Under the pieces are notes generated by a model. It had not been told where the DNA came from, ran no database searches, and worked only from the letters and a program-made list of their open reading frames with translations. A DNA stretch of 64,000 nt from Bdellovibrionales bacterium (GTDB lineage Bacteria; Bdellovibrionota; Bdellovibrionia; Bdellovibrionales; DASUEL01), in NCBI GenBank assembly GCA_050250255.1, contig JBFWOZ010000005.1, positions 41,854 through 105,853 of the forward strand, written 5' to 3'. The translations under genes were made by a program, and so were the position numbers. Positions 1 through 64,000 of the stretch are shown piece by piece; positions within the stretch are counted from its first letter, which is position 1; each line of letters starts with the position of its first letter.

Positions 1-539
1 ACCCCTGGAGTGACCAATGTAACACCAGGAAGAACTTCGCGGATTTTTTGAATCTCATGAGGAGAGCAAACAAATCCCCTCAGCCCTGACTGAGAAGCCA
101 GCTTTGCTAATTGGACCACTTGGTCTTGAATGGGTGCAGAGTAAAAAGAGGGTTGCTCCTCAGGTTTAAAACTTGTCAGCACAGTGACAGCGAGAATTTG
201 AAAGGGTCTTTGTTGATTAAGTTCTTTTTCTATTCGAGCCATCAGAGAAAGAGCTGTACTTCCACTACTTGCATGAACAGTGATGAGGCTAGCGCCCATA
301 TCAAACCCTGAGCGAATCGCCCCCTCCATTGTTGAAGGGATGTCATAATATTTGTGATCTAAAAAAATGGGAGCCCACTGGCTGAGCTCACGAACCAGCT
401 TGGCGCCATATCGGTTTGTTAAGCGTGGCCCTACTTTTAAAGCGCCTGTTTCTGGTCCCAACTCTTTTCCTAGACGCAAAGCCTCAGAATCATCATCCAC
501 ATCGAGAGCTACAATGATGGGATTTTTGAGCTTTAGCAT
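1..539 (-). CDS. pyrF: Orotidine-5'-phosphate decarboxylase (3' end outside window)
   Basis: Not in the ORF track. Manual translation from ATG at 539 gives MLKLKNPIIVALDVDD...FKVGPRL...IFLDHKYYDIPSTM...LITVHASSG...ILAVTVLTS...GFVCSPHE...LVTPG, the classic OMP decarboxylase motifs (DxKxxDIPxT). Overlaps the proS stop. Confidence 0.95.
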   Translation of the reverse strand, partial: MLKLKNPIIVALDVDDDSEALRLGKELGPETGALKVGPRLTNRYGAKLVRELSQWAPIFLDHKYYDIPSTMEGAIRSGFDMGASLITVHASSGSTALSLMARIEKELNQQRPFQILAVTVLTSFKPEEQPSFYSAPIQDQVVQLAKLASQSGLRGFVCSPHEIQKIREVLPGVTLVTPG

Positions 540-2251
540 GGAGGCATGTTCTGTCGAATATGGTTTTGCACAAAACTCACCACTTGATCTGGAGCTAATG
601 CGGTGGATTCTTTCGTCTTACGAATTATCACGTCAATCTGGTTGTTATCAACTCCGCGCTTACCAATATTTAAACGAAGAGGAACACCTAAGAGATCAGC
701 ATCTTTAAATTTGATTCCAGGACGCTCTTCACGATCGTCGACAAAAACTTCAATGCCCGAATCCCACAATTGTTTATAAATTTGCTCTGAGATTTCTGAA
801 CATTTGTTATCGCTTGGATCCAATAGACAAATATGAACATGATAAGGAGCAATAGGAAGTGGCCAAACGATGCCATCCTTATCGTGATTTTGTTCGACTC
901 CTGCCTGTAAAGTGCGGGTCACACCAATGCCATAACATCCCATTTCGATAGGCATCGCCTTACCTTGGACGTTTAAATAGTTGGCTTTCATGGCCTTAGA
1001 ATATTTTGTACCTAAATAAAAGATATGACCGACTTCAATACCACGAGTAATGCGGTAGGAGCCCTTGTCACACTTTAAGCAACGATCGCCCTCTTGGGCC
1101 ATGCGAAGATCTACAAGCGCCGTTTCTTTAAAATCTCTTCCGCGATTCACATTACGAAGATGTTTGTCGTCCACATTTGCGCCTACGACAAAGTTCACAT
1201 AATCTTTGAGGGCCAGATCCATATAGATCGGAATTTTTAAACCCACAGGGCCGCAACTTCCTGGATGCGCGCCGCCTGTTGCCTTCACAATTTCTTCTTC
1301 CGTGAGGAAAAGAGGATCAGAGTCTAAACCAAGAGCCTTCTTCACTTTTACCGGATTTGCCTCATCATCTCCACGAAGAAGAAGCGCCACAGGTCCTTTT
1401 ACACCTTGATAAAAAAGCGTCTTCACAAGATTTTTAGCAGGAACCTTAAGGCTTTGACTCAAATCTTCGATGGTACGAAGGTTTGGAGTATCAAAAGTTT
1501 CAAGGGCTTGAGGGGCACCACTTGTAGGAGCTGGCTCTTCTCCACAATGAGCCACCTCAATGTTCGCCGCAAAATCACAAGCATTACAGAAAACAATCTT
1601 ATCTTCACCGGATTCGGCAAGAACTTGAAACTCGTGAGTCATATTCCCGCCAATATTGCCGGCATCAGCCTCCACAATCCGATAATCAAGGCCTAAGCGT
1701 GCGAAAATCGCAATGTAAGCCTCTCTCATGATTTCATAACTTTTATGCGCCGATGGCACATCAGCATCAAAGCTGTAAGCATCCTTCATAATAAATTCGC
1801 GACCACGCATGAGCCCGAAACGAGGACGAATTTCATCTCGATACTTTGTCTGAATTTGATAGAGATTTTTCGGGAGATCACGGTAGCTTCGAACGTCACT
1901 TCTTACGATATCCGTAACCACTTCTTCATGAGTTGCACCCAAACAGAAAAGATGGCCGTTACGATTTTTGAATTTCAAAAGGACATCGATATTGAGGCGA
2001 TTGGTTTCGGCCCATAATTCTTGGGGCTGAACCATAGGCATCAAAATTTCGGTACAATTGCGTTTATCTAGCTCTTCACGAATAATTTTTTCGATTTTTC
2101 GCAAAACACGAAGTCCCAAATTTTGAAGTGTGAAAATGCCAGGAGCCAATTTTTTAATATAGCCAGCACGAACAAGAAGCTGGTGGCTGATGATTTCAGC
2201 ATCAGCTGGTGCTTCGCGAGTAGTAAAAACAAAATTCTTTGTCCACTTCAT
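533..2251 (-). CDS. proS: Proline--tRNA ligase (with editing insertion domain)
   Basis: SHQLLVRAGYIK, LGATHEE, YQIQTKYRDEIRPRFGLMRGREFIMKDAYSF, GIEVGHIF, MGCYGIGVTR motifs. Confidence 0.98.
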   Translation of the reverse strand: MKWTKNFVFTTREAPADAEIISHQLLVRAGYIKKLAPGIFTLQNLGLRVLRKIEKIIREELDKRNCTEILMPMVQPQELWAETNRLNIDVLLKFKNRNGHLFCLGATHEEVVTDIVRSDVRSYRDLPKNLYQIQTKYRDEIRPRFGLMRGREFIMKDAYSFDADVPSAHKSYEIMREAYIAIFARLGLDYRIVEADAGNIGGNMTHEFQVLAESGEDKIVFCNACDFAANIEVAHCGEEPAPTSGAPQALETFDTPNLRTIEDLSQSLKVPAKNLVKTLFYQGVKGPVALLLRGDDEANPVKVKKALGLDSDPLFLTEEEIVKATGGAHPGSCGPVGLKIPIYMDLALKDYVNFVVGANVDDKHLRNVNRGRDFKETALVDLRMAQEGDRCLKCDKGSYRITRGIEVGHIFYLGTKYSKAMKANYLNVQGKAMPIEMGCYGIGVTRTLQAGVEQNHDKDGIVWPLPIAPYHVHICLLDPSDNKCSEISEQIYKQLWDSGIEVFVDDREERPGIKFKDADLLGVPLRLNIGKRGVDNNQIDVIIRKTKESTALAPDQVVSFVQNHIRQNMPPC

Positions 2252-3615
2252 ACAACATCAATTCCGTAAGATTTAATTTTGCGATGGAGATGACTTCTTT
2301 CAAGTCCAATCACTTCGGCCGTCTTACTTACGTTTCCGTTATTTTCTGCCAATTTCTTTAAAATATACTCTTTTTCGAATTGAGCTCGAGCCATTTTAAA
2401 ATTTGAGATTTGGCTCACAGAATCTTCACCCAATTCATCACCCACGTTAAGTCCCGCAAACTTCAAATCATGAACGTTCACTTCTTCGCTAGGAGTAAGA
2501 ATGTAAATACGCTCTACAAAATTACGAAGTTCACGAACATTGCCCGACCACTGGTATTGTTTGAGATGGTCCATGGCTTCTGCAGAAAAAACCTTAGGCT
2601 TACTAGCTCCTTCTTTTGCAAAGTATTCGCTGAAGTGCAGAATGAGGGCCGGAATATCTTCTTTACGATCTTTTAGTGGCGGAATTTTTATATAATCAGA
2701 TTGGAGCATCTGCAGAAGAGGGGCGTGAAACTTTGCTTCTTTTGCCAAGATGGAGAGGTCTCGCGTCGAAGCGACAATAATACGTACGTCGCCTTCGATT
2801 TTCTGCTCTCCACCAACTCTTGTGAACTTTCCTGAAGATAAATATTCCGAAAGTTTTTGCTGTGACGACAAGGTCAGATCAGAAATTTCGTCTATATAAA
2901 GAGTGCCACCATTCGCATGGTCTAACTTGCCTTTAGTTGCCTGCTGAGCACCGGCAAAAGCCCCTTTTTCATATCCAAAAAGCTCCATCTCCATCAGATC
3001 AGGAGACAAAGTGGAACAACTGACTTCTACAAAAGGGGAGCTGGCTCGAGCGCTGAGATAATGAAGATTTAAAGCCGAAAGTTCTTTACCACTTCCCTTC
3101 TCACCATAGATGAGCACTGGGGCGGGAGAACTCGCAACACGAGAAAGTGTCTGTTTTAATGCCATCATCGCGGCATGCTCACCGATGATGGCGATATTTT
3201 TTCTCAGGCGATTAAGGAGAGAACGTTTTTCGCCCTTCTCTCTTTGATAAAGAATAATATTCGTCAAAAGAATAAAAATTTTCTCCATCGATAGCGGTTT
3301 CTCAACAAAATCCCAAGCGCCCAGCTTGGTTGCCCTCACTGCGGTTTCAATGTTTCCGTGTCCAGACATGACAATGTATTCCACATTAGGAAACTTAGGT
3401 TTTGCGATTCGTAAAACATCAATGCCGTCGTAAGTGCCCGGCATCCAGATATCGAGAAGAACAACATGTGGTTGAAACTCACCAATCATTTTAATGGCTT
3501 CTTCGCCCTGACTCGCTAACCGAACGTCGTAGTTTTCGTCTTGCAAAGAAGCACAAAGCACCTCGCGGATAGGAGCTTCATCATCTACAATGAGTACTCT
3601 AGATTTTTGGCTCAT
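2248..3615 (-). CDS. NtrX-like response regulator (REC + AAA+ + Fis-type HTH)
   Basis: VLIVDDE...LLDIWMP receiver; GEKGSGKE Walker A; GAFAGA loop; C-terminal GNVSKTAEVIGLERSHLHRKIK HTH; paired with an NtrY-like kinase. Confidence 0.9.
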   Translation of the reverse strand: MSQKSRVLIVDDEAPIREVLCASLQDENYDVRLASQGEEAIKMIGEFQPHVVLLDIWMPGTYDGIDVLRIAKPKFPNVEYIVMSGHGNIETAVRATKLGAWDFVEKPLSMEKIFILLTNIILYQREKGEKRSLLNRLRKNIAIIGEHAAMMALKQTLSRVASSPAPVLIYGEKGSGKELSALNLHYLSARASSPFVEVSCSTLSPDLMEMELFGYEKGAFAGAQQATKGKLDHANGGTLYIDEISDLTLSSQQKLSEYLSSGKFTRVGGEQKIEGDVRIIVASTRDLSILAKEAKFHAPLLQMLQSDYIKIPPLKDRKEDIPALILHFSEYFAKEGASKPKVFSAEAMDHLKQYQWSGNVRELRNFVERIYILTPSEEVNVHDLKFAGLNVGDELGEDSVSQISNFKMARAQFEKEYILKKLAENNGNVSKTAEVIGLERSHLHRKIKSYGIDVV

Positions 3616-5891
3616 GAAATATCACCCATATCTGAAAAGTCTTTATTATTCTTAAATACCGCCGTTTGTACGACTGGTAATTCAAATATCATTTTTGTTC
3701 CCGCAGGGGAATTGGCATACGTGCGAATAAAACCATTATGATCTTCAATAATACGTTTTACGATCGCTAACCCTAAGCCTGTACCTTGCTTTTTTGTACT
3801 AAAATAAGGCTCAAAAATACGATTACGATCTGCTTCCGCAATGCCAGGTCCGTTGTCGATCACTTCAACCTTCGCAATTTTAAGCACCTTATCATAATGC
3901 GTCCTGATATCAATAGTGCCATTGGGGATCTGCTCTAACGCAGCAACCGAATTATCCAATAGATTCGTTAACACACGCTTAATCTGCTCAGGGTCAAAAG
4001 CAAATTCTGGAAGATCAGGATCGCTGTGGAATCGAAATTGAATTTCTTTATGTCCCGTTTGGAATAAGACGAGCGCTTCATCAATGATTTTGTTCAAATA
4101 ACCAAAAACCGGCTTTGCCTGCGGAAGGCGCGCAAAGTTACTAAATTCATTCACGAGATTTTTAAGTTCATCCACCTGTTTAATAATTGTTTCAGTACAA
4201 CTTGAAAATGCGGGATCCTGAATCGCCCCACCAAATTTCTTTTCTAAACGTTGGGCTGAAAGCCGAATAGGTGTAAGGGGGTTCTTAATTTCATGGGCGA
4301 TACGACGAGCTACCTCTCTCCAAGCCGCCGCTCTTTGCGCATTCACCATGACAGAGAGGTCATCAAATACAAAAACAATACCTAGTTCTTCTCCCCCCTC
4401 ATCCTTCAAAAGGGAAACTGTGAATTGCGTCAGCAAAACATCCTGGCCCACTTTGAGTTGCACTTCTTTCGTCTGACTTTGGGCACGACGAGTTTTCAGT
4501 TGAGTGATCATTTCCTCAATCACGGTGACCATCTCAGGCTTCAAAAGCTGCTGATAAGGTTTCCCGATATAATCCTCACGCCGAACGTGGAGTAAATGTT
4601 CTGCATGACTATTGATTGTCGTAATGTAGCCACGCGGATTTGCTGACACCACGCCCGTCGTAATATTTGCGAGCACGACCTCAATATAGCGATTGTGATC
4701 ATCTAGCCGGTTGAGTGTTTCTTTTAACTCTAAGTTCGCTTTATTGACCTGCTTTTCCGTTTGATCAAGGTTGAAGGTCATCTGGTTAAAGCTATTAATA
4801 AGTTGGGTGATCTCTTGGCTTCCCGAAGTAATTCCCACAGGTTGATAATTCCCCGCGGAGATTCTTCTGGTCGCAATTCCTAGTAATTCCAAAGGGGTCG
4901 ATAAGGTTTTGGCAAGGTGAAACCCAAACCAAGTCGCTGCTAACAAAATGACTAATGTCATAAGAATCAAAATAATAAGGTAGATGGATTTAATCGGATA
5001 TTCGAGCGGGTTAATATCTCGAAAATCATCGTAGGCCGCCGCAATATCATCCATTTTCGAAATCAGGGACATCGGCACAAAGGAGGAAACCACCACGGCT
5101 CCTACCTGTTTTTTGTTCCACTCTAAAGGTACGATAACACGTACCAAGTTACCTTCTCCAAAATGGTGAATCATCGAAGCTTCGACCTTTTGTCCAATTC
5201 CTTTTTGGAGGAACTCCATGCTGACACGAGGAATTTCAGGAATGGCCTCGTCTTTTGAAATCACGACCGCTCTCTGACCGAAAATTCCTGGATAATATTC
5301 AACGGCATCAATTCGGTATCGATCTAGAAGTTGTTTGAGACTTTGATTGATGTTTCGTGCCTTCGTTTCTTTGAGATTGCGCGCAATCTGGTGAGCGAAG
5401 TGATAGTTCTTTTTCTTCGCCGTTGTGTAGTAGGCGTTTGTGACTTCCAAGGAATCTTTTAAAACTCCGGCCATTTTCGCACTAAACCATTTATCGAAAT
5501 TTGAATTAATATAAAATACCGAAATCAAGAACATGAGAACGGTAGGTACAAAGCTAAACGCGACGAAAGCAGCAACGAGCTTTCCCTTAAGAGAACTTCC
5601 AATTAGCTTACTTTGTCTTTCAACGAAAATTTTAACGACGTTTCGAAAGATGAGAAATAAGAGAAATAGCAGAAGGGCAATGTTGAGGTTCACAAGCCCG
5701 AAAAAGAAAATCGAGTGAATGAACGGGAGCTTCTGACTCACGGAAGTCATGAAGTATCCCACCCACGTAAGGACTAAAAATAGAAGACCCAAGACCACGA
5801 CGAGAACAAGTTCTCGTCGACGCTTTTTAGCCTCTTGCTGCTCAGCCTTGAGCCTTCCTTCATTGGAGATATCCATATTAGAGCTACCCAC
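3612..5891 (-). CDS. NtrY-like membrane sensor histidine kinase (TM, HAMP, PAS, HisKA, HATPase)
   Basis: Three N-terminal hydrophobic helices, periplasmic domain, TM/HAMP, AAWREVARRIAHEIKNPLTPIRLSAQRL H-box, DNGPGI and GTGLGL boxes. Start may be the ATG at 5876. Confidence 0.9.
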   Translation of the reverse strand: MGSSNMDISNEGRLKAEQQEAKKRRRELVLVVVLGLLFLVLTWVGYFMTSVSQKLPFIHSIFFFGLVNLNIALLLFLLFLIFRNVVKIFVERQSKLIGSSLKGKLVAAFVAFSFVPTVLMFLISVFYINSNFDKWFSAKMAGVLKDSLEVTNAYYTTAKKKNYHFAHQIARNLKETKARNINQSLKQLLDRYRIDAVEYYPGIFGQRAVVISKDEAIPEIPRVSMEFLQKGIGQKVEASMIHHFGEGNLVRVIVPLEWNKKQVGAVVVSSFVPMSLISKMDDIAAAYDDFRDINPLEYPIKSIYLIILILMTLVILLAATWFGFHLAKTLSTPLELLGIATRRISAGNYQPVGITSGSQEITQLINSFNQMTFNLDQTEKQVNKANLELKETLNRLDDHNRYIEVVLANITTGVVSANPRGYITTINSHAEHLLHVRREDYIGKPYQQLLKPEMVTVIEEMITQLKTRRAQSQTKEVQLKVGQDVLLTQFTVSLLKDEGGEELGIVFVFDDLSVMVNAQRAAAWREVARRIAHEIKNPLTPIRLSAQRLEKKFGGAIQDPAFSSCTETIIKQVDELKNLVNEFSNFARLPQAKPVFGYLNKIIDEALVLFQTGHKEIQFRFHSDPDLPEFAFDPEQIKRVLTNLLDNSVAALEQIPNGTIDIRTHYDKVLKIAKVEVIDNGPGIAEADRNRIFEPYFSTKKQGTGLGLAIVKRIIEDHNGFIRTYANSPAGTKMIFELPVVQTAVFKNNKDFSDMGDIS

Positions 5892-5904
5892 AGGCTTCTA
5901 TGCT

Positions 5905-5955
5905 AGAGCTCATCTTAAAAATAGGCAAGGCTTGCCTATTTTTAAGATGAGCTCT
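5905..5955. repeat. Perfect 24-bp inverted repeat with 3-nt spacer
   Basis: AGAGCTCATCTTAAAAATAGGCAA-GGC-TTGCCTATTTTTAAGATGAGCTCT read directly from the sequence. Confidence 0.95.
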
Positions 5956-5983
5956 GTTTTATCCTAAGGGGAGGAAAGAAAAC

Positions 5984-6208
5984 TTATTGCGGAATTTCGC
6001 GGTAGATCGAACTGCCAACCTGAAACGCAGGTCCGCCTTTTTTGATCAACTCGAGGCAAAGATTTTTTGCTTCTTCGCTATTTAATGCATCTGCTTGATA
6101 GGGAATGCCTGTTGTAACAACGGCTGAGTCCAAGATGAGCTTTGCATCATATGCACTCACTCTCTGCTGCAAGCTTTTTAGAAAGTGATTCAACGTGATC
6201 TGTTCCAT
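5984..6208 (-). CDS. Small hypothetical protein (74 aa)
   Basis: GAGGAG RBS just upstream; 10 bp after the ribH stop; plausible helical protein. Confidence 0.75.
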   Translation of the reverse strand: MEQITLNHFLKSLQQRVSAYDAKLILDSAVVTTGIPYQADALNSEEAKNLCLELIKKGGPAFQVGSSIYREIPQ

Positions 6209-6218
6209 TACATACTCC

Positions 6219-6695
6219 TCAGTTTGAAGGGGGATTGATTGACTTGACTAACTTAATCATTTCCAAAGCGACCTGAGCCGCCTCGTAACCTTTATTTCCA
6301 TGTTTGCCCCCCGCGCGATCCAATGCCTGCTGTAAGTTTTCTGTTGTGATCACACCAAACGCGACCGGCTTTGTGAACTTCAATTGAAGTTCCGTACAAC
6401 CGCGTTCAACCGCTTCACAGATAGACTCATAGTGAGTGGTTTCTCCGCGAATGACCGCCCCTAAGGCCACCACTGCATCAACCCCCGATTGCAATAGCGC
6501 TTGTGCGGCTAACGGAATTTCAAATGCGCCAGGAACGCGAACCACTTGTGTTTGGGTAACTCCTGCTTCTGAAAGATATTGAAGGGCACCCGTTTCTAAA
6601 ATTTCGGTAATTTGAGAGTTCCATCGCGCGGTTACAACACCCACACGCACATGAGGCATTTGAATTTTGGAAAATTCAGGGCGCAAATCGCTCAT
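6219..6695 (-). CDS. ribH: 6,7-dimethyl-8-ribityllumazine synthase
   Basis: VVTARWN, VPGAFEIP, ALGAVIRGETTHYE, QALDRAGGKHGNKG motifs. Confidence 0.97.
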   Translation of the reverse strand: MSDLRPEFSKIQMPHVRVGVVTARWNSQITEILETGALQYLSEAGVTQTQVVRVPGAFEIPLAAQALLQSGVDAVVALGAVIRGETTHYESICEAVERGCTELQLKFTKPVAFGVITTENLQQALDRAGGKHGNKGYEAAQVALEMIKLVKSINPPSN

Positions 6696-7933
6696 AGCTG
6701 CCCTTCAGGCGTCGGAGTCTCTTTCCAGGTATCAAGTCCGAGAAGATGACCTAATTTTTCTTTTTTTGCTGAGAGATAAGATTTGTTTTGGCTGTTCCAG
6801 CCTGCTTCCAGAGGAACACGCTCAACGATTTCTAATCCGTAACCTTTGAGACCGATGCGTTTCGCGGGATTGTTCGTCATCAAACGAATTTTTTGAAGAC
6901 CCAATGAGCGTAAAATTTGAGCGCCAATTCCGTAATCACGACGATCCGCAGGGAATCCTAAATGAATGTTGGCCTCTACTGTGTCGAGACCAGAATCTTG
7001 TAGTTTGTAAGCTTTAATTTTATTTGCAAGTCCGATTCCACGACCTTCTTGTCGCAAATATAGAATAAGACCTGAGCCTTCTTTTTCAATAAATTGAATG
7101 GCTCGCTGAAGTTGAGGACCACAATCGCAGCGCAAACTTCCAAACACATCACCGGTCATACATTCTGAATGAACTCGTACTAGAAACGGTTTATCAGCTT
7201 CAACTTCACCCTTTTGCAGTACAATATGCTCTGAATCATCAAGGAGATTTTTAAATACTCGAACCTGAAACCCTTCTCCCCATTGTGTAGGTAGACGAGC
7301 CTCGGCAACCTCAGTCACCAGACTTTCATTTTGTACTCGATAACGAATCAAATCGACGATCGTTCCAATTTTAATATTAAATTTCGTAGCGAAAGCTTTG
7401 AGATCTGGCAAACGAGCCATTGTTCCATCTTCATTCATGATTTCACAAATGACGGCAGCAGGGTTTAGTCCAGCAAGACGAACCACATCCACACTCGCTT
7501 CCGTATGCCCGGCTCTTTTTAAAACACCACCAGATTGAGCACGAATAGGAAAAATATGTCCTGGAGTAATAATGTCCGAAGGAACAGCATCAGGATTTGC
7601 AGCCACACGAATCGTATGCGCACGGTCAGCCGCAGAAATACCAGTTGTTACGCCTTTTGATGCTTCAATGCTGACGGTAAAAGCAGTGCGATTAGGTGAG
7701 AAGTTCAGTTCTTCACGTACCATCAAGGGAAGATTTAATTTTTTGGCATGGTCTGCAGTGACACTGAGACAAATAAGCCCGCGAGCTTCTTTGGACATAA
7801 AGTTGATAAATGCAGGTGTGATGGCATCGGCAGCAATAACCAGATCACCCTCGTTCTCTCGATCTTCGTCATCAACTAAAATGACCATGCGGCCATTTTT
7901 AATGTCTTCAATGATTTCTGTAACGCTATTCAA
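6692..7933 (-). CDS. ribBA: Bifunctional DHBP synthase / GTP cyclohydrolase II
   Basis: [61 protein letters not shown] motifs. Confidence 0.98.
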
Positions 7934-8549
7934 AATCTACTCCGTCCAACCCGCCAGGACTTTGTCGCTTAAAATTAATCAGCGCGCGCGCCATGCAATC
8001 TACTTCAATGTTCACATAATCGCCCGTTTGCAAAGTGGGGAGGTTGGTTCGGCGAAGGGTCTCAGGAATAAGGCAAACTTCAATTTGATCGCCTTCGATT
8101 TTGTTCACCGTGAGGCTTACCCCATTGAGAGTCACACTTCCTTTTTTCCAAATGTACGGAACAGTCTCAGTAGGTGCTTGAACTTTTAAAATCAGTGATT
8201 CTCCCTGACGGAGAGATTCTTTTACCTGAGCAACACCATCCACGTGACCGAGCACCATATGACCGTGCATACGATCACCTAAACGAAGAGATCGCTCGAC
8301 ATTCACTGGCTTTTTGCTTTGTAAGTCGTTGCCCCAAGTGGTGAGATGCAAAGTTTCAGGGCCAATTGTAAATTCAATTTGTTCAGGTGAAATAGATTCG
8401 ACGGTCAGACAAGTACCGTTAACAGAAATGCTATCCCCTAAAGAAACATCATCAAAAATAAAGGGACGTTCGATGATGAGTTTACTGACATTCTCTTGGG
8501 TTTCGAGCGATAAGATGCGCGTTTGACCTTCAACTATACCTGAAAACAT
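7926..8549 (-). CDS. ribE: Riboflavin synthase (alpha chain; ribC in E. coli naming)
   Basis: Invariant MFSGIVE N-terminus (ATG at 8549), [34 protein letters not shown]. Confidence 0.96.
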
Positions 8550-8608
8550 TTCGAGACTATAACTCCATTGACATATCACGTCAATGGAGCAATCGAAATT
8601 CTTAGGGT

Positions 8609-10519
8609 TTAATCAACGAAAGTAATGAGGCGCAGGGTGGTTTCTAACATATTGTTAGTGTTGATGTTTTCGCCAGGTACGGGCAAAATTTCAATCTGCA
8701 TAGGATAGTTTGGATTAGGAGAAGTCGCCTCTTCAAGAAGCCAGGTCGCTTCCATCACAACTTCACCCCCTGCTGGGACCTCAGATGTGCGTGTTGAAGA
8801 GATTGCAGCAAGGTTCTTCCATTTTTCATCCAAAAGATTGTCTGGGGTTAAATCTATGCGAATTTTTGCCTGAGGAATTTCTGCCGGTACCAAGCCAGAA
8901 TTATGAACGCGAAATTTCACTCGAACGTCATTACCGCCCTCTTCAACCCACACAAATTCAGGTAGAATTGCCAAATCCGGCTGTAAGGAGCGCACGGACC
9001 CTTTCCATTTCACTGTCTCTCTTGTAATGGGTGAGCGAGATTTCAACTTATTTGCAACCACACGCCAGGCTTCATATCCCGTGTCGTTCCATACTTTGGG
9101 TCCGATCGGAACTCCCATTTCGCGAAGTCGCAAAAAGAAATCCAAAATACCTCTCGTGCTCGAAATAGAATAATTTTGAATCAAAGAAAGTGGTTGTCCG
9201 CCCACCTTGATGGAGACAATTGGATCCGTTTTATTGTGATCAATGACCATTTCAAGATTGCTCATTTTAAGAGGGAGTTTCGCTTTAGCAAAAACACTCA
9301 TGAGTGCTCGCAAAACATACCCGCGCACATTATAAGTGAGAATGGTCCACGCTTTTTTGTTTTCGTTTTGATAAACATGTGGAAATAAATTGAAAAGATC
9401 AGCCGTGTGATTCCAACCTTTCAAAAGGTCAGAGCTGGAAAACATCGGCGTATCAAATGCAACGTCTGTCTGGCCGACTTCACGAAGAGCATCAACGCTT
9501 AGTTGACCTAACCAATCATTTGTAAAAAGATCGTTCGCAATCGCCAATTCCACTTCACTAAAAACAACATTATCACTAAAAATCGGGCCGCCAAATTGCT
9601 GTTCTATTTTTTTCTCTGCGAGGCCTACCAGCTGCATCACTTGTGGATTAGCTGGTACGGAGCTGTCGATATGATGAAGGGTGTGTCGTGTTACCGAAAT
9701 CGCACCGCTGTCAGCGATATTGAACTCGTACTCACCTAAGAACTCTCCCCATTTTCCGACATGAAAAATAGGTACATGATTTTGGTAGAATGGTTCTTTA
9801 AGAAGAAGATGTGAGTGCCCACCAATAATCACATCGATGCCAGGAATACGCGCCAGCATTTTATCTTGCCCATACCCTAAGTGAGTCAACGCAATGACTA
9901 CATCACATCGTTCCACCGCACGAAGATGTTGTACGTAATTTGATGCCGTTGTGAACGGATCTACAATTTTCACCGGCGCAAAAAAATGATCAAAGATCAC
10001 TTGAAAGGTTGAAAGACCTAAAATTCCAATCTTTTTTCCGCCCACATATTTGATCGTGTAGGGTTTAATCACCTGCTCTAACGGAACCTGAGGGGAAAGA
10101 CCTTGAAAATTGAGGTTCGCACTAATCACGGGAGTTTTCATGTTGGCTTTTAAAAATGCATCGTAAAGCTCATTAGGACCAACAAGCCAATCATGATTTC
10201 CTAAGACCAGAGCATCGTAGTTAAACGTCTGAAGAAGAGTCTGTGTCTGCGCACCTGAATCAAGAGTAAAGAAAATATTGCCTTCGCTCCAATCACCCGC
10301 ATCAAGCAAAAGCGTATTGGGAGTCGTCTGGCGAAGTTGATCGATTTTAGTTTTCAATCTCGCAAAACCGCCAAGTCCTCTGACAGATTGTCGGCTTGTA
10401 AAATGACTATGAAGATCACTGGTATGGAGAATAGTGAATTTTGTGTCAGCGAATGCGGTAGAGCTTGCGACCAGGATACAAAACACTAGGATGTCGTACA
10501 GTCGGCAAAAGCGTATCAT
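8609..10519 (-). CDS. Secreted 5'-nucleotidase/UshA-type metallophosphoesterase with C-terminal Ig/CARDB-like domain
   Basis: Signal peptide; ILHTSDLHSH, LLDAGD, LGNHD, ALTHLG, IIGGHSH motifs; PDLAI...VHNSG...GENINTNN resembles CARDB. Likely start ATG 10519 after a GGGGG RBS. Confidence 0.88.
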   Translation of the reverse strand: MIRFCRLYDILVFCILVASSTAFADTKFTILHTSDLHSHFTSRQSVRGLGGFARLKTKIDQLRQTTPNTLLLDAGDWSEGNIFFTLDSGAQTQTLLQTFNYDALVLGNHDWLVGPNELYDAFLKANMKTPVISANLNFQGLSPQVPLEQVIKPYTIKYVGGKKIGILGLSTFQVIFDHFFAPVKIVDPFTTASNYVQHLRAVERCDVVIALTHLGYGQDKMLARIPGIDVIIGGHSHLLLKEPFYQNHVPIFHVGKWGEFLGEYEFNIADSGAISVTRHTLHHIDSSVPANPQVMQLVGLAEKKIEQQFGGPIFSDNVVFSEVELAIANDLFTNDWLGQLSVDALREVGQTDVAFDTPMFSSSDLLKGWNHTADLFNLFPHVYQNENKKAWTILTYNVRGYVLRALMSVFAKAKLPLKMSNLEMVIDHNKTDPIVSIKVGGQPLSLIQNYSISSTRGILDFFLRLREMGVPIGPKVWNDTGYEAWRVVANKLKSRSPITRETVKWKGSVRSLQPDLAILPEFVWVEEGGNDVRVKFRVHNSGLVPAEIPQAKIRIDLTPDNLLDEKWKNLAAISSTRTSEVPAGGEVVMEATWLLEEATSPNPNYPMQIEILPVPGENINTNNMLETTLRLITFVD

Positions 10520-10594
10520 GTTCCCCCTAAGCCCTCTAAGATCCCGAGGGCTATCGATGCTTATTTCTTTCAATAGTTTAGAAAGGTCAATCCT

Positions 10595-11602
10595 TTACTT
10601 TTGAGTCGATTGTGGCTCGGGTTTAAATTGCTTTAAACGTACAGCAGCACCAGACATAACGCGTTCAAAAGTCGGTCGTTCAATCTGGGCGGTGCTTACA
10701 GAATAATCATCGTAAACTTCACCAAGAGTGATTACGGCTGTCGGTACACCAGGTCGTTGATCGATGCGGTAAGAAAGTGGTGATTCGCAAGGCTGATTAT
10801 TATCTTCCCACTCGTAAATTTGGTTGTGCACGGTCAACACGTCCCCAACTTGAAGACCTGCATTTTTACCTGCGTTGATAATAATGGCGATGTCTTTGTC
10901 TTTGATCACTTGTGATTCCCAAGTCACTTCCGCAAGTTTTGTAGATAGCTTTGCGAGAGCTTTTTCGACCGCCGAACGACCCACTTTTTCTAATGGAGTT
11001 TGGAAGTAAAATTCAGGACCAGCTTGGAATCCCTTAAAGTTGATATTCGCGTTGATTCTCGTCTTTGTTTCGTTGGATGTCGAAGAGGAAATCGCTTTGT
11101 AATACAGAGTGAGAGGGTCATATGCACGAAGAGTTAATCCCATCTGTGCTGTATCCACCTTTACGGTGCCATCCACTGAAATTCCGCCTAGATCACCATC
11201 TGGTGAGTAACCAAATCGCATTCCGAAGGAAGAAAGAAACTCGAAGTGAGTGACATCTCCATTGATATTAAACAATGGGGCATTTCGCACGCAAGTAGGT
11301 GCGTCTTCGTCTGTTGCCTCCATAATATCCATCTCGTTCATTTTCGGTACACGGCCAGCTAAGTAAAAATCAGCATGATTTTGGACAACTTCTTCGAGCT
11401 GCGTACTTACGGGTACAGAAAAGTCCACAACTACGCCACCAGGTGCTTGAAATTTTTGAGATTTCACACCTACTACTCCTACACCCATTTGCAGTTTGCG
11501 AACGGCACCTGCAAGGGGTTGTTCGCAACTTTGGTTTGCCATAAGAGGGAGCGCGAGGGCGACAACACCAACTGCTCTTGTAAATGGATTCAATTTTTTC
11601 AT
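10595..11602 (-). CDS. Lipoprotein, CsgG/FlgT-like (FlgT_C-like C-terminal domain)
   Basis: AGGAG RBS before ATG 11602; signal LALPLMANQSC; INGDVTHFE resembles the CsgG/TolB-N fold; IIINAGKNAGLQVGDVLTV resembles FlgT_C. Confidence 0.6.
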   Translation of the reverse strand: MKKLNPFTRAVGVVALALPLMANQSCEQPLAGAVRKLQMGVGVVGVKSQKFQAPGGVVVDFSVPVSTQLEEVVQNHADFYLAGRVPKMNEMDIMEATDEDAPTCVRNAPLFNINGDVTHFEFLSSFGMRFGYSPDGDLGGISVDGTVKVDTAQMGLTLRAYDPLTLYYKAISSSTSNETKTRINANINFKGFQAGPEFYFQTPLEKVGRSAVEKALAKLSTKLAEVTWESQVIKDKDIAIIINAGKNAGLQVGDVLTVHNQIYEWEDNNQPCESPLSYRIDQRPGVPTAVITLGEVYDDYSVSTAQIERPTFERVMSGAAVRLKQFKPEPQSTQK

Positions 11603-11622
11603 AAAAACTCCTTTAGATTGTC

Positions 11623-13659
11623 TCATTTTTTTGATGCTTTTAAATTTGTCTGGTTTAATTGTTTAATAAATTCTTCCACCACTCCACGACCGGCTTTCGC
11701 AAGTCGCACTTTCGAACCAAGGCCACCAACTTTATAATCATCTTTTGATTCTGCAGCTTCGATTACACCTTCCACACCCGATTGACTGGCAACGAAAACT
11801 TTTTTACCTGCACGCACACAGAGTTCGAGTCCCATTTTATAGGCTTCGCTCTCAATTGCTGGTTGAAAAGGCACAACGACGTACTGGATATCTTCGCGCT
11901 TCGAAGCATATTCTAGAGCCTGATAAAGAGTGGCACTATGAGTATCTCCTCTTGGGCCAAAAACTTTTAAAGGCACGAGAGTGAATGGCACCTTGATTTG
12001 CTTTTCCATCAAGAGAGCCGCGGCCGTTCCCATTCCTAAATCATCCGATGGACGCTTATCCCAGGAAATAAAATCAAAACCACTGTTTTCAAGATGCGAT
12101 TTTAATTTCTCTTCTTTTGGTGACACGCCCGAGGCAATAAGAGCGATTTTAGGTGCCGCACTTAACGCCGCTAATTTTTGCGTAGACAGTTTTTGATCTA
12201 AAGAGTCAAAAGGTTGATCCAAAACTGTTTTGTAACGGATGTAACCATACACCCACAAAATGTTCATCAGCCAACGCTCAATCATACCGGGCTGTTTTCC
12301 TGCACAAAGGTTCGCGATAGGAGCCACGTCTTCTGGCAATGAAATTTGACCAAGATCTTTTGTACCTAAAGAAATGCTTTGAGTCGAAGAGTCCCCAACC
12401 GCCGCAAGAGTTCTAAAAGAAGCTTCTGGTTCTCCCCAAACGTTAACACCTAACACATGGAAACGGAGAGGCTCGCCAACAAAAGGTTTATAAACATTTG
12501 TCGATTCAGGACGAATGAGAGAGGCTTGTGCAAAACTTTTTGTGATTGTATAGACAGAACCTAACCCTGAAATAAGCTGCATCCCTTCGGTAAGGCCCTC
12601 ATCAAAGCCACCCGGAATGATCCACTGAGCTTCATCAAACTTTGCTGTAATGTCTGTTTGCCAAAGCACTGTTGGGAGTTCTTTTTCAAAATTTTCTACA
12701 ATGGTAGGTAGAAGTTGCGCGAGAGATTGTCGTAGCGTTTTACGCTTTTGAATTTCCACTCCCACTAAAATTCCTGAATATTGAGCGCCAATATAGAGAT
12801 CTCGTCCAGAACCTTTGAGCTCAAAACGATACTCCCTTTTGTAGTTCAACTCAGGAGCCTCGACTTCAAACACAATTTCGGATTTCACTTCAAAAGTTTT
12901 TTTACGAAAACCAAATCCGTATCCAAGGATAGAGAATGTTACGCCCTCATCTGCATCAAAACCAAAGTTTGAACGGCCGGGGCCAAAACCTTCGGGCTCC
13001 ATTTGGCCCGAAAAGAAATCCACCACTGAACAAAGTTTTCCACTGCTTTCCTCAGGAATAGCCGAAAGCTGAGGCTTTTTAATGAACTCATTATCCTTTG
13101 CGCCTTCGCGCCCTTCGTTAAAAGGATTGATGCGATCTGGAGCAAATCCGTAAACAGCTCTATTACTTCTCTCGCCAGAAGCATAGAGCAAAGTTTCTAC
13201 ACGAGGTCGGATGAAAAGTTGGGCTTCACGACGTGATACAGCTTGCATCAGCACCGAAGCCTCCTTTTGAGAGAACACACTCATATCTCCTGAGGAGGAA
13301 CTTAAAGGAGAAATTTCTGAACGAGCTTGAGTATCGCGTAGATAAGTGAATTCCATCCCAGGAAGTCGCTCGGCTAACTCTTGAAGAACCTGATCGACAC
13401 GTTCTTCTGCTTGAAAGGTTTGTGTCGAAAAAAGCGAAGCTCCACCAGAGCCAGTTAAAATCAAATAACGATCTGTTAAATAAAGCGTCTCTGAGACTAA
13501 GTGAGAAACCTCGACACCATGACGAAGTCGCTCACCATCCATAAATGTAAGCCAACGGTCTTCTGTAGGCTCCACACGCACACGTACCTTTGGCTTCGCC
13601 TCTTGTGCGAAAGACCAGGTACTGACTAAAATGAGAGCGCTAAAAATAATCGTCTTCAT
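11623..13659 (-). CDS. Secreted protein: CsgG/FlgT-like N-part plus degenerate subtilisin (S8)-like C-terminal domain
   Basis: Signal peptide; IIPGGFDEGLTEGMQL (FlgT_C-like); KIALIASGV, GFDFISWDKRPSDDLGMGTAAA and LVPLKVFG resemble the S8 motifs VAVIDSGV / DDNGHGT with catalytic residues replaced. Confidence 0.65.
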   Translation of the reverse strand: MKTIIFSALILVSTWSFAQEAKPKVRVRVEPTEDRWLTFMDGERLRHGVEVSHLVSETLYLTDRYLILTGSGGASLFSTQTFQAEERVDQVLQELAERLPGMEFTYLRDTQARSEISPLSSSSGDMSVFSQKEASVLMQAVSRREAQLFIRPRVETLLYASGERSNRAVYGFAPDRINPFNEGREGAKDNEFIKKPQLSAIPEESSGKLCSVVDFFSGQMEPEGFGPGRSNFGFDADEGVTFSILGYGFGFRKKTFEVKSEIVFEVEAPELNYKREYRFELKGSGRDLYIGAQYSGILVGVEIQKRKTLRQSLAQLLPTIVENFEKELPTVLWQTDITAKFDEAQWIIPGGFDEGLTEGMQLISGLGSVYTITKSFAQASLIRPESTNVYKPFVGEPLRFHVLGVNVWGEPEASFRTLAAVGDSSTQSISLGTKDLGQISLPEDVAPIANLCAGKQPGMIERWLMNILWVYGYIRYKTVLDQPFDSLDQKLSTQKLAALSAAPKIALIASGVSPKEEKLKSHLENSGFDFISWDKRPSDDLGMGTAAALLMEKQIKVPFTLVPLKVFGPRGDTHSATLYQALEYASKREDIQYVVVPFQPAIESEAYKMGLELCVRAGKKVFVASQSGVEGVIEAAESKDDYKVGGLGSKVRLAKAGRGVVEEFIKQLNQTNLKASKK

Positions 13660-13708
13660 ACTTCTCCAAAAGGACCGTCCAGAGATCTTTGTCTTAAGAC
13701 GTAGATAC

Positions 13709-13735
13709 CAGTCGGAGTGCGGATTTCAGGACTGA
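13709..13735 (-). promoter_or_regulatory. Putative sigma-28 (FliA)-type promoter
   Basis: Minus strand TCAG-N15-TCCGACTG, about 50 bp upstream of the 13659 start; compare TAAA-N15-GCCGATAA. Confidence 0.45.
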
Positions 13736-14116
13736 AGTGGGCAATTTGACCCTCTAAAGTCTCGTCGAAGATAAGCACTCGCCACCAAAGTCCGACAAAA
13801 AATCTGGACCTTCAACGAGAGCATTACGCTGTGTGCTTTGTTTCAAAAGGACCTAGACTAGCCCAATTGTTTAACCCGAACTCCTCCATGAGATTCCATC
13901 AAGTATAGAACTGTTCGATGATCTCTTCACGAAGAGGGCAAATATTGAAAATGCTAGACGAATTCGAAATTAATCTCAGAGCGAGACAAGCCAAGTCTGC
14001 AGAAAATTTAACTATTTTTTAAAACGTAATTTGAAAAAAAATATTCTCACTAGAACATCAACACTCTGAAGAACAATTCCTCTCAACGCGATTTCAATCA
14101 GTTTAATGTTGAATCC

Positions 14117-14974
14117 TTACGGCGTTTGCAGAAAACGTGCAACCTCACGATTGTCACGATCACAATGTTTGCCCGTACGGCGCACCCAAGTCATAGAGGG
14201 CACGCGAGCCTCTTGAGCAAGACGCGCAAAGCTTTCGCTCCCTTCAAAAAAGCCAAATTCATCGGTGTCGCCACAGGTAATATAAAGAGGAGGAGTTTGG
14301 GCTCCTAACTTCGTCTTCGCTAGTAACAAAGGGTTGGACTGATCCCAATCCTCTTTATCCTTGTGAAAAATTCTCTGCATAAACATACCCCACCAAATAT
14401 TCGATTTTTTTGCGCCACTTCTCGTGAGGAATTCTTGCACTTCCTCTTTTTTAGCAAATGGTGAGAGAGGCAAAATCGCTGGACATGCTAGCACTACTTT
14501 GTCGAAAAGCTCTGGCTTCTTCATCACAAGTTGAGTCGCGTTGAAACCACCCATAGACATTGAGAGAATTAATCTTCGCCCAGTCACTCCACCCATTTTC
14601 GTTTCTAAAAATGGCATTATGCCGTCTATAAAATAGTCGAAGAGACTACTCGTAGATTTTTTATTTTTCTCAGCCAAAATCCAAATGGGGCCAAAATTGA
14701 TCGACACCACTCGGGGCATTGGAATCCCCATAGCTCTCCACTCGGCGCGAAACTCTTTCCACTTTTTCAAGTATTCTTTTTCGTTCCCACCGGCGCCGTG
14801 AAAATAATAAATCACATCAGGATTGTTACTGGTGATTTGGGAGTGAATACAATAAGCAAACTTCTTATTAAGACTAAACCATTCACACGTTGAATGAATA
14901 TCTGAATCTTCACCAGCAAAAACAAATGAATTTAAGAAGAATATGGCAAGAAAAAGTCCCCATTTCACACGCAC
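14117..14974 (-). CDS. Secreted alpha/beta-hydrolase (putative esterase)
   Basis: Signal peptide; YYFHGAGG oxyanion motif; SMSMGG nucleophile elbow; CGDTD and terminal His (GKHC). Confidence 0.85.
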   Translation of the reverse strand: MRVKWGLFLAIFFLNSFVFAGEDSDIHSTCEWFSLNKKFAYCIHSQITSNNPDVIYYFHGAGGNEKEYLKKWKEFRAEWRAMGIPMPRVVSINFGPIWILAEKNKKSTSSLFDYFIDGIMPFLETKMGGVTGRRLILSMSMGGFNATQLVMKKPELFDKVVLACPAILPLSPFAKKEEVQEFLTRSGAKKSNIWWGMFMQRIFHKDKEDWDQSNPLLLAKTKLGAQTPPLYITCGDTDEFGFFEGSESFARLAQEARVPSMTWVRRTGKHCDRDNREVARFLQTP

Positions 14975-15042
14975 CTCATATCTCTATTTTAAAAAGAGGT
15001 GAGGTGCATCACAAGGACAGTTTTGAGAAAGCCGACTCGGCT

Positions 15043-17634
15043 TTAATCTACATCCTCTATATGGATTTCATTGTTTTTGATGACGAAATGGACTTTATCC
15101 CCAGCAATGGTTTCGTGAGAAATCACCTTCTTTGCGAGATGGTTCAGTATGTGTGTTTGAATCGCTCGCTTGAGGGGACGGGCTCCATAAACAGGATCAA
15201 AGCCCACGTTCGCGAGGTAGTTATATACTTCCTCATCAAAGAAGAGGTGAATATTTTTTTCTGCCAACCGTTCAGTGGCCTTTTGTACCTGAATCTTCAC
15301 GATGTCTTTAATAATCTCTTTTTCTAGAGGGTGGAAAATCACGGTCTCATCAATACGGTTGAGAAACTCTGGCCGGAAATGAGTTTTCACGGCCTCAAGC
15401 ACAGCACTTTCTTTTTGCTTCGCTGTAAGCGCTTCGTTTACGAGACTTTGTGATCCGAGATTAGAAGTCATAATCAAAACGGTGTTTCGGAAATCAACCG
15501 TGCGCCCCTGCCCGTCTGTCAAACGGCCATCATCTAAAACCTGCAAGAGAACATTGAATACGTCGGGATGTGCTTTTTCAATTTCATCAAAAAGAACAAC
15601 GGCGTAAGGGCGGCGGCGTACCACTTCTGTGAGCTGCCCACCTTCATCGTAACCTACGTATCCCGGAGGTGCACCGATCAAACGAGAAACCGAGTGTTTC
15701 TCCATATATTCGCTCATATCAATTCGCACGAGAGCTTGTTCGGTATCAAAAAGGAATTCTGCTAAACCTTTTGCCGTCTCAGTTTTCCCTACACCCGTAG
15801 GTCCTAAAAATAAAAAGCTACCAATAGGCCGGTTCGGGTCTGATATTTCCGCGCGTGATCTGCGAACGGCATCGGCTACCAAGCGAAGAGCGTGGTCTTG
15901 ACCTACAACTCTTTTGCTCAAAGCTTTTTCCATTTCTAAAAGTTTTTGAGCTTCGGCTTCTAACATTTTACTGACAGGGATACCCGTCCATTTCGAAACC
16001 ACTTCCGCGATTTCTTCAGGCCCTACTTCTTCTTTCAACATCGATTTTTTGTCGGCACCCTGACGTACCACTAAGCGCTGGTTTGATTCGGCTAATTTTT
16101 TTTCTAAAGCGGGGAGCTTTCCGTACTTGAGCTCTGCAGCTTTTTCCAGCTCACCGTGACGCTCGGCTTTTTCAATTTCTCCACGTAAAGTTTCAATTTG
16201 TTGTTTATATTCTTTTAAGCCAACAATATCTGCTCGTTCAGCTTCCCACTGAGCGCGCAACTGATGCGCTTCTTCTTGAAGGTCGGCAATTCGCTGTTCA
16301 AGGTGCGTCAGTTTGTCTTTAGAGCCGTGGTCACTTTCGCGCTTCAAGGCTTCCCGCTCAATTTGCAAATGAATGAGCTTGCGTTCAATTTCATCAATTG
16401 CAACCGGAATGCTCCCAATCTCGATACGGAGTTTGCTGGCGGCTTCATCCACAAGATCAATCGCTTTGTCTGGTAAAAAACGCGAAGTGATGTAGCGATT
16501 CGATAAAGCGGCCGCCGATACAAGAGCTGAATCGGTAATTCGAACGCCATGATGAACTTCATATTTTTCTTTAAGCCCGCGCAGAATGGTAACGGTATCT
16601 TCCACACTTGGTTCTTTGACAATCACGGGCTGGAACCGACGCTCCAGTGCCGCATCTTTTTCGATATATTTTCTATATTCATCTAAAGTCGTCGCGCCGA
16701 TACAACGCAAGTCGCCACGTGCAAGCGCTGGTTTTAAGAGCTGGCCCGCATCCATAGCTCCATCGGCTTTACCGGCTCCCACAAGCGTGTGAAGCTCATC
16801 GATAAAGAGAATCATCTCCCCTTCACTGGAGGTCACTTCTTTAATAACCGCCTTTAAACGATCTTCAAATTCTCCGCGATATTTTGCGCCTGCGATCAAG
16901 GCACCCATATCAAGAGACAAAAGTTTTTTATTTAAAAGAGTGTCAGGTACATCGTTTTTTATAATTCTTAAAGCCAGGCCCTCCGCAATGGCCGTTTTTC
17001 CCACACCAGGTTCACCAATTAAGACAGGATTGTTTTTTGTTCTTCGTGACAAGACCTGTACGACACGACGAATTTCTTCATCGCGACCAATCACGGGATC
17101 TAATTTATTGTTAGCCGCAAGCTCAGTTAAGTCGCGCGCATATTTTTTGAGGACTTCATATTTAGCTTCAGGGTGATCGTCAGTGACCTTTTGATTACCT
17201 CGCATCGTCTTGAGGACAGGTTCTACTTTTTCCCGCGAGAGCCCTACTTCCTGCAACATTTTTTTACCATCAGCAGTAGGGGCATGAAGAAAAGCTAAGA
17301 GAATATGTTCAGTGGAAATGTAGGAATCCCCCATCAGCTTGGCTTCTTCCTCCGCCCGGCGCAAAATTTTAGCGGCTTGTGAACTTAAACCCACTTTCGA
17401 AGACTCACCCGAAGCTCGAGGGAGGCGATCTAGTTGTTTCTGGAGGGTTTGTTTTAATGTTGAAAGCTGCCCACCCGATCTTTCAATCAAGCTCGGCACA
17501 ATGCCCTCAGACTGCTCTAATAAAGCGAGGAAAAGATGCTCCGGTTCAACCACAGGATTCTGCAAAGATTCCGCAGTTTGCACAGCCGTATTGATGACTT
17601 CTTGGCTCTTTTGCGTCAACTTGTCTAGATTCAT
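15043..17634 (-). CDS. clpB: ATP-dependent chaperone ClpB
   Basis: Two AAA+ domains ([16 protein letters not shown]), GAKYRGEFE pore loop, coiled-coil M domain, GAPPGYVGY; 863 aa. Confidence 0.98.
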
Positions 17635-17712
17635 GACAGCCTCTTACTCCAAATGCTTTGAGTTCTTTCGTCAATGACCATAATTCATGTGGTCAAATAC
17701 TAGTTGAATTTA

Positions 17713-17739
17713 AGATGGGTTCTCATTAATAAAAGTCAA
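17713..17739 (-). promoter_or_regulatory. Putative sigma-32 (RpoH)-type promoter of clpB
   Basis: Minus strand TTGAC-N14-ACCCATCT, close to CTTGAA-N13/14-CCCCATNT, about 80 bp upstream of a heat-shock gene. Confidence 0.55.
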
Positions 17740-17954
17740 TGGCCAAACAGGGTATATATCTTGATCCTATTCATCCCACTGATTTTCTTAAATTAAACAT
17801 CACTTTTTATTGTGAACAGTGCTCTCACTACGATCCCGTAAACGATAAATGTACAATGGGATATAATCCCCAAAATCACAAAAAAGAAGTACAGATGAAA
17901 ACTTATGAAATCAGCGGTCGCGTCGCTTTTTGCCGGCATATGGAAATTGATTAA
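17739..17954 (+). CDS. Small Cys-rich (probable metal-binding) protein, 71 aa
   Basis: CEQCSHY...C...FC pattern; 2 bp from the next gene, so probably co-transcribed. Confidence 0.7.
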   Translation: MAKQGIYLDPIHPTDFLKLNITFYCEQCSHYDPVNDKCTMGYNPQNHKKEVQMKTYEISGRVAFCRHMEID

Positions 17955-17956
17955 AA

Positions 17957-18868
17957 ATGTTGGAGTGGGTTCTTCCTTTTTCTTTGTTGATTTTTCTTCT
18001 TCTTGTTGTGGGTTTTTATACGCAAAAGAAAACATTAGCACCAAGCTCCTCAACACCCCAACAGCCTACCGACACTACAAGTTTTTTAGAAATTAAAGAT
18101 TTTAAAGTTTTCTATCAGCAAGCAGGAAGTGGCCCAGATGTTCTCCTTCTTCATGGAATTGGTGCCTCCTCCTATACGTGGAGACTCCTGCTCCCGCTCT
18201 TAAGCCGTCACTACCGTGTGACCGCCGTAGATTTGCCAGGCTTTGGTAAATCCACAAAGAATGTGTCGGTCTCTTATGGTTTAGACGCTCAAGTCGAACG
18301 GTTGATTGAAATCATGGATCGCTTAAGGATCTCTCAAGCTCACCTTGTTGGAAGCTCTATGGGCGGAGCCATTGCTCTCTGGCTCGCGAGAAAGTATCCT
18401 GAGCGCGTCCTTCATCTTGCCCTGATTTCGCCTGCCGCCTCTCAGGGACTTGTGCATTATGATTTTTTTAAGCACGCTCGCATCGGGACCTGGGTCACAC
18501 CTTTCGTCGGCCCTCGAATTGGTCGGCGTATTCTCAATTACGTTTACCATGACCGAAATCTCATTACCGCCGAGACTGTCGAAAAGTATATGGAACCATA
18601 TATGACAGATCCCGCGAGTGTTGTGACTTTCATCAAGGCGGTCGAAGCGCTTCGTGACGCAAGACTCCCCATCGATCTTTCACAAATTCAATGCAAAGTG
18701 GCCCTGTTGTATGGAGAACAAGATCTTGTGATTCGAAAAAAACACATGGAAAAAGTTCGCTCCTCTTTTGTAGCAGCTCCACAATATTTTTCGCACCCAA
18801 CCCTTGGACATCACCCCATGGAAGAAGATCCACAGTGGGTTTTTGAGTGTCTGCGCACATTTTTTTAG
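17957..18868 (+). CDS. Membrane-anchored alpha/beta-fold hydrolase
   Basis: N-terminal TM; LLLHGIG, VDLPGFGKS, GSSMGG, YGEQD, GHHPMEE motifs. Confidence 0.92.
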   Translation: MLEWVLPFSLLIFLLLVVGFYTQKKTLAPSSSTPQQPTDTTSFLEIKDFKVFYQQAGSGPDVLLLHGIGASSYTWRLLLPLLSRHYRVTAVDLPGFGKSTKNVSVSYGLDAQVERLIEIMDRLRISQAHLVGSSMGGAIALWLARKYPERVLHLALISPAASQGLVHYDFFKHARIGTWVTPFVGPRIGRRILNYVYHDRNLITAETVEKYMEPYMTDPASVVTFIKAVEALRDARLPIDLSQIQCKVALLYGEQDLVIRKKHMEKVRSSFVAAPQYFSHPTLGHHPMEEDPQWVFECLRTFF

Positions 18869-19042
18869 TCTTTTCTCTCCCAGTCCCTTGGCGAGTTCGT
18901 CAAAAAAAATGAATGATCGTCCAGTTTCTCTCCTCGTTCATCGTCGAGGAAAACAGGGTTTTTCGTCGAGAAATAATCACTAAGGTCTGACAGACTCGAC
19001 GAGGCCTTCGACTAAATCGTACAGACCTGGGCCTTTATACCG

Positions 19043-19069
19043 TCAAGAATCCAACTCTCGTCCCGAGAA
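19043..19069 (+). promoter_or_regulatory. Putative sigma-28 promoter of flagellin
   Basis: TCAA-N15-CCCGAGAA upstream of fliC. Confidence 0.55.
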
Positions 19070-19150
19070 GTTTGTTGTAGGTTGAATTGCTCGAGACAAG
19101 TTTTCTCTCAAGCACTTCACAAAAGAAAAATCTCATCGTTGAAAGGAGGA

Positions 19151-19320
19151 TCATCAAGGATGACGAGAACAAAGTAGTAGAACGTTGACTGAATGTTTAC
19201 CGCAAGAATGCGGATGTACTCAAACTAAGGCTAGGATGCCGACCCAATAAAGGGTTTTTTCAAGGAAGGGACTTTTATATGAAATTAACTAACTAATTTA
19301 ACGTTTTTTAAAACGGAGGA
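19151..19320 (+). promoter_or_regulatory. Long flagellin 5' leader with several GGA hairpins (candidate CsrA sites)
   Basis: TCATC-AAG-GATGA (19151-63), GGC-TAGGAT-GCC (19229-40), CAAGGAAG (19261), ACGGAGGA at the RBS. Confidence 0.55.
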
Positions 19321-19324
19321 TAAA

Positions 19325-20158
19325 ATGGGAATGCGAGTAACAACAAACGTAAGTGCGATCAATGCACAACGTAATTTGGTGAATAGCCAAAATCAAATCC
19401 AGAACTCTTTCGCTCAATTGTCGAGCGGAAGTCGTATCAATAAGTCTGCAGATGATGCTGCAGGTTTAGCAATCTCTGATGGCCTACAAGCTCAAATCAG
19501 ATCAGCTAGACAAGCTAACAGAAACGCTAACGACGGTATCTCTATGATTCAAGTCGCAGAGGGCGGTCTTTCTGAAATCAGCAACATCGTTACACGATTA
19601 AGAGAACTTGGTATCCAAGCTTCTTCTGATACAGTGGGCGATCGTGAACGTTCTTTCATCGATAAAGAGGTTCAAGCGTTGAAGTCAGAAGTTCAGCGTA
19701 TCGCAAGCGTAACAACATGGGGCACAACAAAGCTTTTGGATGGAACTACTCCAAACTTTGATTTCCAAGTTGGTATCTTTAACAACGATTTCGAAGATAG
19801 AATCACATTTGCTGCTAGCGAAAACGTTGCTACAGTTGACTCTCTAGGTATCTCAGGACTCGATTACAACAATAAAGAGGGCGCTCAAATGGCACTTCAA
19901 TCTCTTGATGAATCGATCCTAAAAGTGAACCAGATGCGCTCTAACTTCGGTGCTTTACAAAACCGATTGCAGTCTACATCTGCTAACTTAGGAGTTGCTG
20001 AAGAGAATTTATCAGCTGCTAACAGCCGTATCCGTGATACAGACGTAGCTCGCGCTTCTTCTGAACTCACTCGTAACAACATCTTGTTACAAGCTGGTAC
20101 TGCAACTCTTGCTCAAGCCAACCAAGTTCCAAGCCTAGCTTTGAAATTGATTGGTTAA
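19325..20158 (+). CDS. fliC: Flagellin (short, 277 aa)
   Basis: LSSGSRINKSADDAAGLAIS, NANDGISMIQVAEGGL, RSNFGALQNRL, SRIRDTDVA motifs. Confidence 0.98.
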   Translation: MGMRVTTNVSAINAQRNLVNSQNQIQNSFAQLSSGSRINKSADDAAGLAISDGLQAQIRSARQANRNANDGISMIQVAEGGLSEISNIVTRLRELGIQASSDTVGDRERSFIDKEVQALKSEVQRIASVTTWGTTKLLDGTTPNFDFQVGIFNNDFEDRITFAASENVATVDSLGISGLDYNNKEGAQMALQSLDESILKVNQMRSNFGALQNRLQSTSANLGVAEENLSAANSRIRDTDVARASSELTRNNILLQAGTATLAQANQVPSLALKLIG

Positions 20159-20179
20159 TTAATAAATAGTCAAAGATTG

Positions 20180-20210
20180 TGGCGTAAGTGGAAACACTTA
20201 CGCCATTTTT
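20180..20210 (+). terminator. Intrinsic terminator of fliC
   Basis: TGGCGTAAGTG-GAAA-CACTTACGCCA followed by TTTTT. Confidence 0.9.
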
Positions 20211-20265
20211 GTCCCGTCCTTCCGTTTTACTCGAATACCTCCAGTTGATCGGAGGTATTCACTTC
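20207..20265. repeat. 59-bp direct repeat R1, copy a (contains hairpin GAATACCTCC...GGAGGTATTC)
   Basis: 56/59 identical to 21231-21289. Confidence 0.93.
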
Positions 20266-20519
20266 TTGAGATATGAGCTGCTCAAACTCGCAACAATTTT
20301 TTCGTCAAAAACTTCGACAGCCCCAACCGTGCCCCTTCCAGTCACCTAAAAATACTTAAAATTGAGGTCTGCGGCACTCCTTTACCCTCAGTGCCTATAA
20401 AATCATTAGAGATCTGTGGAATACTTCTTGTAGTTAGAATCACCATATCAGTTCGATATTGCCTGGAAATAGTTTCCAACAAATTTTCGAACGGAATCGG
20501 ATCAACCACGGGATCACTT

Positions 20520-21194
20520 ATGCAAACTATTGGGCTAAAAATAATGAGTATTATAGCGATGATTTTACTTCTTGAAGATTCTGGGTGGGCTCAGTATACA
20601 CCGCAGACCTACGCTACCGCGGCCCACACCCGAGGACGATTAATCACCGCATCCGCACATGACCACCAAATTCTTTTACTGGAACATAGTACCGCAGAAC
20701 TCTCTAAGTTTAAGCAGTATGCTTTTTTTGGAATACGAGATATCGAGAACGGTCTGCGAAGACAAGTCTTCGGCTTTAGAAAAGTAGGCGCTAATCTAGT
20801 TGAATCTGAATTGATGACAGAGCTCACTCGCGCATCTCCTCATGAATCTAGTTTTGATGGCTACTTTTTTTCTGAAGGCGGAAAAAAAGGTGAACCCGTT
20901 CTTATGAAGTCTCTGGGAGACCCTGACTTTAGCGGAAGCTATTCCATCTTTTTCTCCAATCGCAAAATCGCACGCAACGAAACCGGAGATGCTCGTCGGT
21001 ACGAATCTCTAGATCTTCTCCTTGCAGAAGGACGTGACGGCAGACACCATCCTATCTACTTGGATCCCAAATCACTTACACCTATCAATTCAGACTCAAA
21101 CATTGAAAAACAGAGCTTTTACTCATGGCTGAGAAGGCAAAAACTCTCAGGACCTAAAGCCACTAAAGGTAAATGTGCTATTCTTCATTACTGA
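20520..21194 (+). CDS. Secreted hypothetical protein
   Basis: Long ORF; likely start MQTIGLKIMSIIAMILLL (signal-like); ends ...KGKCAILHY; lies between the two R1 copies. Confidence 0.65.
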   Translation: MQTIGLKIMSIIAMILLLEDSGWAQYTPQTYATAAHTRGRLITASAHDHQILLLEHSTAELSKFKQYAFFGIRDIENGLRRQVFGFRKVGANLVESELMTELTRASPHESSFDGYFFSEGGKKGEPVLMKSLGDPDFSGSYSIFFSNRKIARNETGDARRYESLDLLLAEGRDGRHHPIYLDPKSLTPINSDSNIEKQSFYSWLRRQKLSGPKATKGKCAILHY

Positions 21195-21230
21195 CTCAGC
21201 TAAAAAATGTTTTGCGTAACAACAAACGTA

Positions 21231-21289
21231 TTTTGTCCTGTCCTTCCGTTTTACTCGAATGCCTCCAGATGATCGGAGGTATTCACTTC
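21231..21289. repeat. 59-bp direct repeat R1, copy b
   Basis: TTTTGTCCTGTCCTTCCGTTTTACTCGAATGCCTCCAGATGATCGGAGGTATTCACTTC; 1024 bp downstream of copy a. Confidence 0.93.
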
Positions 21290-21347
21290 AACGATGCCTC
21301 TCTAGCCTCCACTATTGTTTGGCTCACATTTTGCAATTTCTAACAGA

Positions 21348-22184
21348 ATGCGCTGGCTCTTACTTACTTTTTTATATTTATCAATAGCTCAAGCTCATGC
21401 AACTCCACTCTCTTGTGGTGGCCTAAGCGGAGAAGACTATAGTCGTTTTTTTCGTAACAGTTCTACATTAGCTACAAAAAAAACTTATATTCCCAATATG
21501 TTAGAAGTTGAAGCCTATTTTAAGGAATGGCTTCTCAGCGAAAATACAAGCCAAACCTTTAAAGAGATGTTTTTTCAACTCCATCACCTGGCTGCAAATG
21601 GAAGCTCCGGCCGTTCCACCTACCGCCCACCTAAATCCCCTCCCAATATGAGGATAGGAGAAAAAAGGCAAGTCGCTCCTGTTCATTTAATTTTTGATCA
21701 AACGGTCATTAAAGAAATTCTTAAGTTAACAAGTCTAGAATGGAGAACTGATAGAGACGCCATCTATAGAATAAAATTGAGAGAGCCCCCTCCTGTCCTC
21801 CCCACTTTTTTTGCTCGTGGCGAAAAGCCCAATCGTGTCGGCCAAATTGAAATGGTTCATGCGATGGATCATGAATTAGAAGCCATTCACTCCAAAATGT
21901 CACATTTGCTTTCGGAAATTCGTTTAGATCTACAGCAGAAAAAACCAACGCGCACTGTGCTTGAAAAACTCGCTTACTACTACCAACTTGGTTGTTTCGC
22001 ACACACCTTTGAACGTATTAATAATTCTATATTAATGGCTCAGGTGAATGTTGTGCTCTCCTTACTTAGTATAACGCCGATCCCCCATGGTAATATGGAT
22101 ATGATTATGCGGTCAGTAGATACCGATAAGGCGACGGAATATTTTTTTCAGCAAATAGAGCATGTCAACGGACCCATAAAATAA
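21348..22184 (+). CDS. Secreted protein with divergent Fic/Fido-like motif
   Basis: Signal peptide MRWLLLTFLYLSIAQAHA; FFQLHHL helix; LAYYYQLGCFAHTFERINNSILMAQVNVVL...PI aligns by eye with Fic HPFxDGNGR...MN..L...P. Confidence 0.55.
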   Translation: MRWLLLTFLYLSIAQAHATPLSCGGLSGEDYSRFFRNSSTLATKKTYIPNMLEVEAYFKEWLLSENTSQTFKEMFFQLHHLAANGSSGRSTYRPPKSPPNMRIGEKRQVAPVHLIFDQTVIKEILKLTSLEWRTDRDAIYRIKLREPPPVLPTFFARGEKPNRVGQIEMVHAMDHELEAIHSKMSHLLSEIRLDLQQKKPTRTVLEKLAYYYQLGCFAHTFERINNSILMAQVNVVLSLLSITPIPHGNMDMIMRSVDTDKATEYFFQQIEHVNGPIK

Positions 22185-22202
22185 AAAAGCCTACTGTTTC
22201 CA
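22180..22202. repeat. 23-bp direct repeat R2, copy a
   Basis: AATAAAAAAGCCTACTGTTTCCA; 22/23 identical to 23657-23679. Confidence 0.85.
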
Positions 22203-22487
22203 ATCCACTCTTTCAATAAATTACTTCATACAAGAAAAACATAAATAAATTCTCAAAATGATTGACGTGAAATTTTTGTCTTTATTATGTCGGAAGCTTG
22301 AGCAATGGCACAATAAATTTTAAATTTATGTTTTAGGAAAATAAATTCAGCACAGGCGAATAGCGCCCTCAATATTAAACTTTAAAAGCTGGTTCTCCTC
22401 CCGTATTTTCATCACCAAAAAAACTCATGCTACAACTTCTTCAGCGAAGCTGAATCGTTTTTAGTTTCCAAATTTAAAGGAGCGTAG

Positions 22488-23492
22488 ATGAAAAATATGA
22501 AAGATGCAGAACTTTTAGTTCTAATTAAATCTAAAGTCCAAGCAGAGAGAAACCTGACGCTAGAAATCATTGATATTTTGCAGGAGATTCAAAGTCGTAG
22601 GCTTCATTTGCAGCGAGGCTATTCTTCTCTTCATGAGTTTTGCGTAAAAGAACTAAAATATTCTGATGGAGCAGCTTACCGAAGAATTAAGGCAATGAAA
22701 CTTGTGGAAGAAATGCCTGAGGCTATTAAGTCTATTGAGAGCGGAAGTCTTACTTTGACAACTGCAAGCCAACTACAAAATGTTTTTGAATCAAAAGCGA
22801 AAACCGCTAGACCGCTTACTCAAAATGAAAAAGCTAAACTCTTCCGCCAGATACAAAACCAATCCCGCCAAGAGGTAGAACGAACGATTGCAAAGGTCTG
22901 CCCTGAAATCATTAAGCGCGATGAGAAAGTGAGGATGCTTAATAATATGCAAGTGAAAGTGGAACTCATTCTCGATGAGAAGCTTTACGCGAAGCTCGAA
23001 AGACTTAAAAATCTCACATCCCATAGAAACAAAAACTTCGTTGAGTTAATTGAGCATTTAGCAGACCAAGAATTAAAACGCATTGATCCTGAAGAAAAGG
23101 CGAAAATAAAAACCTCAAGCTCAAAGAAATCTTCTAATGCTGCAGCTCATAAAAATAGCGGCAATGGTTCATTCAAAACAGCTTCTCCAACGAAGCTTGA
23201 TTTAACCCACGTGAAGACGAAAAACTCACGCTACATTCCTTCAGCAATCAGACATGCTGCTTGGATGAATAGTAAAGGTCGCTGCACATTTATCGATCCA
23301 CTTACGAAAAGAAGATGTGATTCGAACCATCGACTTCAATTGGAGCATATTAAGCCCTATGCAATTGGTGGAGAAAACTCCGTCGACAACTTAAGAATAC
23401 TTTGTGCGAATCACAACGAACTTACTGCGATTCGATTTTATGGGAAAAATAAAATTGAAAGTTATCAGCACCAAGGATCTGGTTGCTTCTAA
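22488..23492 (+). CDS. HNH endonuclease with DUF222-like N-terminal helical region
   Basis: AAGGAG RBS; N-terminal ERNLTLEIIDILQEIQSRRLHL.RGYSSLHEFC..ELKYSDGAAYRRI; C-terminal RYIPSAIR...RC.F..P....RC......LEHIKPYAIGGENSVDNLRILCANHN (Zn-HNH). Confidence 0.88.
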   Translation: MKNMKDAELLVLIKSKVQAERNLTLEIIDILQEIQSRRLHLQRGYSSLHEFCVKELKYSDGAAYRRIKAMKLVEEMPEAIKSIESGSLTLTTASQLQNVFESKAKTARPLTQNEKAKLFRQIQNQSRQEVERTIAKVCPEIIKRDEKVRMLNNMQVKVELILDEKLYAKLERLKNLTSHRNKNFVELIEHLADQELKRIDPEEKAKIKTSSSKKSSNAAAHKNSGNGSFKTASPTKLDLTHVKTKNSRYIPSAIRHAAWMNSKGRCTFIDPLTKRRCDSNHRLQLEHIKPYAIGGENSVDNLRILCANHNELTAIRFYGKNKIESYQHQGSGCF

Positions 23493-23557
23493 ACTCGATC
23501 CTTACATTGGCACCTCCAAAGAAGCTTAATTTTCGAAATTTCAAAGAAGTCTAATGA

Positions 23558-23631
23558 AACTGCCAAACTTTAGCCCGCGAAGCGGGTGAGGGCCGGAAGC
23601 CCGAATTTGGCAGTTGACCAACCATGGATGG
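23558..23631. repeat. REP/MITE-like structured element
   Basis: Outer stem AACTGCCAAA/TTTGGCAGTT encloses hairpins GCCCGC-GAA-GCGGGT and GGGC-CGGAA-GCCC, followed by CCATGGATGG. Confidence 0.65.
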
Positions 23632-23656
23632 GCGGCCTCTCACAAGATAACTTGCC

Positions 23657-23690
23657 AATAAAAAAGCCCACTGTTTCCAGCAGGCTTCTT
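23657..23690 (-). terminator. Intrinsic terminator of the 593-aa gene; includes R2 copy b (23657-23679)
   Basis: Minus strand AAGCCTGCTG-GAAA-CAGTGGGCTTTTTT. Confidence 0.8.
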
Positions 23691-23710
23691 CATTTTCAAT
23701 AAGAAATATC

Positions 23711-25492
23711 TTAATGAGTTGCGAGCTGAGAAACCGCTACACCGCTATTCATCCAGTCTTGAACCAGCTTATAGTTTGCAGAGATCGCTTTTTGCTCGTA
23801 ACGAAGAGGAACCTCAAACGGATTCACTCTTTGAGATGCGAACGTGCTCTTCAGCTTCATCAGTTCATCATCCATATATCCAGGAACCTTCTTCCATGTG
23901 CCACGAACCGCTTCATTCAGCTTCATGTAAGTCATGCCTTCGTAACCCAATTCTGTGAATGATCTTCCGCGGAAAACCATGTCCCAAAATAGAGATGGTA
24001 GATAAATGGAAATTCCGATATTGAACGCGCTTCCTAACCACTTACCAAAATTCAAGTTTTGTGGCATCACGATACGTACCGCATCGGTGAATACTTCAAG
24101 AACCACACGGTTAAAGTGTTTATACCAACCTACGTTTTCGTAATGAAGCCAAGAAGGTTGCTTTGTGAGCCAATTTCTTGGAATCGCTAAAGAGACAATC
24201 CCCTTCTTCTTTTCATCTTTGAAGACCGTTGCGTGACGGTTGTCTGACCAAACCATAGCTGTGTATTTCTTCTTTTGAAGCCATTCTAAGTTTTGGTTAC
24301 GTGCCTTTTCTTCTTTTTCCGTGACGATTCTTCGCTTTTCCACGCCGTCTGTCACGTCATCCGTTTCGATCATTTTATTGAGATAAAGCATCGTGATGGA
24401 AGTGTCGACGAAACTTCCTGGATCTTCCCACGGAATATTGATCGGATATTCTTCTCTCACGTAAGCTTCAAGAAGTTCTTGAAGAGCGTTCTCATGAGCA
24501 TTCTGACGATTTTTTAAGCCGTTCGCAATACGAGATACGAAAAGAGAAATAAAAGAACCATATTTACCGAGAATAGATTCAAGGATCGCGGCGTTACGCT
24601 CCAAGTTACTGAGTCCATACTTATACGCTAAGATGTCGTACGGATTATAGTAGTTGAGCACCCAACCCGGAAGTTGAGGAGCTTGCTCCCCTAGCACGTT
24701 CATTGGCGCCCATTCTAAATTAAATTCTTGAGCGTCTTCGCTCCAATTCATTTTGAATTGAGCAATGAAATCCTGCAAACCTTCGCGCTTCAGATCCTTC
24801 TTTAAAACCAATTTCGAAAACTCCGCCATAATGGGATAAAGCTTGTTTTCTTTTTCGGAAGATATATAAAGATCGGCCATTGTAAAAGAAGTGGGCTTAA
24901 ATCCCGAACGTCCTTTTCCGCCAGCAAGACGAGCTCCAACGTTTTTAGCGAGCCATTCGTCACGGAACTCTAATTTCGCAAATTCTTTTTTGCCACGAGC
25001 GATATCGCTTTCTGCAGAAGGAGTAAGCCATTTCGCTTCTTCCTTCGCAAAATCCGTATAGAACTGTTGATAAGTGGCGTCGGTTTCGTCACTTGGATCA
25101 AAATACATTCCATGACGAAGCACGTTTTCATTTTTCAACACGTCTTCTGGTGTCTCGTTCATTTTACGGTACTTATTCCAAAGACTTCTCAGAGACCATC
25201 CTCCGATTCCTATAGAACCAAGAAGCATGCTCTTCCACGTAAGAGGGTCCATCGTGTAATCAAACGCGACGACTGGGTAACCATCTGGATCAAATAAAAA
25301 TCCAAAACGATCCGCCACCTTGTAAAGCTTGAACTCCCCAGAAGGAGCAACAGCTTTTTTCTGCATTTCCTGCAGCGTAGGCGTTTTTTTGTATTTCGGG
25401 TTCTCCATAATTTCCTTCCAACTTCGTGGAAGGCCGGCATTGGCTGTAGATACCAGCGCAATACCAATAAAAAAGGCAAGAAAGCGACTCAT
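23711..25492 (-). CDS. Secreted hypothetical protein (593 aa)
   Basis: AAGGAGG RBS; signal peptide MSRFLAFFIGIALVSTANA; no recognised motif. Confidence 0.85.
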   Translation of the reverse strand: MSRFLAFFIGIALVSTANAGLPRSWKEIMENPKYKKTPTLQEMQKKAVAPSGEFKLYKVADRFGFLFDPDGYPVVAFDYTMDPLTWKSMLLGSIGIGGWSLRSLWNKYRKMNETPEDVLKNENVLRHGMYFDPSDETDATYQQFYTDFAKEEAKWLTPSAESDIARGKKEFAKLEFRDEWLAKNVGARLAGGKGRSGFKPTSFTMADLYISSEKENKLYPIMAEFSKLVLKKDLKREGLQDFIAQFKMNWSEDAQEFNLEWAPMNVLGEQAPQLPGWVLNYYNPYDILAYKYGLSNLERNAAILESILGKYGSFISLFVSRIANGLKNRQNAHENALQELLEAYVREEYPINIPWEDPGSFVDTSITMLYLNKMIETDDVTDGVEKRRIVTEKEEKARNQNLEWLQKKKYTAMVWSDNRHATVFKDEKKKGIVSLAIPRNWLTKQPSWLHYENVGWYKHFNRVVLEVFTDAVRIVMPQNLNFGKWLGSAFNIGISIYLPSLFWDMVFRGRSFTELGYEGMTYMKLNEAVRGTWKKVPGYMDDELMKLKSTFASQRVNPFEVPLRYEQKAISANYKLVQDWMNSGVAVSQLATH

Positions 25493-25737
25493 TGTTCCTC
25501 CTTGAATGATGAGCGTTCAATTTCTAATCTAATCCTTTTTTATTGATGCCACTATGCCATACCTGTCGATTTAGAAATTCTGAACCTACGTCGCAAGACT
25601 TTAAACACGTACAGTCGTGTGCGATTTTCTCTCGATAAAATGTCTATTTCCTCTCGTAAAAAATCTGATTCTTTTTTTGAGACGCAAAGATCTTCTTTTT
25701 TGATTATTTTTTATTCAATGTTTTCAAATACTTAGCC

Positions 25738-25765
25738 TAAAGGTGCGGAGACCTTAGTCCGAAAA
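25738..25765 (+). promoter_or_regulatory. Putative sigma-28-type promoter
   Basis: TAAA-N16-TCCGAAAA about 40 bp upstream of the lipoprotein gene. Confidence 0.4.
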
Positions 25766-25802
25766 GTATTTATCTCTAGATGAAAAGAGAAAAGGAGTTC
25801 CA

Positions 25803-26582
25803 ATGAAAACGCTCAACTTACATGGATTGTTATTGTTTTGCATCCTAAGCGTCGCGTGTTCACCGAAGAGTTTTACACCGGTGAGTACTTTGGCCTGTGA
25901 AGGTTGCCAAGGCTCTAACGATTCGAACAAAGAAGAAACCCCACCCATCACTTTCGCCGAGCAAGACTTAGAGGGAGCCGCAGACGGTGGTGCCAACGAC
26001 AAAGCCATTCTTATTCACTTCAACAAAACCACAAAGATGTTCCAGATTAAAATTCCTATCGCGGGGCTGAACCTCAGCATCGATACGACCATTCCTCAGA
26101 TTCCCGATAGCCATGTGGAAGTGGTGATGGAAGACATCAGTGGAAACGGTGTGTTTATTCCCGTACTTCTTGTGGAAATTCCAGGCGTGTATGTTCTTGG
26201 TAAACTCGGTTTCGACCCGGGCCAATTAGGCCTCGATCCCACTCGCCTTCCTAACGGAGACCTCATCCCTCCTATGCCAGGCGGCGAAGGGCCTGCCATT
26301 TCCTTTTTGATACCGAACATCAATCACGTGGTTCGCCTCTATCTTGGGATCAATGTGATTGGGGTATTTATAGAAGCAGGCTTTGTTCCAACGCTCCCCG
26401 TGGTGACCCAGATCACCTTCCCGATCAAGAACAAGTCCCGTAATGAAGTGATAGGTTATACCTCTTTGATTTCTAAGAAAGTCCCTTTTAACGGCGGATT
26501 CTTCGTCTCCCTCGTTATGCCTCGACAAATTGCCGGTGATCTCGACGATTTCTTAGCGAAATTTATCACGACCGCAAATTGA
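25803..26582 (+). CDS. Hypothetical lipoprotein
   Basis: AAGGAG RBS; lipobox LSVAC; Pro/Gly-rich LDPTRLPNGDLIPPMPGGEGP segment. Confidence 0.8.
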   Translation: MKTLNLHGLLLFCILSVACSPKSFTPVSTLACEGCQGSNDSNKEETPPITFAEQDLEGAADGGANDKAILIHFNKTTKMFQIKIPIAGLNLSIDTTIPQIPDSHVEVVMEDISGNGVFIPVLLVEIPGVYVLGKLGFDPGQLGLDPTRLPNGDLIPPMPGGEGPAISFLIPNINHVVRLYLGINVIGVFIEAGFVPTLPVVTQITFPIKNKSRNEVIGYTSLISKKVPFNGGFFVSLVMPRQIAGDLDDFLAKFITTAN

Positions 26583-26740
26583 CGCTACCCTTCAGAAGCC
26601 TCGAAGGGGCCTAAGGCCCCTTCCGAGATCTTGAAAACCTCTGAGTTCTGACTTTTTTTGTTGATTAAAGAGGCATTCCTTTGATTAATCATAATGGTGA
26701 GATTTCACTAACTTCATAGACAACGGACTGAGGAGCTATC

Positions 26741-27157
26741 ATGGCAAAGAAAAAGAAGACTAAAAAAGTAGCGAAAAAAACAACTAAGAAAGCCGCTAAA
26801 AAAACGACTAAAAAAGTGGCAAAGAAAACGACTAAAAAAGCCGCTCCAAAAAAAGCAGCGAAAAAGGCAACTAAGAAGGCGACCGCTAAAAAAGCAGCCC
26901 CTAAAAAAGCGGCTGCTCCTAAGAAAAAGGCGAAGTCTTCAGTAATGCCAGCCGCTGCCAGCGGATTCGCATCAGGATTTAATTCAGGCGAAGAATCCAT
27001 TGAGTCTGTTGAGACCATGGATGATGCTGCTACTGATGAGTTGTCAGGAGAGCCTACTGCTGAGACTGAAAACTACGAAAATCTTAATGACGACGATGCG
27101 TTTGATGATGATGATGAAGCTGAAGAAGAAGCTGACGACGACGAAGGTTACTTCTAA
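26741..27157 (+). CDS. Histone H1-like Lys/Ala-rich protein with acidic C-terminal tail
   Basis: GAGGAG RBS; repeats KKVAKKTT/KKAAKKTT/KKAAP; tail DDDAFDDDDEAEEEADDDEGYF; own terminator. Confidence 0.85.
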   Translation: MAKKKKTKKVAKKTTKKAAKKTTKKVAKKTTKKAAPKKAAKKATKKATAKKAAPKKAAAPKKKAKSSVMPAAASGFASGFNSGEESIESVETMDDAATDELSGEPTAETENYENLNDDDAFDDDDEAEEEADDDEGYF

Positions 27158-27186
27158 TTTTTAAATGAACTTCTCGTGTGATTTTT

Positions 27187-27214
27187 AAAAAAAGGGAGCT
27201 CGGCTCCCTTTTTT
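27187..27214. terminator. Bidirectional intrinsic terminator
   Basis: A-run, GGGAGC-TCG-GCTCCC, T-run between convergent genes. Confidence 0.88.
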
Positions 27215-27231
27215 ATTTCAACATTACTTAC

Positions 27232-27951
27232 TTATTTGAATAAACGACCTTTATCGATTGTTACAGAGACAACGCCATAGTAGCCCCACTTACGTTCCTT
27301 ACTACCATCTTCGTGGGTATTCTTCGTCACACCACGACCACCTTCAACGGTGAGATTCTTTGGCAAACGAATTCCAACACCAAAGCCGCCAAAAACTTGA
27401 GTTTTGACTTGGTTGTCATGTTCTGTGTCAGAAACATCCATGTATCTCATCGCATAAAGCTTAGAGCTCACATAGACATATTTCCAACCAAGAGCCGCAA
27501 GAGGAGTCACCTTTGCTGAGAGTCCACCACCGAGTGCTGGCATCAAAGGAACGGTTACATCAGCTTGTACAGTAAAAGTATCTGCTAACACGCTGACACC
27601 TGCGCCCACTGTTAAGAGACCAACTGAACCCATAGTATCATCGCCAGATTTGACGGTAGCTCCCGCACCAACATCCACATTATAGTTGATATTTTTCCAA
27701 CTTTTCACATAAACAACTCGTGATTTTTCATCAAGTTCATTGTTTTTGCCTACGGGAATTAACAAAAAATCCTTATCAAGTGCATGTTCACTCACAATCA
27801 CTTTTCCGGCTTCAATCGTCTCCATGGTTTCAGCAGGATTTGATCCAAATAGATTTTGGTAAAGGTGAGGATTCATTGGCTCTGCAGAAACGTCTTGCGC
27901 CAAAAAATTGAGAGCAAGCAATAGTGCCGCAGCAAATGCTGTTTTATTCAT
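27232..27951 (-). CDS. Secreted protein, probable small outer-membrane beta-barrel
   Basis: Signal peptide; alternating Gly/hydrophobic strands (GAGVSV, FGGFGVGIR, WGYYGVVSVTI). Confidence 0.6.
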   Translation of the reverse strand: MNKTAFAAALLLALNFLAQDVSAEPMNPHLYQNLFGSNPAETMETIEAGKVIVSEHALDKDFLLIPVGKNNELDEKSRVVYVKSWKNINYNVDVGAGATVKSGDDTMGSVGLLTVGAGVSVLADTFTVQADVTVPLMPALGGGLSAKVTPLAALGWKYVYVSSKLYAMRYMDVSDTEHDNQVKTQVFGGFGVGIRLPKNLTVEGGRGVTKNTHEDGSKERKWGYYGVVSVTIDKGRLFK

Positions 27952-27976
27952 CAGTACTCCTTGTAAGGGTTAAAAG

Positions 27977-28010
27977 ATAAAGGGGGGAGCCTTATTGCTC
28001 CCCCCTTTAT
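27977..28010 (-). terminator. Terminator/hairpin after the sigma-54 activator gene
   Basis: ATAAAGGGGGGAGC-N6-GCTCCCCCCTTTAT. Confidence 0.8.
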
Positions 28011-28033
28011 TAAATTCGTAAATGAAAAATGAA

Positions 28034-29074
28034 TTAAAGTTTAACTTTTGAGTGAATGGCAAAGTTCTCAAACTCACCGTACTCATGAAGCTTATTATAA
28101 AGCGTCTTGATCGTGATTCCGAGAGCGTTGGCCGCTTGGGTCTTATTCCCTTTGAAGTGACTCAAAGCTTTTAAGATATAGCGTTTTTCCAATTCATGAA
28201 TCGTCATGGTTGGATCGTAATCGTCCATCATGATTTTAACGTCAGGGTTCTTGATATTTTCAGGAAGATCTCCTGGCATAATCGTATGACCTTCAGCCAA
28301 AATCTGCATGCGTTCGCAAATGTTTTGCAACTCACGAATATTTCCTGGCCAGTCGTACTTCATCAAAAACGTCATCGCTTCCTCACTCACGCTCGTCTTT
28401 TGAGCGGGATTTGAGGGATGCGAACTCAAAAAGTATTCTACAAGAAGAGAAATATCTTCTTTTCTTTGGCGAAGAGGAGGCATTTGAGCCGTAATCGTAT
28501 TTACGCGATAAAACAAATCTTCACGGAATCGACCTTTAGTGACTTCGACTTCAAGATCTTTATTCGTAGCACTGACTAAACGAATATCCACTTTAATGGG
28601 GTCTTTACCACCAACGCGGAAAATTTCTCCCTCTTGAATGAAGCGAAGAAGCTTCGCTTGGATACCTGGACTCAGTTCACCGATTTCATCAAGGAAAAGA
28701 GTTCCACCGTTTGCTACTTCCGCAAGACCGATCTTACGTGTGTAGGCACCCGTAAAGGCTCCCTTTTCGTGACCAAATAATTCACTCTCGAGAAGAGTTT
28801 CACGAAGAGCACCACAGTTAATAGCTACAAACGGCTTAAACTTACGGGGGCTTCTTTCATGGATGGCGCGGGCGATAAGTTCTTTACCCGTACCGCTTTC
28901 TCCCAATACAAGAACGGTAGCTTGAGAAGGGGCTACACGCTCCACAAGCTTGATCATGCGATTCATCGCTTCGGATCTATAGATGATCTTGCTTGTTTCT
29001 GGTCCAGTCGTCTTGCGGTTATAGTTCCCCGACATCATACTGGAAGGGAGAATAGGATTATTCGCTTCTGACAT
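28034..29074 (-). CDS. Sigma-54-dependent enhancer-binding protein without N-terminal sensory domain
   Basis: GESGTGKE, intact GAFTGA, LFLDEI, FREDLFYRVN, WPGNIREL, Fis HTH; only about 30 residues precede the AAA+ domain. Confidence 0.93.
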   Translation of the reverse strand: MSEANNPILPSSMMSGNYNRKTTGPETSKIIYRSEAMNRMIKLVERVAPSQATVLVLGESGTGKELIARAIHERSPRKFKPFVAINCGALRETLLESELFGHEKGAFTGAYTRKIGLAEVANGGTLFLDEIGELSPGIQAKLLRFIQEGEIFRVGGKDPIKVDIRLVSATNKDLEVEVTKGRFREDLFYRVNTITAQMPPLRQRKEDISLLVEYFLSSHPSNPAQKTSVSEEAMTFLMKYDWPGNIRELQNICERMQILAEGHTIMPGDLPENIKNPDVKIMMDDYDPTMTIHELEKRYILKALSHFKGNKTQAANALGITIKTLYNKLHEYGEFENFAIHSKVKL

Positions 29075-29163
29075 ACGTACCACCTTTACAACATTGGGAG
29101 TTTCACTCCCTATTAATATGGCGCGTCATGATCTGTTAAAATGAGATGAAGGAGGATCCGAGG

Positions 29164-29178
29164 TTCTCATTTTGAGAC
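29164..29178. promoter_or_regulatory. Palindromic motif TTCTCA-TTT-TGAGAC (candidate regulator site)
   Basis: Related copies at 30781-30795 and 13973-13987. Confidence 0.45.
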
Positions 29179-29307
29179 TTTAACGCAGAGGCACAATTTA
29201 CCATTGCATTGAAATAACTGCAAGATAAATTATGCTTCGCGTAATAATCAAATAACATAGTAAATACATGTATTTATAAATATTGATGGTTTGCGTTAAA
29301 ATAATTT

Positions 29308-30198
29308 ATGGCACAGAATGTAATAAATCACCTGATTGGGGAGTTTTTGGAGGAGCAACAGCTCATCTCCCAAGCTTCTCCACATACTTTAAGAAGTTAT
29401 ACTTCAGACCTTTTACAAGCTTTTAGCCTTAAAACGCTTCCCCCACGCAGCCGTCCGAAAACCCCTGCCCTGACAGCAGAAGCACAAAAGATTCTTTTAG
29501 AGACTTGTTATAAAGCACAAAAGAGGTGGTCATCTCTTGCTTTCGCAAGTCGCAACCGGAAGTCCGCCACTCTCAAAAGCTTTTTGAAGTGGATGTACCA
29601 TAAGGGCTATACGAATCAAAATATCGCTCATCGAATTCATGCACCCAAAGTCCCCAAAAAAATACCTCATTACATTTCTGTCGACGAGGTCGTCGCGCTT
29701 TTACACACTCTCAGCAAAAATAAAGAAGCTACGCACACTGAAAAAACGCTCGTACTTCTGCTTTATGGTGGGGGCTTACGAATTTCTGAAGCCTGTAACC
29801 TCAAATGGAATCAAGTGGATCTTTCGGCGGGGGTTTTACGCGTAAAAGGAAAGGGCTCAAAGGAAAGACTGATTGCGCTCCCGCAATTGGCTCTTCAGGC
29901 GCTTAAAAAAATGCCACATGCAAGTCATTACGTATTTGGTGAGGAGCCTCTCTCGACACGAAAAGGTTATGAAATCATTCGTCAATGCGGACGTCGAGCG
30001 GGGTTGCTCAAACCGCTTCATCCGCACGCTCTTCGTCATAGTTATGCCACGCATCTCCTTACCAGCGGTGCGGATCTGCGAACGCTCCAAGAACTCTTGG
30101 GCCACGCAAACCTTCAGGCAACGGAACGTTACCTCCATTTGTCTATCGATCATCTTTCACGTGTCATGAATAAACATCATCCTTTGGGTGAGGATTGA
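29308..30198 (+). CDS. xerC: Tyrosine recombinase XerC-type
   Basis: SPHTLRSYTSDL, YGGGLRISE, GKGSKER, HPHALRHSYATHLL..GADLRTLQELLGH, TERY; catalytic R-K-HxxR-H-Y intact. Confidence 0.85.
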   Translation: MAQNVINHLIGEFLEEQQLISQASPHTLRSYTSDLLQAFSLKTLPPRSRPKTPALTAEAQKILLETCYKAQKRWSSLAFASRNRKSATLKSFLKWMYHKGYTNQNIAHRIHAPKVPKKIPHYISVDEVVALLHTLSKNKEATHTEKTLVLLLYGGGLRISEACNLKWNQVDLSAGVLRVKGKGSKERLIALPQLALQALKKMPHASHYVFGEEPLSTRKGYEIIRQCGRRAGLLKPLHPHALRHSYATHLLTSGADLRTLQELLGHANLQATERYLHLSIDHLSRVMNKHHPLGED

Positions 30199-30229
30199 CT
30201 CTCAACCGTGCTCGACTTACCTTCACGGA

Positions 30230-30751
30230 GTGAAAAAAAAGGCCGTATTTTTAGATCGCGATGGAACTATTATCATTGATAAAATCTATCTCAATGATGT
30301 GAACGGCGTAGAGTATATCCCGTATGCTTTGGATTCCCTTTTAAAGTTACAACAAGCAGGTTTTCTTCTTCTTGTGGCGACCAATCAATCCGGTGTCGCA
30401 CGTGGAATTGTTCAACTAGAAAACCTTCATGCGATTCATGAAAAAATACAGCGCGACTGTGTCGCTTTGGGAGTCCAGATCGATGGATTTTATTACGCTC
30501 CCTACTCTGTGGAGAGTCATCATGAAATGAGAAAACCAAATCCGGGTATGCTTCTTCAGGGAGCAAAAGAGCATCAGGTGGATCTCAGCAAAAGCTACAT
30601 GATAGGAGACCGTGAATCTGACGTCGAAGCTGGCCTCAATGCCGGCACAAAAAGTATTCTTCTTTCTCCAAAGCAGGTTCCCTCTAAAGCGCATTTCATC
30701 TGCGAAGATTTACGTTTAGCGACCGACTTTATCCTCCGCGCTAGTCAATAA
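30230..30751 (+). CDS. gmhB: D,D-heptose 1,7-bisphosphate phosphatase-like HAD phosphatase
   Basis: AVFLDRDGTI, TNQSGVARG, RKPNPGML, MIGDRESD motifs; probable GTG start at 30230. Confidence 0.88.
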   Translation: MKKKAVFLDRDGTIIIDKIYLNDVNGVEYIPYALDSLLKLQQAGFLLLVATNQSGVARGIVQLENLHAIHEKIQRDCVALGVQIDGFYYAPYSVESHHEMRKPNPGMLLQGAKEHQVDLSKSYMIGDRESDVEAGLNAGTKSILLSPKQVPSKAHFICEDLRLATDFILRASQ

Positions 30752-30780
30752 ATAGCGCTTATTATCACGCCCGTATCTCA

Positions 30781-30851
30781 ATCTCAGACTGAGATGTCCC
30801 GCTTTGATTAAATCAAATTACGCTTCAGAGTCCCCTCGTTAATACCGAAAA
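30781..30851 (+). promoter_or_regulatory. ATCTCA-GAC-TGAGAT palindrome plus putative sigma-28-type promoter
   Basis: Perfect palindrome at 30781-95; TCAG-N15-ACCGAAAA at 30825-51, upstream of the FecR-domain gene. Confidence 0.5.
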
Positions 30852-30868
30852 TACTATGAGGGATTATT

Positions 30869-32230
30869 ATGCTTCGAATAGATATGAGACACGTTATTTT
30901 GGTTTTAATTACTTTCTTTCTTCTCAGCGCTTCTGTGAGTCGCGGGGCGGATGGCGTTTTCATGGTCGTCAAGGGCGACGTGAAAGTCCAGAGCAAAGGA
31001 AAACTTGCGCCCGCAAAAGTGGGTTCAAAAGTTTTTCCTGCGGACAAAATCATCGCGGGTAAAGATTCTCGCGCAAAAGTTGTGATGTCCGATAAAAACA
31101 TTCTTAACATCTCTCCTGACACTCAACTTGTCGTAGAGAAATACGTTTACGACCAAGCAAAAGATAAAAAGGAAGTTTCTCTCAATGTTCTCTATGGAAA
31201 AGTAAGAGCAACCGTAAATCAGAAATACGATGGGGATAAAAATAAGTTCCAAGTCAAAACTCCATCGGCTGTTGCCGGAGTTCGCGGAACCGACTTCTTG
31301 ACATCCTATAGTCAATCAACAGGTGCATCCAAAATCGTAACCTTTGAAGGTAGCGTGCAGATGGGTTCCGGCGTAGATGCAAATGGAAACATTTCTAATC
31401 CTGTGATGGTGAACCCTGGGCAATTTAGTGTGGCTTCAACAAACGGTACCTCACCCACACCACCAGCCGCAGTTCCTCCTGCCGAATTAAAAGCCATGAA
31501 TCAAGAGACCAAAGCGGAAACAGCTTCAGGTGAGCGCGCAGTTGCGGGCGAATCTCAAAGCGGTGAAAACAAAAAAGATAATAAGGAAAACAAAGATAAC
31601 AAATCTGAGAAATCAGAAGGTAAAGCCGACAAAGAAAAGTCAGAGGGAAAGTCTGATAAAGAGAAGTCAGAAAAATCTGACGGTAAATCAGATACAAAAT
31701 CTACCAAGACAGAGGGCAAAGGCGATGCAAAGGGTGAAGCGAAAAACGATGCCAAGCCTGGTGGTAAACCTGTAGTAAAAGCAGAGGGTAAAGGTGAAGC
31801 GAAGGCCGAACCTAAAGCTGAGCCCAAAGCCGAAGCTAAATCCGAAACGAAATCAGATACGAAATCGACCGATGCGCGCGGTCCTGAACCAAAAGGCGGT
31901 GGAGATAAAACCGCAGGCTCAGATCCTAAAGCAAATCCTGAGGGCGGTCGCGCACCTGCGGCGACAGGACCTGGACCCGGTCCTGGTGGTCCTGCCCCAG
32001 CACCGGGCGGTGGACCGGCTCCTATGGGTCCTGGAATGAATGGGCCACCTATGCCCCCTCCTTCTATGCTTGGGGATATGTCTAAGGAGCTTCCTCCAGA
32101 AATGCCACCTATGATTATGCCTCCTGAACCTCCGCCAACTCTTGGTGAAATCTACAAACCACCGGAGTTGTCACCAGATTTGATTCAACAAAAGACAAAT
32201 CTGATCATCAATATCAACGTTCCTCAGTAA
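30869..32230 (+). CDS. Secreted FecR-domain protein with long charged and Pro/Gly-rich low-complexity tail
   Basis: Signal peptide; VKGDV, YGKVRA.V, FQVKTPSAVAGVRGTDF, VTFEGSV FecR motifs; EKSEGK and KAEP repeats; GPGPG/PPP tract. Confidence 0.85.
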   Translation: MLRIDMRHVILVLITFFLLSASVSRGADGVFMVVKGDVKVQSKGKLAPAKVGSKVFPADKIIAGKDSRAKVVMSDKNILNISPDTQLVVEKYVYDQAKDKKEVSLNVLYGKVRATVNQKYDGDKNKFQVKTPSAVAGVRGTDFLTSYSQSTGASKIVTFEGSVQMGSGVDANGNISNPVMVNPGQFSVASTNGTSPTPPAAVPPAELKAMNQETKAETASGERAVAGESQSGENKKDNKENKDNKSEKSEGKADKEKSEGKSDKEKSEKSDGKSDTKSTKTEGKGDAKGEAKNDAKPGGKPVVKAEGKGEAKAEPKAEPKAEAKSETKSDTKSTDARGPEPKGGGDKTAGSDPKANPEGGRAPAATGPGPGPGGPAPAPGGGPAPMGPGMNGPPMPPPSMLGDMSKELPPEMPPMIMPPEPPPTLGEIYKPPELSPDLIQQKTNLIININVPQ

Positions 32231-32250
32231 GCTCATCATCAAAACTCTAC

Positions 32251-32288
32251 CAAAGGTCTGGCTAAGATAGTCAGACCTTTGTGTTTTT
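32251..32288 (+). terminator. Hairpin/terminator between the FecR and TPR-barrel genes
   Basis: CAAAGGTCTGGCTA-AGA-TAGTCAGACCTTTG followed by TGTTTTT. Confidence 0.6.
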
Positions 32289-32370
32289 GATTTACCCACG
32301 GTTTGCGGGATACAGCCTGATACGTTATCCTAGAAAGACTTCTCTAGATTTTACAACAAGGAGTAAAGGC

Positions 32371-34482
32371 TTGCTTACACCGTGGCTTCTTCGCATGGGT
32401 TTCATCGTGGTTCTCATGAGTCCCCTTTTTTCGTTTTCTTCACATGCTCAAACAGTCAGAGTGCTTTACTCGCGCAGTGAATGGAACAAGTCTCCGCTTC
32501 GCATTGATTCCATTGCGATTCTGATTCGAGATCAAAAAAATGGTAAAATCGTACAGATGCTTCTTAACGAAAGCACCATCGATTCTGGCCACTTCACCGG
32601 CACTTACCGTGTGCAGTGGGATGAAAAAAACTTAGAACCCGAAGTCTACATACCAAAGAATAATACCGGCCAACTCGATAAACCCCAAGGCTCGCTCACT
32701 GCAGATCATTCAGCCGAAGCGCTCATTCGCTCTCAGAAAGTGGCGCGCACACCTTACGTTATGAGAAAAGATGAGAATGGCGAGCGCGTTCTTGAAATTT
32801 TCAATACACGTGAGGAAGCCTCGCAAGCTCTGCAAAATTACAAAGCCGCCCTTAAAGCAAAACCAAAAGCCGACGAGACGGTGACCGAATCTCTTCTCGA
32901 GACCGCCGAGAAAGCGAAACAATCCGAAGAACTCGTGAAAAACACCAAGGAAGCCATGGTCCGAGAGAGTGAGCGAAAAAAACTTCTCGATGAGCAGAAA
33001 AAACGACGTCAAGAAATGGTGCTCGCAATGGGAAAAATGCCTGCCGCCGAACAAGCGCGAAGAAAAAAAGTGAGCGCGGGATTACTCAATCAAGGGATGG
33101 AGTCTTATCATGCCAATGTCTACGATAAAGCTAATACTTTACTTAAACAATCCTACGATCTAGATCCCACCAACACTGACGTTATTTTTACTCACGGCGT
33201 AGTCCAATATAAGTTGGATAAAAACAATGAGTCTCTTGTATCCTTAGATCTCGCTAATGACGGAAAAGGAAAGTTTAATAAGAACGAAAGAGATTTTTAT
33301 AAAGCTCTCAACTACTACAAGTTAAACGAAAATGCTCACGCTTTAAAAACATTAAAAAATTTAAAGTCCTTAAAAGATCCTGCTATTTCTCCCACATCCG
33401 CCTTTTACGAAGGTCTCGTTCTTTTTAAAGAAGCGAAATACGATGAGGCGAAAAATTCGTTTCAAGAAGTCCTCGATACTTCCTCCGATCCGGCCCTTGA
33501 CCAGAAGGCTGAGGAGTATATGGAACAAATTGATAAAGCAAAGGCTTATGCTAAAAACAGCGAGAAGAAATGGTTTCTAGGGATGACGGCAGGAATGCAG
33601 TATGATTCCAACGTCTTGCTTGTAAACTCTTCTTCGCCAAGCTCTTCAGATCCTAGCCAAGTTGCAGATTATCGTTACCTTACAGGTTTCAGTGCTGAGC
33701 ACCGTGCGCTCTACTCAAAGGAGTATGAACTAAGCATCAAAGGACGAGCGGATTTAATGTATTCGACGAAAGCCGAAAACGTTGCCGCCGATCCCCTCGC
33801 CTACTCTTTAAAGGTCCCTTACAAATACAAAGGCATGCTCTTTCAAAAAGGTTTTACAGTTACCGCAACACCTGGATATGAAGTTCTCAACTTGGATGAA
33901 AACAGATCAGGAGCCAATAAAGATTATATCTCTACGATTCCCGAAAAAGATTTATACCTCACCTCTTATACCGGTGATTTAGCTACTATGTTTGTGATGA
34001 CACAAGATTGGTTTACAGGCCTCACTCTCAAGTTACGCAGTGATTACTCGAGCTCTAAAGCCGCAACCGGCGATAATGATCCAACAGCTTTTAAGTACAC
34101 GCTCACTTATAACAACATGCTTTTTCTCAATACAAAAAAGAATCAAGCCGTGTTGGCAGATATTGGTTTTACCGACAACCGATCGTTAGGAAAAAACCTG
34201 ACCTACAACAAGTATGATTTAGCCGCGACCTACATGCATCCGCTCTTCTACGATATACAGGGTATTTTTCAGTTAGCGATGTACCAGTCAAATTATCCAG
34301 ATAAAAGTGGCGGACGCACAGATACGAACACGACGATGCTCTTAAATTTTTCAAAACCGCTTTTGGAATGGTTATCGCTCTCGTTTGGCGGGAACTATAT
34401 CAACAATCAATCCACGCTGACCGCAAACACTTACAACAAGTATACGATCACAACGACGCTCTCGGCGAACTATTCGTTTTAG
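32371..34482 (+). CDS. TPR-repeat protein with C-terminal outer-membrane beta-barrel
   Basis: Probable TTG start at 32371 after AAGGAG; signal peptide; TPR helices; GMQYDSNV barrel start; terminal ..TLSANYSF (BAM beta-signal-like). Confidence 0.75.
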   Translation: MLTPWLLRMGFIVVLMSPLFSFSSHAQTVRVLYSRSEWNKSPLRIDSIAILIRDQKNGKIVQMLLNESTIDSGHFTGTYRVQWDEKNLEPEVYIPKNNTGQLDKPQGSLTADHSAEALIRSQKVARTPYVMRKDENGERVLEIFNTREEASQALQNYKAALKAKPKADETVTESLLETAEKAKQSEELVKNTKEAMVRESERKKLLDEQKKRRQEMVLAMGKMPAAEQARRKKVSAGLLNQGMESYHANVYDKANTLLKQSYDLDPTNTDVIFTHGVVQYKLDKNNESLVSLDLANDGKGKFNKNERDFYKALNYYKLNENAHALKTLKNLKSLKDPAISPTSAFYEGLVLFKEAKYDEAKNSFQEVLDTSSDPALDQKAEEYMEQIDKAKAYAKNSEKKWFLGMTAGMQYDSNVLLVNSSSPSSSDPSQVADYRYLTGFSAEHRALYSKEYELSIKGRADLMYSTKAENVAADPLAYSLKVPYKYKGMLFQKGFTVTATPGYEVLNLDENRSGANKDYISTIPEKDLYLTSYTGDLATMFVMTQDWFTGLTLKLRSDYSSSKAATGDNDPTAFKYTLTYNNMLFLNTKKNQAVLADIGFTDNRSLGKNLTYNKYDLAATYMHPLFYDIQGIFQLAMYQSNYPDKSGGRTDTNTTMLLNFSKPLLEWLSLSFGGNYINNQSTLTANTYNKYTITTTLSANYSF

Positions 34483-35519
34483 ACGTCAGACTGTGGCTGG
34501 TTTATATAAGTGTAGTAAAATTGATGATAAGCCACCCGCATAACGGCGAAGATGGGTGGTGCAATAAAAATTCCGAGCAAACCCATCCAGCTTCCAAAAA
34601 TAAGCATAAAAATCAAAAGCGGAACTTCTGGAAGATCCGCTTGCCCTCTCATTACGAGTGGAAGCACAAGGTTTCCTTCGATCTGCTGAGTAAGAAAAAA
34701 GACACCGACCACCCAAGGAATACGACTCGGGTCAGAAGCGAGCATGATAAGCACCGCCACAACCACCATCACCAAGACACCAATATAAGGAATGATTCCA
34801 AAAATGGCGGTTAAAATTCCAAAGAGAACCCAGTACGGAGCGCCCACGGCCCACAATCCAAGGGCCGTAATGCTTCCAACAATAACCATGTCAATGAGTT
34901 GAGCACGAAACCAAATACGAAGAACACTTGCACTTTCTTCAAAAAACTTTTGGGCCTTATGCCTATGACGGATCGGAAAAACTTCGACCATCGAAGCGTA
35001 GTAAGACTTTGCACCTACCGCTGTGTAAAGGCCGATAAAAATAGCAAATAGGGCTCCAGACACGGCTCCAATTCCAGAATATAAACCTACAGAAATTTGG
35101 CTGAGAGTTGTTTGAACGATAGCCCCCAACTGGATTTCTTCGATTTGAGAACCAAGCCAAGGAAAACGTCGAAGGGCTCGAGTCGCGAGCTCAGAAAGTC
35201 TTTTCCCAATCTCTGGTGCTTGTTCTGCAAGTGCGATGGCTTGATCCGCAGCAACCAAATAAATGCCATACCCAAGTCCCACTAAGAATAAAGTAAAGAG
35301 AATGAAAAGAAAAAAAGCACTTAAGGCGCGCGGAATATTATAACGAACTCGCAGCAGCCTTAAAATCGGAGAAATCAATACGCCAATTCCTACGCCAATC
35401 AAACACGTTAAGACAACGGTGCGTGCAAAATAAAGAAGGGCTACAAAGCACACAAGAAAAACGGCATACGTGATAAGCATGACTTGTCGCTTGAAGGATT
35501 CGTTGTTTAATAGACCCAT
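34479..35519 (-). CDS. AI-2E family transporter
   Basis: Multi-TM; IIPYIG, QQIEGNLVLP, GLLGIFIAPP motifs. Confidence 0.9.
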   Translation of the reverse strand: MGLLNNESFKRQVMLITYAVFLVCFVALLYFARTVVLTCLIGVGIGVLISPILRLLRVRYNIPRALSAFFLFILFTLFLVGLGYGIYLVAADQAIALAEQAPEIGKRLSELATRALRRFPWLGSQIEEIQLGAIVQTTLSQISVGLYSGIGAVSGALFAIFIGLYTAVGAKSYYASMVEVFPIRHRHKAQKFFEESASVLRIWFRAQLIDMVIVGSITALGLWAVGAPYWVLFGILTAIFGIIPYIGVLVMVVVAVLIMLASDPSRIPWVVGVFFLTQQIEGNLVLPLVMRGQADLPEVPLLIFMLIFGSWMGLLGIFIAPPIFAVMRVAYHQFYYTYINQPQSDV

Positions 35520-35599
35520 CTCTGTTCGATCTCATGGGGTAAAGAAAGTGTCAATTCTACGATCACCGGTGGGGCAAAATTCATCGTGAGTCGCATGAT

Positions 35600-36181
35600 T
35601 TAAGATAAAAGTTTTTCCAACGACTTCTCGACCTGGATGCGAGAAGTCTTGGAAGGTAAGGATGCATACAAAGCTTCATGGTCTCGAACAGAGGAAACCA
35701 AAAGGGTTTCAATTCCTTCTATTTGAGGCAGAACGCCTTGGAGAGAGAGGAGCTTCGTTTGAAATTGTAACTTCAAAATTTCTAGCTGGCGGCTTTTTTG
35801 AGCCGCCTCTAAAGAATGCCCTAACAAATCAAAGAGCGGCGAGAAATCAATAATACCCTCATGACTTAATCGTTCAACAACCGCTACAAAGTAGAGCGCC
35901 GTCTCAATACGTTCATAATTTTCGCGAAGACCATCAAATGTTTTTATGAGCTGAGCTTCCGTCAGTCGGTGAAGGCCCCCTTCACGCGTAGATCTTTGAA
36001 ATTGAATATGAACGTAATGTGTAGGCTCAAGTGTCCCACCACCAAAACGTTTGCGGCTTTGGACCGCGGACTTTGCGAAAAAACTCATTTTGGCGCCTTG
36101 ACGAGTGAGCCCATGCACAATGAGGTCGCCCTCTCCATGACGGATGGTGCGCAAAATAATAATCTTTTCTTCTTCTTTCAT
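35600..36181 (-). CDS. recO: DNA repair protein RecO
   Basis: IILRTIRHGEGDLIVHGLT..GAK...AKSA..SRKRFGG.LEP OB-fold N-terminus. Confidence 0.88.
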   Translation of the reverse strand: MKEEEKIIILRTIRHGEGDLIVHGLTRQGAKMSFFAKSAVQSRKRFGGGTLEPTHYVHIQFQRSTREGGLHRLTEAQLIKTFDGLRENYERIETALYFVAVVERLSHEGIIDFSPLFDLLGHSLEAAQKSRQLEILKLQFQTKLLSLQGVLPQIEGIETLLVSSVRDHEALYASLPSKTSRIQVEKSLEKLLS

Positions 36182-36190
36182 GGCGTCCTA

Positions 36191-37543
36191 TTAAGTCGCA
36201 AGCGAACTATAATAATAAAGACCAAAAAGCACCGAGATCGCGCTGATATCCGCAAGAATAGTAAACAAAGGAACCGATACAAACGCAGGATCAAGTTTTA
36301 ATTTTTGTAAGAGCACGGGAATAAGACTTCCGGTGATGACGGTAAGAATAATTTGGAGGCCTAAACTACAACCCAAGAGGACTGAGAGGTTCGCCTGTCC
36401 AACGAGCCAACGGCACCAAATAAATAAAAATCCCCCGAAGAGCACGCTAAAGATCGAACCGAGTTGCACTTCTTTGAGAAGATGAGCCGTAACTCCACTA
36501 AAAGAGAATTCTCCGTGTTTGGCCGCACCGACCGCCACCGTTGCGGATTGGTTTCCTGCTGTAGAGCCCAAAGAAAGAAATAGGGGAATAAATCCAGCTA
36601 AGGCCCACCAGGTTTCACGTTTATCGTCAGGAACAATCAATTCAAAAATAAAAAAGCACAAGATACCGCCACCAAAAGTGAGAAGAAGCCACGGAAAACG
36701 TGCCTTAAAGTGCCCAGCAATCGTCTCCTCTCCACCCCAGCCGGCACGCCCCATGGCGAGGAGATCTTCATGAGCTTCCTCACGAATAATATCGATGACG
36801 TCATCTACCGTGATAATTCCCACAAGTTTTCCGCTGTCTACCACCGGAAGCGCAAGGAAGTCATAGCGCTCGACAACCTTGGCTACATCTTGCGGAGGAA
36901 GATCAATCGCCACACTGATGATATCGGGATCCATAATATCTTTTAAAGCCACGTTCGGGCGAGAAAGAATCAAGTCCTTCACGCTTAATACGCCGACAAG
37001 ATTATTTGTTTCATCAATGACGTAAATATAAATTGCCGTATAGGAGTCTTCTTCTCGGCTTTGAATTTCTTTAATGGCATCAGAGACACTCAAGTTACAA
37101 TTGAGCGCAAGGTAATCGGAGCTCATGATTGCACCCGCTGAATCCTCAGGGTAGCTCATGAGATCAGCAACGTCTTCGGATTCCTCTTTCACCATGCTAG
37201 CGAGAATGTCTTCTGACATGTTTTCAGGAAGTCGACCTAACAGATCGGCCGCATCGTCAGAATCCATTCGCTGAACAATCTGATTCGCTTCTTTAGGTTC
37301 AAGACTCTGAAGAAGCTCTACCTGCGTATTGGGCTTGAGATAACTGATCACATCGGATCGTTTATCCATCGAAGCAATCATTTTGAAAATCGTGAGACGT
37401 TCGTCGGCTTCTAGTTCCTCAATGAGAGTTGCGATATCGGGTGTATGCGCTTTTTTCAGAATTTTCTGGACGTTCTGTAAAGCTCCCCGTCTGGAGAGCT
37501 TTCGAATGCTCGAAATGAGGATGGAAGCGCGGCGATCGATCAT
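36191..37543 (-). CDS. mgtE: Magnesium transporter MgtE
   Basis: MDSDDAADLL, YPEDSAGAIM, CBS pair, GIITVDDVID, KARFPWL, DPAFVSVP..T...D. Confidence 0.95.
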   Translation of the reverse strand: MIDRRASILISSIRKLSRRGALQNVQKILKKAHTPDIATLIEELEADERLTIFKMIASMDKRSDVISYLKPNTQVELLQSLEPKEANQIVQRMDSDDAADLLGRLPENMSEDILASMVKEESEDVADLMSYPEDSAGAIMSSDYLALNCNLSVSDAIKEIQSREEDSYTAIYIYVIDETNNLVGVLSVKDLILSRPNVALKDIMDPDIISVAIDLPPQDVAKVVERYDFLALPVVDSGKLVGIITVDDVIDIIREEAHEDLLAMGRAGWGGEETIAGHFKARFPWLLLTFGGGILCFFIFELIVPDDKRETWWALAGFIPLFLSLGSTAGNQSATVAVGAAKHGEFSFSGVTAHLLKEVQLGSIFSVLFGGFLFIWCRWLVGQANLSVLLGCSLGLQIILTVITGSLIPVLLQKLKLDPAFVSVPLFTILADISAISVLFGLYYYSSLAT

Positions 37544-38529
37544 GAAGCCAGCTTATCAAAGTCAGGACGTTTGCGTCTAAAATAAAAAATAGAACCAAAA
37601 ACACCCCAAGACAGCATCACGATTTGATTCGCCGTAATGGCAGTTGGCCCGATAGTGCTTTGATATCCTAAATACATCGTGAAGAGAGCTAAGAAAGCCG
37701 CTTGCCCAACTCCAATTCCTGCCGGAGCAATAGGCGCTGCCATCGCAATAAGCCCCACGGGAACGATGAAAAAATAAGCCTGCCAAGGAATCGCGGCACC
37801 CATAGCCTCACCGACGAGAATAAAAAATATCACGGCAATCGATTGCGAAATAACACTCAAAATAAGGGCTAGAAAAAGAGTGCCCGTGTGGCTCCGGTAT
37901 TCATAAAAAACTTCGTGAAGACGCTGGAGAATTTTTCCGCCAGGGAGACGTGCAAAAATACTTTGAAACGCGTTTTTCGAACGGCCTGAAAAGGAGAGAG
38001 CTAAGATGAGACCAAAAATAAGAAATAATGCGAAAGCTCCTATCGCGAGAGTGCGTAAATCCTCTTTCCCATCCATCAAATGGTAATTTGCCGCGAGTGC
38101 CACAAGGGAAACCACCACCATAGAGAAAAAACCAATAAGACGATCGATAAAAATACTTGCCGCTGAAGCGAGTTTTCTCTCGGGATAATCTTGAGTGGTA
38201 TAATAACCTTTTACTAGATCGCCCCCAACTCCACCTGGCATCGCAAGGTTAAAGAAAAGACCGATAAAACTCAGTTTCAACGTGGACCAGTATGTGACCG
38301 CAAAACCCTGACATCGTAAAAGGATGTACCAGCGAAAGTTATTGATGCAGATATTGACCAAAGTAACTAGATATCCCAAGAGTAAAAAAGTCGGAGTGAA
38401 TATGGTCATCAGTTGGTTAAAATCTAAATGTCCACTCTTCACAAGCCAGGCGATCAAGCCAGCGGCAACGAGGACTTTTACGAGGGTGATTATGTTGTTT
38501 TTCATCTTCTTAGAATCCATAGACCTCAT
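37540..38529 (-). CDS. Lysylphosphatidylglycerol synthase TM-domain (flippase-like) protein
   Basis: RWYILL, FIGLFFNLAMPGGVGGDLVK, IDRLIG, PIAPAGIGVGQ motifs. Confidence 0.88.
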   Translation of the reverse strand: MRSMDSKKMKNNIITLVKVLVAAGLIAWLVKSGHLDFNQLMTIFTPTFLLLGYLVTLVNICINNFRWYILLRCQGFAVTYWSTLKLSFIGLFFNLAMPGGVGGDLVKGYYTTQDYPERKLASAASIFIDRLIGFFSMVVVSLVALAANYHLMDGKEDLRTLAIGAFALFLIFGLILALSFSGRSKNAFQSIFARLPGGKILQRLHEVFYEYRSHTGTLFLALILSVISQSIAVIFFILVGEAMGAAIPWQAYFFIVPVGLIAMAAPIAPAGIGVGQAAFLALFTMYLGYQSTIGPTAITANQIVMLSWGVFGSIFYFRRKRPDFDKLAS

Positions 38530-38608
38530 TGACGTTTCGCTCTAAAAACACCTAAAATGTCGACTTCTTTGGACATACGATTTAAGTCTTTCGCATGAGG
38601 GAAGTAAA

Positions 38609-39916
38609 ATGAAAATTACAGTCATTGGCACTGGCTATGTAGGACTTGTTGCGGGAGTCTGCTTTGCAGATGCTGGGCATAGCGTCATTTGCGTTGATAA
38701 GGATCCTTCCAAAGTTTCCTCCCTTCGTGAGGGCCAGATTCCTATTTATGAACCGGGACTTGAAGAGATTATGGAAGGTGCGATTAAACGAAAACGCATT
38801 CAATTCACTACCGATTTAGCGCAAGGAGTGAGTGAGAGTTCCGTTATTTTTATTGCTGTAGGAACTCCCGAAGGACCTAATGGAGATGCCGAAATGGGTC
38901 CCCTCATGGGTGTGGTTGAGCAAATCAGCCAATCTGCACGAGATAAAAAGTATGTTGTTTTAAAGAGCACCGTTCCGGTAGGCACCGCTAAATTAGTTCA
39001 AACTCTTTTCGACCAAAAATCAAAGTTTTCTGTGGAAGTGATCAATAATCCCGAGTTTTTAAAAGAAGGCGCCGCCATCGATGACTTCTTAAAACCTGAT
39101 CGCGTTGTCATCGGCTGTCGTACAGAAGAAGCTAAGCAAATTATGCAGGAGCTCTACGACCCGTTTTTAAAAAATGGAAACCCCATCTTCTTTATGGATA
39201 ACGCTTCTGCAGAACTCACAAAATATGCGGCAAATGCATTTTTGTCGGTCAAAATTAGCTTCATTAATGAACTCGCACAACTGGCAGACAAAGTAGGAGC
39301 CGATATCAATCAAGTTCGCAAAGGTTTCACCTCTGATTCTCGTATCAACCCTGCTTTCTTTTACCCAGGTATCGGTTACGGCGGAAGTTGCTTTCCGAAA
39401 GATGTAAAAGCTCTCGTACGTACAGGCCAAAAAAATGATGTGGCAATGAAAATTGTTGCTTCCGCCGACGAAGTCAATTTTGAACAGCGTGAAGTATTGT
39501 TTCAAAAAATTAAAAAACATTTTGGTGATCTCAAAGGCAAACAAATCGCCCTCTGGGGTTTAAGCTTTAAACCACGTACCGATGATGTTCGCGAAGCCCC
39601 GGCTCTGGATCTCATCAGCAAACTCTCTCAAGCGGGCGCACAGATTTGCGCCTTCGATCCCGTAGCGTCGGAGAATGCGCAAAAAGCTTCTGACGTGAAA
39701 TTTCAGGTCGCTTCTTCCGCGATGGAAGCTGTGGAAAATGCCGATGCACTTGTGGTTGTGACTGAATGGAATGAATTCCGTAATCCTAATTTAGAAGATT
39801 TGAAAAAGAAGCTGAAACAAGCGGTCATATTTGATGGTCGCAACATTTTTGAACCTGCGCGCATGAAACAAGCGGGTTTTAAATATTACTGTTTTGGTCG
39901 AGAAAGTTTGAGTTAA
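38609..39916 (+). CDS. ugd: UDP-glucose 6-dehydrogenase
   Basis: IGTGYVGL, IAVGTP, KSTVPVGT, NPEFLKEG, GYGGSCFPKD, FKPRTDDVRE. Confidence 0.95.
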   Translation: MKITVIGTGYVGLVAGVCFADAGHSVICVDKDPSKVSSLREGQIPIYEPGLEEIMEGAIKRKRIQFTTDLAQGVSESSVIFIAVGTPEGPNGDAEMGPLMGVVEQISQSARDKKYVVLKSTVPVGTAKLVQTLFDQKSKFSVEVINNPEFLKEGAAIDDFLKPDRVVIGCRTEEAKQIMQELYDPFLKNGNPIFFMDNASAELTKYAANAFLSVKISFINELAQLADKVGADINQVRKGFTSDSRINPAFFYPGIGYGGSCFPKDVKALVRTGQKNDVAMKIVASADEVNFEQREVLFQKIKKHFGDLKGKQIALWGLSFKPRTDDVREAPALDLISKLSQAGAQICAFDPVASENAQKASDVKFQVASSAMEAVENADALVVVTEWNEFRNPNLEDLKKKLKQAVIFDGRNIFEPARMKQAGFKYYCFGRESLS

Positions 39917-39918
39917 CT

Positions 39919-40851
39919 ATGTCGAAAAAAAAAGCTCTCGTTGCCGGCGGTGCCGGATTCATCGGCAGCCATCTCTGTGAATACCTTCTTTCAAAAAATT
40001 ATGACGTACATGCACTCGATAATTTGGTCACCGGCCGAAAAGAGAACATTCAGCATTTAATTGTAAAGGGATTGCAATTTCATCAGCTGAATTTGATTGA
40101 GCCTTTTGATTTAAATGTCACCTTTGACGAAATTTATAATTTAGCCTCCCCCGCAAGCCCCGTGGATTTTGCAAAAATGCCTCTCTTTATTTTGCAGACT
40201 TCTAGTGTAGGTCATTTGCGTCTACTTGATCTTGCAAAAAAAATGAATGCACGGATTTTGATCGCCAGCACGAGCGAAGTTTATGGCGATCCCATCGAAC
40301 ATCCGCAAACTGAGGAATACTGGGGAAATGTGAATCCCATTGGTCCACGTAGCTGCTATGATGAGGCGAAACGTTTTGCTGAAGCTTTGAGCATGGCCCA
40401 CTTCCGTACAGAAAAAACGCAAATACGTATTATCCGTATCTTCAACACCTACGGGCCACGTATGCGTCCTGATGATGGCCGCATTATCCCGAACTTCTTC
40501 ATGCAAGCTTTGAAAAAGCAACCACTCACTATTTACGGAGATGGGACGCAAACGAGAAGTTTCTGCTACGTTTCGGATATGGTGGAAGGCATGTACGCAC
40601 TCATGCAGAGCATGGTCACCACGCCCGTCAACATTGGTAATCCTTCGGAGAAAAGTGTTGCGGAGATTGCAGATGAGATCAATCGACTCACCGGCAACAC
40701 TCAAGAACATATTTTCTTGCCATTACCAGAGGATGATCCACGAAGACGTTGGCCCCAAATCGATAAAGCAAAAAAACTTTTGAAATGGGAGCCGCGTGTG
40801 GATTTAGCCGAAGGCCTCGAAAAGACCCTCGCATTTTTCAAAACAATCTAA
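39919..40851 (+). CDS. UDP-glucuronate decarboxylase (UDP-xylose synthase)-like SDR
   Basis: GGAGFIGSHL, NLASPASP, ASTSEVYGDP, YWGNVNPIGPRSCYDEAKR, DDPRRR. Confidence 0.92.
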   Translation: MSKKKALVAGGAGFIGSHLCEYLLSKNYDVHALDNLVTGRKENIQHLIVKGLQFHQLNLIEPFDLNVTFDEIYNLASPASPVDFAKMPLFILQTSSVGHLRLLDLAKKMNARILIASTSEVYGDPIEHPQTEEYWGNVNPIGPRSCYDEAKRFAEALSMAHFRTEKTQIRIIRIFNTYGPRMRPDDGRIIPNFFMQALKKQPLTIYGDGTQTRSFCYVSDMVEGMYALMQSMVTTPVNIGNPSEKSVAEIADEINRLTGNTQEHIFLPLPEDDPRRRWPQIDKAKKLLKWEPRVDLAEGLEKTLAFFKTI

Positions 40852-40860
40852 AGTCGCTGA

Positions 40861-40977
40861 GTCGTTCGAAAATAGGTTAGATGCTAGGCGCGAGGGAGTG
40901 AGCGCGGAGACATACTTCCTGTATGTCGCACAAGCGAATGACTGAGCAACGACGCAGATAGCCTATTTGCGGACGAC
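40861..40977. mobile_element. MITE-like element (about 117 bp) with imperfect 24-bp terminal inverted repeats
   Basis: GTCGTTCGAAAATAGGTTAGATGC ... GCAGATAGCCTATTTGCGGACGAC; central hairpin GACATAC-TTCCT-GTATGTC; fills the gap between two convergent stop codons. Confidence 0.75.
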
Positions 40978-40978
40978 G

Positions 40979-42385
40979 TCAGTAAGCGTGAGGCGACACG
41001 AAACCTTTAAAGATCGTCAAGAATAAGATTTTGATATCAAGCCACAATGACCAATGTGTGATGTAGTAAAGATCGTGTTCGATGCGTGCTTGGAGACTCG
41101 TATTCCCGCGAAGGCCATTGATCTGAGCCCATCCGGTCATACCTGCCTTCACCTTGTGACGAAGCATGTAGCCTGGAATTTCTTTTTTAAATTTTTCGAC
41201 GAAAACAGGACGTTCTGGCCGCGGCCCCACGCAACTCATTTCGCCTTTTAAAACGTTGAAAAGCTGCGGAAGTTCATCAAGTGATGTTTTACGAGTGAGC
41301 TTTCCAATCCAGGTCACTCGATCATCATTTTGCGCGGCCCATACGGCTCCACTTTTAGATTCCGCATCGATTCGCATACTACGAAACTTGATCATGAAGA
41401 AAGTTTGTCCATCAAGCCCCATGCGTTCTTGATAATAAAAAATCGGTCCACGAGAACTTAATTTAATTGCCAGAGTGATAAAAAGCATGACCGGCGAAAA
41501 GAGAGTCAGTGCGAGAGATCCAAAAACAATATCACTAATACGTTTTAAAACAGCATTCCAACCTAAGATAGGACTTTGATTCAAACTTAAAAGCGGAAGA
41601 CCGTCAAACTCCTCGACTTCAAAGCCAAGGATGGAATACTGACTGATATCGGGAACAATTTTGATATCGATATTGAGGTTCATGAGAGAATTAAGGATGG
41701 AATCCATTCGACTGGCATCTTCGTTTCTCAAACAAATGGAAACGTAATTCGCTCCCAACTTTTGAGCGATAGACTCTAATTCCTCGGTCGTTCCCAGCAC
41801 TTCATTTTTTTGCCAACCAGCTAAATTGGAGTTAGAACCTACCGGAACAATTCCCAATACTTGAATGCCAAGTTCATGGTTCTCGATCATGCGTTTTTTC
41901 ATCGCGAGCGCCAGCTGCGGATCACCCACTAACAATAAATAGCGTTGATTCAACCCACGCCGACGAAGAAACTTTAGCCCTCCACGAAGCAAAGAGCGGC
42001 TCGCACAAAGACCAAAAATCGCAAAGACGAAAAAGAGAAACATGACCCAGCGGGAGAGTTCCTCACGGGCAGTAAAGTGGGAGTAAGTGACAAATACGAG
42101 AAATCCAATAGCCGAAGCCTTGATCAGGGTAAAAAGCTCGGCTCCGAAGGTCTCCATACGCCAACTTTTATAGGCGCCAGAAAGTTGTAAACCCAAATAC
42201 CAGACAAACATGATGAGTAAAGTGGCATTGAGATAGCTATCAAAAGGTGCAATCTCAACTTGCGGGATTCCGTCGATAGGTTGGTAAAAGCGCACATAGT
42301 AGGCCAAAAGCCAGCAGAGACCCACCACAAGGGCATCGCTCAACTGAAATAAAAGCCGAAAAAATCGGTGATGGGTTCTGAGCAT
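40979..42385 (-). CDS. Undecaprenyl-phosphate glucose phosphotransferase (WcaJ/PssA family)
   Basis: Four N-terminal TMs; KRISDI, KFRSM, RKTSLDELPQLFNVLKGEMS.VGPRPE, GMTGWAQING.RG, DLYYI. Confidence 0.93.
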   Translation of the reverse strand: MLRTHHRFFRLLFQLSDALVVGLCWLLAYYVRFYQPIDGIPQVEIAPFDSYLNATLLIMFVWYLGLQLSGAYKSWRMETFGAELFTLIKASAIGFLVFVTYSHFTAREELSRWVMFLFFVFAIFGLCASRSLLRGGLKFLRRRGLNQRYLLLVGDPQLALAMKKRMIENHELGIQVLGIVPVGSNSNLAGWQKNEVLGTTEELESIAQKLGANYVSICLRNEDASRMDSILNSLMNLNIDIKIVPDISQYSILGFEVEEFDGLPLLSLNQSPILGWNAVLKRISDIVFGSLALTLFSPVMLFITLAIKLSSRGPIFYYQERMGLDGQTFFMIKFRSMRIDAESKSGAVWAAQNDDRVTWIGKLTRKTSLDELPQLFNVLKGEMSCVGPRPERPVFVEKFKKEIPGYMLRHKVKAGMTGWAQINGLRGNTSLQARIEHDLYYITHWSLWLDIKILFLTIFKGFVSPHAY

Positions 42386-42465
42386 GAATCTCCTGTGTAT
42401 GCTTGAGGTCTTGTTTTACCTCTTTCCTTTATTGAGAGCAACAGACCTTTAAGGTATGTAAAGGT

Positions 42466-43602
42466 ATGGAAACGCTGTTAAAAGGTAAAAAAGTGGCCAT
42501 TGTCCACGACTGGATGACGGGCTATCGCGGAGGAGAAAAAGTGCTCTCCGAAATCGCCGCCCTGTTCCCCGATGCCCCTATTTATACCCTCGTGCACAAA
42601 AAAAACTCCACAAGTCGTGATCTCGAAGCCCGAAACATCCGTACGGGCCTCATTAACAAACTTCCTTTTGGTCAAAAATACTATCGCCACTATTTGCCGT
42701 TCTTCCCACTCGCCGCCGAAACTCTTTTACCTCGAGGATTTGACGTGGTGATTTCTACCTCACACGCGGTTGCAAAATCTATCAATACTCGAGGAGCCGC
42801 TCACTGGTGCTATATTCACTCGCCCATGAGATATGTTTGGGATCGCTTTGATGATTATTTTGGAGCGGATATTGTAGGCGCGCTCCCCTCGAAATTATTT
42901 TTTAAACCTATCGCCCATGCTCTTAGCTTTTACGATCGTAAAACGGCCAATCGTGTAGATCAATTCGTCGCCAATTCACGGTTTGTCGCCACACGTGTGC
43001 GAGATTACTATTCCAGAGATTCTGAAGTCATTCATCCACCAGTGAATGTCGAACGCTATCGTTCTTTAGAAAGGAAGCCTGAAGATTTTTATCTGTTCTT
43101 CTCGGCCCTTGTCCCCTACAAAAAAGCAGATCACGCGATTCTTGCCTGCCAAAAACTTGGGAGAAAACTTGTGATTCTTGGCGATGGACCCGAGAAAGAA
43201 AAACTTCAGAAATTAGCGGCGGGAGCTCAGGTCGAGTTCATGGATGCGAGCTCCGACCAAGTCATCGAAGATTTGATGAGTCGAGCAAAGGCGTTTCTCT
43301 TTCCCGCAATTGAAGATTTTGGAATTGCGCCCGTGGAAGCTACGGCGGCGGGCCTTCCCATCATAGGACTCGCTCAAGGTGGACTCCTCGATAGCCAAAG
43401 TGATGAAACTTGCGTGTTTTACGCAGAACAGACCGTCGATGCTTTAGCGGATGCCATTTTGAAATTTGAAAAAGAAGCAAACCGGTTTGATCGTGAGAAA
43501 ATGTGGAAACAATGTCAGAAATTTGCCCCAGAACGTTTTCGTCAGAAAGTAACTGATTCACTACGCAGCTTTGAAAAGAATCATTTTAAAAATTTAAGAT
43601 AG
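42466..43602 (+). CDS. Glycosyltransferase family 4
   Basis: AIVHDWMTGYRGGEKV, YIHSPMRY.WD, LVPYKK, EDFGIAPVEA. Confidence 0.93.
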   Translation: METLLKGKKVAIVHDWMTGYRGGEKVLSEIAALFPDAPIYTLVHKKNSTSRDLEARNIRTGLINKLPFGQKYYRHYLPFFPLAAETLLPRGFDVVISTSHAVAKSINTRGAAHWCYIHSPMRYVWDRFDDYFGADIVGALPSKLFFKPIAHALSFYDRKTANRVDQFVANSRFVATRVRDYYSRDSEVIHPPVNVERYRSLERKPEDFYLFFSALVPYKKADHAILACQKLGRKLVILGDGPEKEKLQKLAAGAQVEFMDASSDQVIEDLMSRAKAFLFPAIEDFGIAPVEATAAGLPIIGLAQGGLLDSQSDETCVFYAEQTVDALADAILKFEKEANRFDREKMWKQCQKFAPERFRQKVTDSLRSFEKNHFKNLR

Positions 43603-43670
43603 TTGAAAGAACCTCGTAAGAATCTTTCGTATCCACAGAGAGCCTAACGAAAGCTCAAACTGGGGTGAAA

Positions 43671-44027
43671 CTATCGGGTGCTTGGCCCTGGAGGAGTGAC
43701 ATCGTGGTCTGCGCTTTGGACACAAACGATAAGATCTTTTTTCTCAGCATCAAACCATCTGGAAACTGTACCCAAAGGGCATTCTAATTTCGGGTGAATG
43801 AATGTGCAGTTCTCCGTATTGATAGCAACCTTCTTGGCTTCAGAAACATTTTTCAAGCCTTTGCATCCTATTTTTTCTAACGTTTTAGTAGCCTCCGCCT
43901 GTTTCTGCTGTGCTTGTTTCGTGGTCGTCGCGGATGGCAACTCTAAAACCAATGTCTCACTAGAACGTGCGCTCACTACGAGAGACCCCAGAAAAATCAT
44001 CGTGAAAATAAAAAATTTGGTCATCAT
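43671..44027 (-). CDS. Small secreted hypothetical protein with 4 Cys
   Basis: AGGGG RBS, signal peptide, four cysteines. Confidence 0.7.
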   Translation of the reverse strand: MMTKFFIFTMIFLGSLVVSARSSETLVLELPSATTTKQAQQKQAEATKTLEKIGCKGLKNVSEAKKVAINTENCTFIHPKLECPLGTVSRWFDAEKKDLIVCVQSADHDVTPPGPSTR

Positions 44028-44120
44028 TCACCCCTTTTACTCATTCTAGTTTAACGCAAATCCCTGAAGAATCCTAAAAAGTTATCACGTAAGGCCTGCT
44101 CTAAAGGAGCGGCGTACCTT

Positions 44121-45116
44121 TTACTCCCCGTTTTGCAGCTTAAGAAGCTGAGCATGGGCCGTCAGTAAATGTTTTTCGAGATCTGGATTGAGAAGCTCGA
44201 GCGAGATCAGCACGAGTCCTCGAAGGGTTTCTGGAGGAAGGCCTTGGGATTCGTAGTATTTGAAGAATTCAAATCCGCCCCATCGGCATCCACTGGTAGT
44301 TTCTAATCGTTTTTCTTGGCCGGGAGGTAAGAGTTTTATTTTTAAGTGTTGAGCGAGTTCTTGTATGAACGCTTCGCCGTCGACGTCTTCAAATACAATC
44401 GCCGCCCGATCAAACAATCGCGATTTCCCCGAGGTAAAAAAGGGCTTAGAACCAGCAAGTTTTTTAGATTCGAAATCTTCCACTAATTTTTTGTTCTCTG
44501 TCACTTTTGAATATAGCTCCAGCTTCTCTAGATCGAGAGCGCGAACCCACTCTGACAGGCCTGCAATCATGGGCGGGAGCCTAGAGCACTTAGCTCCAAG
44601 TCTTGCCACCGAAATACGATCCGATACATTCATAAAGTAAGCTGCAAACTGATGAATCGGCGGAACCTCTCTGCACAAATGAATTCCATGAAATACGGAG
44701 AGAGTAAAAATCTTCTTATTCGCAAGTTCGGCTCTTAACTTCTCAAGCCCAAAAATTTCTCCCGTCATCGGATCGTCAATCACATCCAGAAATAGAAGAC
44801 AATCTTTGCTCAACTTTGAGAGCCAATCATCCATATTCCCAATATCTTTTACGTCGAGTGGCTCACCCTGCACGCCTTCAATCGAAAGACTCTGCACGAT
44901 GGGATCAAAGTTCAATCCTGCACCTCTTAAATAAGCGAATTTTCTTTTGTGGGGATACATGCGTATGAGTCCGCGTGCGATCTCGTTCAAACCGGTGGAA
45001 AGATCAGGGTAGGCGCGGAGGGTTTCGACCGAGGTGCCCGGCTGAATCCCTAAAGAGGATACGAGTTTTTTTTCAAACTCCTGAAGACGCTCCTCAGGGG
45101 GAAAGGGGAACTTCAT
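44121..45116 (-). CDS. Divergent class-V aminotransferase / IscS-fold-like protein
   Basis: C-terminal RLFDRAAIVFEDVDGEAFIQEL...ETTSGC...PETLRGLVLISL resembles IscS RLP..LNVSF..VEGE.L...SSGSAC...HSSIRFSL; no SxHK PLP-lysine motif visible. Confidence 0.5.
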   Translation of the reverse strand: MKFPFPPEERLQEFEKKLVSSLGIQPGTSVETLRAYPDLSTGLNEIARGLIRMYPHKRKFAYLRGAGLNFDPIVQSLSIEGVQGEPLDVKDIGNMDDWLSKLSKDCLLFLDVIDDPMTGEIFGLEKLRAELANKKIFTLSVFHGIHLCREVPPIHQFAAYFMNVSDRISVARLGAKCSRLPPMIAGLSEWVRALDLEKLELYSKVTENKKLVEDFESKKLAGSKPFFTSGKSRLFDRAAIVFEDVDGEAFIQELAQHLKIKLLPPGQEKRLETTSGCRWGGFEFFKYYESQGLPPETLRGLVLISLELLNPDLEKHLLTAHAQLLKLQNGE

Positions 45117-45564
45117 GAGTCACTCCCGCTCGCATAGATCTTGGTACATGCACGAGATCTATAACGAGATTTTTTGTTTGGAATTCGGGGTACACAAAGT
45201 TTTTAGCAAAACCTAAAGATTCCGTAGGACAATTGGTCACGCAAATTCCACACATCACACAGCTATTGTAATCCACTTTAAAGCTTTCAATCTCTCGCTC
45301 AAACGGAACACCCTTCGATGTGCTCGGACGACGAATGCTCGAAGAATACTCAAAACCTTGAATTTGGATCGCATTCATTGGGCAGATCGCTTCGCACTTA
45401 AGACATCCCGTACATTCTTTGAAATTATTTTTGATACTCGCACGGGCCGCGCCAGGAAGAGACTTCACCACAAAAGGGTACTCCACCGTAAATGGCGGAA
45501 TTAAAAAAGTTCGGTAAATATGGCCGAACAAAAATCTGAGATGGTTAATTAATAACTTCCACAT
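45094..45564 (-). CDS. NuoI-like 2x[4Fe-4S] ferredoxin (second copy)
   Basis: TVEYP; CTGCLKCEAICP and CVMCGICVTNCP motifs; F.VDY..C as in NuoI. Confidence 0.88.
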   Translation of the reverse strand: MWKLLINHLRFLFGHIYRTFLIPPFTVEYPFVVKSLPGAARASIKNNFKECTGCLKCEAICPMNAIQIQGFEYSSSIRRPSTSKGVPFEREIESFKVDYNSCVMCGICVTNCPTESLGFAKNFVYPEFQTKNLVIDLVHVPRSMRAGVTHEVPLSP

Positions 45565-46628
45565 AGGTCCGACTGTCCAAACTCGATGCCAAGGCTTGCA
45601 ACGGCAAGCTCATAATCATCGACGTAAAGGTCTACACACAGTTTTTCAACGATTCCTACCATTCTCATCGAATGGCTTGTGAGCCGCAATTGATTTTCGC
45701 AAGAAGTCCCATACAGAGGTCCAGATCCTGACTCCACACCCACATTCCAATAACCTGCGGGAGCAACAAGCTTTGGATCTACATCTACGCGTACAGGGCC
45801 CTCAACAATTTTATCTAAGCAGAATTCTAGAATTTCCAGAGATTGGCGAATTTGAAAAAAGACGGAACGTACCCGAGTCACACCGTCCCCTTGAACTTCA
45901 CGAAACATTTTAGCTTCAAACCAATCGGTCGTACTTTGATAATCAAAATAATGAAGATCACATTTATCATAAACGCCGTAGGGAGCATGAATACGCAAAT
46001 CATGCTTCAATCCTGAAGCTTGCCCCAGTGGACCTAAAAAGGCGTAAGCAACCGCTTGTTCTTGCGTTAAAGGAAGTAGACCTACAAGTCTTTGTAAAAC
46101 AAGCTGGTCTCTGGAGAGATCTTTAAAATAAAGTCTCAATTCGTATTCTAGGTTACGAATTAGGCTCTTCATCTTTTTTCTTTCTCCAATAGAAAGATCA
46201 CGATCAATTCCGCCAATACAAAAAGTTTGGGGAAGAATGCGTGAGCCAGTGAGAAACTCTTGTCCTTCAAAAATTTGCTCACGCAGTCGATAAAGTTGCT
46301 GCGTACGAATAGGGTCATCAATCGCTTTAAAGATACGGATCAGATATTGAAAACACCATGCGAGTCTTTGAACTTCCGCATAAATCGTTCGGAGATACTC
46401 TGCTCGTTCAGGGACTTGGATTTTGTGAGCTTTTTCAAGGGCCGCCGCAAGCACCCACTCAGAGGAAATCGCTTCAAAAGGTGAAAACCGATCCGCCCAC
46501 TTGACAGACATCGCAATAGGCATGCGGTCCAATGTTTTCCATAGCGGTCTGTTCTCTGATCCCCAGGAAATTTCTACGCTCTTAATACGATCACCATTGT
46601 AGGTGATTTCTGAACGTTCGTTTAACAT
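45549..46628 (-). CDS. NuoD-like (49-kDa subunit / group-4 hydrogenase large-subunit fold) protein, divergent
   Basis: IQVPERAEYLRTIYAEVQRL, LRE.I....E.LTGSR......IGGI..DL, GPLGQASG..HDLR...PYGVY, GD...R......IRQSLEI, VES..G motifs. Confidence 0.85.
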   Translation of the reverse strand: MLNERSEITYNGDRIKSVEISWGSENRPLWKTLDRMPIAMSVKWADRFSPFEAISSEWVLAAALEKAHKIQVPERAEYLRTIYAEVQRLAWCFQYLIRIFKAIDDPIRTQQLYRLREQIFEGQEFLTGSRILPQTFCIGGIDRDLSIGERKKMKSLIRNLEYELRLYFKDLSRDQLVLQRLVGLLPLTQEQAVAYAFLGPLGQASGLKHDLRIHAPYGVYDKCDLHYFDYQSTTDWFEAKMFREVQGDGVTRVRSVFFQIRQSLEILEFCLDKIVEGPVRVDVDPKLVAPAGYWNVGVESGSGPLYGTSCENQLRLTSHSMRMVGIVEKLCVDLYVDDYELAVASLGIEFGQSDLCGSY

Positions 46629-46921
46629 GTGAGCAAGTTCTCCTGAAGTCTCTTTAAAATATGGCGCTGATTATTTGTGGAGATAAAAAAAGAAAACTCT
46701 TCATCTACGCTTGCAAAATAAAAGCGAACATAGAGTCCTTTTTGCGAGAAGAAATAAGAAAGCGGAAGACTTAAGCCCTGCTCTTTGAGTTTGTCGAGCT
46801 GAGAAAAAAGACGCTCTTCTTTAATTTCATAGGCCTCGTTCCCTCTTTCCTTTTGCACGGTGAGCGCCGGATTGGGAGAAAGAACCTTGTTAATTTCTGT
46901 TAGGTCCTTTGAGGGCTTCAT
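46622..46921 (-). CDS. Short NuoC-like protein (putative)
   Basis: Lies between the NuoB' and NuoD' genes with overlapping ends; EIKEERLFSQLDKLKEQG weakly resembles the NuoC N-terminal region (compare ELKKEQVIPVLRHLKQTG in this window's NuoCD). Confidence 0.5.
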   Translation of the reverse strand: MKPSKDLTEINKVLSPNPALTVQKERGNEAYEIKEERLFSQLDKLKEQGLSLPLSYFFSQKGLYVRFYFASVDEEFSFFISTNNQRHILKRLQENLLTC

Positions 46922-47378
46922 AAATGACTTTCTTTTGATCCATTTGTGGCTTCTGTTTATTTCTTAAGGCTTGAATGGCTTCTAAAACTGCTTCCGGCCT
47001 TGGTGGGCATCCAGGTACAAAAACATCGACGGGCAAAACGTCAGAAATTTTTAAAATCTTTTCACCCGACGCAGCATACGGAGCGCCCGAAAGAGCGCAA
47101 GCCCCAACGGCAATCACCGCACGAATCCCTGAGAGTTGAAAGTAAGCACTTTTGAGTTCTTCTACGAATTGAGCATCCACCCACCCACCGACAATCATGA
47201 CGTCGGCTTCTGATGGATGTTGAGCGACATTCTCTACGCCTAATCGAGTCCAATCATAGGTCGCCGTCGAAGCGTTTTCAACTTCAAGGTTACAGCAACC
47301 CTTTACCATGACCCATGGCACATGGACTTTTCTCTCAACCGCATCAACAAGATTTTTGAGAGAAGAAAAAGTTGCCAT
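46890..47378 (-). CDS. NuoB-like [4Fe-4S] subunit (second copy)
   Basis: GCCNLE, YDWTRLG, PSEADVMIVGG, VIAVGACA.SG, LPVDVFVPGCPPRPEA; all four N2 cysteines present. Confidence 0.9.
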   Translation of the reverse strand: MATFSSLKNLVDAVERKVHVPWVMVKGCCNLEVENASTATYDWTRLGVENVAQHPSEADVMIVGGWVDAQFVEELKSAYFQLSGIRAVIAVGACALSGAPYAASGEKILKISDVLPVDVFVPGCPPRPEAVLEAIQALRNKQKPQMDQKKVIYEALKGPNRN

Positions 47379-47902
47379 TAGATCCCCGCACGATGGCGTT
47401 CGTCTTCATCAAGAACTGAAACAATTCCACCTTGAAGAGCTGGTCTGTGAGCTAAATAATCAATGCCTTTTACAAAGTTTGTTCCTGATAATCCTGGTAC
47501 TTGCCATTCAGGCCCCATACGAACTGCATCCACTGGGCATGCTTCTTCGCAGAAACCACAAAACACACAGCGGAGCATGTCGATTTCGTAAGCGATCGGA
47601 AATTTTTCAACGCTCGGGTCATTGTGCTCGCTCGCGATGATCGTAATACATTGAGCGGGACAGTTCGTCGCACATAACATACAAGCGGTACAACGAATCG
47701 ATCCGTCTTTTTTCACTGTCAAAACATGCGTGCCCTTAAAACGAGGAGAGTATTCATACTTTTCCTCTGGATAATTCAAAGTCGGCATTCCTTTTTTGTA
47801 GAAAAGGTTCACGATCAAATTTTTAAAAGTAATCACAAGCCCAACGAGAATACCGGGAATATACCATTTCGCTAAGGGACTAGGTCGCTGTACGACACTC
47901 AT
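47378..47902 (-). CDS. nuoI: NADH-quinone oxidoreductase subunit I
   Basis: TLNYPEEK, PRFKG.H, CTACMLCATNCP, IDMLRCVFCGFCEEACPVDA. Confidence 0.95.
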   Translation of the reverse strand: MSVVQRPSPLAKWYIPGILVGLVITFKNLIVNLFYKKGMPTLNYPEEKYEYSPRFKGTHVLTVKKDGSIRCTACMLCATNCPAQCITIIASEHNDPSVEKFPIAYEIDMLRCVFCGFCEEACPVDAVRMGPEWQVPGLSGTNFVKGIDYLAHRPALQGGIVSVLDEDERHRAGI

Positions 47903-49374
47903 GCGTTCACCTCCGCGATAGTTGTTGCTGGAACACCCTTCATGTAGTGAACGGCTTCCGACAAGCTGACAGCCTCAGGAACAAAATTCACTCCACGCTT
48001 TACTTTGCGAATTTCGCCCGCATAATTCGTAAAAGTTCCATCTTTTTCCGCGAAAGACTTCATTGGAATTTGGTAAGAGAAGCCTGCAAACCCAGGAGAT
48101 TTACAAGAGCTCAGCCAAATTACATCGGAAACTTTTGTGAGCGATTTTGCGACTGAATCAAGCTCTGGATAAACCGCGAGGTTTTCAGGACCTGCTACAA
48201 CAACAGCTTTAATCGTTCCCGCCTCTACAAGCTTCATTAAATCTTTTAAAGATCCTTGAGCTCCAGAGTCTTTCATGACTTTTTGTAGACCCGCCGTATT
48301 TGGATTTTTATCTCCTCGGATCAATAAGCCGTCAAAAGTATCGAAAGTCGCTTCGTTGTTTTTCCAATGGAAAATATTCTTCGATTTCAGTTCTGTCGTA
48401 AAATACTTCGTAATATCGCTCAATTCCTCATTGGTGTACTGAGCCGTTAAAAGAAGTGCGATAGCTTGTGGTCCATGTTTTTTCAAAGTTTGCGCGGCTT
48501 GCTCAAGAGCTTCACGAGTGCTCAATTGACCATTTTTGCCTTGAGCATGTCTTAATCGAGCTTCTAGGTTCACAAACTTATAAACATCGCGACCTTCATC
48601 GCACATCCAGTGACCGTTTACCTTTTCGTCGTAAACGGGCTTCACGCGGAAAAGACCATTCTGGTTGTGAGAGATTTTTACCGCACAACCGGTAGCACAG
48701 CCATTACAGGTCGTTTCAAAGTCTTTGAGATACCAAACGCGCTGACGAAAACGGAAATCTTTTGAAGTGAGAGCTCCCACCGGGCAAATATCCACCGTGT
48801 TCACGGAATATTTGTTATCGAGAGGACGATTCTCAAACGTACCGATTTCGCTGTGATCACCACGATTAAAAATTCCAAGTTCGTTTGTCTTTGTCACTTC
48901 TTCTGTAAAACGAACGCAACGAGAACAAAGAATACAGCGTTCGCTATCAAGAACTACCGTTGGGCCAAGATCGACCACCTTGTGTTTTTTCTCTTTTTTC
49001 TCGCCCATTTCAGGATCGTATTTTCCGTAGGTCATGTAGAACTCTTGAAGCCCACATTCACCCGCTTGATCACAGATAGGACAATCAAGAGGGTGATTGA
49101 TCAAATGGAAATCGAGAGTCCACTTTACACTCTCTTTTACTTTTTCTGTTTTGTTGGTGACCTTCATTCCCTCGACAACGGGAGTGTTACAGGCGATTTG
49201 AAGTTTGGGATTCCCCTCAACTTCCACCATACACATACGACAAACGCCCGCGACGGAAAGTCCAGGATGCCAACAGTAATAGGCAATATCCTCTTTCAGC
49301 TGACTGAAAGCTTCCATAATGGTGGCGCCATCTTTAACAACAACTTCTTTGCCGTTAATGGTGCATTTGGGCAT
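47899..49374 (-). CDS. nuoG: NADH-quinone oxidoreductase subunit G (short form)
   Basis: True start MPKCTING at 49374; CWHPGLSVAGVCRMC, HPLDCPICDQAGEC, RCILCSRCVRF, CNGCATGC (N7), WMCDEGR. Confidence 0.93.
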   Translation of the reverse strand: MPKCTINGKEVVVKDGATIMEAFSQLKEDIAYYCWHPGLSVAGVCRMCMVEVEGNPKLQIACNTPVVEGMKVTNKTEKVKESVKWTLDFHLINHPLDCPICDQAGECGLQEFYMTYGKYDPEMGEKKEKKHKVVDLGPTVVLDSERCILCSRCVRFTEEVTKTNELGIFNRGDHSEIGTFENRPLDNKYSVNTVDICPVGALTSKDFRFRQRVWYLKDFETTCNGCATGCAVKISHNQNGLFRVKPVYDEKVNGHWMCDEGRDVYKFVNLEARLRHAQGKNGQLSTREALEQAAQTLKKHGPQAIALLLTAQYTNEELSDITKYFTTELKSKNIFHWKNNEATFDTFDGLLIRGDKNPNTAGLQKVMKDSGAQGSLKDLMKLVEAGTIKAVVVAGPENLAVYPELDSVAKSLTKVSDVIWLSSCKSPGFAGFSYQIPMKSFAEKDGTFTNYAGEIRKVKRGVNFVPEAVSLSEAVHYMKGVPATTIAEVNA

Positions 49375-50626
49375 AGCTCTTTCCTTCTCTGATGAACGTT
49401 TCAAATTCGTCACGAAATTTTGATACAAAACTAATAGCTGGTAATGCAGCGGCATCAGAAAGCGCGCAGATCGTTCGGCCCATCATGTTTTTAGAAACAT
49501 TAAGTACGAGATCTAAATCTTGAGGTTTTCCTTGGCCTGCAACAATTTTACGAAGCATTTTATCAAGCCATCCAGTTCCTTCACGACAAGGAGTGCACTG
49601 ACCGCAGGATTCATGATGATAGAAATTCATGATGACCGAGAGAAGATCCACCATATCGCGCGAATCATCGATGATAATCACAGCCCCTGAACCAAGCATG
49701 GAACCCATTTGCGCAAGACATTCATAATCCATCGTCGCCATTTTACATTCTTCAGCCGTTAACACCGGAGCGGAAGATCCACCTGGAATCACCGCTTTGA
49801 GTTTACGACCCGGTCGAAGGCCCCCACACTCATTATTTATGAGATCCATTAATGGATATCCGAGAGCCACTTCGTAAGTTCCAGGCTTGAGCACATCTCC
49901 ACTCACGGAGAAAAGCTTAGTGCCCGCAGATTTTTCAGTTCCAAATTTTCGGTAAGCGGCCGCACCATCGCGAATGATCGGGATCACTGCCGCTAAAGTT
50001 TCTACATTGTTCACGACGGTTGGTTTTCTTAAGTAACCTTTAACCGCTGGAAAAGGCGGCTTCAGCTTCGGCTGACCTTTCAATCCCTCAAGAGAAGATA
50101 TCATTCCTGTCTCTTCTCCACAGATATAAGCACCTGCCCCGCGATAGACATCCATGTCATGGTCAAAACCAGAACCTAAGATGTTTTTCCCGAGCATGCC
50201 TTCGTCGTAAGCTTCTTGAATCGCTTTTTCGAGGACTTTGTAAGCGTAATTATATTCACCACGAATGTAGATGTAACTTTTCTTCGATTGAATCGCGAAA
50301 CTGGAAATGATCATGCCCTCAATCAATTGGTGAGGAGCACGCTCCATCATCAAACGATCCTTGAAGGTTCCGGGCTCCCCTTCATCCGCATTGCAGAGAA
50401 GGTAACGTTCTTCATTGTTCTTGGGCAGAAAGCTCCACTTGGTTCCCGTAGGAAAGCCTGCGCCTCCACGACCACGAAGACCTGATTCTTTCACGGTGCC
50501 GATGAGCTCTTCAGGCTTCATTTTCAAAGCCTTTTTGAGAATGCTGTATCCATCGTGCTTGATGTAGCCCTTAATGCCTCGGTACTCGTCTTTATCGTAA
50601 TGTAATGTGAGGAGTTTTGATTCCAT
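49355..50626 (-). CDS. nuoF: NADH-quinone oxidoreductase subunit F
   Basis: GLRGRGGAGFPTG.KW, NADEGEPGTFKDR, GAGAYICGEET, ESCGQCTPCREG. Confidence 0.98.
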   Translation of the reverse strand: MESKLLTLHYDKDEYRGIKGYIKHDGYSILKKALKMKPEELIGTVKESGLRGRGGAGFPTGTKWSFLPKNNEERYLLCNADEGEPGTFKDRLMMERAPHQLIEGMIISSFAIQSKKSYIYIRGEYNYAYKVLEKAIQEAYDEGMLGKNILGSGFDHDMDVYRGAGAYICGEETGMISSLEGLKGQPKLKPPFPAVKGYLRKPTVVNNVETLAAVIPIIRDGAAAYRKFGTEKSAGTKLFSVSGDVLKPGTYEVALGYPLMDLINNECGGLRPGRKLKAVIPGGSSAPVLTAEECKMATMDYECLAQMGSMLGSGAVIIIDDSRDMVDLLSVIMNFYHHESCGQCTPCREGTGWLDKMLRKIVAGQGKPQDLDLVLNVSKNMMGRTICALSDAAALPAISFVSKFRDEFETFIREGKSYAQMHH

Positions 50627-50633
50627 CTTCTAC

Positions 50634-51140
50634 CTACTTGAATTCCGCAATCAGTTTATCGATTTTTTCTTGAGTGAGATTTTCATAGTATTCGTCGTTC
50701 ACTTGCATCATGGGAGCAGTTCCGCAAGAACCCAAGCACTCCACTTTCGTGACCGTGAATTTTCCATCTTTTGTCATCTCATCAAGGCCCACTTGAAATT
50801 TATTGAGAAGCTTCTGCGTGATTTCACGCCCTCCAGCCATACAGCAAGAGATGTTACAGCAAACTTGAATATGATATTTGCCCACGGGTTTTTTGTTAAA
50901 CATCGTGTAGAACATCGCCACTTCTTGAATACGAGCCGGTGGAATATCCATCTCTTTTGAAAGAGTGTCGATGACCTCAGGGCTGATCCAGCCATTTTCC
51001 TTTTGCGCTTGATAGAGGCAAGGAATGATCGCCGACATTTTATCTTCATAGCGATCCAATTCTTTTTTCACTAAGTCTTGGCCTTCTTTTGAAAGCTTAA
51101 AGGGAGCAGAATGTAGTTTTTCTTGTTGTGCCATCATCAA
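50634..51140 (-). CDS. nuoE: NADH-quinone oxidoreductase subunit E
   Basis: EVAMFYTMF, QVCCNISC, ECLGSCGTAP. Confidence 0.96.
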   Translation of the reverse strand: MMMAQQEKLHSAPFKLSKEGQDLVKKELDRYEDKMSAIIPCLYQAQKENGWISPEVIDTLSKEMDIPPARIQEVAMFYTMFNKKPVGKYHIQVCCNISCCMAGGREITQKLLNKFQVGLDEMTKDGKFTVTKVECLGSCGTAPMMQVNDEYYENLTQEKIDKLIAEFK

Positions 51141-51143
51141 CTC

Positions 51144-52823
51144 CTATCGATCCAATTCGCCAGCAATTAAATTGAGGCTTCCCAAAATCGAAATCACATC
51201 CGCCACAGGACCGCCCGTAATCATTTTTGGAAATGACTGATAAATCGCAAAACAAGGTGGTCGTGCTCTTAATCGGTAAGGTGCAGGGCCACCGTCACTC
51301 ACCACAAAAAATCCAAGCTCCCCGTTTGCAGCTTCGGTTGCATCATAGATCTCGCCAGCCGGAGGTCTGAGACCCTTAATCACAAGCATGAAGTGGTTCA
51401 TGAGGCCTTCAATGTTTCCGTAAACTTCTTTTTTCTCTGGAAGAACGATGTTTTTGTCGCGAATGGTGTAATCCCCACCCGGAGCGTTCTTGGCCACTTG
51501 TTCAACAATCGAAAGAGATTCTTTCATCTCTGCCAAACGCACGAGGTAACGATCGTAAACATCGCCCGTTGTTCCTACTGGAACATCAAAATCAAGCGTT
51601 TCGTATCCGTAATAAGGATCTGCTTTACGAAGATCTAGACTCATGCCCGTAGCTCTTAAGCAAGGACCAGTAAATCCATACTGAATCGCTTCTTCCACTG
51701 AGATACCACCCACACCGCGGGTTCGCGAGATCCAGATTTTGTTATTGGTAAGAAGAGCATCGATTTCGTCGACACCTTTACGAATGTCTTTCACGGCCTC
51801 AAGCACATCGTTGAACCAACCTGGAGGAGCATCGTAAGACATTCCACCAATACGAGTGAGAGAAACGGTCAAACGTGCACCACAAAGTTTTTCAAAAAGA
51901 GAGTAAACACGTTCACGATGCGTGAAGAGATAAAAGAAACCTGTAAGGGCTCCTAAATCCACCGCGTTCGCGCCGATACAGACGATATGATCAATCACGC
52001 GAGAGAGCTCTGCCAAAATAATCCGCATGGCTTTTGCTTTTGGCGGAATATCAATGCCGTACATTTTTTCAATCGCCTTACAGTAACCCACATTATTCAT
52101 AGGCGCCGAACAATAATTGAGACGATCTGTGTACGGAATGACTTGATTATAAAAGTGAGTTTCGCCCATCTTTTCAAAACAGCGATGAAGAAATCCTAAC
52201 TCCACTCCCGCGCGCGCTACGGTCTCACCATCAAGTTGCGCCATCACCCGAAGAGTTCCGTGAGTCGCTGGGTGAGAAGGACCGATATTGAGAGGCATTA
52301 ATTTTTTATCGGGATCTGGTTTATAAGTATCATCGTCTTCAAAGTGAAGAGGCATCACATCAGGACAATGTTGCTGGTAATCCGCTGGATAATCTTTACG
52401 AAGCGGGTGTCCCTTAAAGTGATGGTGAGTGAGAATTTTTTTAAGATTGTGGTGACCACGAAACTTCACACCGAACATGTCAAAGGCTTCGCGCTCAAAC
52501 CAATCGGCACCTTTCCAAACGGTGGTCGCCGTATCGATACTTTCGTTTTCCCCTACTTGAGCTTTAATACGAAGACGTTTTACCGTTTTCGAGGAGAACA
52601 GCTGATAGATCACTTCGAAACGCTTTTCGCGTATCGGGTAATCCACCGCCGTGACGTCCATCAAAAAATCAAACTGACCTGTTTGTTTTAAGTGGCGAAG
52701 AACCGGAATGACCTGTTCTTTTTTGAGTTCTAAAATATCGTTGCCGAAAGCCGTAGAAAATTTCATTTCTGAAGCCGGAACAAGATGACTTAAATCTGAT
52801 TTTAAATTTTCGATATTGCTCAT
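51144..52823 (-). CDS. nuoCD: Fused NADH-quinone oxidoreductase subunits C/D
   Basis: ADWFEREAFDMFG, GHPLRKDYP; NIGPSHPATHGTLR, GFLHR..EK, DRLNY, C-terminal GELDR. Confidence 0.97.
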   Translation of the reverse strand: MSNIENLKSDLSHLVPASEMKFSTAFGNDILELKKEQVIPVLRHLKQTGQFDFLMDVTAVDYPIREKRFEVIYQLFSSKTVKRLRIKAQVGENESIDTATTVWKGADWFEREAFDMFGVKFRGHHNLKKILTHHHFKGHPLRKDYPADYQQHCPDVMPLHFEDDDTYKPDPDKKLMPLNIGPSHPATHGTLRVMAQLDGETVARAGVELGFLHRCFEKMGETHFYNQVIPYTDRLNYCSAPMNNVGYCKAIEKMYGIDIPPKAKAMRIILAELSRVIDHIVCIGANAVDLGALTGFFYLFTHRERVYSLFEKLCGARLTVSLTRIGGMSYDAPPGWFNDVLEAVKDIRKGVDEIDALLTNNKIWISRTRGVGGISVEEAIQYGFTGPCLRATGMSLDLRKADPYYGYETLDFDVPVGTTGDVYDRYLVRLAEMKESLSIVEQVAKNAPGGDYTIRDKNIVLPEKKEVYGNIEGLMNHFMLVIKGLRPPAGEIYDATEAANGELGFFVVSDGGPAPYRLRARPPCFAIYQSFPKMITGGPVADVISILGSLNLIAGELDR

Positions 52824-52824
52824 G

Positions 52825-53382
52825 TTATTTCATCCACTCAGGTGGTTTCCAGTTGTCTTTCCAAGGTCGCGGAGCATAGGTCTCAATCATTTTCTGAATC
52901 GCCATCACTCCATCAAGCACAGCTTCAGGTGAGGGAGGGCAACCCGGAACATACACATCCACAGGAATCACTTTGTCGATTCCTTGAAGCACGTGATAGG
53001 CGCGGTAAAATCCACCAGAACTTGCACAAGCTCCCATAGAAAGAACAAATTTTGGTTCCAACATCTGTCGGTAAATATGCACAAGAACCGGCGCCATTTT
53101 TTCAGTAATCGTACCAGCTACAAGAAGAAGATCTGCTTGTCTTGGAGAGAATCGCACCACCTCTGCTCCGAATCGAGCTAAGTCATATTTTGGACCCATC
53201 ACCGACATAAGCTCGATTCCGCAACAAGCAGTCCCGTAAGGAAGCGGCCACAGAGAATTTTTTTGTCCCCAAGCTACTAAATCTTGAAGTCGTGTTGTGA
53301 ACACCGAGCTTTTTAAAAACTCATCCACTTCGTGGGAAGCTGGTGTCGCCGCATCAGTATTCGACGTCGCAGATACATTCAT
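52825..53382 (-). CDS. nuoB: NADH-quinone oxidoreductase subunit B
   Basis: [40 protein letters not shown]. Confidence 0.97.
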
Positions 53383-53589
53383 TGGTAGTCCCCCGACTAT
53401 TGCGCTTAAATAGAGTCCAGATTTTCACATGACCAATTCGCTGATTCCAGCAAAATCTCGAGGGATTTCCTATTTGTAATGCCTCGCAAAAACTTCGCTT
53501 TTGCGAAGTGAGAGCGCCTCTCATCAACAGGAATTTTGATTGTTTTCTGAAGCCTCTTCGAAATAGGATTTTCATGAGGGGATGTGTAA

Positions 53590-54396
53590 ATGAGAACAGT
53601 GTTCAATAGAAGTTTGACGATTCTTTTTTTGGGTCTTACCGGCTGCGTGAGCCTTCACTCTTACATTCCAGCCATGCAAATGGAGTCTCCCGAAACAAAC
53701 GGCAAGTGGCTGAAAGCACGGCTTCACTTTGCCGCCGCGTCGACGGCAGACATCACCGTTGTCGATGACGCCTCCTATCGCCCCCTCACCTTCCATTCGC
53801 CCACGCCAACCACACAAAGAGTGGAGTATTATCTTTCAGGCTCCATGGGTGTCATCGAGCGGCTCGATATCGGGCTGAAAGCGGGACTTCTTCACTCCCC
53901 GAACGTTCTTTTTATGAAGTACCAATTTTTAGGTGCGCCACTTCGCGAAGCAAAAGAGGGAAATCAGTCTCTCACAGTAATGGTCGGCGGAGGAACTTAC
54001 TATTCTATTAAAGATGGAGACCAAAATGGAGTTTTTGGTCGTGGTGGTTACAAATGGAACGGAAAACTCCTCACCCATTCACGAGAGGGACAACTGATCT
54101 ATGGTTACCGCGGGTCTGACACAACTTTATTTTACGGTGGACCTTTTTATGCCGACTACCGAGCCGTGGGCGATGTCTATCACGAAAGATCTGATGATGG
54201 CCTCTCACCCGCAATGAGCTATCGCTTCGAAAGACAAGGAACGCGAACCGGCGTGAATGGAAACGTCGAATTGCGACTCGGTACAAAGGCTCTCGCATTT
54301 TTCAATCTCGGCGTTGGCTACTCGAAATTTACTTTTACCGACGCTCCCGACAGTTATGGATGGGATGTTGGAACGAACCTTAACTTTGGACTGTAA
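53590..54396 (+). CDS. Hypothetical lipoprotein / beta-barrel-like protein
   Basis: Lipobox LTGC; beta-strand-rich with terminal GTNLNFGL. Confidence 0.7.
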   Translation: MRTVFNRSLTILFLGLTGCVSLHSYIPAMQMESPETNGKWLKARLHFAAASTADITVVDDASYRPLTFHSPTPTTQRVEYYLSGSMGVIERLDIGLKAGLLHSPNVLFMKYQFLGAPLREAKEGNQSLTVMVGGGTYYSIKDGDQNGVFGRGGYKWNGKLLTHSREGQLIYGYRGSDTTLFYGGPFYADYRAVGDVYHERSDDGLSPAMSYRFERQGTRTGVNGNVELRLGTKALAFFNLGVGYSKFTFTDAPDSYGWDVGTNLNFGL

Positions 54397-54397
54397 T

Positions 54398-54820
54398 ATG
54401 AAAATGGATTTAAAACTTTTTGTGATTTTTCTTTTAGCGCTTTCCGCTTGTGCCCGTGGACCTAAAACTGAGAAAAAATCTCCGCTTAATTACGCGAACG
54501 GGGAACATTATCAACAGACGGCCAATATTCTTGGAGTGCCTGTTTTGGAGCGTGTGGAGAAGCAAACGAAAATAAAAGGGCAGGTCATTGTAAAGGGACA
54601 ACCCTTCAATACGCCCCTGCGCTTTCAAAAGATGGCTCTAAAAAATAAAGACAATGTCGTGCTAAAAACATCGACCAATAGTGAGGGGATCTTTGAGTTC
54701 ACTGGGGAAATTCCCAACGGATTTTATAGAGTAGAACTCGTTTCGGAACGTTACAAAGCGGCCGCTGAGGTTCATGTAACCGCCTATGAGAATAAAGATC
54801 TACTCCTTGTAGTGGAATAG
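54398..54820 (+). CDS. Hypothetical lipoprotein (prealbumin/carboxypeptidase-regulatory-like fold)
   Basis: Start MKMDLK at 54398; lipobox LSAC; TSTNSEG.FEF...IPNG.Y pattern. Confidence 0.7.
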   Translation: MKMDLKLFVIFLLALSACARGPKTEKKSPLNYANGEHYQQTANILGVPVLERVEKQTKIKGQVIVKGQPFNTPLRFQKMALKNKDNVVLKTSTNSEGIFEFTGEIPNGFYRVELVSERYKAAAEVHVTAYENKDLLLVVE

Positions 54821-54878
54821 GAACTTGACTCAATGCACTGAAAAATATAAAAGCATTCTTCTAATGGGAGGTTTCTTT

Positions 54879-55238
54879 ATGAAACAATTTATTTCTGCTT
54901 TGCTTTTGATCTGTTCAAGTTTCTCAAATGCCTACGCGGTACCACACCAAAACAAGCTCATTCAACCTGACTCTGTGAAGGTAGTGGATAAAACAAAACT
55001 GAAGGTGACTTATACTCTTCCTTGCATCATTGGAGATGCCGTCGGCATCGTGATGACCAATGATGATAGCGGTGATCAGGTGGTTGCAGTTGGAGTGGTT
55101 TATTCCGCTCAAGAACGAAATTGTCGCAAGGGTCCCAATAAAACCTACTCTCAGACCGTTGATCCATCTGATTACGGTTACACCTTTCCTTCAGAGGAGT
55201 TTTCAGAGCTGGCTTTTGAGCCCATGCCAGTCGAATAA
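54879..55238 (+). CDS. Small secreted hypothetical protein
   Basis: GGAGG RBS before ATG 54879; signal peptide; Cys pair in the mature part. Confidence 0.75.
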   Translation: MKQFISALLLICSSFSNAYAVPHQNKLIQPDSVKVVDKTKLKVTYTLPCIIGDAVGIVMTNDDSGDQVVAVGVVYSAQERNCRKGPNKTYSQTVDPSDYGYTFPSEEFSELAFEPMPVE

Positions 55239-55332
55239 CACTGGTTTTCGATACAATTGTGTTACTAAAACGTTCCTACGAGCATGGCAGCACGAAGAAC
55301 GATACGACTAAAACGAATGCTCATACACAAAG

Positions 55333-55361
55333 AAAAAGGCGGCTAAGATGAGCCGCCTTTT
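55333..55361. terminator. Terminator between convergent genes
   Basis: AAAAAGGCGGCT-AAGATG-AGCCGCCTTTT. Confidence 0.8.
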
Positions 55362-55405
55362 CTCGGGTGACAATGATTTTTGTCCCAAAGCTGCTGTCAC
55401 TCAAA

Positions 55406-56071
55406 TTAAGGGCTGAGTTTTTTATACTTCTTGTAAGAAGAGTCCGCAAAGTTGGCCTCTTTACTCCATTTCGCCACTTCGGTTTTGTAAGTCGCTTCTT
55501 TCGCATCCCATTTTTGTTTTTCGTCTATTGCAGCCTTCTCTTTTACGCCGATTTGGCTCACGATCTCTTGAGCGTGTTTCTTTTGATCGTCCCACTCGGC
55601 CTTCTCTTTTTCGATCTCAAAAACCTTCGCCTTATAAACCGTTACGTTTTGCTCACGTTTTTCTTGATTCTTTTGAAGCTCAGCTAAACGCTGCTCTAAT
55701 TGATCGATATTTTTTTGTTCAGCCTGCTTTTTCTCTTCCTCCTTTTTGATCATGGCTTCGATCGTGACTTTTTTAGCGTCGAGATCGAGCTTATTCTGGT
55801 CGGCCTTTTGAGCGTTTTCCAAAACTTGCTTACGCATGGATTTTAAATTCGTCAGCGCTTTGTTGAGCTCGATGACGTTTCCCTTCACGATGTCCAGATT
55901 CTTCGAATATTGCTCTAAATTATGAGTGCTGTTGTCTGCATTCATCTTCAACTGCTCAATGCCCTGCTGGATTTGCTCTTTTTCGTTCGCGAGCGCCATC
56001 GGTGAAAACACCACCGTCATAAATGGAAGGCTTGTAACGACAAGTCCACGTTTTAAATTCATTGGTTTCAT
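55406..56071 (-). CDS. Secreted long coiled-coil protein at the end of the gliding operon
   Basis: Signal peptide, then continuous K/E/Q-rich heptad sequence. Confidence 0.8.
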   Translation of the reverse strand: MKPMNLKRGLVVTSLPFMTVVFSPMALANEKEQIQQGIEQLKMNADNSTHNLEQYSKNLDIVKGNVIELNKALTNLKSMRKQVLENAQKADQNKLDLDAKKVTIEAMIKKEEEKKQAEQKNIDQLEQRLAELQKNQEKREQNVTVYKAKVFEIEKEKAEWDDQKKHAQEIVSQIGVKEKAAIDEKQKWDAKEATYKTEVAKWSKEANFADSSYKKYKKLSP

Positions 56072-56080
56072 AAAACTCTC

Positions 56081-58474
56081 CTACCTTTTTGCCTGATCTT
56101 TAGGGCAGTTATTTTTTAAAGACGATTTGTAATGACCGATTTCATCTTCCCAGAACTCACCTTCAAAATCCCAGTTGAGATCTTTTTGAGCTGGGCGAAC
56201 GTTGGCAGGAATGCGTTTTTCACCCGCTTCTCCACCTGCCATGTGGAAACGAATGTTTTCACCGCTTCCGGCGAAAACTTCGTAGCGCAAAAATTCGTTG
56301 TTCTGAAAGTACTGATTTAAATCTTTTGCGATTCTGTTTAAATGACCTTTTAATACTTCTCCGGCTTGCGACGCGAGCTTTCTTTTTTCGTTCGCAAGGT
56401 TTGCTTGGGCCACAGACTTTAATTTTTTATAGGAACCCGAGGCTTCCTTAAAAACCGAGAGCTGGAAGTCGTAAAACTCGACCGTGTTTTTCTCGTTGGC
56501 GCGCTCTTGGCGAAGTTGGTTTTCATCTTTTGCTAATTTCACACCGTTTTTAATTTTTAACAAATCAGCTTCGATCTGCTTTACACGTTGTGAAGCCTGA
56601 GCACGCATCCACTTGGCTTTTTCCTGGTCCTTATTTGCATACTGGTCGATAAACTTATACTGCTCGCCTTCATCGATTCGGTTGTTGATCAACTCCTGTA
56701 AGTTTAAGAAATCCCTGTGGCGTCCCATCTCACGAAGGGCTTGGAATGGTAATCCCGCAACTTCTGTGGCACTTGGAGATGTTAAATAACGAACCATTGT
56801 GCTGTAGTAGTCCTTCGACTTATGGTTTTTTTGGTAAGCTTGGATACGCTCGATCCAGGGTCGATACTCTCTTTCTAAAAGAGTTAAGCTCTTATAGGCA
56901 TCCGCATATTGGCAAAGATTCAAGTAACCAATCGTACGTACAATGAAACTTTCAGGCTTATACACGGACTTTAAATAAGTCGATTGAAGAGAGAACATAT
57001 TTCCAATCGCGCCCGAGTGGTCCTCTGCCATTAATTGAGTCCAGGCATGTTCCACAAGGCCTTGAATCCAAAGCGGATGATTTTTTTCAATAGAGAGATA
57101 GTACTTCGAGGCTTCGGCGTATTGTTTATCCTGAAACGCCATGCGTGCGAGGTTGATCGAAATAAGTGCGTGTAAATCTCTATGAACATTCTCTTTTGGT
57201 AAAAGAGTTTGGAGTTTTACTAAACGATCTAGGCCTGTCTTGGCACGACCCAGGTGGTAATCGGCAAGACCCGCAATAAATTGGCTCTTAATATAAAGAG
57301 AGTGTTTTTCAGGTACAAGCTCCGCATACTTCTTAGCCGTGCTGTAAGATTCTTTTTTTAAAGAACCAACCGCAACCATGTAATCAATTTTTGCTTTTTG
57401 ATCGGTGGTTAACTGTGAGTTCTCAACGTATTTTTCAAGACGTGCACCAAAACTCACATTGAATTCTTCTGGAAAATCTACGAGAGCTGCTAAAACTTTA
57501 TTTTTGAAAACCACTGAATCATAGTTCAAAGTTTCAAACAAATATTTTTGAGCTTCAGTGTAAAGGCCCATCTTATAGAGGCACTCACCTAAATAAAAAG
57601 TCGAAGCGGTTTTGATATTAGTGTTCGAAGAATTTTTCAGATCATAGAATAAACCAGAAGCAAAGTGACATTTGTCACCGGCCACATACATCATAAGACC
57701 ACGAATGAATTTTAAATCCTCTTCATTCATTTCTTTCACGGGAAGCATCGCCACGCTCGACTCCATGGCCATTTTGTAAGCAATTTCTTCCACTTTCTTA
57801 AGAGTCACCACTCCTAGGCCAGAATCAAAGCTTTCAATCAGAAGTTTTTCAGGAGGTGCCACCTTCATCGGCACGGGGCCAAGCCATTGTTGAATGTCTT
57901 TTTGGGCAACCACTTGCGGAGAAGGGAGTTCTTTCATCCCTTCGTGTTTTGCTGAAGGAAGATTCATTTGACTTAAATCCCATTGGTGCGCAGTTACTGT
58001 ACCTTCAACACCAATGCTGAGATCAGGAATTTTTGAGATCTTTATAGAGACATATTTCGTTTTGCCATCGGCTAACTTTTTTGCACGCTTTTCTGTCAAA
58101 GAAAAGACAGGCACACCCGAAGCCGCTCGTGGCAAAGAGGCATCTGGAGCTTGAGAAGACGGAGTGATCGAATAAACTCGGGCCTCCTTTACTTCTTGTA
58201 AAACCTTTTCAGCTTCGACATTGCGTGAAGCTTCTGCCTGAGCGGGCTCACGCGACACTTCGCTGGACTTTGTCCACTGACTCCACACGTTTGTGACCTT
58301 GGCCTTCATGCTGCTCCAAAGAGACTGCATCTGTTCGAAGCGTGACTGCGAACGACCAGGAGCCACCCCTTCTAACATGCCGGCTTGAGCGGGTGACATC
58401 ATCACCAAACTCAAAGTTAAAATCAGGAATATACGTGCCACCATAAAACGTCTCCTAAAGAATTCTCTGATCAA
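56081..58474 (-). CDS. TPR protein, gliding-motility GltC-like
   Basis: TPR helices; HPLW.QGLVEHAW..L; YKPESFIVR..GYLNLCQY; C-terminal W.FEGEFWEDEIGHY. Start may be 58444. Confidence 0.7.
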   Translation of the reverse strand: MIREFFRRRFMVARIFLILTLSLVMMSPAQAGMLEGVAPGRSQSRFEQMQSLWSSMKAKVTNVWSQWTKSSEVSREPAQAEASRNVEAEKVLQEVKEARVYSITPSSQAPDASLPRAASGVPVFSLTEKRAKKLADGKTKYVSIKISKIPDLSIGVEGTVTAHQWDLSQMNLPSAKHEGMKELPSPQVVAQKDIQQWLGPVPMKVAPPEKLLIESFDSGLGVVTLKKVEEIAYKMAMESSVAMLPVKEMNEEDLKFIRGLMMYVAGDKCHFASGLFYDLKNSSNTNIKTASTFYLGECLYKMGLYTEAQKYLFETLNYDSVVFKNKVLAALVDFPEEFNVSFGARLEKYVENSQLTTDQKAKIDYMVAVGSLKKESYSTAKKYAELVPEKHSLYIKSQFIAGLADYHLGRAKTGLDRLVKLQTLLPKENVHRDLHALISINLARMAFQDKQYAEASKYYLSIEKNHPLWIQGLVEHAWTQLMAEDHSGAIGNMFSLQSTYLKSVYKPESFIVRTIGYLNLCQYADAYKSLTLLEREYRPWIERIQAYQKNHKSKDYYSTMVRYLTSPSATEVAGLPFQALREMGRHRDFLNLQELINNRIDEGEQYKFIDQYANKDQEKAKWMRAQASQRVKQIEADLLKIKNGVKLAKDENQLRQERANEKNTVEFYDFQLSVFKEASGSYKKLKSVAQANLANEKRKLASQAGEVLKGHLNRIAKDLNQYFQNNEFLRYEVFAGSGENIRFHMAGGEAGEKRIPANVRPAQKDLNWDFEGEFWEDEIGHYKSSLKNNCPKDQAKR

Positions 58475-59286
58475 TTAAAGTAGTAAGAAAGCCCAATCAT
58501 GAAAATCGCCGTATGATTAAATTTTGTACGACGAACTTCGCTCGCAACTCGGGCATTCTTTATTTCTTCGTTGAAAAGTCTGTTTTTTAAATCTACCCGT
58601 AGTGCGAAGTGCTGACTTAAAAAATAGTGTTGAGCTACATCGAGAGCGAGAGTAGGTGCGGTCTTCGAAGTTGCCGTTTCATACAAATATTGTTGCTCAT
58701 AACGAGTTAAACCCGCACCTATTGTAAAAGACATATCAAAATAAATGATCTGCTTTTCTAAAAGGCTGAGCTTTGCATAGATAGGAATCCACGTATAAGC
58801 GAGTCCATAGTAGGATTTTATTTTATTGTGATCCGGAACTGCCGTGTAGGTGTTCACGAATTCATCCGTCAGCGCTGTGTTCTTGGAGTCTAAGTTAATA
58901 TAGTTCAGCTCCAAACCATGTCTTTCACTAAAGTAGTAGTTCACCGCTAAACTGTAGGTCACCGCTTTGCTGTAAGGGTCGCTTAAGAGTGAGCCGAGCG
59001 AAGGCGTGATCGCTATTTTATTCGCTTTCGTATAGGTTCTGTTTTGTACCACTTGGAATTCCGTATCTTTAGGAATCCAGTATTTTTTTTCCAGATCGGT
59101 GATATCCACTTTTTTATCTGTGGCAGCTTCTTTATCGGCACTATCTTTTGCTACCGGTGCCGTCAAAGCCCCCGCATCAACCTTAGGGGTTGAAGACTTA
59201 GGTCTTTGATATTGCTTCGACTGAGCCTGCGCACTCTGTGCGTAACAGAGAGTCGCCAACAAAACGTACTGCGAGAGTGTTCTCAT
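58471..59286 (-). CDS. Outer-membrane beta-barrel, gliding GltA/GltB-like
   Basis: Signal peptide; VVQNRTYTK, W.PIYAKLSLL...IIYFD, terminal GLSYYF. Confidence 0.75.
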   Translation of the reverse strand: MRTLSQYVLLATLCYAQSAQAQSKQYQRPKSSTPKVDAGALTAPVAKDSADKEAATDKKVDITDLEKKYWIPKDTEFQVVQNRTYTKANKIAITPSLGSLLSDPYSKAVTYSLAVNYYFSERHGLELNYINLDSKNTALTDEFVNTYTAVPDHNKIKSYYGLAYTWIPIYAKLSLLEKQIIYFDMSFTIGAGLTRYEQQYLYETATSKTAPTLALDVAQHYFLSQHFALRVDLKNRLFNEEIKNARVASEVRRTKFNHTAIFMIGLSYYFN

Positions 59287-59313
59287 AACGTATCCTCCAA
59301 CTGCCCAGAACTC

Positions 59314-60759
59314 CTAGTTCAGGCTTTTAAACAAAAACGGATAGGTAACCATGACGGATGTTCCTCCCTTTGGAGTAGGAAACTTCCATCGAGCAACACG
59401 CCTCAAAATACATCCTTCAACCATGGCGTTATTTAATGTCGTTGTCCCGATCGATTGTTCTGTCACTGAACCGATAGAGCCAATTGTAAACTTCACTTGT
59501 ACTTTACCCATGAGATTCGGGTTCGCACTGAGGTGTCTTTCGTAGCAGTAGCGAATTTCACCGAGGGATTCTTTGATCACCGCCGCGATCACTTCACGAT
59601 CAAGTCCTCCATCAACGATGCTCTCTTCTTCCAGCATTCCCACTTCGCCAGAGCCCACGCTTCCGACTGCCAACTCTGCACCCGTTGCGTAGCCCTTCGC
59701 GCCTCCAGCCTTACCACCGGTCGCTACGTTAGAAATTTTAAAACCGGTTCCTTGACTGTTCTCAAATTGGCCTTTCATTGTCGAACCGGTGACGACTCCC
59801 CTTGCAGGAGCATCGCTATTTGTGCTTCCTGAAGAAGCCACAAGCGCGGAAGTATTTCCTGCGCGAAGAGCAATTTTTCCGATCAAACTTGAAAGTCCCG
59901 AAGCTTTGATGTTGGAAATGGCTTTCGTTGCGACGGTCACTTTACCAACTCGGGCACCCGCTGTCGGTTTCATCGCTTCACTCACCGTGGAGTTTGTACC
60001 TGCCATACGAGTTTTCACCATTTGAGCGTTTTCACGCTTCTTTTGCATCACTTTGGCGTCATAAATCATTTGGGTCATTTTTGACGGTACAGGTTTGTCC
60101 TTTTCTTTTGGCGTTATTAAAAAACCAAGGGCAAAAAGGAAAAACATAAAACCAGCTACGGGGATAAAGGCTCGACCTAATTCTCGATCGAATTCTACTT
60201 TATCTTTTTGAATAGGCTCAGGCAGTTGCATCAAACGCTGATGAACTTCAAAAGCACCATACTTAGTAATAGTCCACTCACTGTTTTTTGCCGGTTGAAG
60301 TTCAATCACCTCTCCATTTAGAGTGTGTTGAAATTTTTCATGTGGAGCTAATGAGAAAGTCTGTGTGACTCGCCCGTGATAAATGAGCACCACCTCTTGG
60401 CTGTTTGTTGCACCACGAGTCATCGGAGCATGAGAATATAATTTTACCACTTCTTCACGCGGCACTAGGCGTAAAATGTGCTCGCCAAGTTGCACTTGCA
60501 CTTCTTTATTGCAGGAAAAATCGGTGATGTTCTCGCCATTGATTTTGGTGCCATGAGCGCTGCCAAGATCGTAAATCTTCCAACCTTCACTTGTATGCTC
60601 AATCAGCGCATGTATACCGCTAATCTCTGTTCCGTGAAGGCGGAGCTGAGATCCACGACCCGAGCCTATAAGTAGTTTCTTGCGATTCGTATGTAAACGA
60701 ATGCCTTTTAAAAACCGGCCCTTATATTTATGTTCAATGAACAATTCTCTACAACCCAT
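59314..60759 (-). CDS. FHA + TM + TonB_C (AgmX/PglI C-terminal) protein, GltG-like
   Basis: IGSG, ISGIHALI, YDLGSAHGTKING FHA-like; single TM; GGLDREVI...IRYCYER.L..NP.L.GKV.VKF.I...CI......WKFP.PKGG..V.VTYPF. Confidence 0.85.
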   Translation of the reverse strand: MGCRELFIEHKYKGRFLKGIRLHTNRKKLLIGSGRGSQLRLHGTEISGIHALIEHTSEGWKIYDLGSAHGTKINGENITDFSCNKEVQVQLGEHILRLVPREEVVKLYSHAPMTRGATNSQEVVLIYHGRVTQTFSLAPHEKFQHTLNGEVIELQPAKNSEWTITKYGAFEVHQRLMQLPEPIQKDKVEFDRELGRAFIPVAGFMFFLFALGFLITPKEKDKPVPSKMTQMIYDAKVMQKKRENAQMVKTRMAGTNSTVSEAMKPTAGARVGKVTVATKAISNIKASGLSSLIGKIALRAGNTSALVASSGSTNSDAPARGVVTGSTMKGQFENSQGTGFKISNVATGGKAGGAKGYATGAELAVGSVGSGEVGMLEEESIVDGGLDREVIAAVIKESLGEIRYCYERHLSANPNLMGKVQVKFTIGSIGSVTEQSIGTTTLNNAMVEGCILRRVARWKFPTPKGGTSVMVTYPFLFKSLN

Positions 60760-60762
60760 ATT

Positions 60763-61026
60763 TTACCTTATGTAATCCGCGGAGCCTTTAATGTTGTTTT
60801 CAAACTTCTGTCTCACATTATAGAGAGGAGCGAAGTCCACCCCCCTTTTCTGTACGAGATACGCGCCGTAGGGATTTCTGCGCACGCCATCCACATCATC
60901 TCCATCAAAAGAGACTTCTTGAGTCTTTCGGTATTTCACTTTCTTTTTCTTCTCTTGTTCTGCGCTGGCAGTAGAGAGAGTCAGTGAAAACGCTAACAGA
61001 GTTAAAACCGAGAAAATGCTTTTCAT
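60763..61026 (-). CDS. Small secreted gliding protein GltF/CglF-like
   Basis: Signal peptide; V.YRK...VSFDGDDVDG....P; position between GltE- and GltG-like genes. Confidence 0.7.
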   Translation of the reverse strand: MKSIFSVLTLLAFSLTLSTASAEQEKKKKVKYRKTQEVSFDGDDVDGVRRNPYGAYLVQKRGVDFAPLYNVRQKFENNIKGSADYIR

Positions 61027-61955
61027 CGCTTCATCTCCTTCTCTTTCATAGGAACTTGAGCCGAAGAAACCGCCGGTAAACGACCTTTATTCTCTAAAAA
61101 CTGAATTTTCTGATCAATTTCACTCACCGATGGTGTCTTTATATTTTCACGAGAAACTTTACGACGTATTTGTATATAAATATTGAGTGCGTTGACTTTA
61201 TCATTGAGGAGAGTCTCATAAATGTAAGCCTGACGAAGCTTGAAGTCGATTTTCTCAGGATAATAAGACACTGCTCTCTGAAGAGTTTCGAGCGCTCCCA
61301 CATAATCTTTTCTTTGGAGACGGCTCTCAGCTAACCCCGATAGCGCTAAGATGTGAGTAGGCTTCGCCTTCAGTACTGAGTAAAAGTACTCTGAAGCTTT
61401 GTCATATTCCTGATCACGAAAATGTACTTGTCCTAAAAACAGAATCGCATCAACAATGCTGAAATCCATTTCGAGAGACTTTGTGACGAGTGTTACAGCC
61501 TCTCCATAATTCTTTTCTGCCCAGAGAAGGCGACCTTTTTGATAAAAAAGAATACCGTATGAGGGATTCTTCTTAATCGCTAAATCGATATACCAAAGAG
61601 CCTTAGGAAATTCTTTTTTACCCTCAGCTGCAAGACTGAGAAAGTAGCTACCCCAAGGTTGGAAAGGTTCTTTCTGCGAAAGCGTCTGCGCTGTCTCTTC
61701 GAGACGATCCCAACTTTGATTTTTTACGCAAGAACTAGAAATTTGTACGAGGTCCTTCCAGCCTTTACGTGAGAAGTCCGTTGAAGATCTTGGGCAAAGC
61801 GAGGCGCTCACATGATCCAGATCTACAGAGATCGCAGGAATTTTCACGGCTTTACCTGGTGTATAAGCCATCTTTGTTCCTGTTGAACAACCAAGAGAGA
61901 GTAATGCAAGTGTGGCAAATAGAGTTTGTTTTTTGATCGTTCGTCTTTGTATCAC
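61023..61955 (-). CDS. TPR lipoprotein, GltE/AglT-like
   Basis: Lipobox SLGC; tandem TPRs; operon position. Confidence 0.7.
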   Translation of the reverse strand: MIQRRTIKKQTLFATLALLSLGCSTGTKMAYTPGKAVKIPAISVDLDHVSASLCPRSSTDFSRKGWKDLVQISSSCVKNQSWDRLEETAQTLSQKEPFQPWGSYFLSLAAEGKKEFPKALWYIDLAIKKNPSYGILFYQKGRLLWAEKNYGEAVTLVTKSLEMDFSIVDAILFLGQVHFRDQEYDKASEYFYSVLKAKPTHILALSGLAESRLQRKDYVGALETLQRAVSYYPEKIDFKLRQAYIYETLLNDKVNALNIYIQIRRKVSRENIKTPSVSEIDQKIQFLENKGRLPAVSSAQVPMKEKEMKR

Positions 61956-64000
61956 GACTCACCACCCAAGATGTATGGAGCAACCGCATCAGGCGCCTTA
62001 ATATCTGTAGGCGCAATGACAGAAGTTCCAAGATTAATCGCATTTAAATCAATTTGAATTTTAGCAATGGTCCCGTCGCGAAGATTAAATCTTTTCGCCT
62101 GTTGGACCGCTTGAGCAAGAGTTTCTACGGCTTTATCTTCCATAGGTACGATGACTTTTTCTAATTCTTCCTGGAGAGCCGCCATCTCATGCTTTGGAAG
62201 CGCTTTCGTAAAACGTAAGTTACGAATTTGTTTTACATAGTGATCGTAGCAGAGGCCTAATTCGCGCATTGCTAAAACCGACTTTTGAGGATCGCCGTAG
62301 CGAATCACTTCTTGATAAGCACTGAGCACCTTTTCTAGCTTTTCGGTTTTAATTTTTAATAAAAATGAAAGCTTTTCTGGAGTGGTTACAATGCTCTGAT
62401 TTTTAAATTCCATTTCTAGAATTTGGGCTTGTAAGTAGCGAGCCGTTGCCAATGTCTTTGGAGTATTTCGTTTATCGCTGAGAACTTCGGCGGCCTCTTG
62501 AAAGACTTGTCTATATTGGCCAGCCTGAAAAGCGTTCTGAAGACGGCCCGTTATCACCTCTCCATAGAAAGGCTCATAACGTCGCTCCATCACTTTTCGC
62601 TCCATGGATTCAATGGCCTTATGATTCTTTGTCGCTTTTTCTATAGCCAGGAGCTTCGTGACCGCATTGAAAGAAAAATTTTGGTCTTTCGAGTTAATCA
62701 ATTTTTGGTAGCCAATGCGAGCACGAGCATAATCTCCCTCAAGATAGCGGAAATCAGAAGATAATGCGGTCCATTTTTCAGAAGAAGCGCTATCGACTTG
62801 AGCTAAATCTTCTAGCACATCTGCTGCGGACTTAATCATGCCTAAGAATTCAAATGTTTGAGCGGATTTAATAAGAGCTTCTTTTGCTTTTTCAGAACGT
62901 GGGAACATTTTATAGAAGCGATGCCCATCGGTTGCTGCCTGCGCTAAACGATTTGTTTTGTAATCTAGTTGAACGGCGTTCCACATAGCTTTGTCAGAAA
63001 GATTGGAACCTACGTTTTCTTTAGCAAACTCTTTATAAGACTGAGAAGCTTCGGCGAGGTCACCCTTTTCTTCCATTTGTTGAATGCTTGCAAAGTAAGA
63101 TTCGTGATAAATCTTTTGAAGTTTAGCTTTACGAGCAGCAACCGTCGTCTTTTTCATCCATTCGTAGGAGTACTTTTTGATCTCACCGAAGGATTTTTTG
63201 ACGTTCAAAATGTCGAGGTAAAGATCCTGGGCTTTTAATGTCTTTTCATCCGTTGAGTTGTGAAGAGCGATTTCTTTAAATTGAGTGCCTGCTTCGTCAT
63301 AACGACCCTTTTCATAAGCGATAAAGGCGCGTTTAAAACGAATTTCCTGAACGTAAGGTCCCTTAGTCTGCTCACTGACATATTTTTTGGCATAACTGAC
63401 AAATGTTTTCTCGTCGGCATCGCTCCATTCTTTCTTGGATTCTCCCTCAACGGCTTTTTCAATACTTACGATTGCAGAATAGAGGCTATCATGCTGAGCT
63501 TTTTTCACCTTCGTCAATTCAGCAACAAGTGAATATTTAGAGCTCGCCTGGCGAAACTTTTTTCTTTGATAGAGAAGATCTGCCAAAGCGTAAAGCCCTT
63601 TAATATACTTCTCTTCGTCGGAGACTTGATCTTTATGCTGTTCTAAAAATAAATCGTAAGTTTGTTCTGCCGAATCAGCCAACACGACCTGACTACGATC
63701 TTTCATCCACATTTTATGCCACTTCGTTGCCAGGAGAGCCGTAATCCCGGAAAGAAGCTTTCCACAATCCACGTCGTTTTCAACGGTGGTTTTTTGGAAT
63801 CTTTCGCACACTTTGCTCAAACGCTTCATTTCTTCCACTGCGGCTACACGATTACGAGTCAGCTCGTAGTTGTTAATCAACTCGTGATGGGCCTTAGGGC
63901 GCTCTTTTGAGTCGGGTAACTTCTGGATGTATTCATTAAGTACAATTTGTAGATCTGCATGTTTGCTATGGTGAGAATACAGACCGGCCAATTTTAATAA
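61952..64000 (-). CDS. Large TPR protein, GltD/AgmU-like (5' end outside window)
   Basis: Frame open to the window edge; many TPRs; C-terminal Y..VIRYG.P....A...LG.CY and ELEK...PMEDKAVE typical of the family. Confidence 0.72.
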   Translation of the reverse strand, partial: LLKLAGLYSHHSKHADLQIVLNEYIQKLPDSKERPKAHHELINNYELTRNRVAAVEEMKRLSKVCERFQKTTVENDVDCGKLLSGITALLATKWHKMWMKDRSQVVLADSAEQTYDLFLEQHKDQVSDEEKYIKGLYALADLLYQRKKFRQASSKYSLVAELTKVKKAQHDSLYSAIVSIEKAVEGESKKEWSDADEKTFVSYAKKYVSEQTKGPYVQEIRFKRAFIAYEKGRYDEAGTQFKEIALHNSTDEKTLKAQDLYLDILNVKKSFGEIKKYSYEWMKKTTVAARKAKLQKIYHESYFASIQQMEEKGDLAEASQSYKEFAKENVGSNLSDKAMWNAVQLDYKTNRLAQAATDGHRFYKMFPRSEKAKEALIKSAQTFEFLGMIKSAADVLEDLAQVDSASSEKWTALSSDFRYLEGDYARARIGYQKLINSKDQNFSFNAVTKLLAIEKATKNHKAIESMERKVMERRYEPFYGEVITGRLQNAFQAGQYRQVFQEAAEVLSDKRNTPKTLATARYLQAQILEMEFKNQSIVTTPEKLSFLLKIKTEKLEKVLSAYQEVIRYGDPQKSVLAMRELGLCYDHYVKQIRNLRFTKALPKHEMAALQEELEKVIVPMEDKAVETLAQAVQQAKRFNLRDGTIAKIQIDLNAINLGTSVIAPTDIKAPDAVAPYILGGES

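Follow-up and report, generated by a model that had tools for sequence, protein, structure and literature searches.

Why is an intact complex I operon followed by a second set of genes for its Q-module, and what could the products of this second set do? The question arises in a 64,000-nucleotide stretch from a predatory-type bacterium of the Bdellovibrionales (contig JBFWOZ010000005.1; hereafter the window), where the main, intact nuoB-CD-E-F-G-I operon (47378–53382, minus strand) is followed on the same strand by nuoB' (46890–47378, 162 aa), nuoC' (46622–46921, 99 aa), nuoD' (45549–46628, 359 aa) and nuoI' (45094–45564, 156 aa), which we call the module, and by a last gene for an IscS/NifS-fold protein without the PLP lysine (44121–45116, 331 aa), an order-wide neighbour of nuoI. 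A sequence-only reading had described five overlapping genes without frameshifts, and this proved correct: all five frames are open and unbroken, with overlaps of 1, 32, 7, 16 and 23 bp from the main operon onward. NuoB' (35% identical to the main NuoB of the window) matched PF01058 (E 1e-21), NuoD' PF00346 and NuoI' Fer4; the Pfam search matched no family for NuoC' or for the last gene, PF00266 included. The scan for promoters and terminators gave chance-level counts (15 vs 13.9; 14 vs 10.1).

Cluster ligands in NuoB' and NuoI'

The complete N2 ligand set attributed to the small subunit NuoB' is present in the window (tandem C28-C29, C94 and C124, in the motifs GCC, GAC and PGCPP), as are the two CxxCxxCxxxC motifs of the 2x[4Fe-4S] ferredoxin-type subunit NuoI'. 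All 12 ligands of the three clusters, including the tandem-cysteine N2 arrangement of NuoB and both NuoI' motifs, are retained in 13/13 carrier genomes; this retention may simply be a folding requirement. NuoC' corresponds to the N-terminal half of NuoC only, a resemblance seen by structure (TM 0.61–0.65 vs PF00329 clusters) with no significant sequence-profile match to NuoC, and according to the alignment the C-terminal half with WxERE/GHPLRKD is missing. It is a separate gene in 10 of the 13 genomes, fused to nuoD' in 2 and not found in 1. The predicted complex of NuoG(1-300) with NuoB', NuoI' and NuoD' had a score of 0.00, which is uninformative either way.

A remodelled NuoD'

In its predicted structure NuoD' folds as the NuoD/49-kDa subunit (pLDDT 89, TM about 0.86), with the β1-β2 loop missing. 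In the window HPATHG is absent, GSENR and DRFSP are in place and the C-terminus reads SDLCGSY. The claimed loss of the quinone site extends to all 42 NuoD' sequences: neither HPxxHG nor an equivalent of H38, Y87 or D139, the quinone residues in Thermus numbering as given in PMC4758237, occurs in any of them (0/42 each). Two arginines near N2 are kept in 32/42 and 35/42 sequences. At least 85% conservation is reached in 27 columns, several of them new, e.g. W91 (42/42), E52 (39/42), P28 and P133 (38/42 each) and W44 (37/42); by alignment, the new invariant residues sit near the old quinone site, where the Tyr has become Pro and a Glu and a Trp are newly conserved.

Nothing points to a NiFe site in its place. 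No cysteine column exceeds 21/42 and CxxC occurs in 1/42 sequences, so that a group 4 [NiFe]-hydrogenase, with its N- and C-terminal cysteine pairs, was rejected. The single C-terminal cysteine, which had been singled out as a surviving remnant, is found in only 16/42 orthologues; it is therefore no relic metal ligand and was dropped as a candidate. The mean hydropathy of the membrane-facing D segment is -0.29 in the module, compared with 0.9–1.2 in intact sets and 0.71 in eroded sets with a membrane arm. Because this segment has turned polar, docking of the module on a membrane arm is unlikely. From these sequence features we tentatively read nuoB'-C'-D'-I' as a soluble redox relay, with three clusters and a pocket that has been remodelled, which would neither reduce quinone nor pump protons; we consider this a serious possibility, a little short of probable.

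Comparison with known systems

Ehr complexes combine NuoB/NuoCD-like subunits with antiporter-like membrane subunits of their own and have no NiFe ligands. The module does not fit this description: a membrane arm of its own (NuoA, H, J-N) is missing, with no membrane genes at any of the 13 loci, and the NuoD' clade, on a long branch, is separate from the hydrogenase-like groups. The MBS/Mbx sulfane-sulfur reductases, as described in PMC7684303 and PMC8165549, have the same three-cluster wire to an end that is neither quinone nor NiFe, but they use a three-Cys proximal cluster, C85/C385 of MbsL and Mrp-type pumps, whereas the module has the complex-I-type tandem Cys in NuoB', no conserved cysteine in NuoD' and no pumps; MBS was rejected on these grounds. 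According to PMC4758237, the NUO11 complexes of Sulfolobus, Nautiliales and Desulfurobacteriales also lack the H38/Y87/D139 triad and are suggested to shuttle electrons between soluble carriers. In that account they retain membrane subunits as well as vestigial NiFe cysteines and are read as ancestral, whereas the module is membrane-less, probably by secondary loss. Complex I-like enzymes that have 11 subunits and no NuoEFG (Moparthi and Hagerhall, PMC3144371; for Desulfitobacterium, PMC11238625), as these reports present them, resemble the module in having B, C, D and I without E, F and G, three clusters and a likely non-NADH donor; the module differs in lacking a membrane arm of its own, the quinone residues and half of NuoC.

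Probable origin from a second complex I

A second complex I that lacks NuoEFG occurs in other classes of the phylum; it is intact in some cases and, in others, eroded but still equipped with its membrane arm. All four outside genomes tested (4/4) contained two NuoH, two L/M/N sets and two NuoD with one NuoF, two or more NuoD-like matches were found in 115 of the 158 phylum genomes outside the order, and the second set was found without NuoF in 5/5 chosen f21 genomes. The intact relatives in Bacteriovoracaceae/Halobacteriovoraceae are of the 11-subunit kind, and their nearest outside matches are ABCDHIJKLMN sets of Bacteroidota, Latescibacterota and Acidobacteriota.

Module and second set have in common the gene order B-C-D-I with separate C and D, and an insert of ~10 residues between the two NuoI motifs: the spacer measures 38–41 residues in the module (13/13; 40 in the window) and 40–43 in the intact second set (10/10), against 30 in the main set (8/8). 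In the eroded 11-gene sets it is 28–29 (9/9), i.e. the insert is absent. The module sides with the second set in diagnostic columns by 12 to 5, while control remnants of the main set side with the main set by 13 to 2; for NuoB' the columns are 2 to 1 for the main set. The main copies were the best-scoring group for NuoD' or NuoI' in 0/11 cases each. In trees of B+D+I and of I alone, one of them from a quick search, the module is long-branched and sits next to the eroded 11-gene sets, and AU tests rejected neither its grouping with the main set (p 0.087) nor with the intact second set (p 0.082).

Of 10 carriers tested, 9 have one NuoH and the tenth none, and NuoH groups with the main set in both carriers placed. 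Three antiporter subunits were found in G000, G003, G008, G015 and G044, with two extra in G012. Carriers possess no more than a single membrane arm, which was of the main type wherever tested. Because of the NuoI' insert common to the second set, and because of this single arm, the module is likely a membrane-less remnant; its descent from the NuoEFG-less second complex I, with loss of the membrane arm, we regard as probable. The earlier interpretation as a Q-module with a maintained wire is supported, but it had missed this probable origin in a second complex I found across the phylum. In other classes of Bdellovibrionota, the eroded complex I is likewise a second set with mostly retained Fe-S ligands, a lost quinone site and, in some cases, the Tyr to Pro change; it differs from the module by keeping the A/H/J-N genes, a full NuoC and a short NuoI spacer.

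Mirror remnants of the main set exist in other lineages, in a graded series of decay. Those of G370 and G317 have been kept, with the D fold, after loss of the Fe-S ligands; a redox role is therefore not needed for such remnants to persist.

Selection, distribution and loss

The four module genes are intact and under purifying selection. The dN/dS values lie between 0.02 and 0.27 overall (0.02–0.07 for two f3 pairs, from unsaturated genes; 0.17–0.27 for the f8 pair), and none of the 13 NuoD' matches, 22–45% identical to NuoD' of the window, has an internal stop. Decay of a duplicate, which would show as dN/dS near 1 or broken orthologues, is not what we see, and a pseudogene was rejected. Together with the ligands retained in every carrier and the absence of quinone and NiFe residues from NuoD', this selection upholds the idea of a maintained Fe-S wire that ends at neither site.

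The module was found in 12/251 genomes of the order, in which it is likely ancestral and has been lost several times; the family of Bdellovibrio bacteriovorus seems to be without it. This repeated loss, the dN/dS values, which are higher than those of the main copies, and the graded decay in the mirror remnants and in G042 would suit a slowly eroding vestige without a new job, whose proteins selection keeps folded until the genes are deleted. We think this unlikely in view of the low dN/dS, the absence of stops across so divergent orthologues and the lineage-specific invariant residues. Useless bacterial genes, moreover, are usually deleted fast.

In 9/13 carriers the module directly follows nuoI, and in 2 others it lies close to that gene. 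Together with the D fold kept in ligand-free mirror remnants, this could hint at a non-catalytic decoy or an assembly or regulatory partner that binds main complex I subunits and whose clusters help it to fold or to sense iron, oxygen or the redox state. This explanation appears as unlikely as the vestige: the membrane-docking surfaces are polar or deleted, NuoC' is halved, new invariant residues have arisen near the old quinone site, and in G037 and G044 the module has moved away from the nuo genes. It is also intact in G042 (genome 85% complete) despite an eroded main complex, whose NuoF no longer has the flavin/NADH motifs and for which no NuoH was found. The same genome speaks against the proposed dependence of the module on NADH electrons from NuoEFG.

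The IscS-fold neighbour

The last gene had been described as IscS-fold-like, and its fold type I scaffold was confirmed (Foldseek E 1e-13, TM 0.68). The PLP-site hallmarks of the desulfurases (the lysine loop SAHK..GP, the stacking His and Asp) were not recovered: in an alignment made by eye with the IscS of the same genome, guided by predicted strands, the loop is missing, and a weak profile alignment puts Phe at the His position. A PDB sequence search matched nothing to this family, and a search without positive control did not find it in 5 genomes of other classes. Among the top Foldseek matches is the Archaeoglobus fulgidus IscS, which according to PMC7585200 has the IscS fold without the catalytic lysine and supplies a cluster ligand; the two are 10–16% identical, and in the alignment the last gene lacks the whole HK..GP loop and its cysteine is not universal.

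The earlier idea of a swappable peripheral arm, which would pass electrons of NADH from NuoEFG to a sulfur acceptor on this protein, would fit the order and overlap of the genes in the window and an aligned mobile-loop cysteine (C277). However, the IscS-like gene occurs in 160/251 genomes of the order, 151 of them without the module, it is missing in 3/12 carriers, and the cysteine is present in 25/37 homologues. The gene was therefore rejected as a part of the module; judged from sequence and distribution, it is a neighbour and unlikely to be a sulfur acceptor. With the NuoB' cysteine arrangement unlike that of MBS, the lack of a conserved Cys in NuoD' and the non-functional NuoF of G042 added, a sulfur arm seems very improbable. 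Hardly more probable is a role in storing Fe-S clusters or delivering them to complex I or to other proteins, in which the IscS-like neighbour might take part. Cluster binding is what survives, and the Archaeoglobus precedent would fit, but the neighbour's independent distribution does not, and the conserved, ligand-free NuoD' would be left unaccounted for.

Proposed electron path and implications

For the soluble relay that we prefer, and given descent from the second set, it is on balance somewhat probable that electrons enter at NuoI', pass along N6a-N6b-N2 and exit at the rebuilt NuoD' pocket to a soluble acceptor. The entry face of NuoI' would be that at which the ancestor took electrons from ferredoxin, flavodoxin or some other donor that is not NADH, and the three [4Fe-4S] clusters would be used in this order. 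The missing β1-β2 lid and the missing half of NuoC would expose N2 to the cytoplasm, and the NuoD' pocket, with Pro for Tyr and its conserved Glu and Trp, would replace the quinone chamber and receive the candidate acceptor. Co-occurrence did not support a particular donor: 2-oxoacid:ferredoxin oxidoreductase is encoded in just 7/13 carriers and also in many non-carriers. A broader proposal, rather doubtful in our view, is that Bdellovibrionota began with two sets, that the orphaned Q-module became a soluble three-cluster oxidoreductase whenever a set lost its membrane arm, and that the module in the window is one of these enzymes, its new pocket for a substrate lying at the former quinone site.

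If this broader proposal is true, the module would be an N6a-N6b-N2 wire that occurs naturally free of the membrane and whose chemistry has yet to be described. A small soluble B-C-D-I unit that has N2 but lacks the quinone site could serve as a convenient natural means of studying N2 chemistry and would help to ask what a Q-module can do apart from pumping. The natural series, graded from the intact second set through the eroded set that keeps its membrane arm and the remnant without one to complete loss, presents, together with the mirror series for the main set, complex I evolution in reverse. Finally, labels that automatic annotation gives to these proteins, such as 'Ni,Fe-hydrogenase III large subunit' and 'formate hydrogenlyase subunit 5', are incorrect and could make readers assume a hydrogen metabolism that does not exist.

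The module genes and their quinone site

All five overlapping frames that the sequence-only reading had placed behind the main nuoB-CD-E-F-G-I operon (47378..53382, minus strand) were recovered in the window, with overlaps of 1, 32, 7, 16 and 23 bp and the motifs it had named: nuoB' (46890..47378), nuoC' (46622..46921), nuoD' (45549..46628), nuoI' (45094..45564) and an IscS-like gene (44121..45116), all on the minus strand. B', D' and I' match the NuoB, NuoD and ferredoxin families without reaching the curated score thresholds that define true Nuo subunits, and their identities with the main copies in the window are 35%, 24% and 30%; a structure model predicts the NuoD fold for D'. From predicted structure and position only, C' is taken as the N-terminal domain of NuoC. 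The host genome has a single membrane arm, with no second one, on a different contig from the module, and also encodes true IscS, SufS and a 2-oxoacid:ferredoxin oxidoreductase; a motif scan of it gave no candidate for a NiFe large subunit. The main NuoG (47899-49374) has only 491 aa and a reduced C-terminal part, with comparable lengths in relatives.

The four ligands of N2, the [4Fe-4S] cluster of NuoB, and both ferredoxin motifs are all intact in 13/13 cases. Protein searches supplied about 40 extra D' sequences, with fragments and duplicates of genome copies removed; the D' alignment held 42 sequences (31 near-full-length ones from these searches and 11 genome rows). The HPxxHG loop, the His of LHR, the Tyr of DRxxY, the Asp139 equivalent and the last Arg each occur in 0 of the 42 (quinone-site residues in Thermus: H38, Y87 and D139; PMC4758237). 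The most frequent Cys column reaches at most 21/42. D' retains two Arg near N2 and has near-invariant residues of its own (P28, W44, E52, W91, P133), which would lie near the former quinone chamber. The counterpart of the D segment that presumably faces the membrane in intact enzymes is now polar.

The dN/dS of the module is 0.02-0.07 in two pairs of family f3 (unsaturated genes only, several being saturated) and 0.17-0.27 in a pair of family f8, with 0.01-0.08 for the main copies. The module is under selection and remodelled. A reading as pseudogenes was rejected, given the low dN/dS, the retained ligands and the module's own near-invariant residues.

Distribution and the IscS-like neighbour

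Among 61 relatives, the 13 with B' are also the 13 with D', and a D' profile identifies 12 carriers among 251 Bdellovibrionales genomes (at least 80% complete), spanning four families. On the main-NuoD tree (one gene, 37 rows) the carriers are scattered near the order's base and non-carriers nest between them, so the module reads as ancestral in the order and then lost several times. It lies directly 3' of nuoI in nine carriers, is separated from it by inserted DNA in two, and is located elsewhere in two, both with a C'-D' fusion; one carrier lacks C'. Three genomes of family f9 (G009, G020, G029) gave no NuoB or NuoD match (0/3) and no NuoF match (0/2 tested), and may be without complex I.

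The IscS-like gene, whose product has the IscS/NifS fold and a homologue under the source label Bdellovibrionales, is present in 160 of the 251 genomes, nine of them carriers, and absent from 3 of the 12 carriers. Six of 21 non-carrier loci have it directly 3' of nuoI and four within about 1 kb, while 11 have no nuoI within 1.5 kb; it is an older neighbour of the module. Aligned, partly by eye, to the host genome's IscS, the protein lacks the PLP-binding loop, and the loop Cys is found in 25/37; it is likely non-catalytic. An IscS from Archaeoglobus that likewise lacks PLP contributes a ligand to a cluster (PMC7585200). The sulfur-directed arm that the sequence-only reading had drawn from this gene is the least probable of the alternatives. 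Within window 35600-43602, a presumed nucleotide-sugar/glycosyltransferase block stands between the gene and its usual followers in relatives, which we take to be recO-, mgtE- and flippase-like.

Probable origin from a second complex I set

By our count, 115 of 158 phylum genomes outside the order have at least two NuoD-like matches, and in 4/4 examined NuoH and the antiporter set are both present twice, alongside one NuoF. Several families carry this second, NuoEFG-less set intact, in a B-C-D-I operon that stands alone, one of them having Bacteriovoracaceae and Halobacteriovoraceae as closest named loci; the set's nearest outside matches, from a scan of 7 of the collection's 64 parts, are in Bacteroidota, Latescibacterota and Acidobacteriota. 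In other families the second set is eroded, with 11 genes immediately upstream of the main operon, membrane arm kept and quinone site lost (L139-L141, L147, L148, L150-L152; families f20, f23, f29, f30, f33, f34, f35); its NuoH clusters with second-set NuoH in a tree with long branches. In G336 (L119) the N2 cysteines are gone from the NuoB of such a set.

Descent of the module from the second set is probable: the long spacer of the window's NuoI', the gene order and the unfused C and D are as in that set, and 12 diagnostic columns favour it vs 5. The two carriers placed by NuoH have one copy each, which belongs to the main type. The eroded 11-gene sets, however, lack the NuoI insert, which counts against this descent, and trees leave the module on a long branch without placement, rejecting neither main-set nor second-set origin.

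A third, intact, EFG-less complex I adjoins korAB in scattered genomes (L043 in G007, L153 in G399), was likely acquired horizontally, and is matched by ABCDH stretches in L063, L064, L066, L068, L069 and L074. In family f18 (L121, G304), another eroded B-D-I set is fused next to a gene for an Fe-S oxidoreductase.

Possible function

The module falls outside respiratory complex I, group 4 hydrogenases, Ehr and MBS; its working, if any, resembles that of the arm with three clusters in 11-subunit complex I-like enzymes (PMC11238625, PMC3144371) or of MBS (PMC7684303, PMC8165549). The literature consulted also includes PMC4453560. Two nuo clusters are reported for Peredibacter (PMC13147790) and Bdellovibrio is entered as a split operon (PMC4758237). 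A B-C-D-I module that is both membrane-less and quinone-blind did not turn up in the literature searched, most subscription journals lying outside it. The module is real and selected, and new relative to that literature.

Our preferred, still tentative reading is that B'C'D'I' would assemble as a soluble complex holding three [4Fe-4S] clusters, with a carrier-type donor delivering electrons at NuoI' and a cytoplasmic acceptor receiving them near N2, at a rebuilt pocket. No donor gene tracks the module: the 2-oxoacid:ferredoxin oxidoreductase occurs in only 7 of 13 carriers, and also in numerous genomes that lack the module. A role as cluster store is highly unlikely.

Two rivals gain from mirror cases. 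Five genomes of family f21, chosen because their main NuoD match was single or weak, lack NuoF, have one NuoH and keep the second set intact; four of the five have a stand-alone eroded remnant of main B-CD-I (L154 in G370, L260 in G317, L261 in G346, L262 in G410), graded from all Fe-S ligands present (G410) to CD only (G317). In the carrier G042 (85% complete), where no NuoH was found, the module is intact and main NuoF and NuoD are eroded: NuoF lacks the flavin/NADH motifs and NuoD the loop His, with Fe-S ligands mostly retained (L036:1-3542, L037:8013-9617). Orphaned Q-modules thus persist repeatedly, without need for NADH input, and in some lineages outlive their clusters. This backs a decoy or regulator, and equally a vestige, as strongly as it broadens the finding; we consider the former unlikely and the latter improbable to the same degree.

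Elsewhere, korA-korB lies directly 3' of nuoI within the main operon of G257 (L144:2406-5779), and window 55406-60759 carries FHA/TonB-like, beta-barrel, TPR and coiled-coil genes, presumably akin to a gliding-motility cluster.
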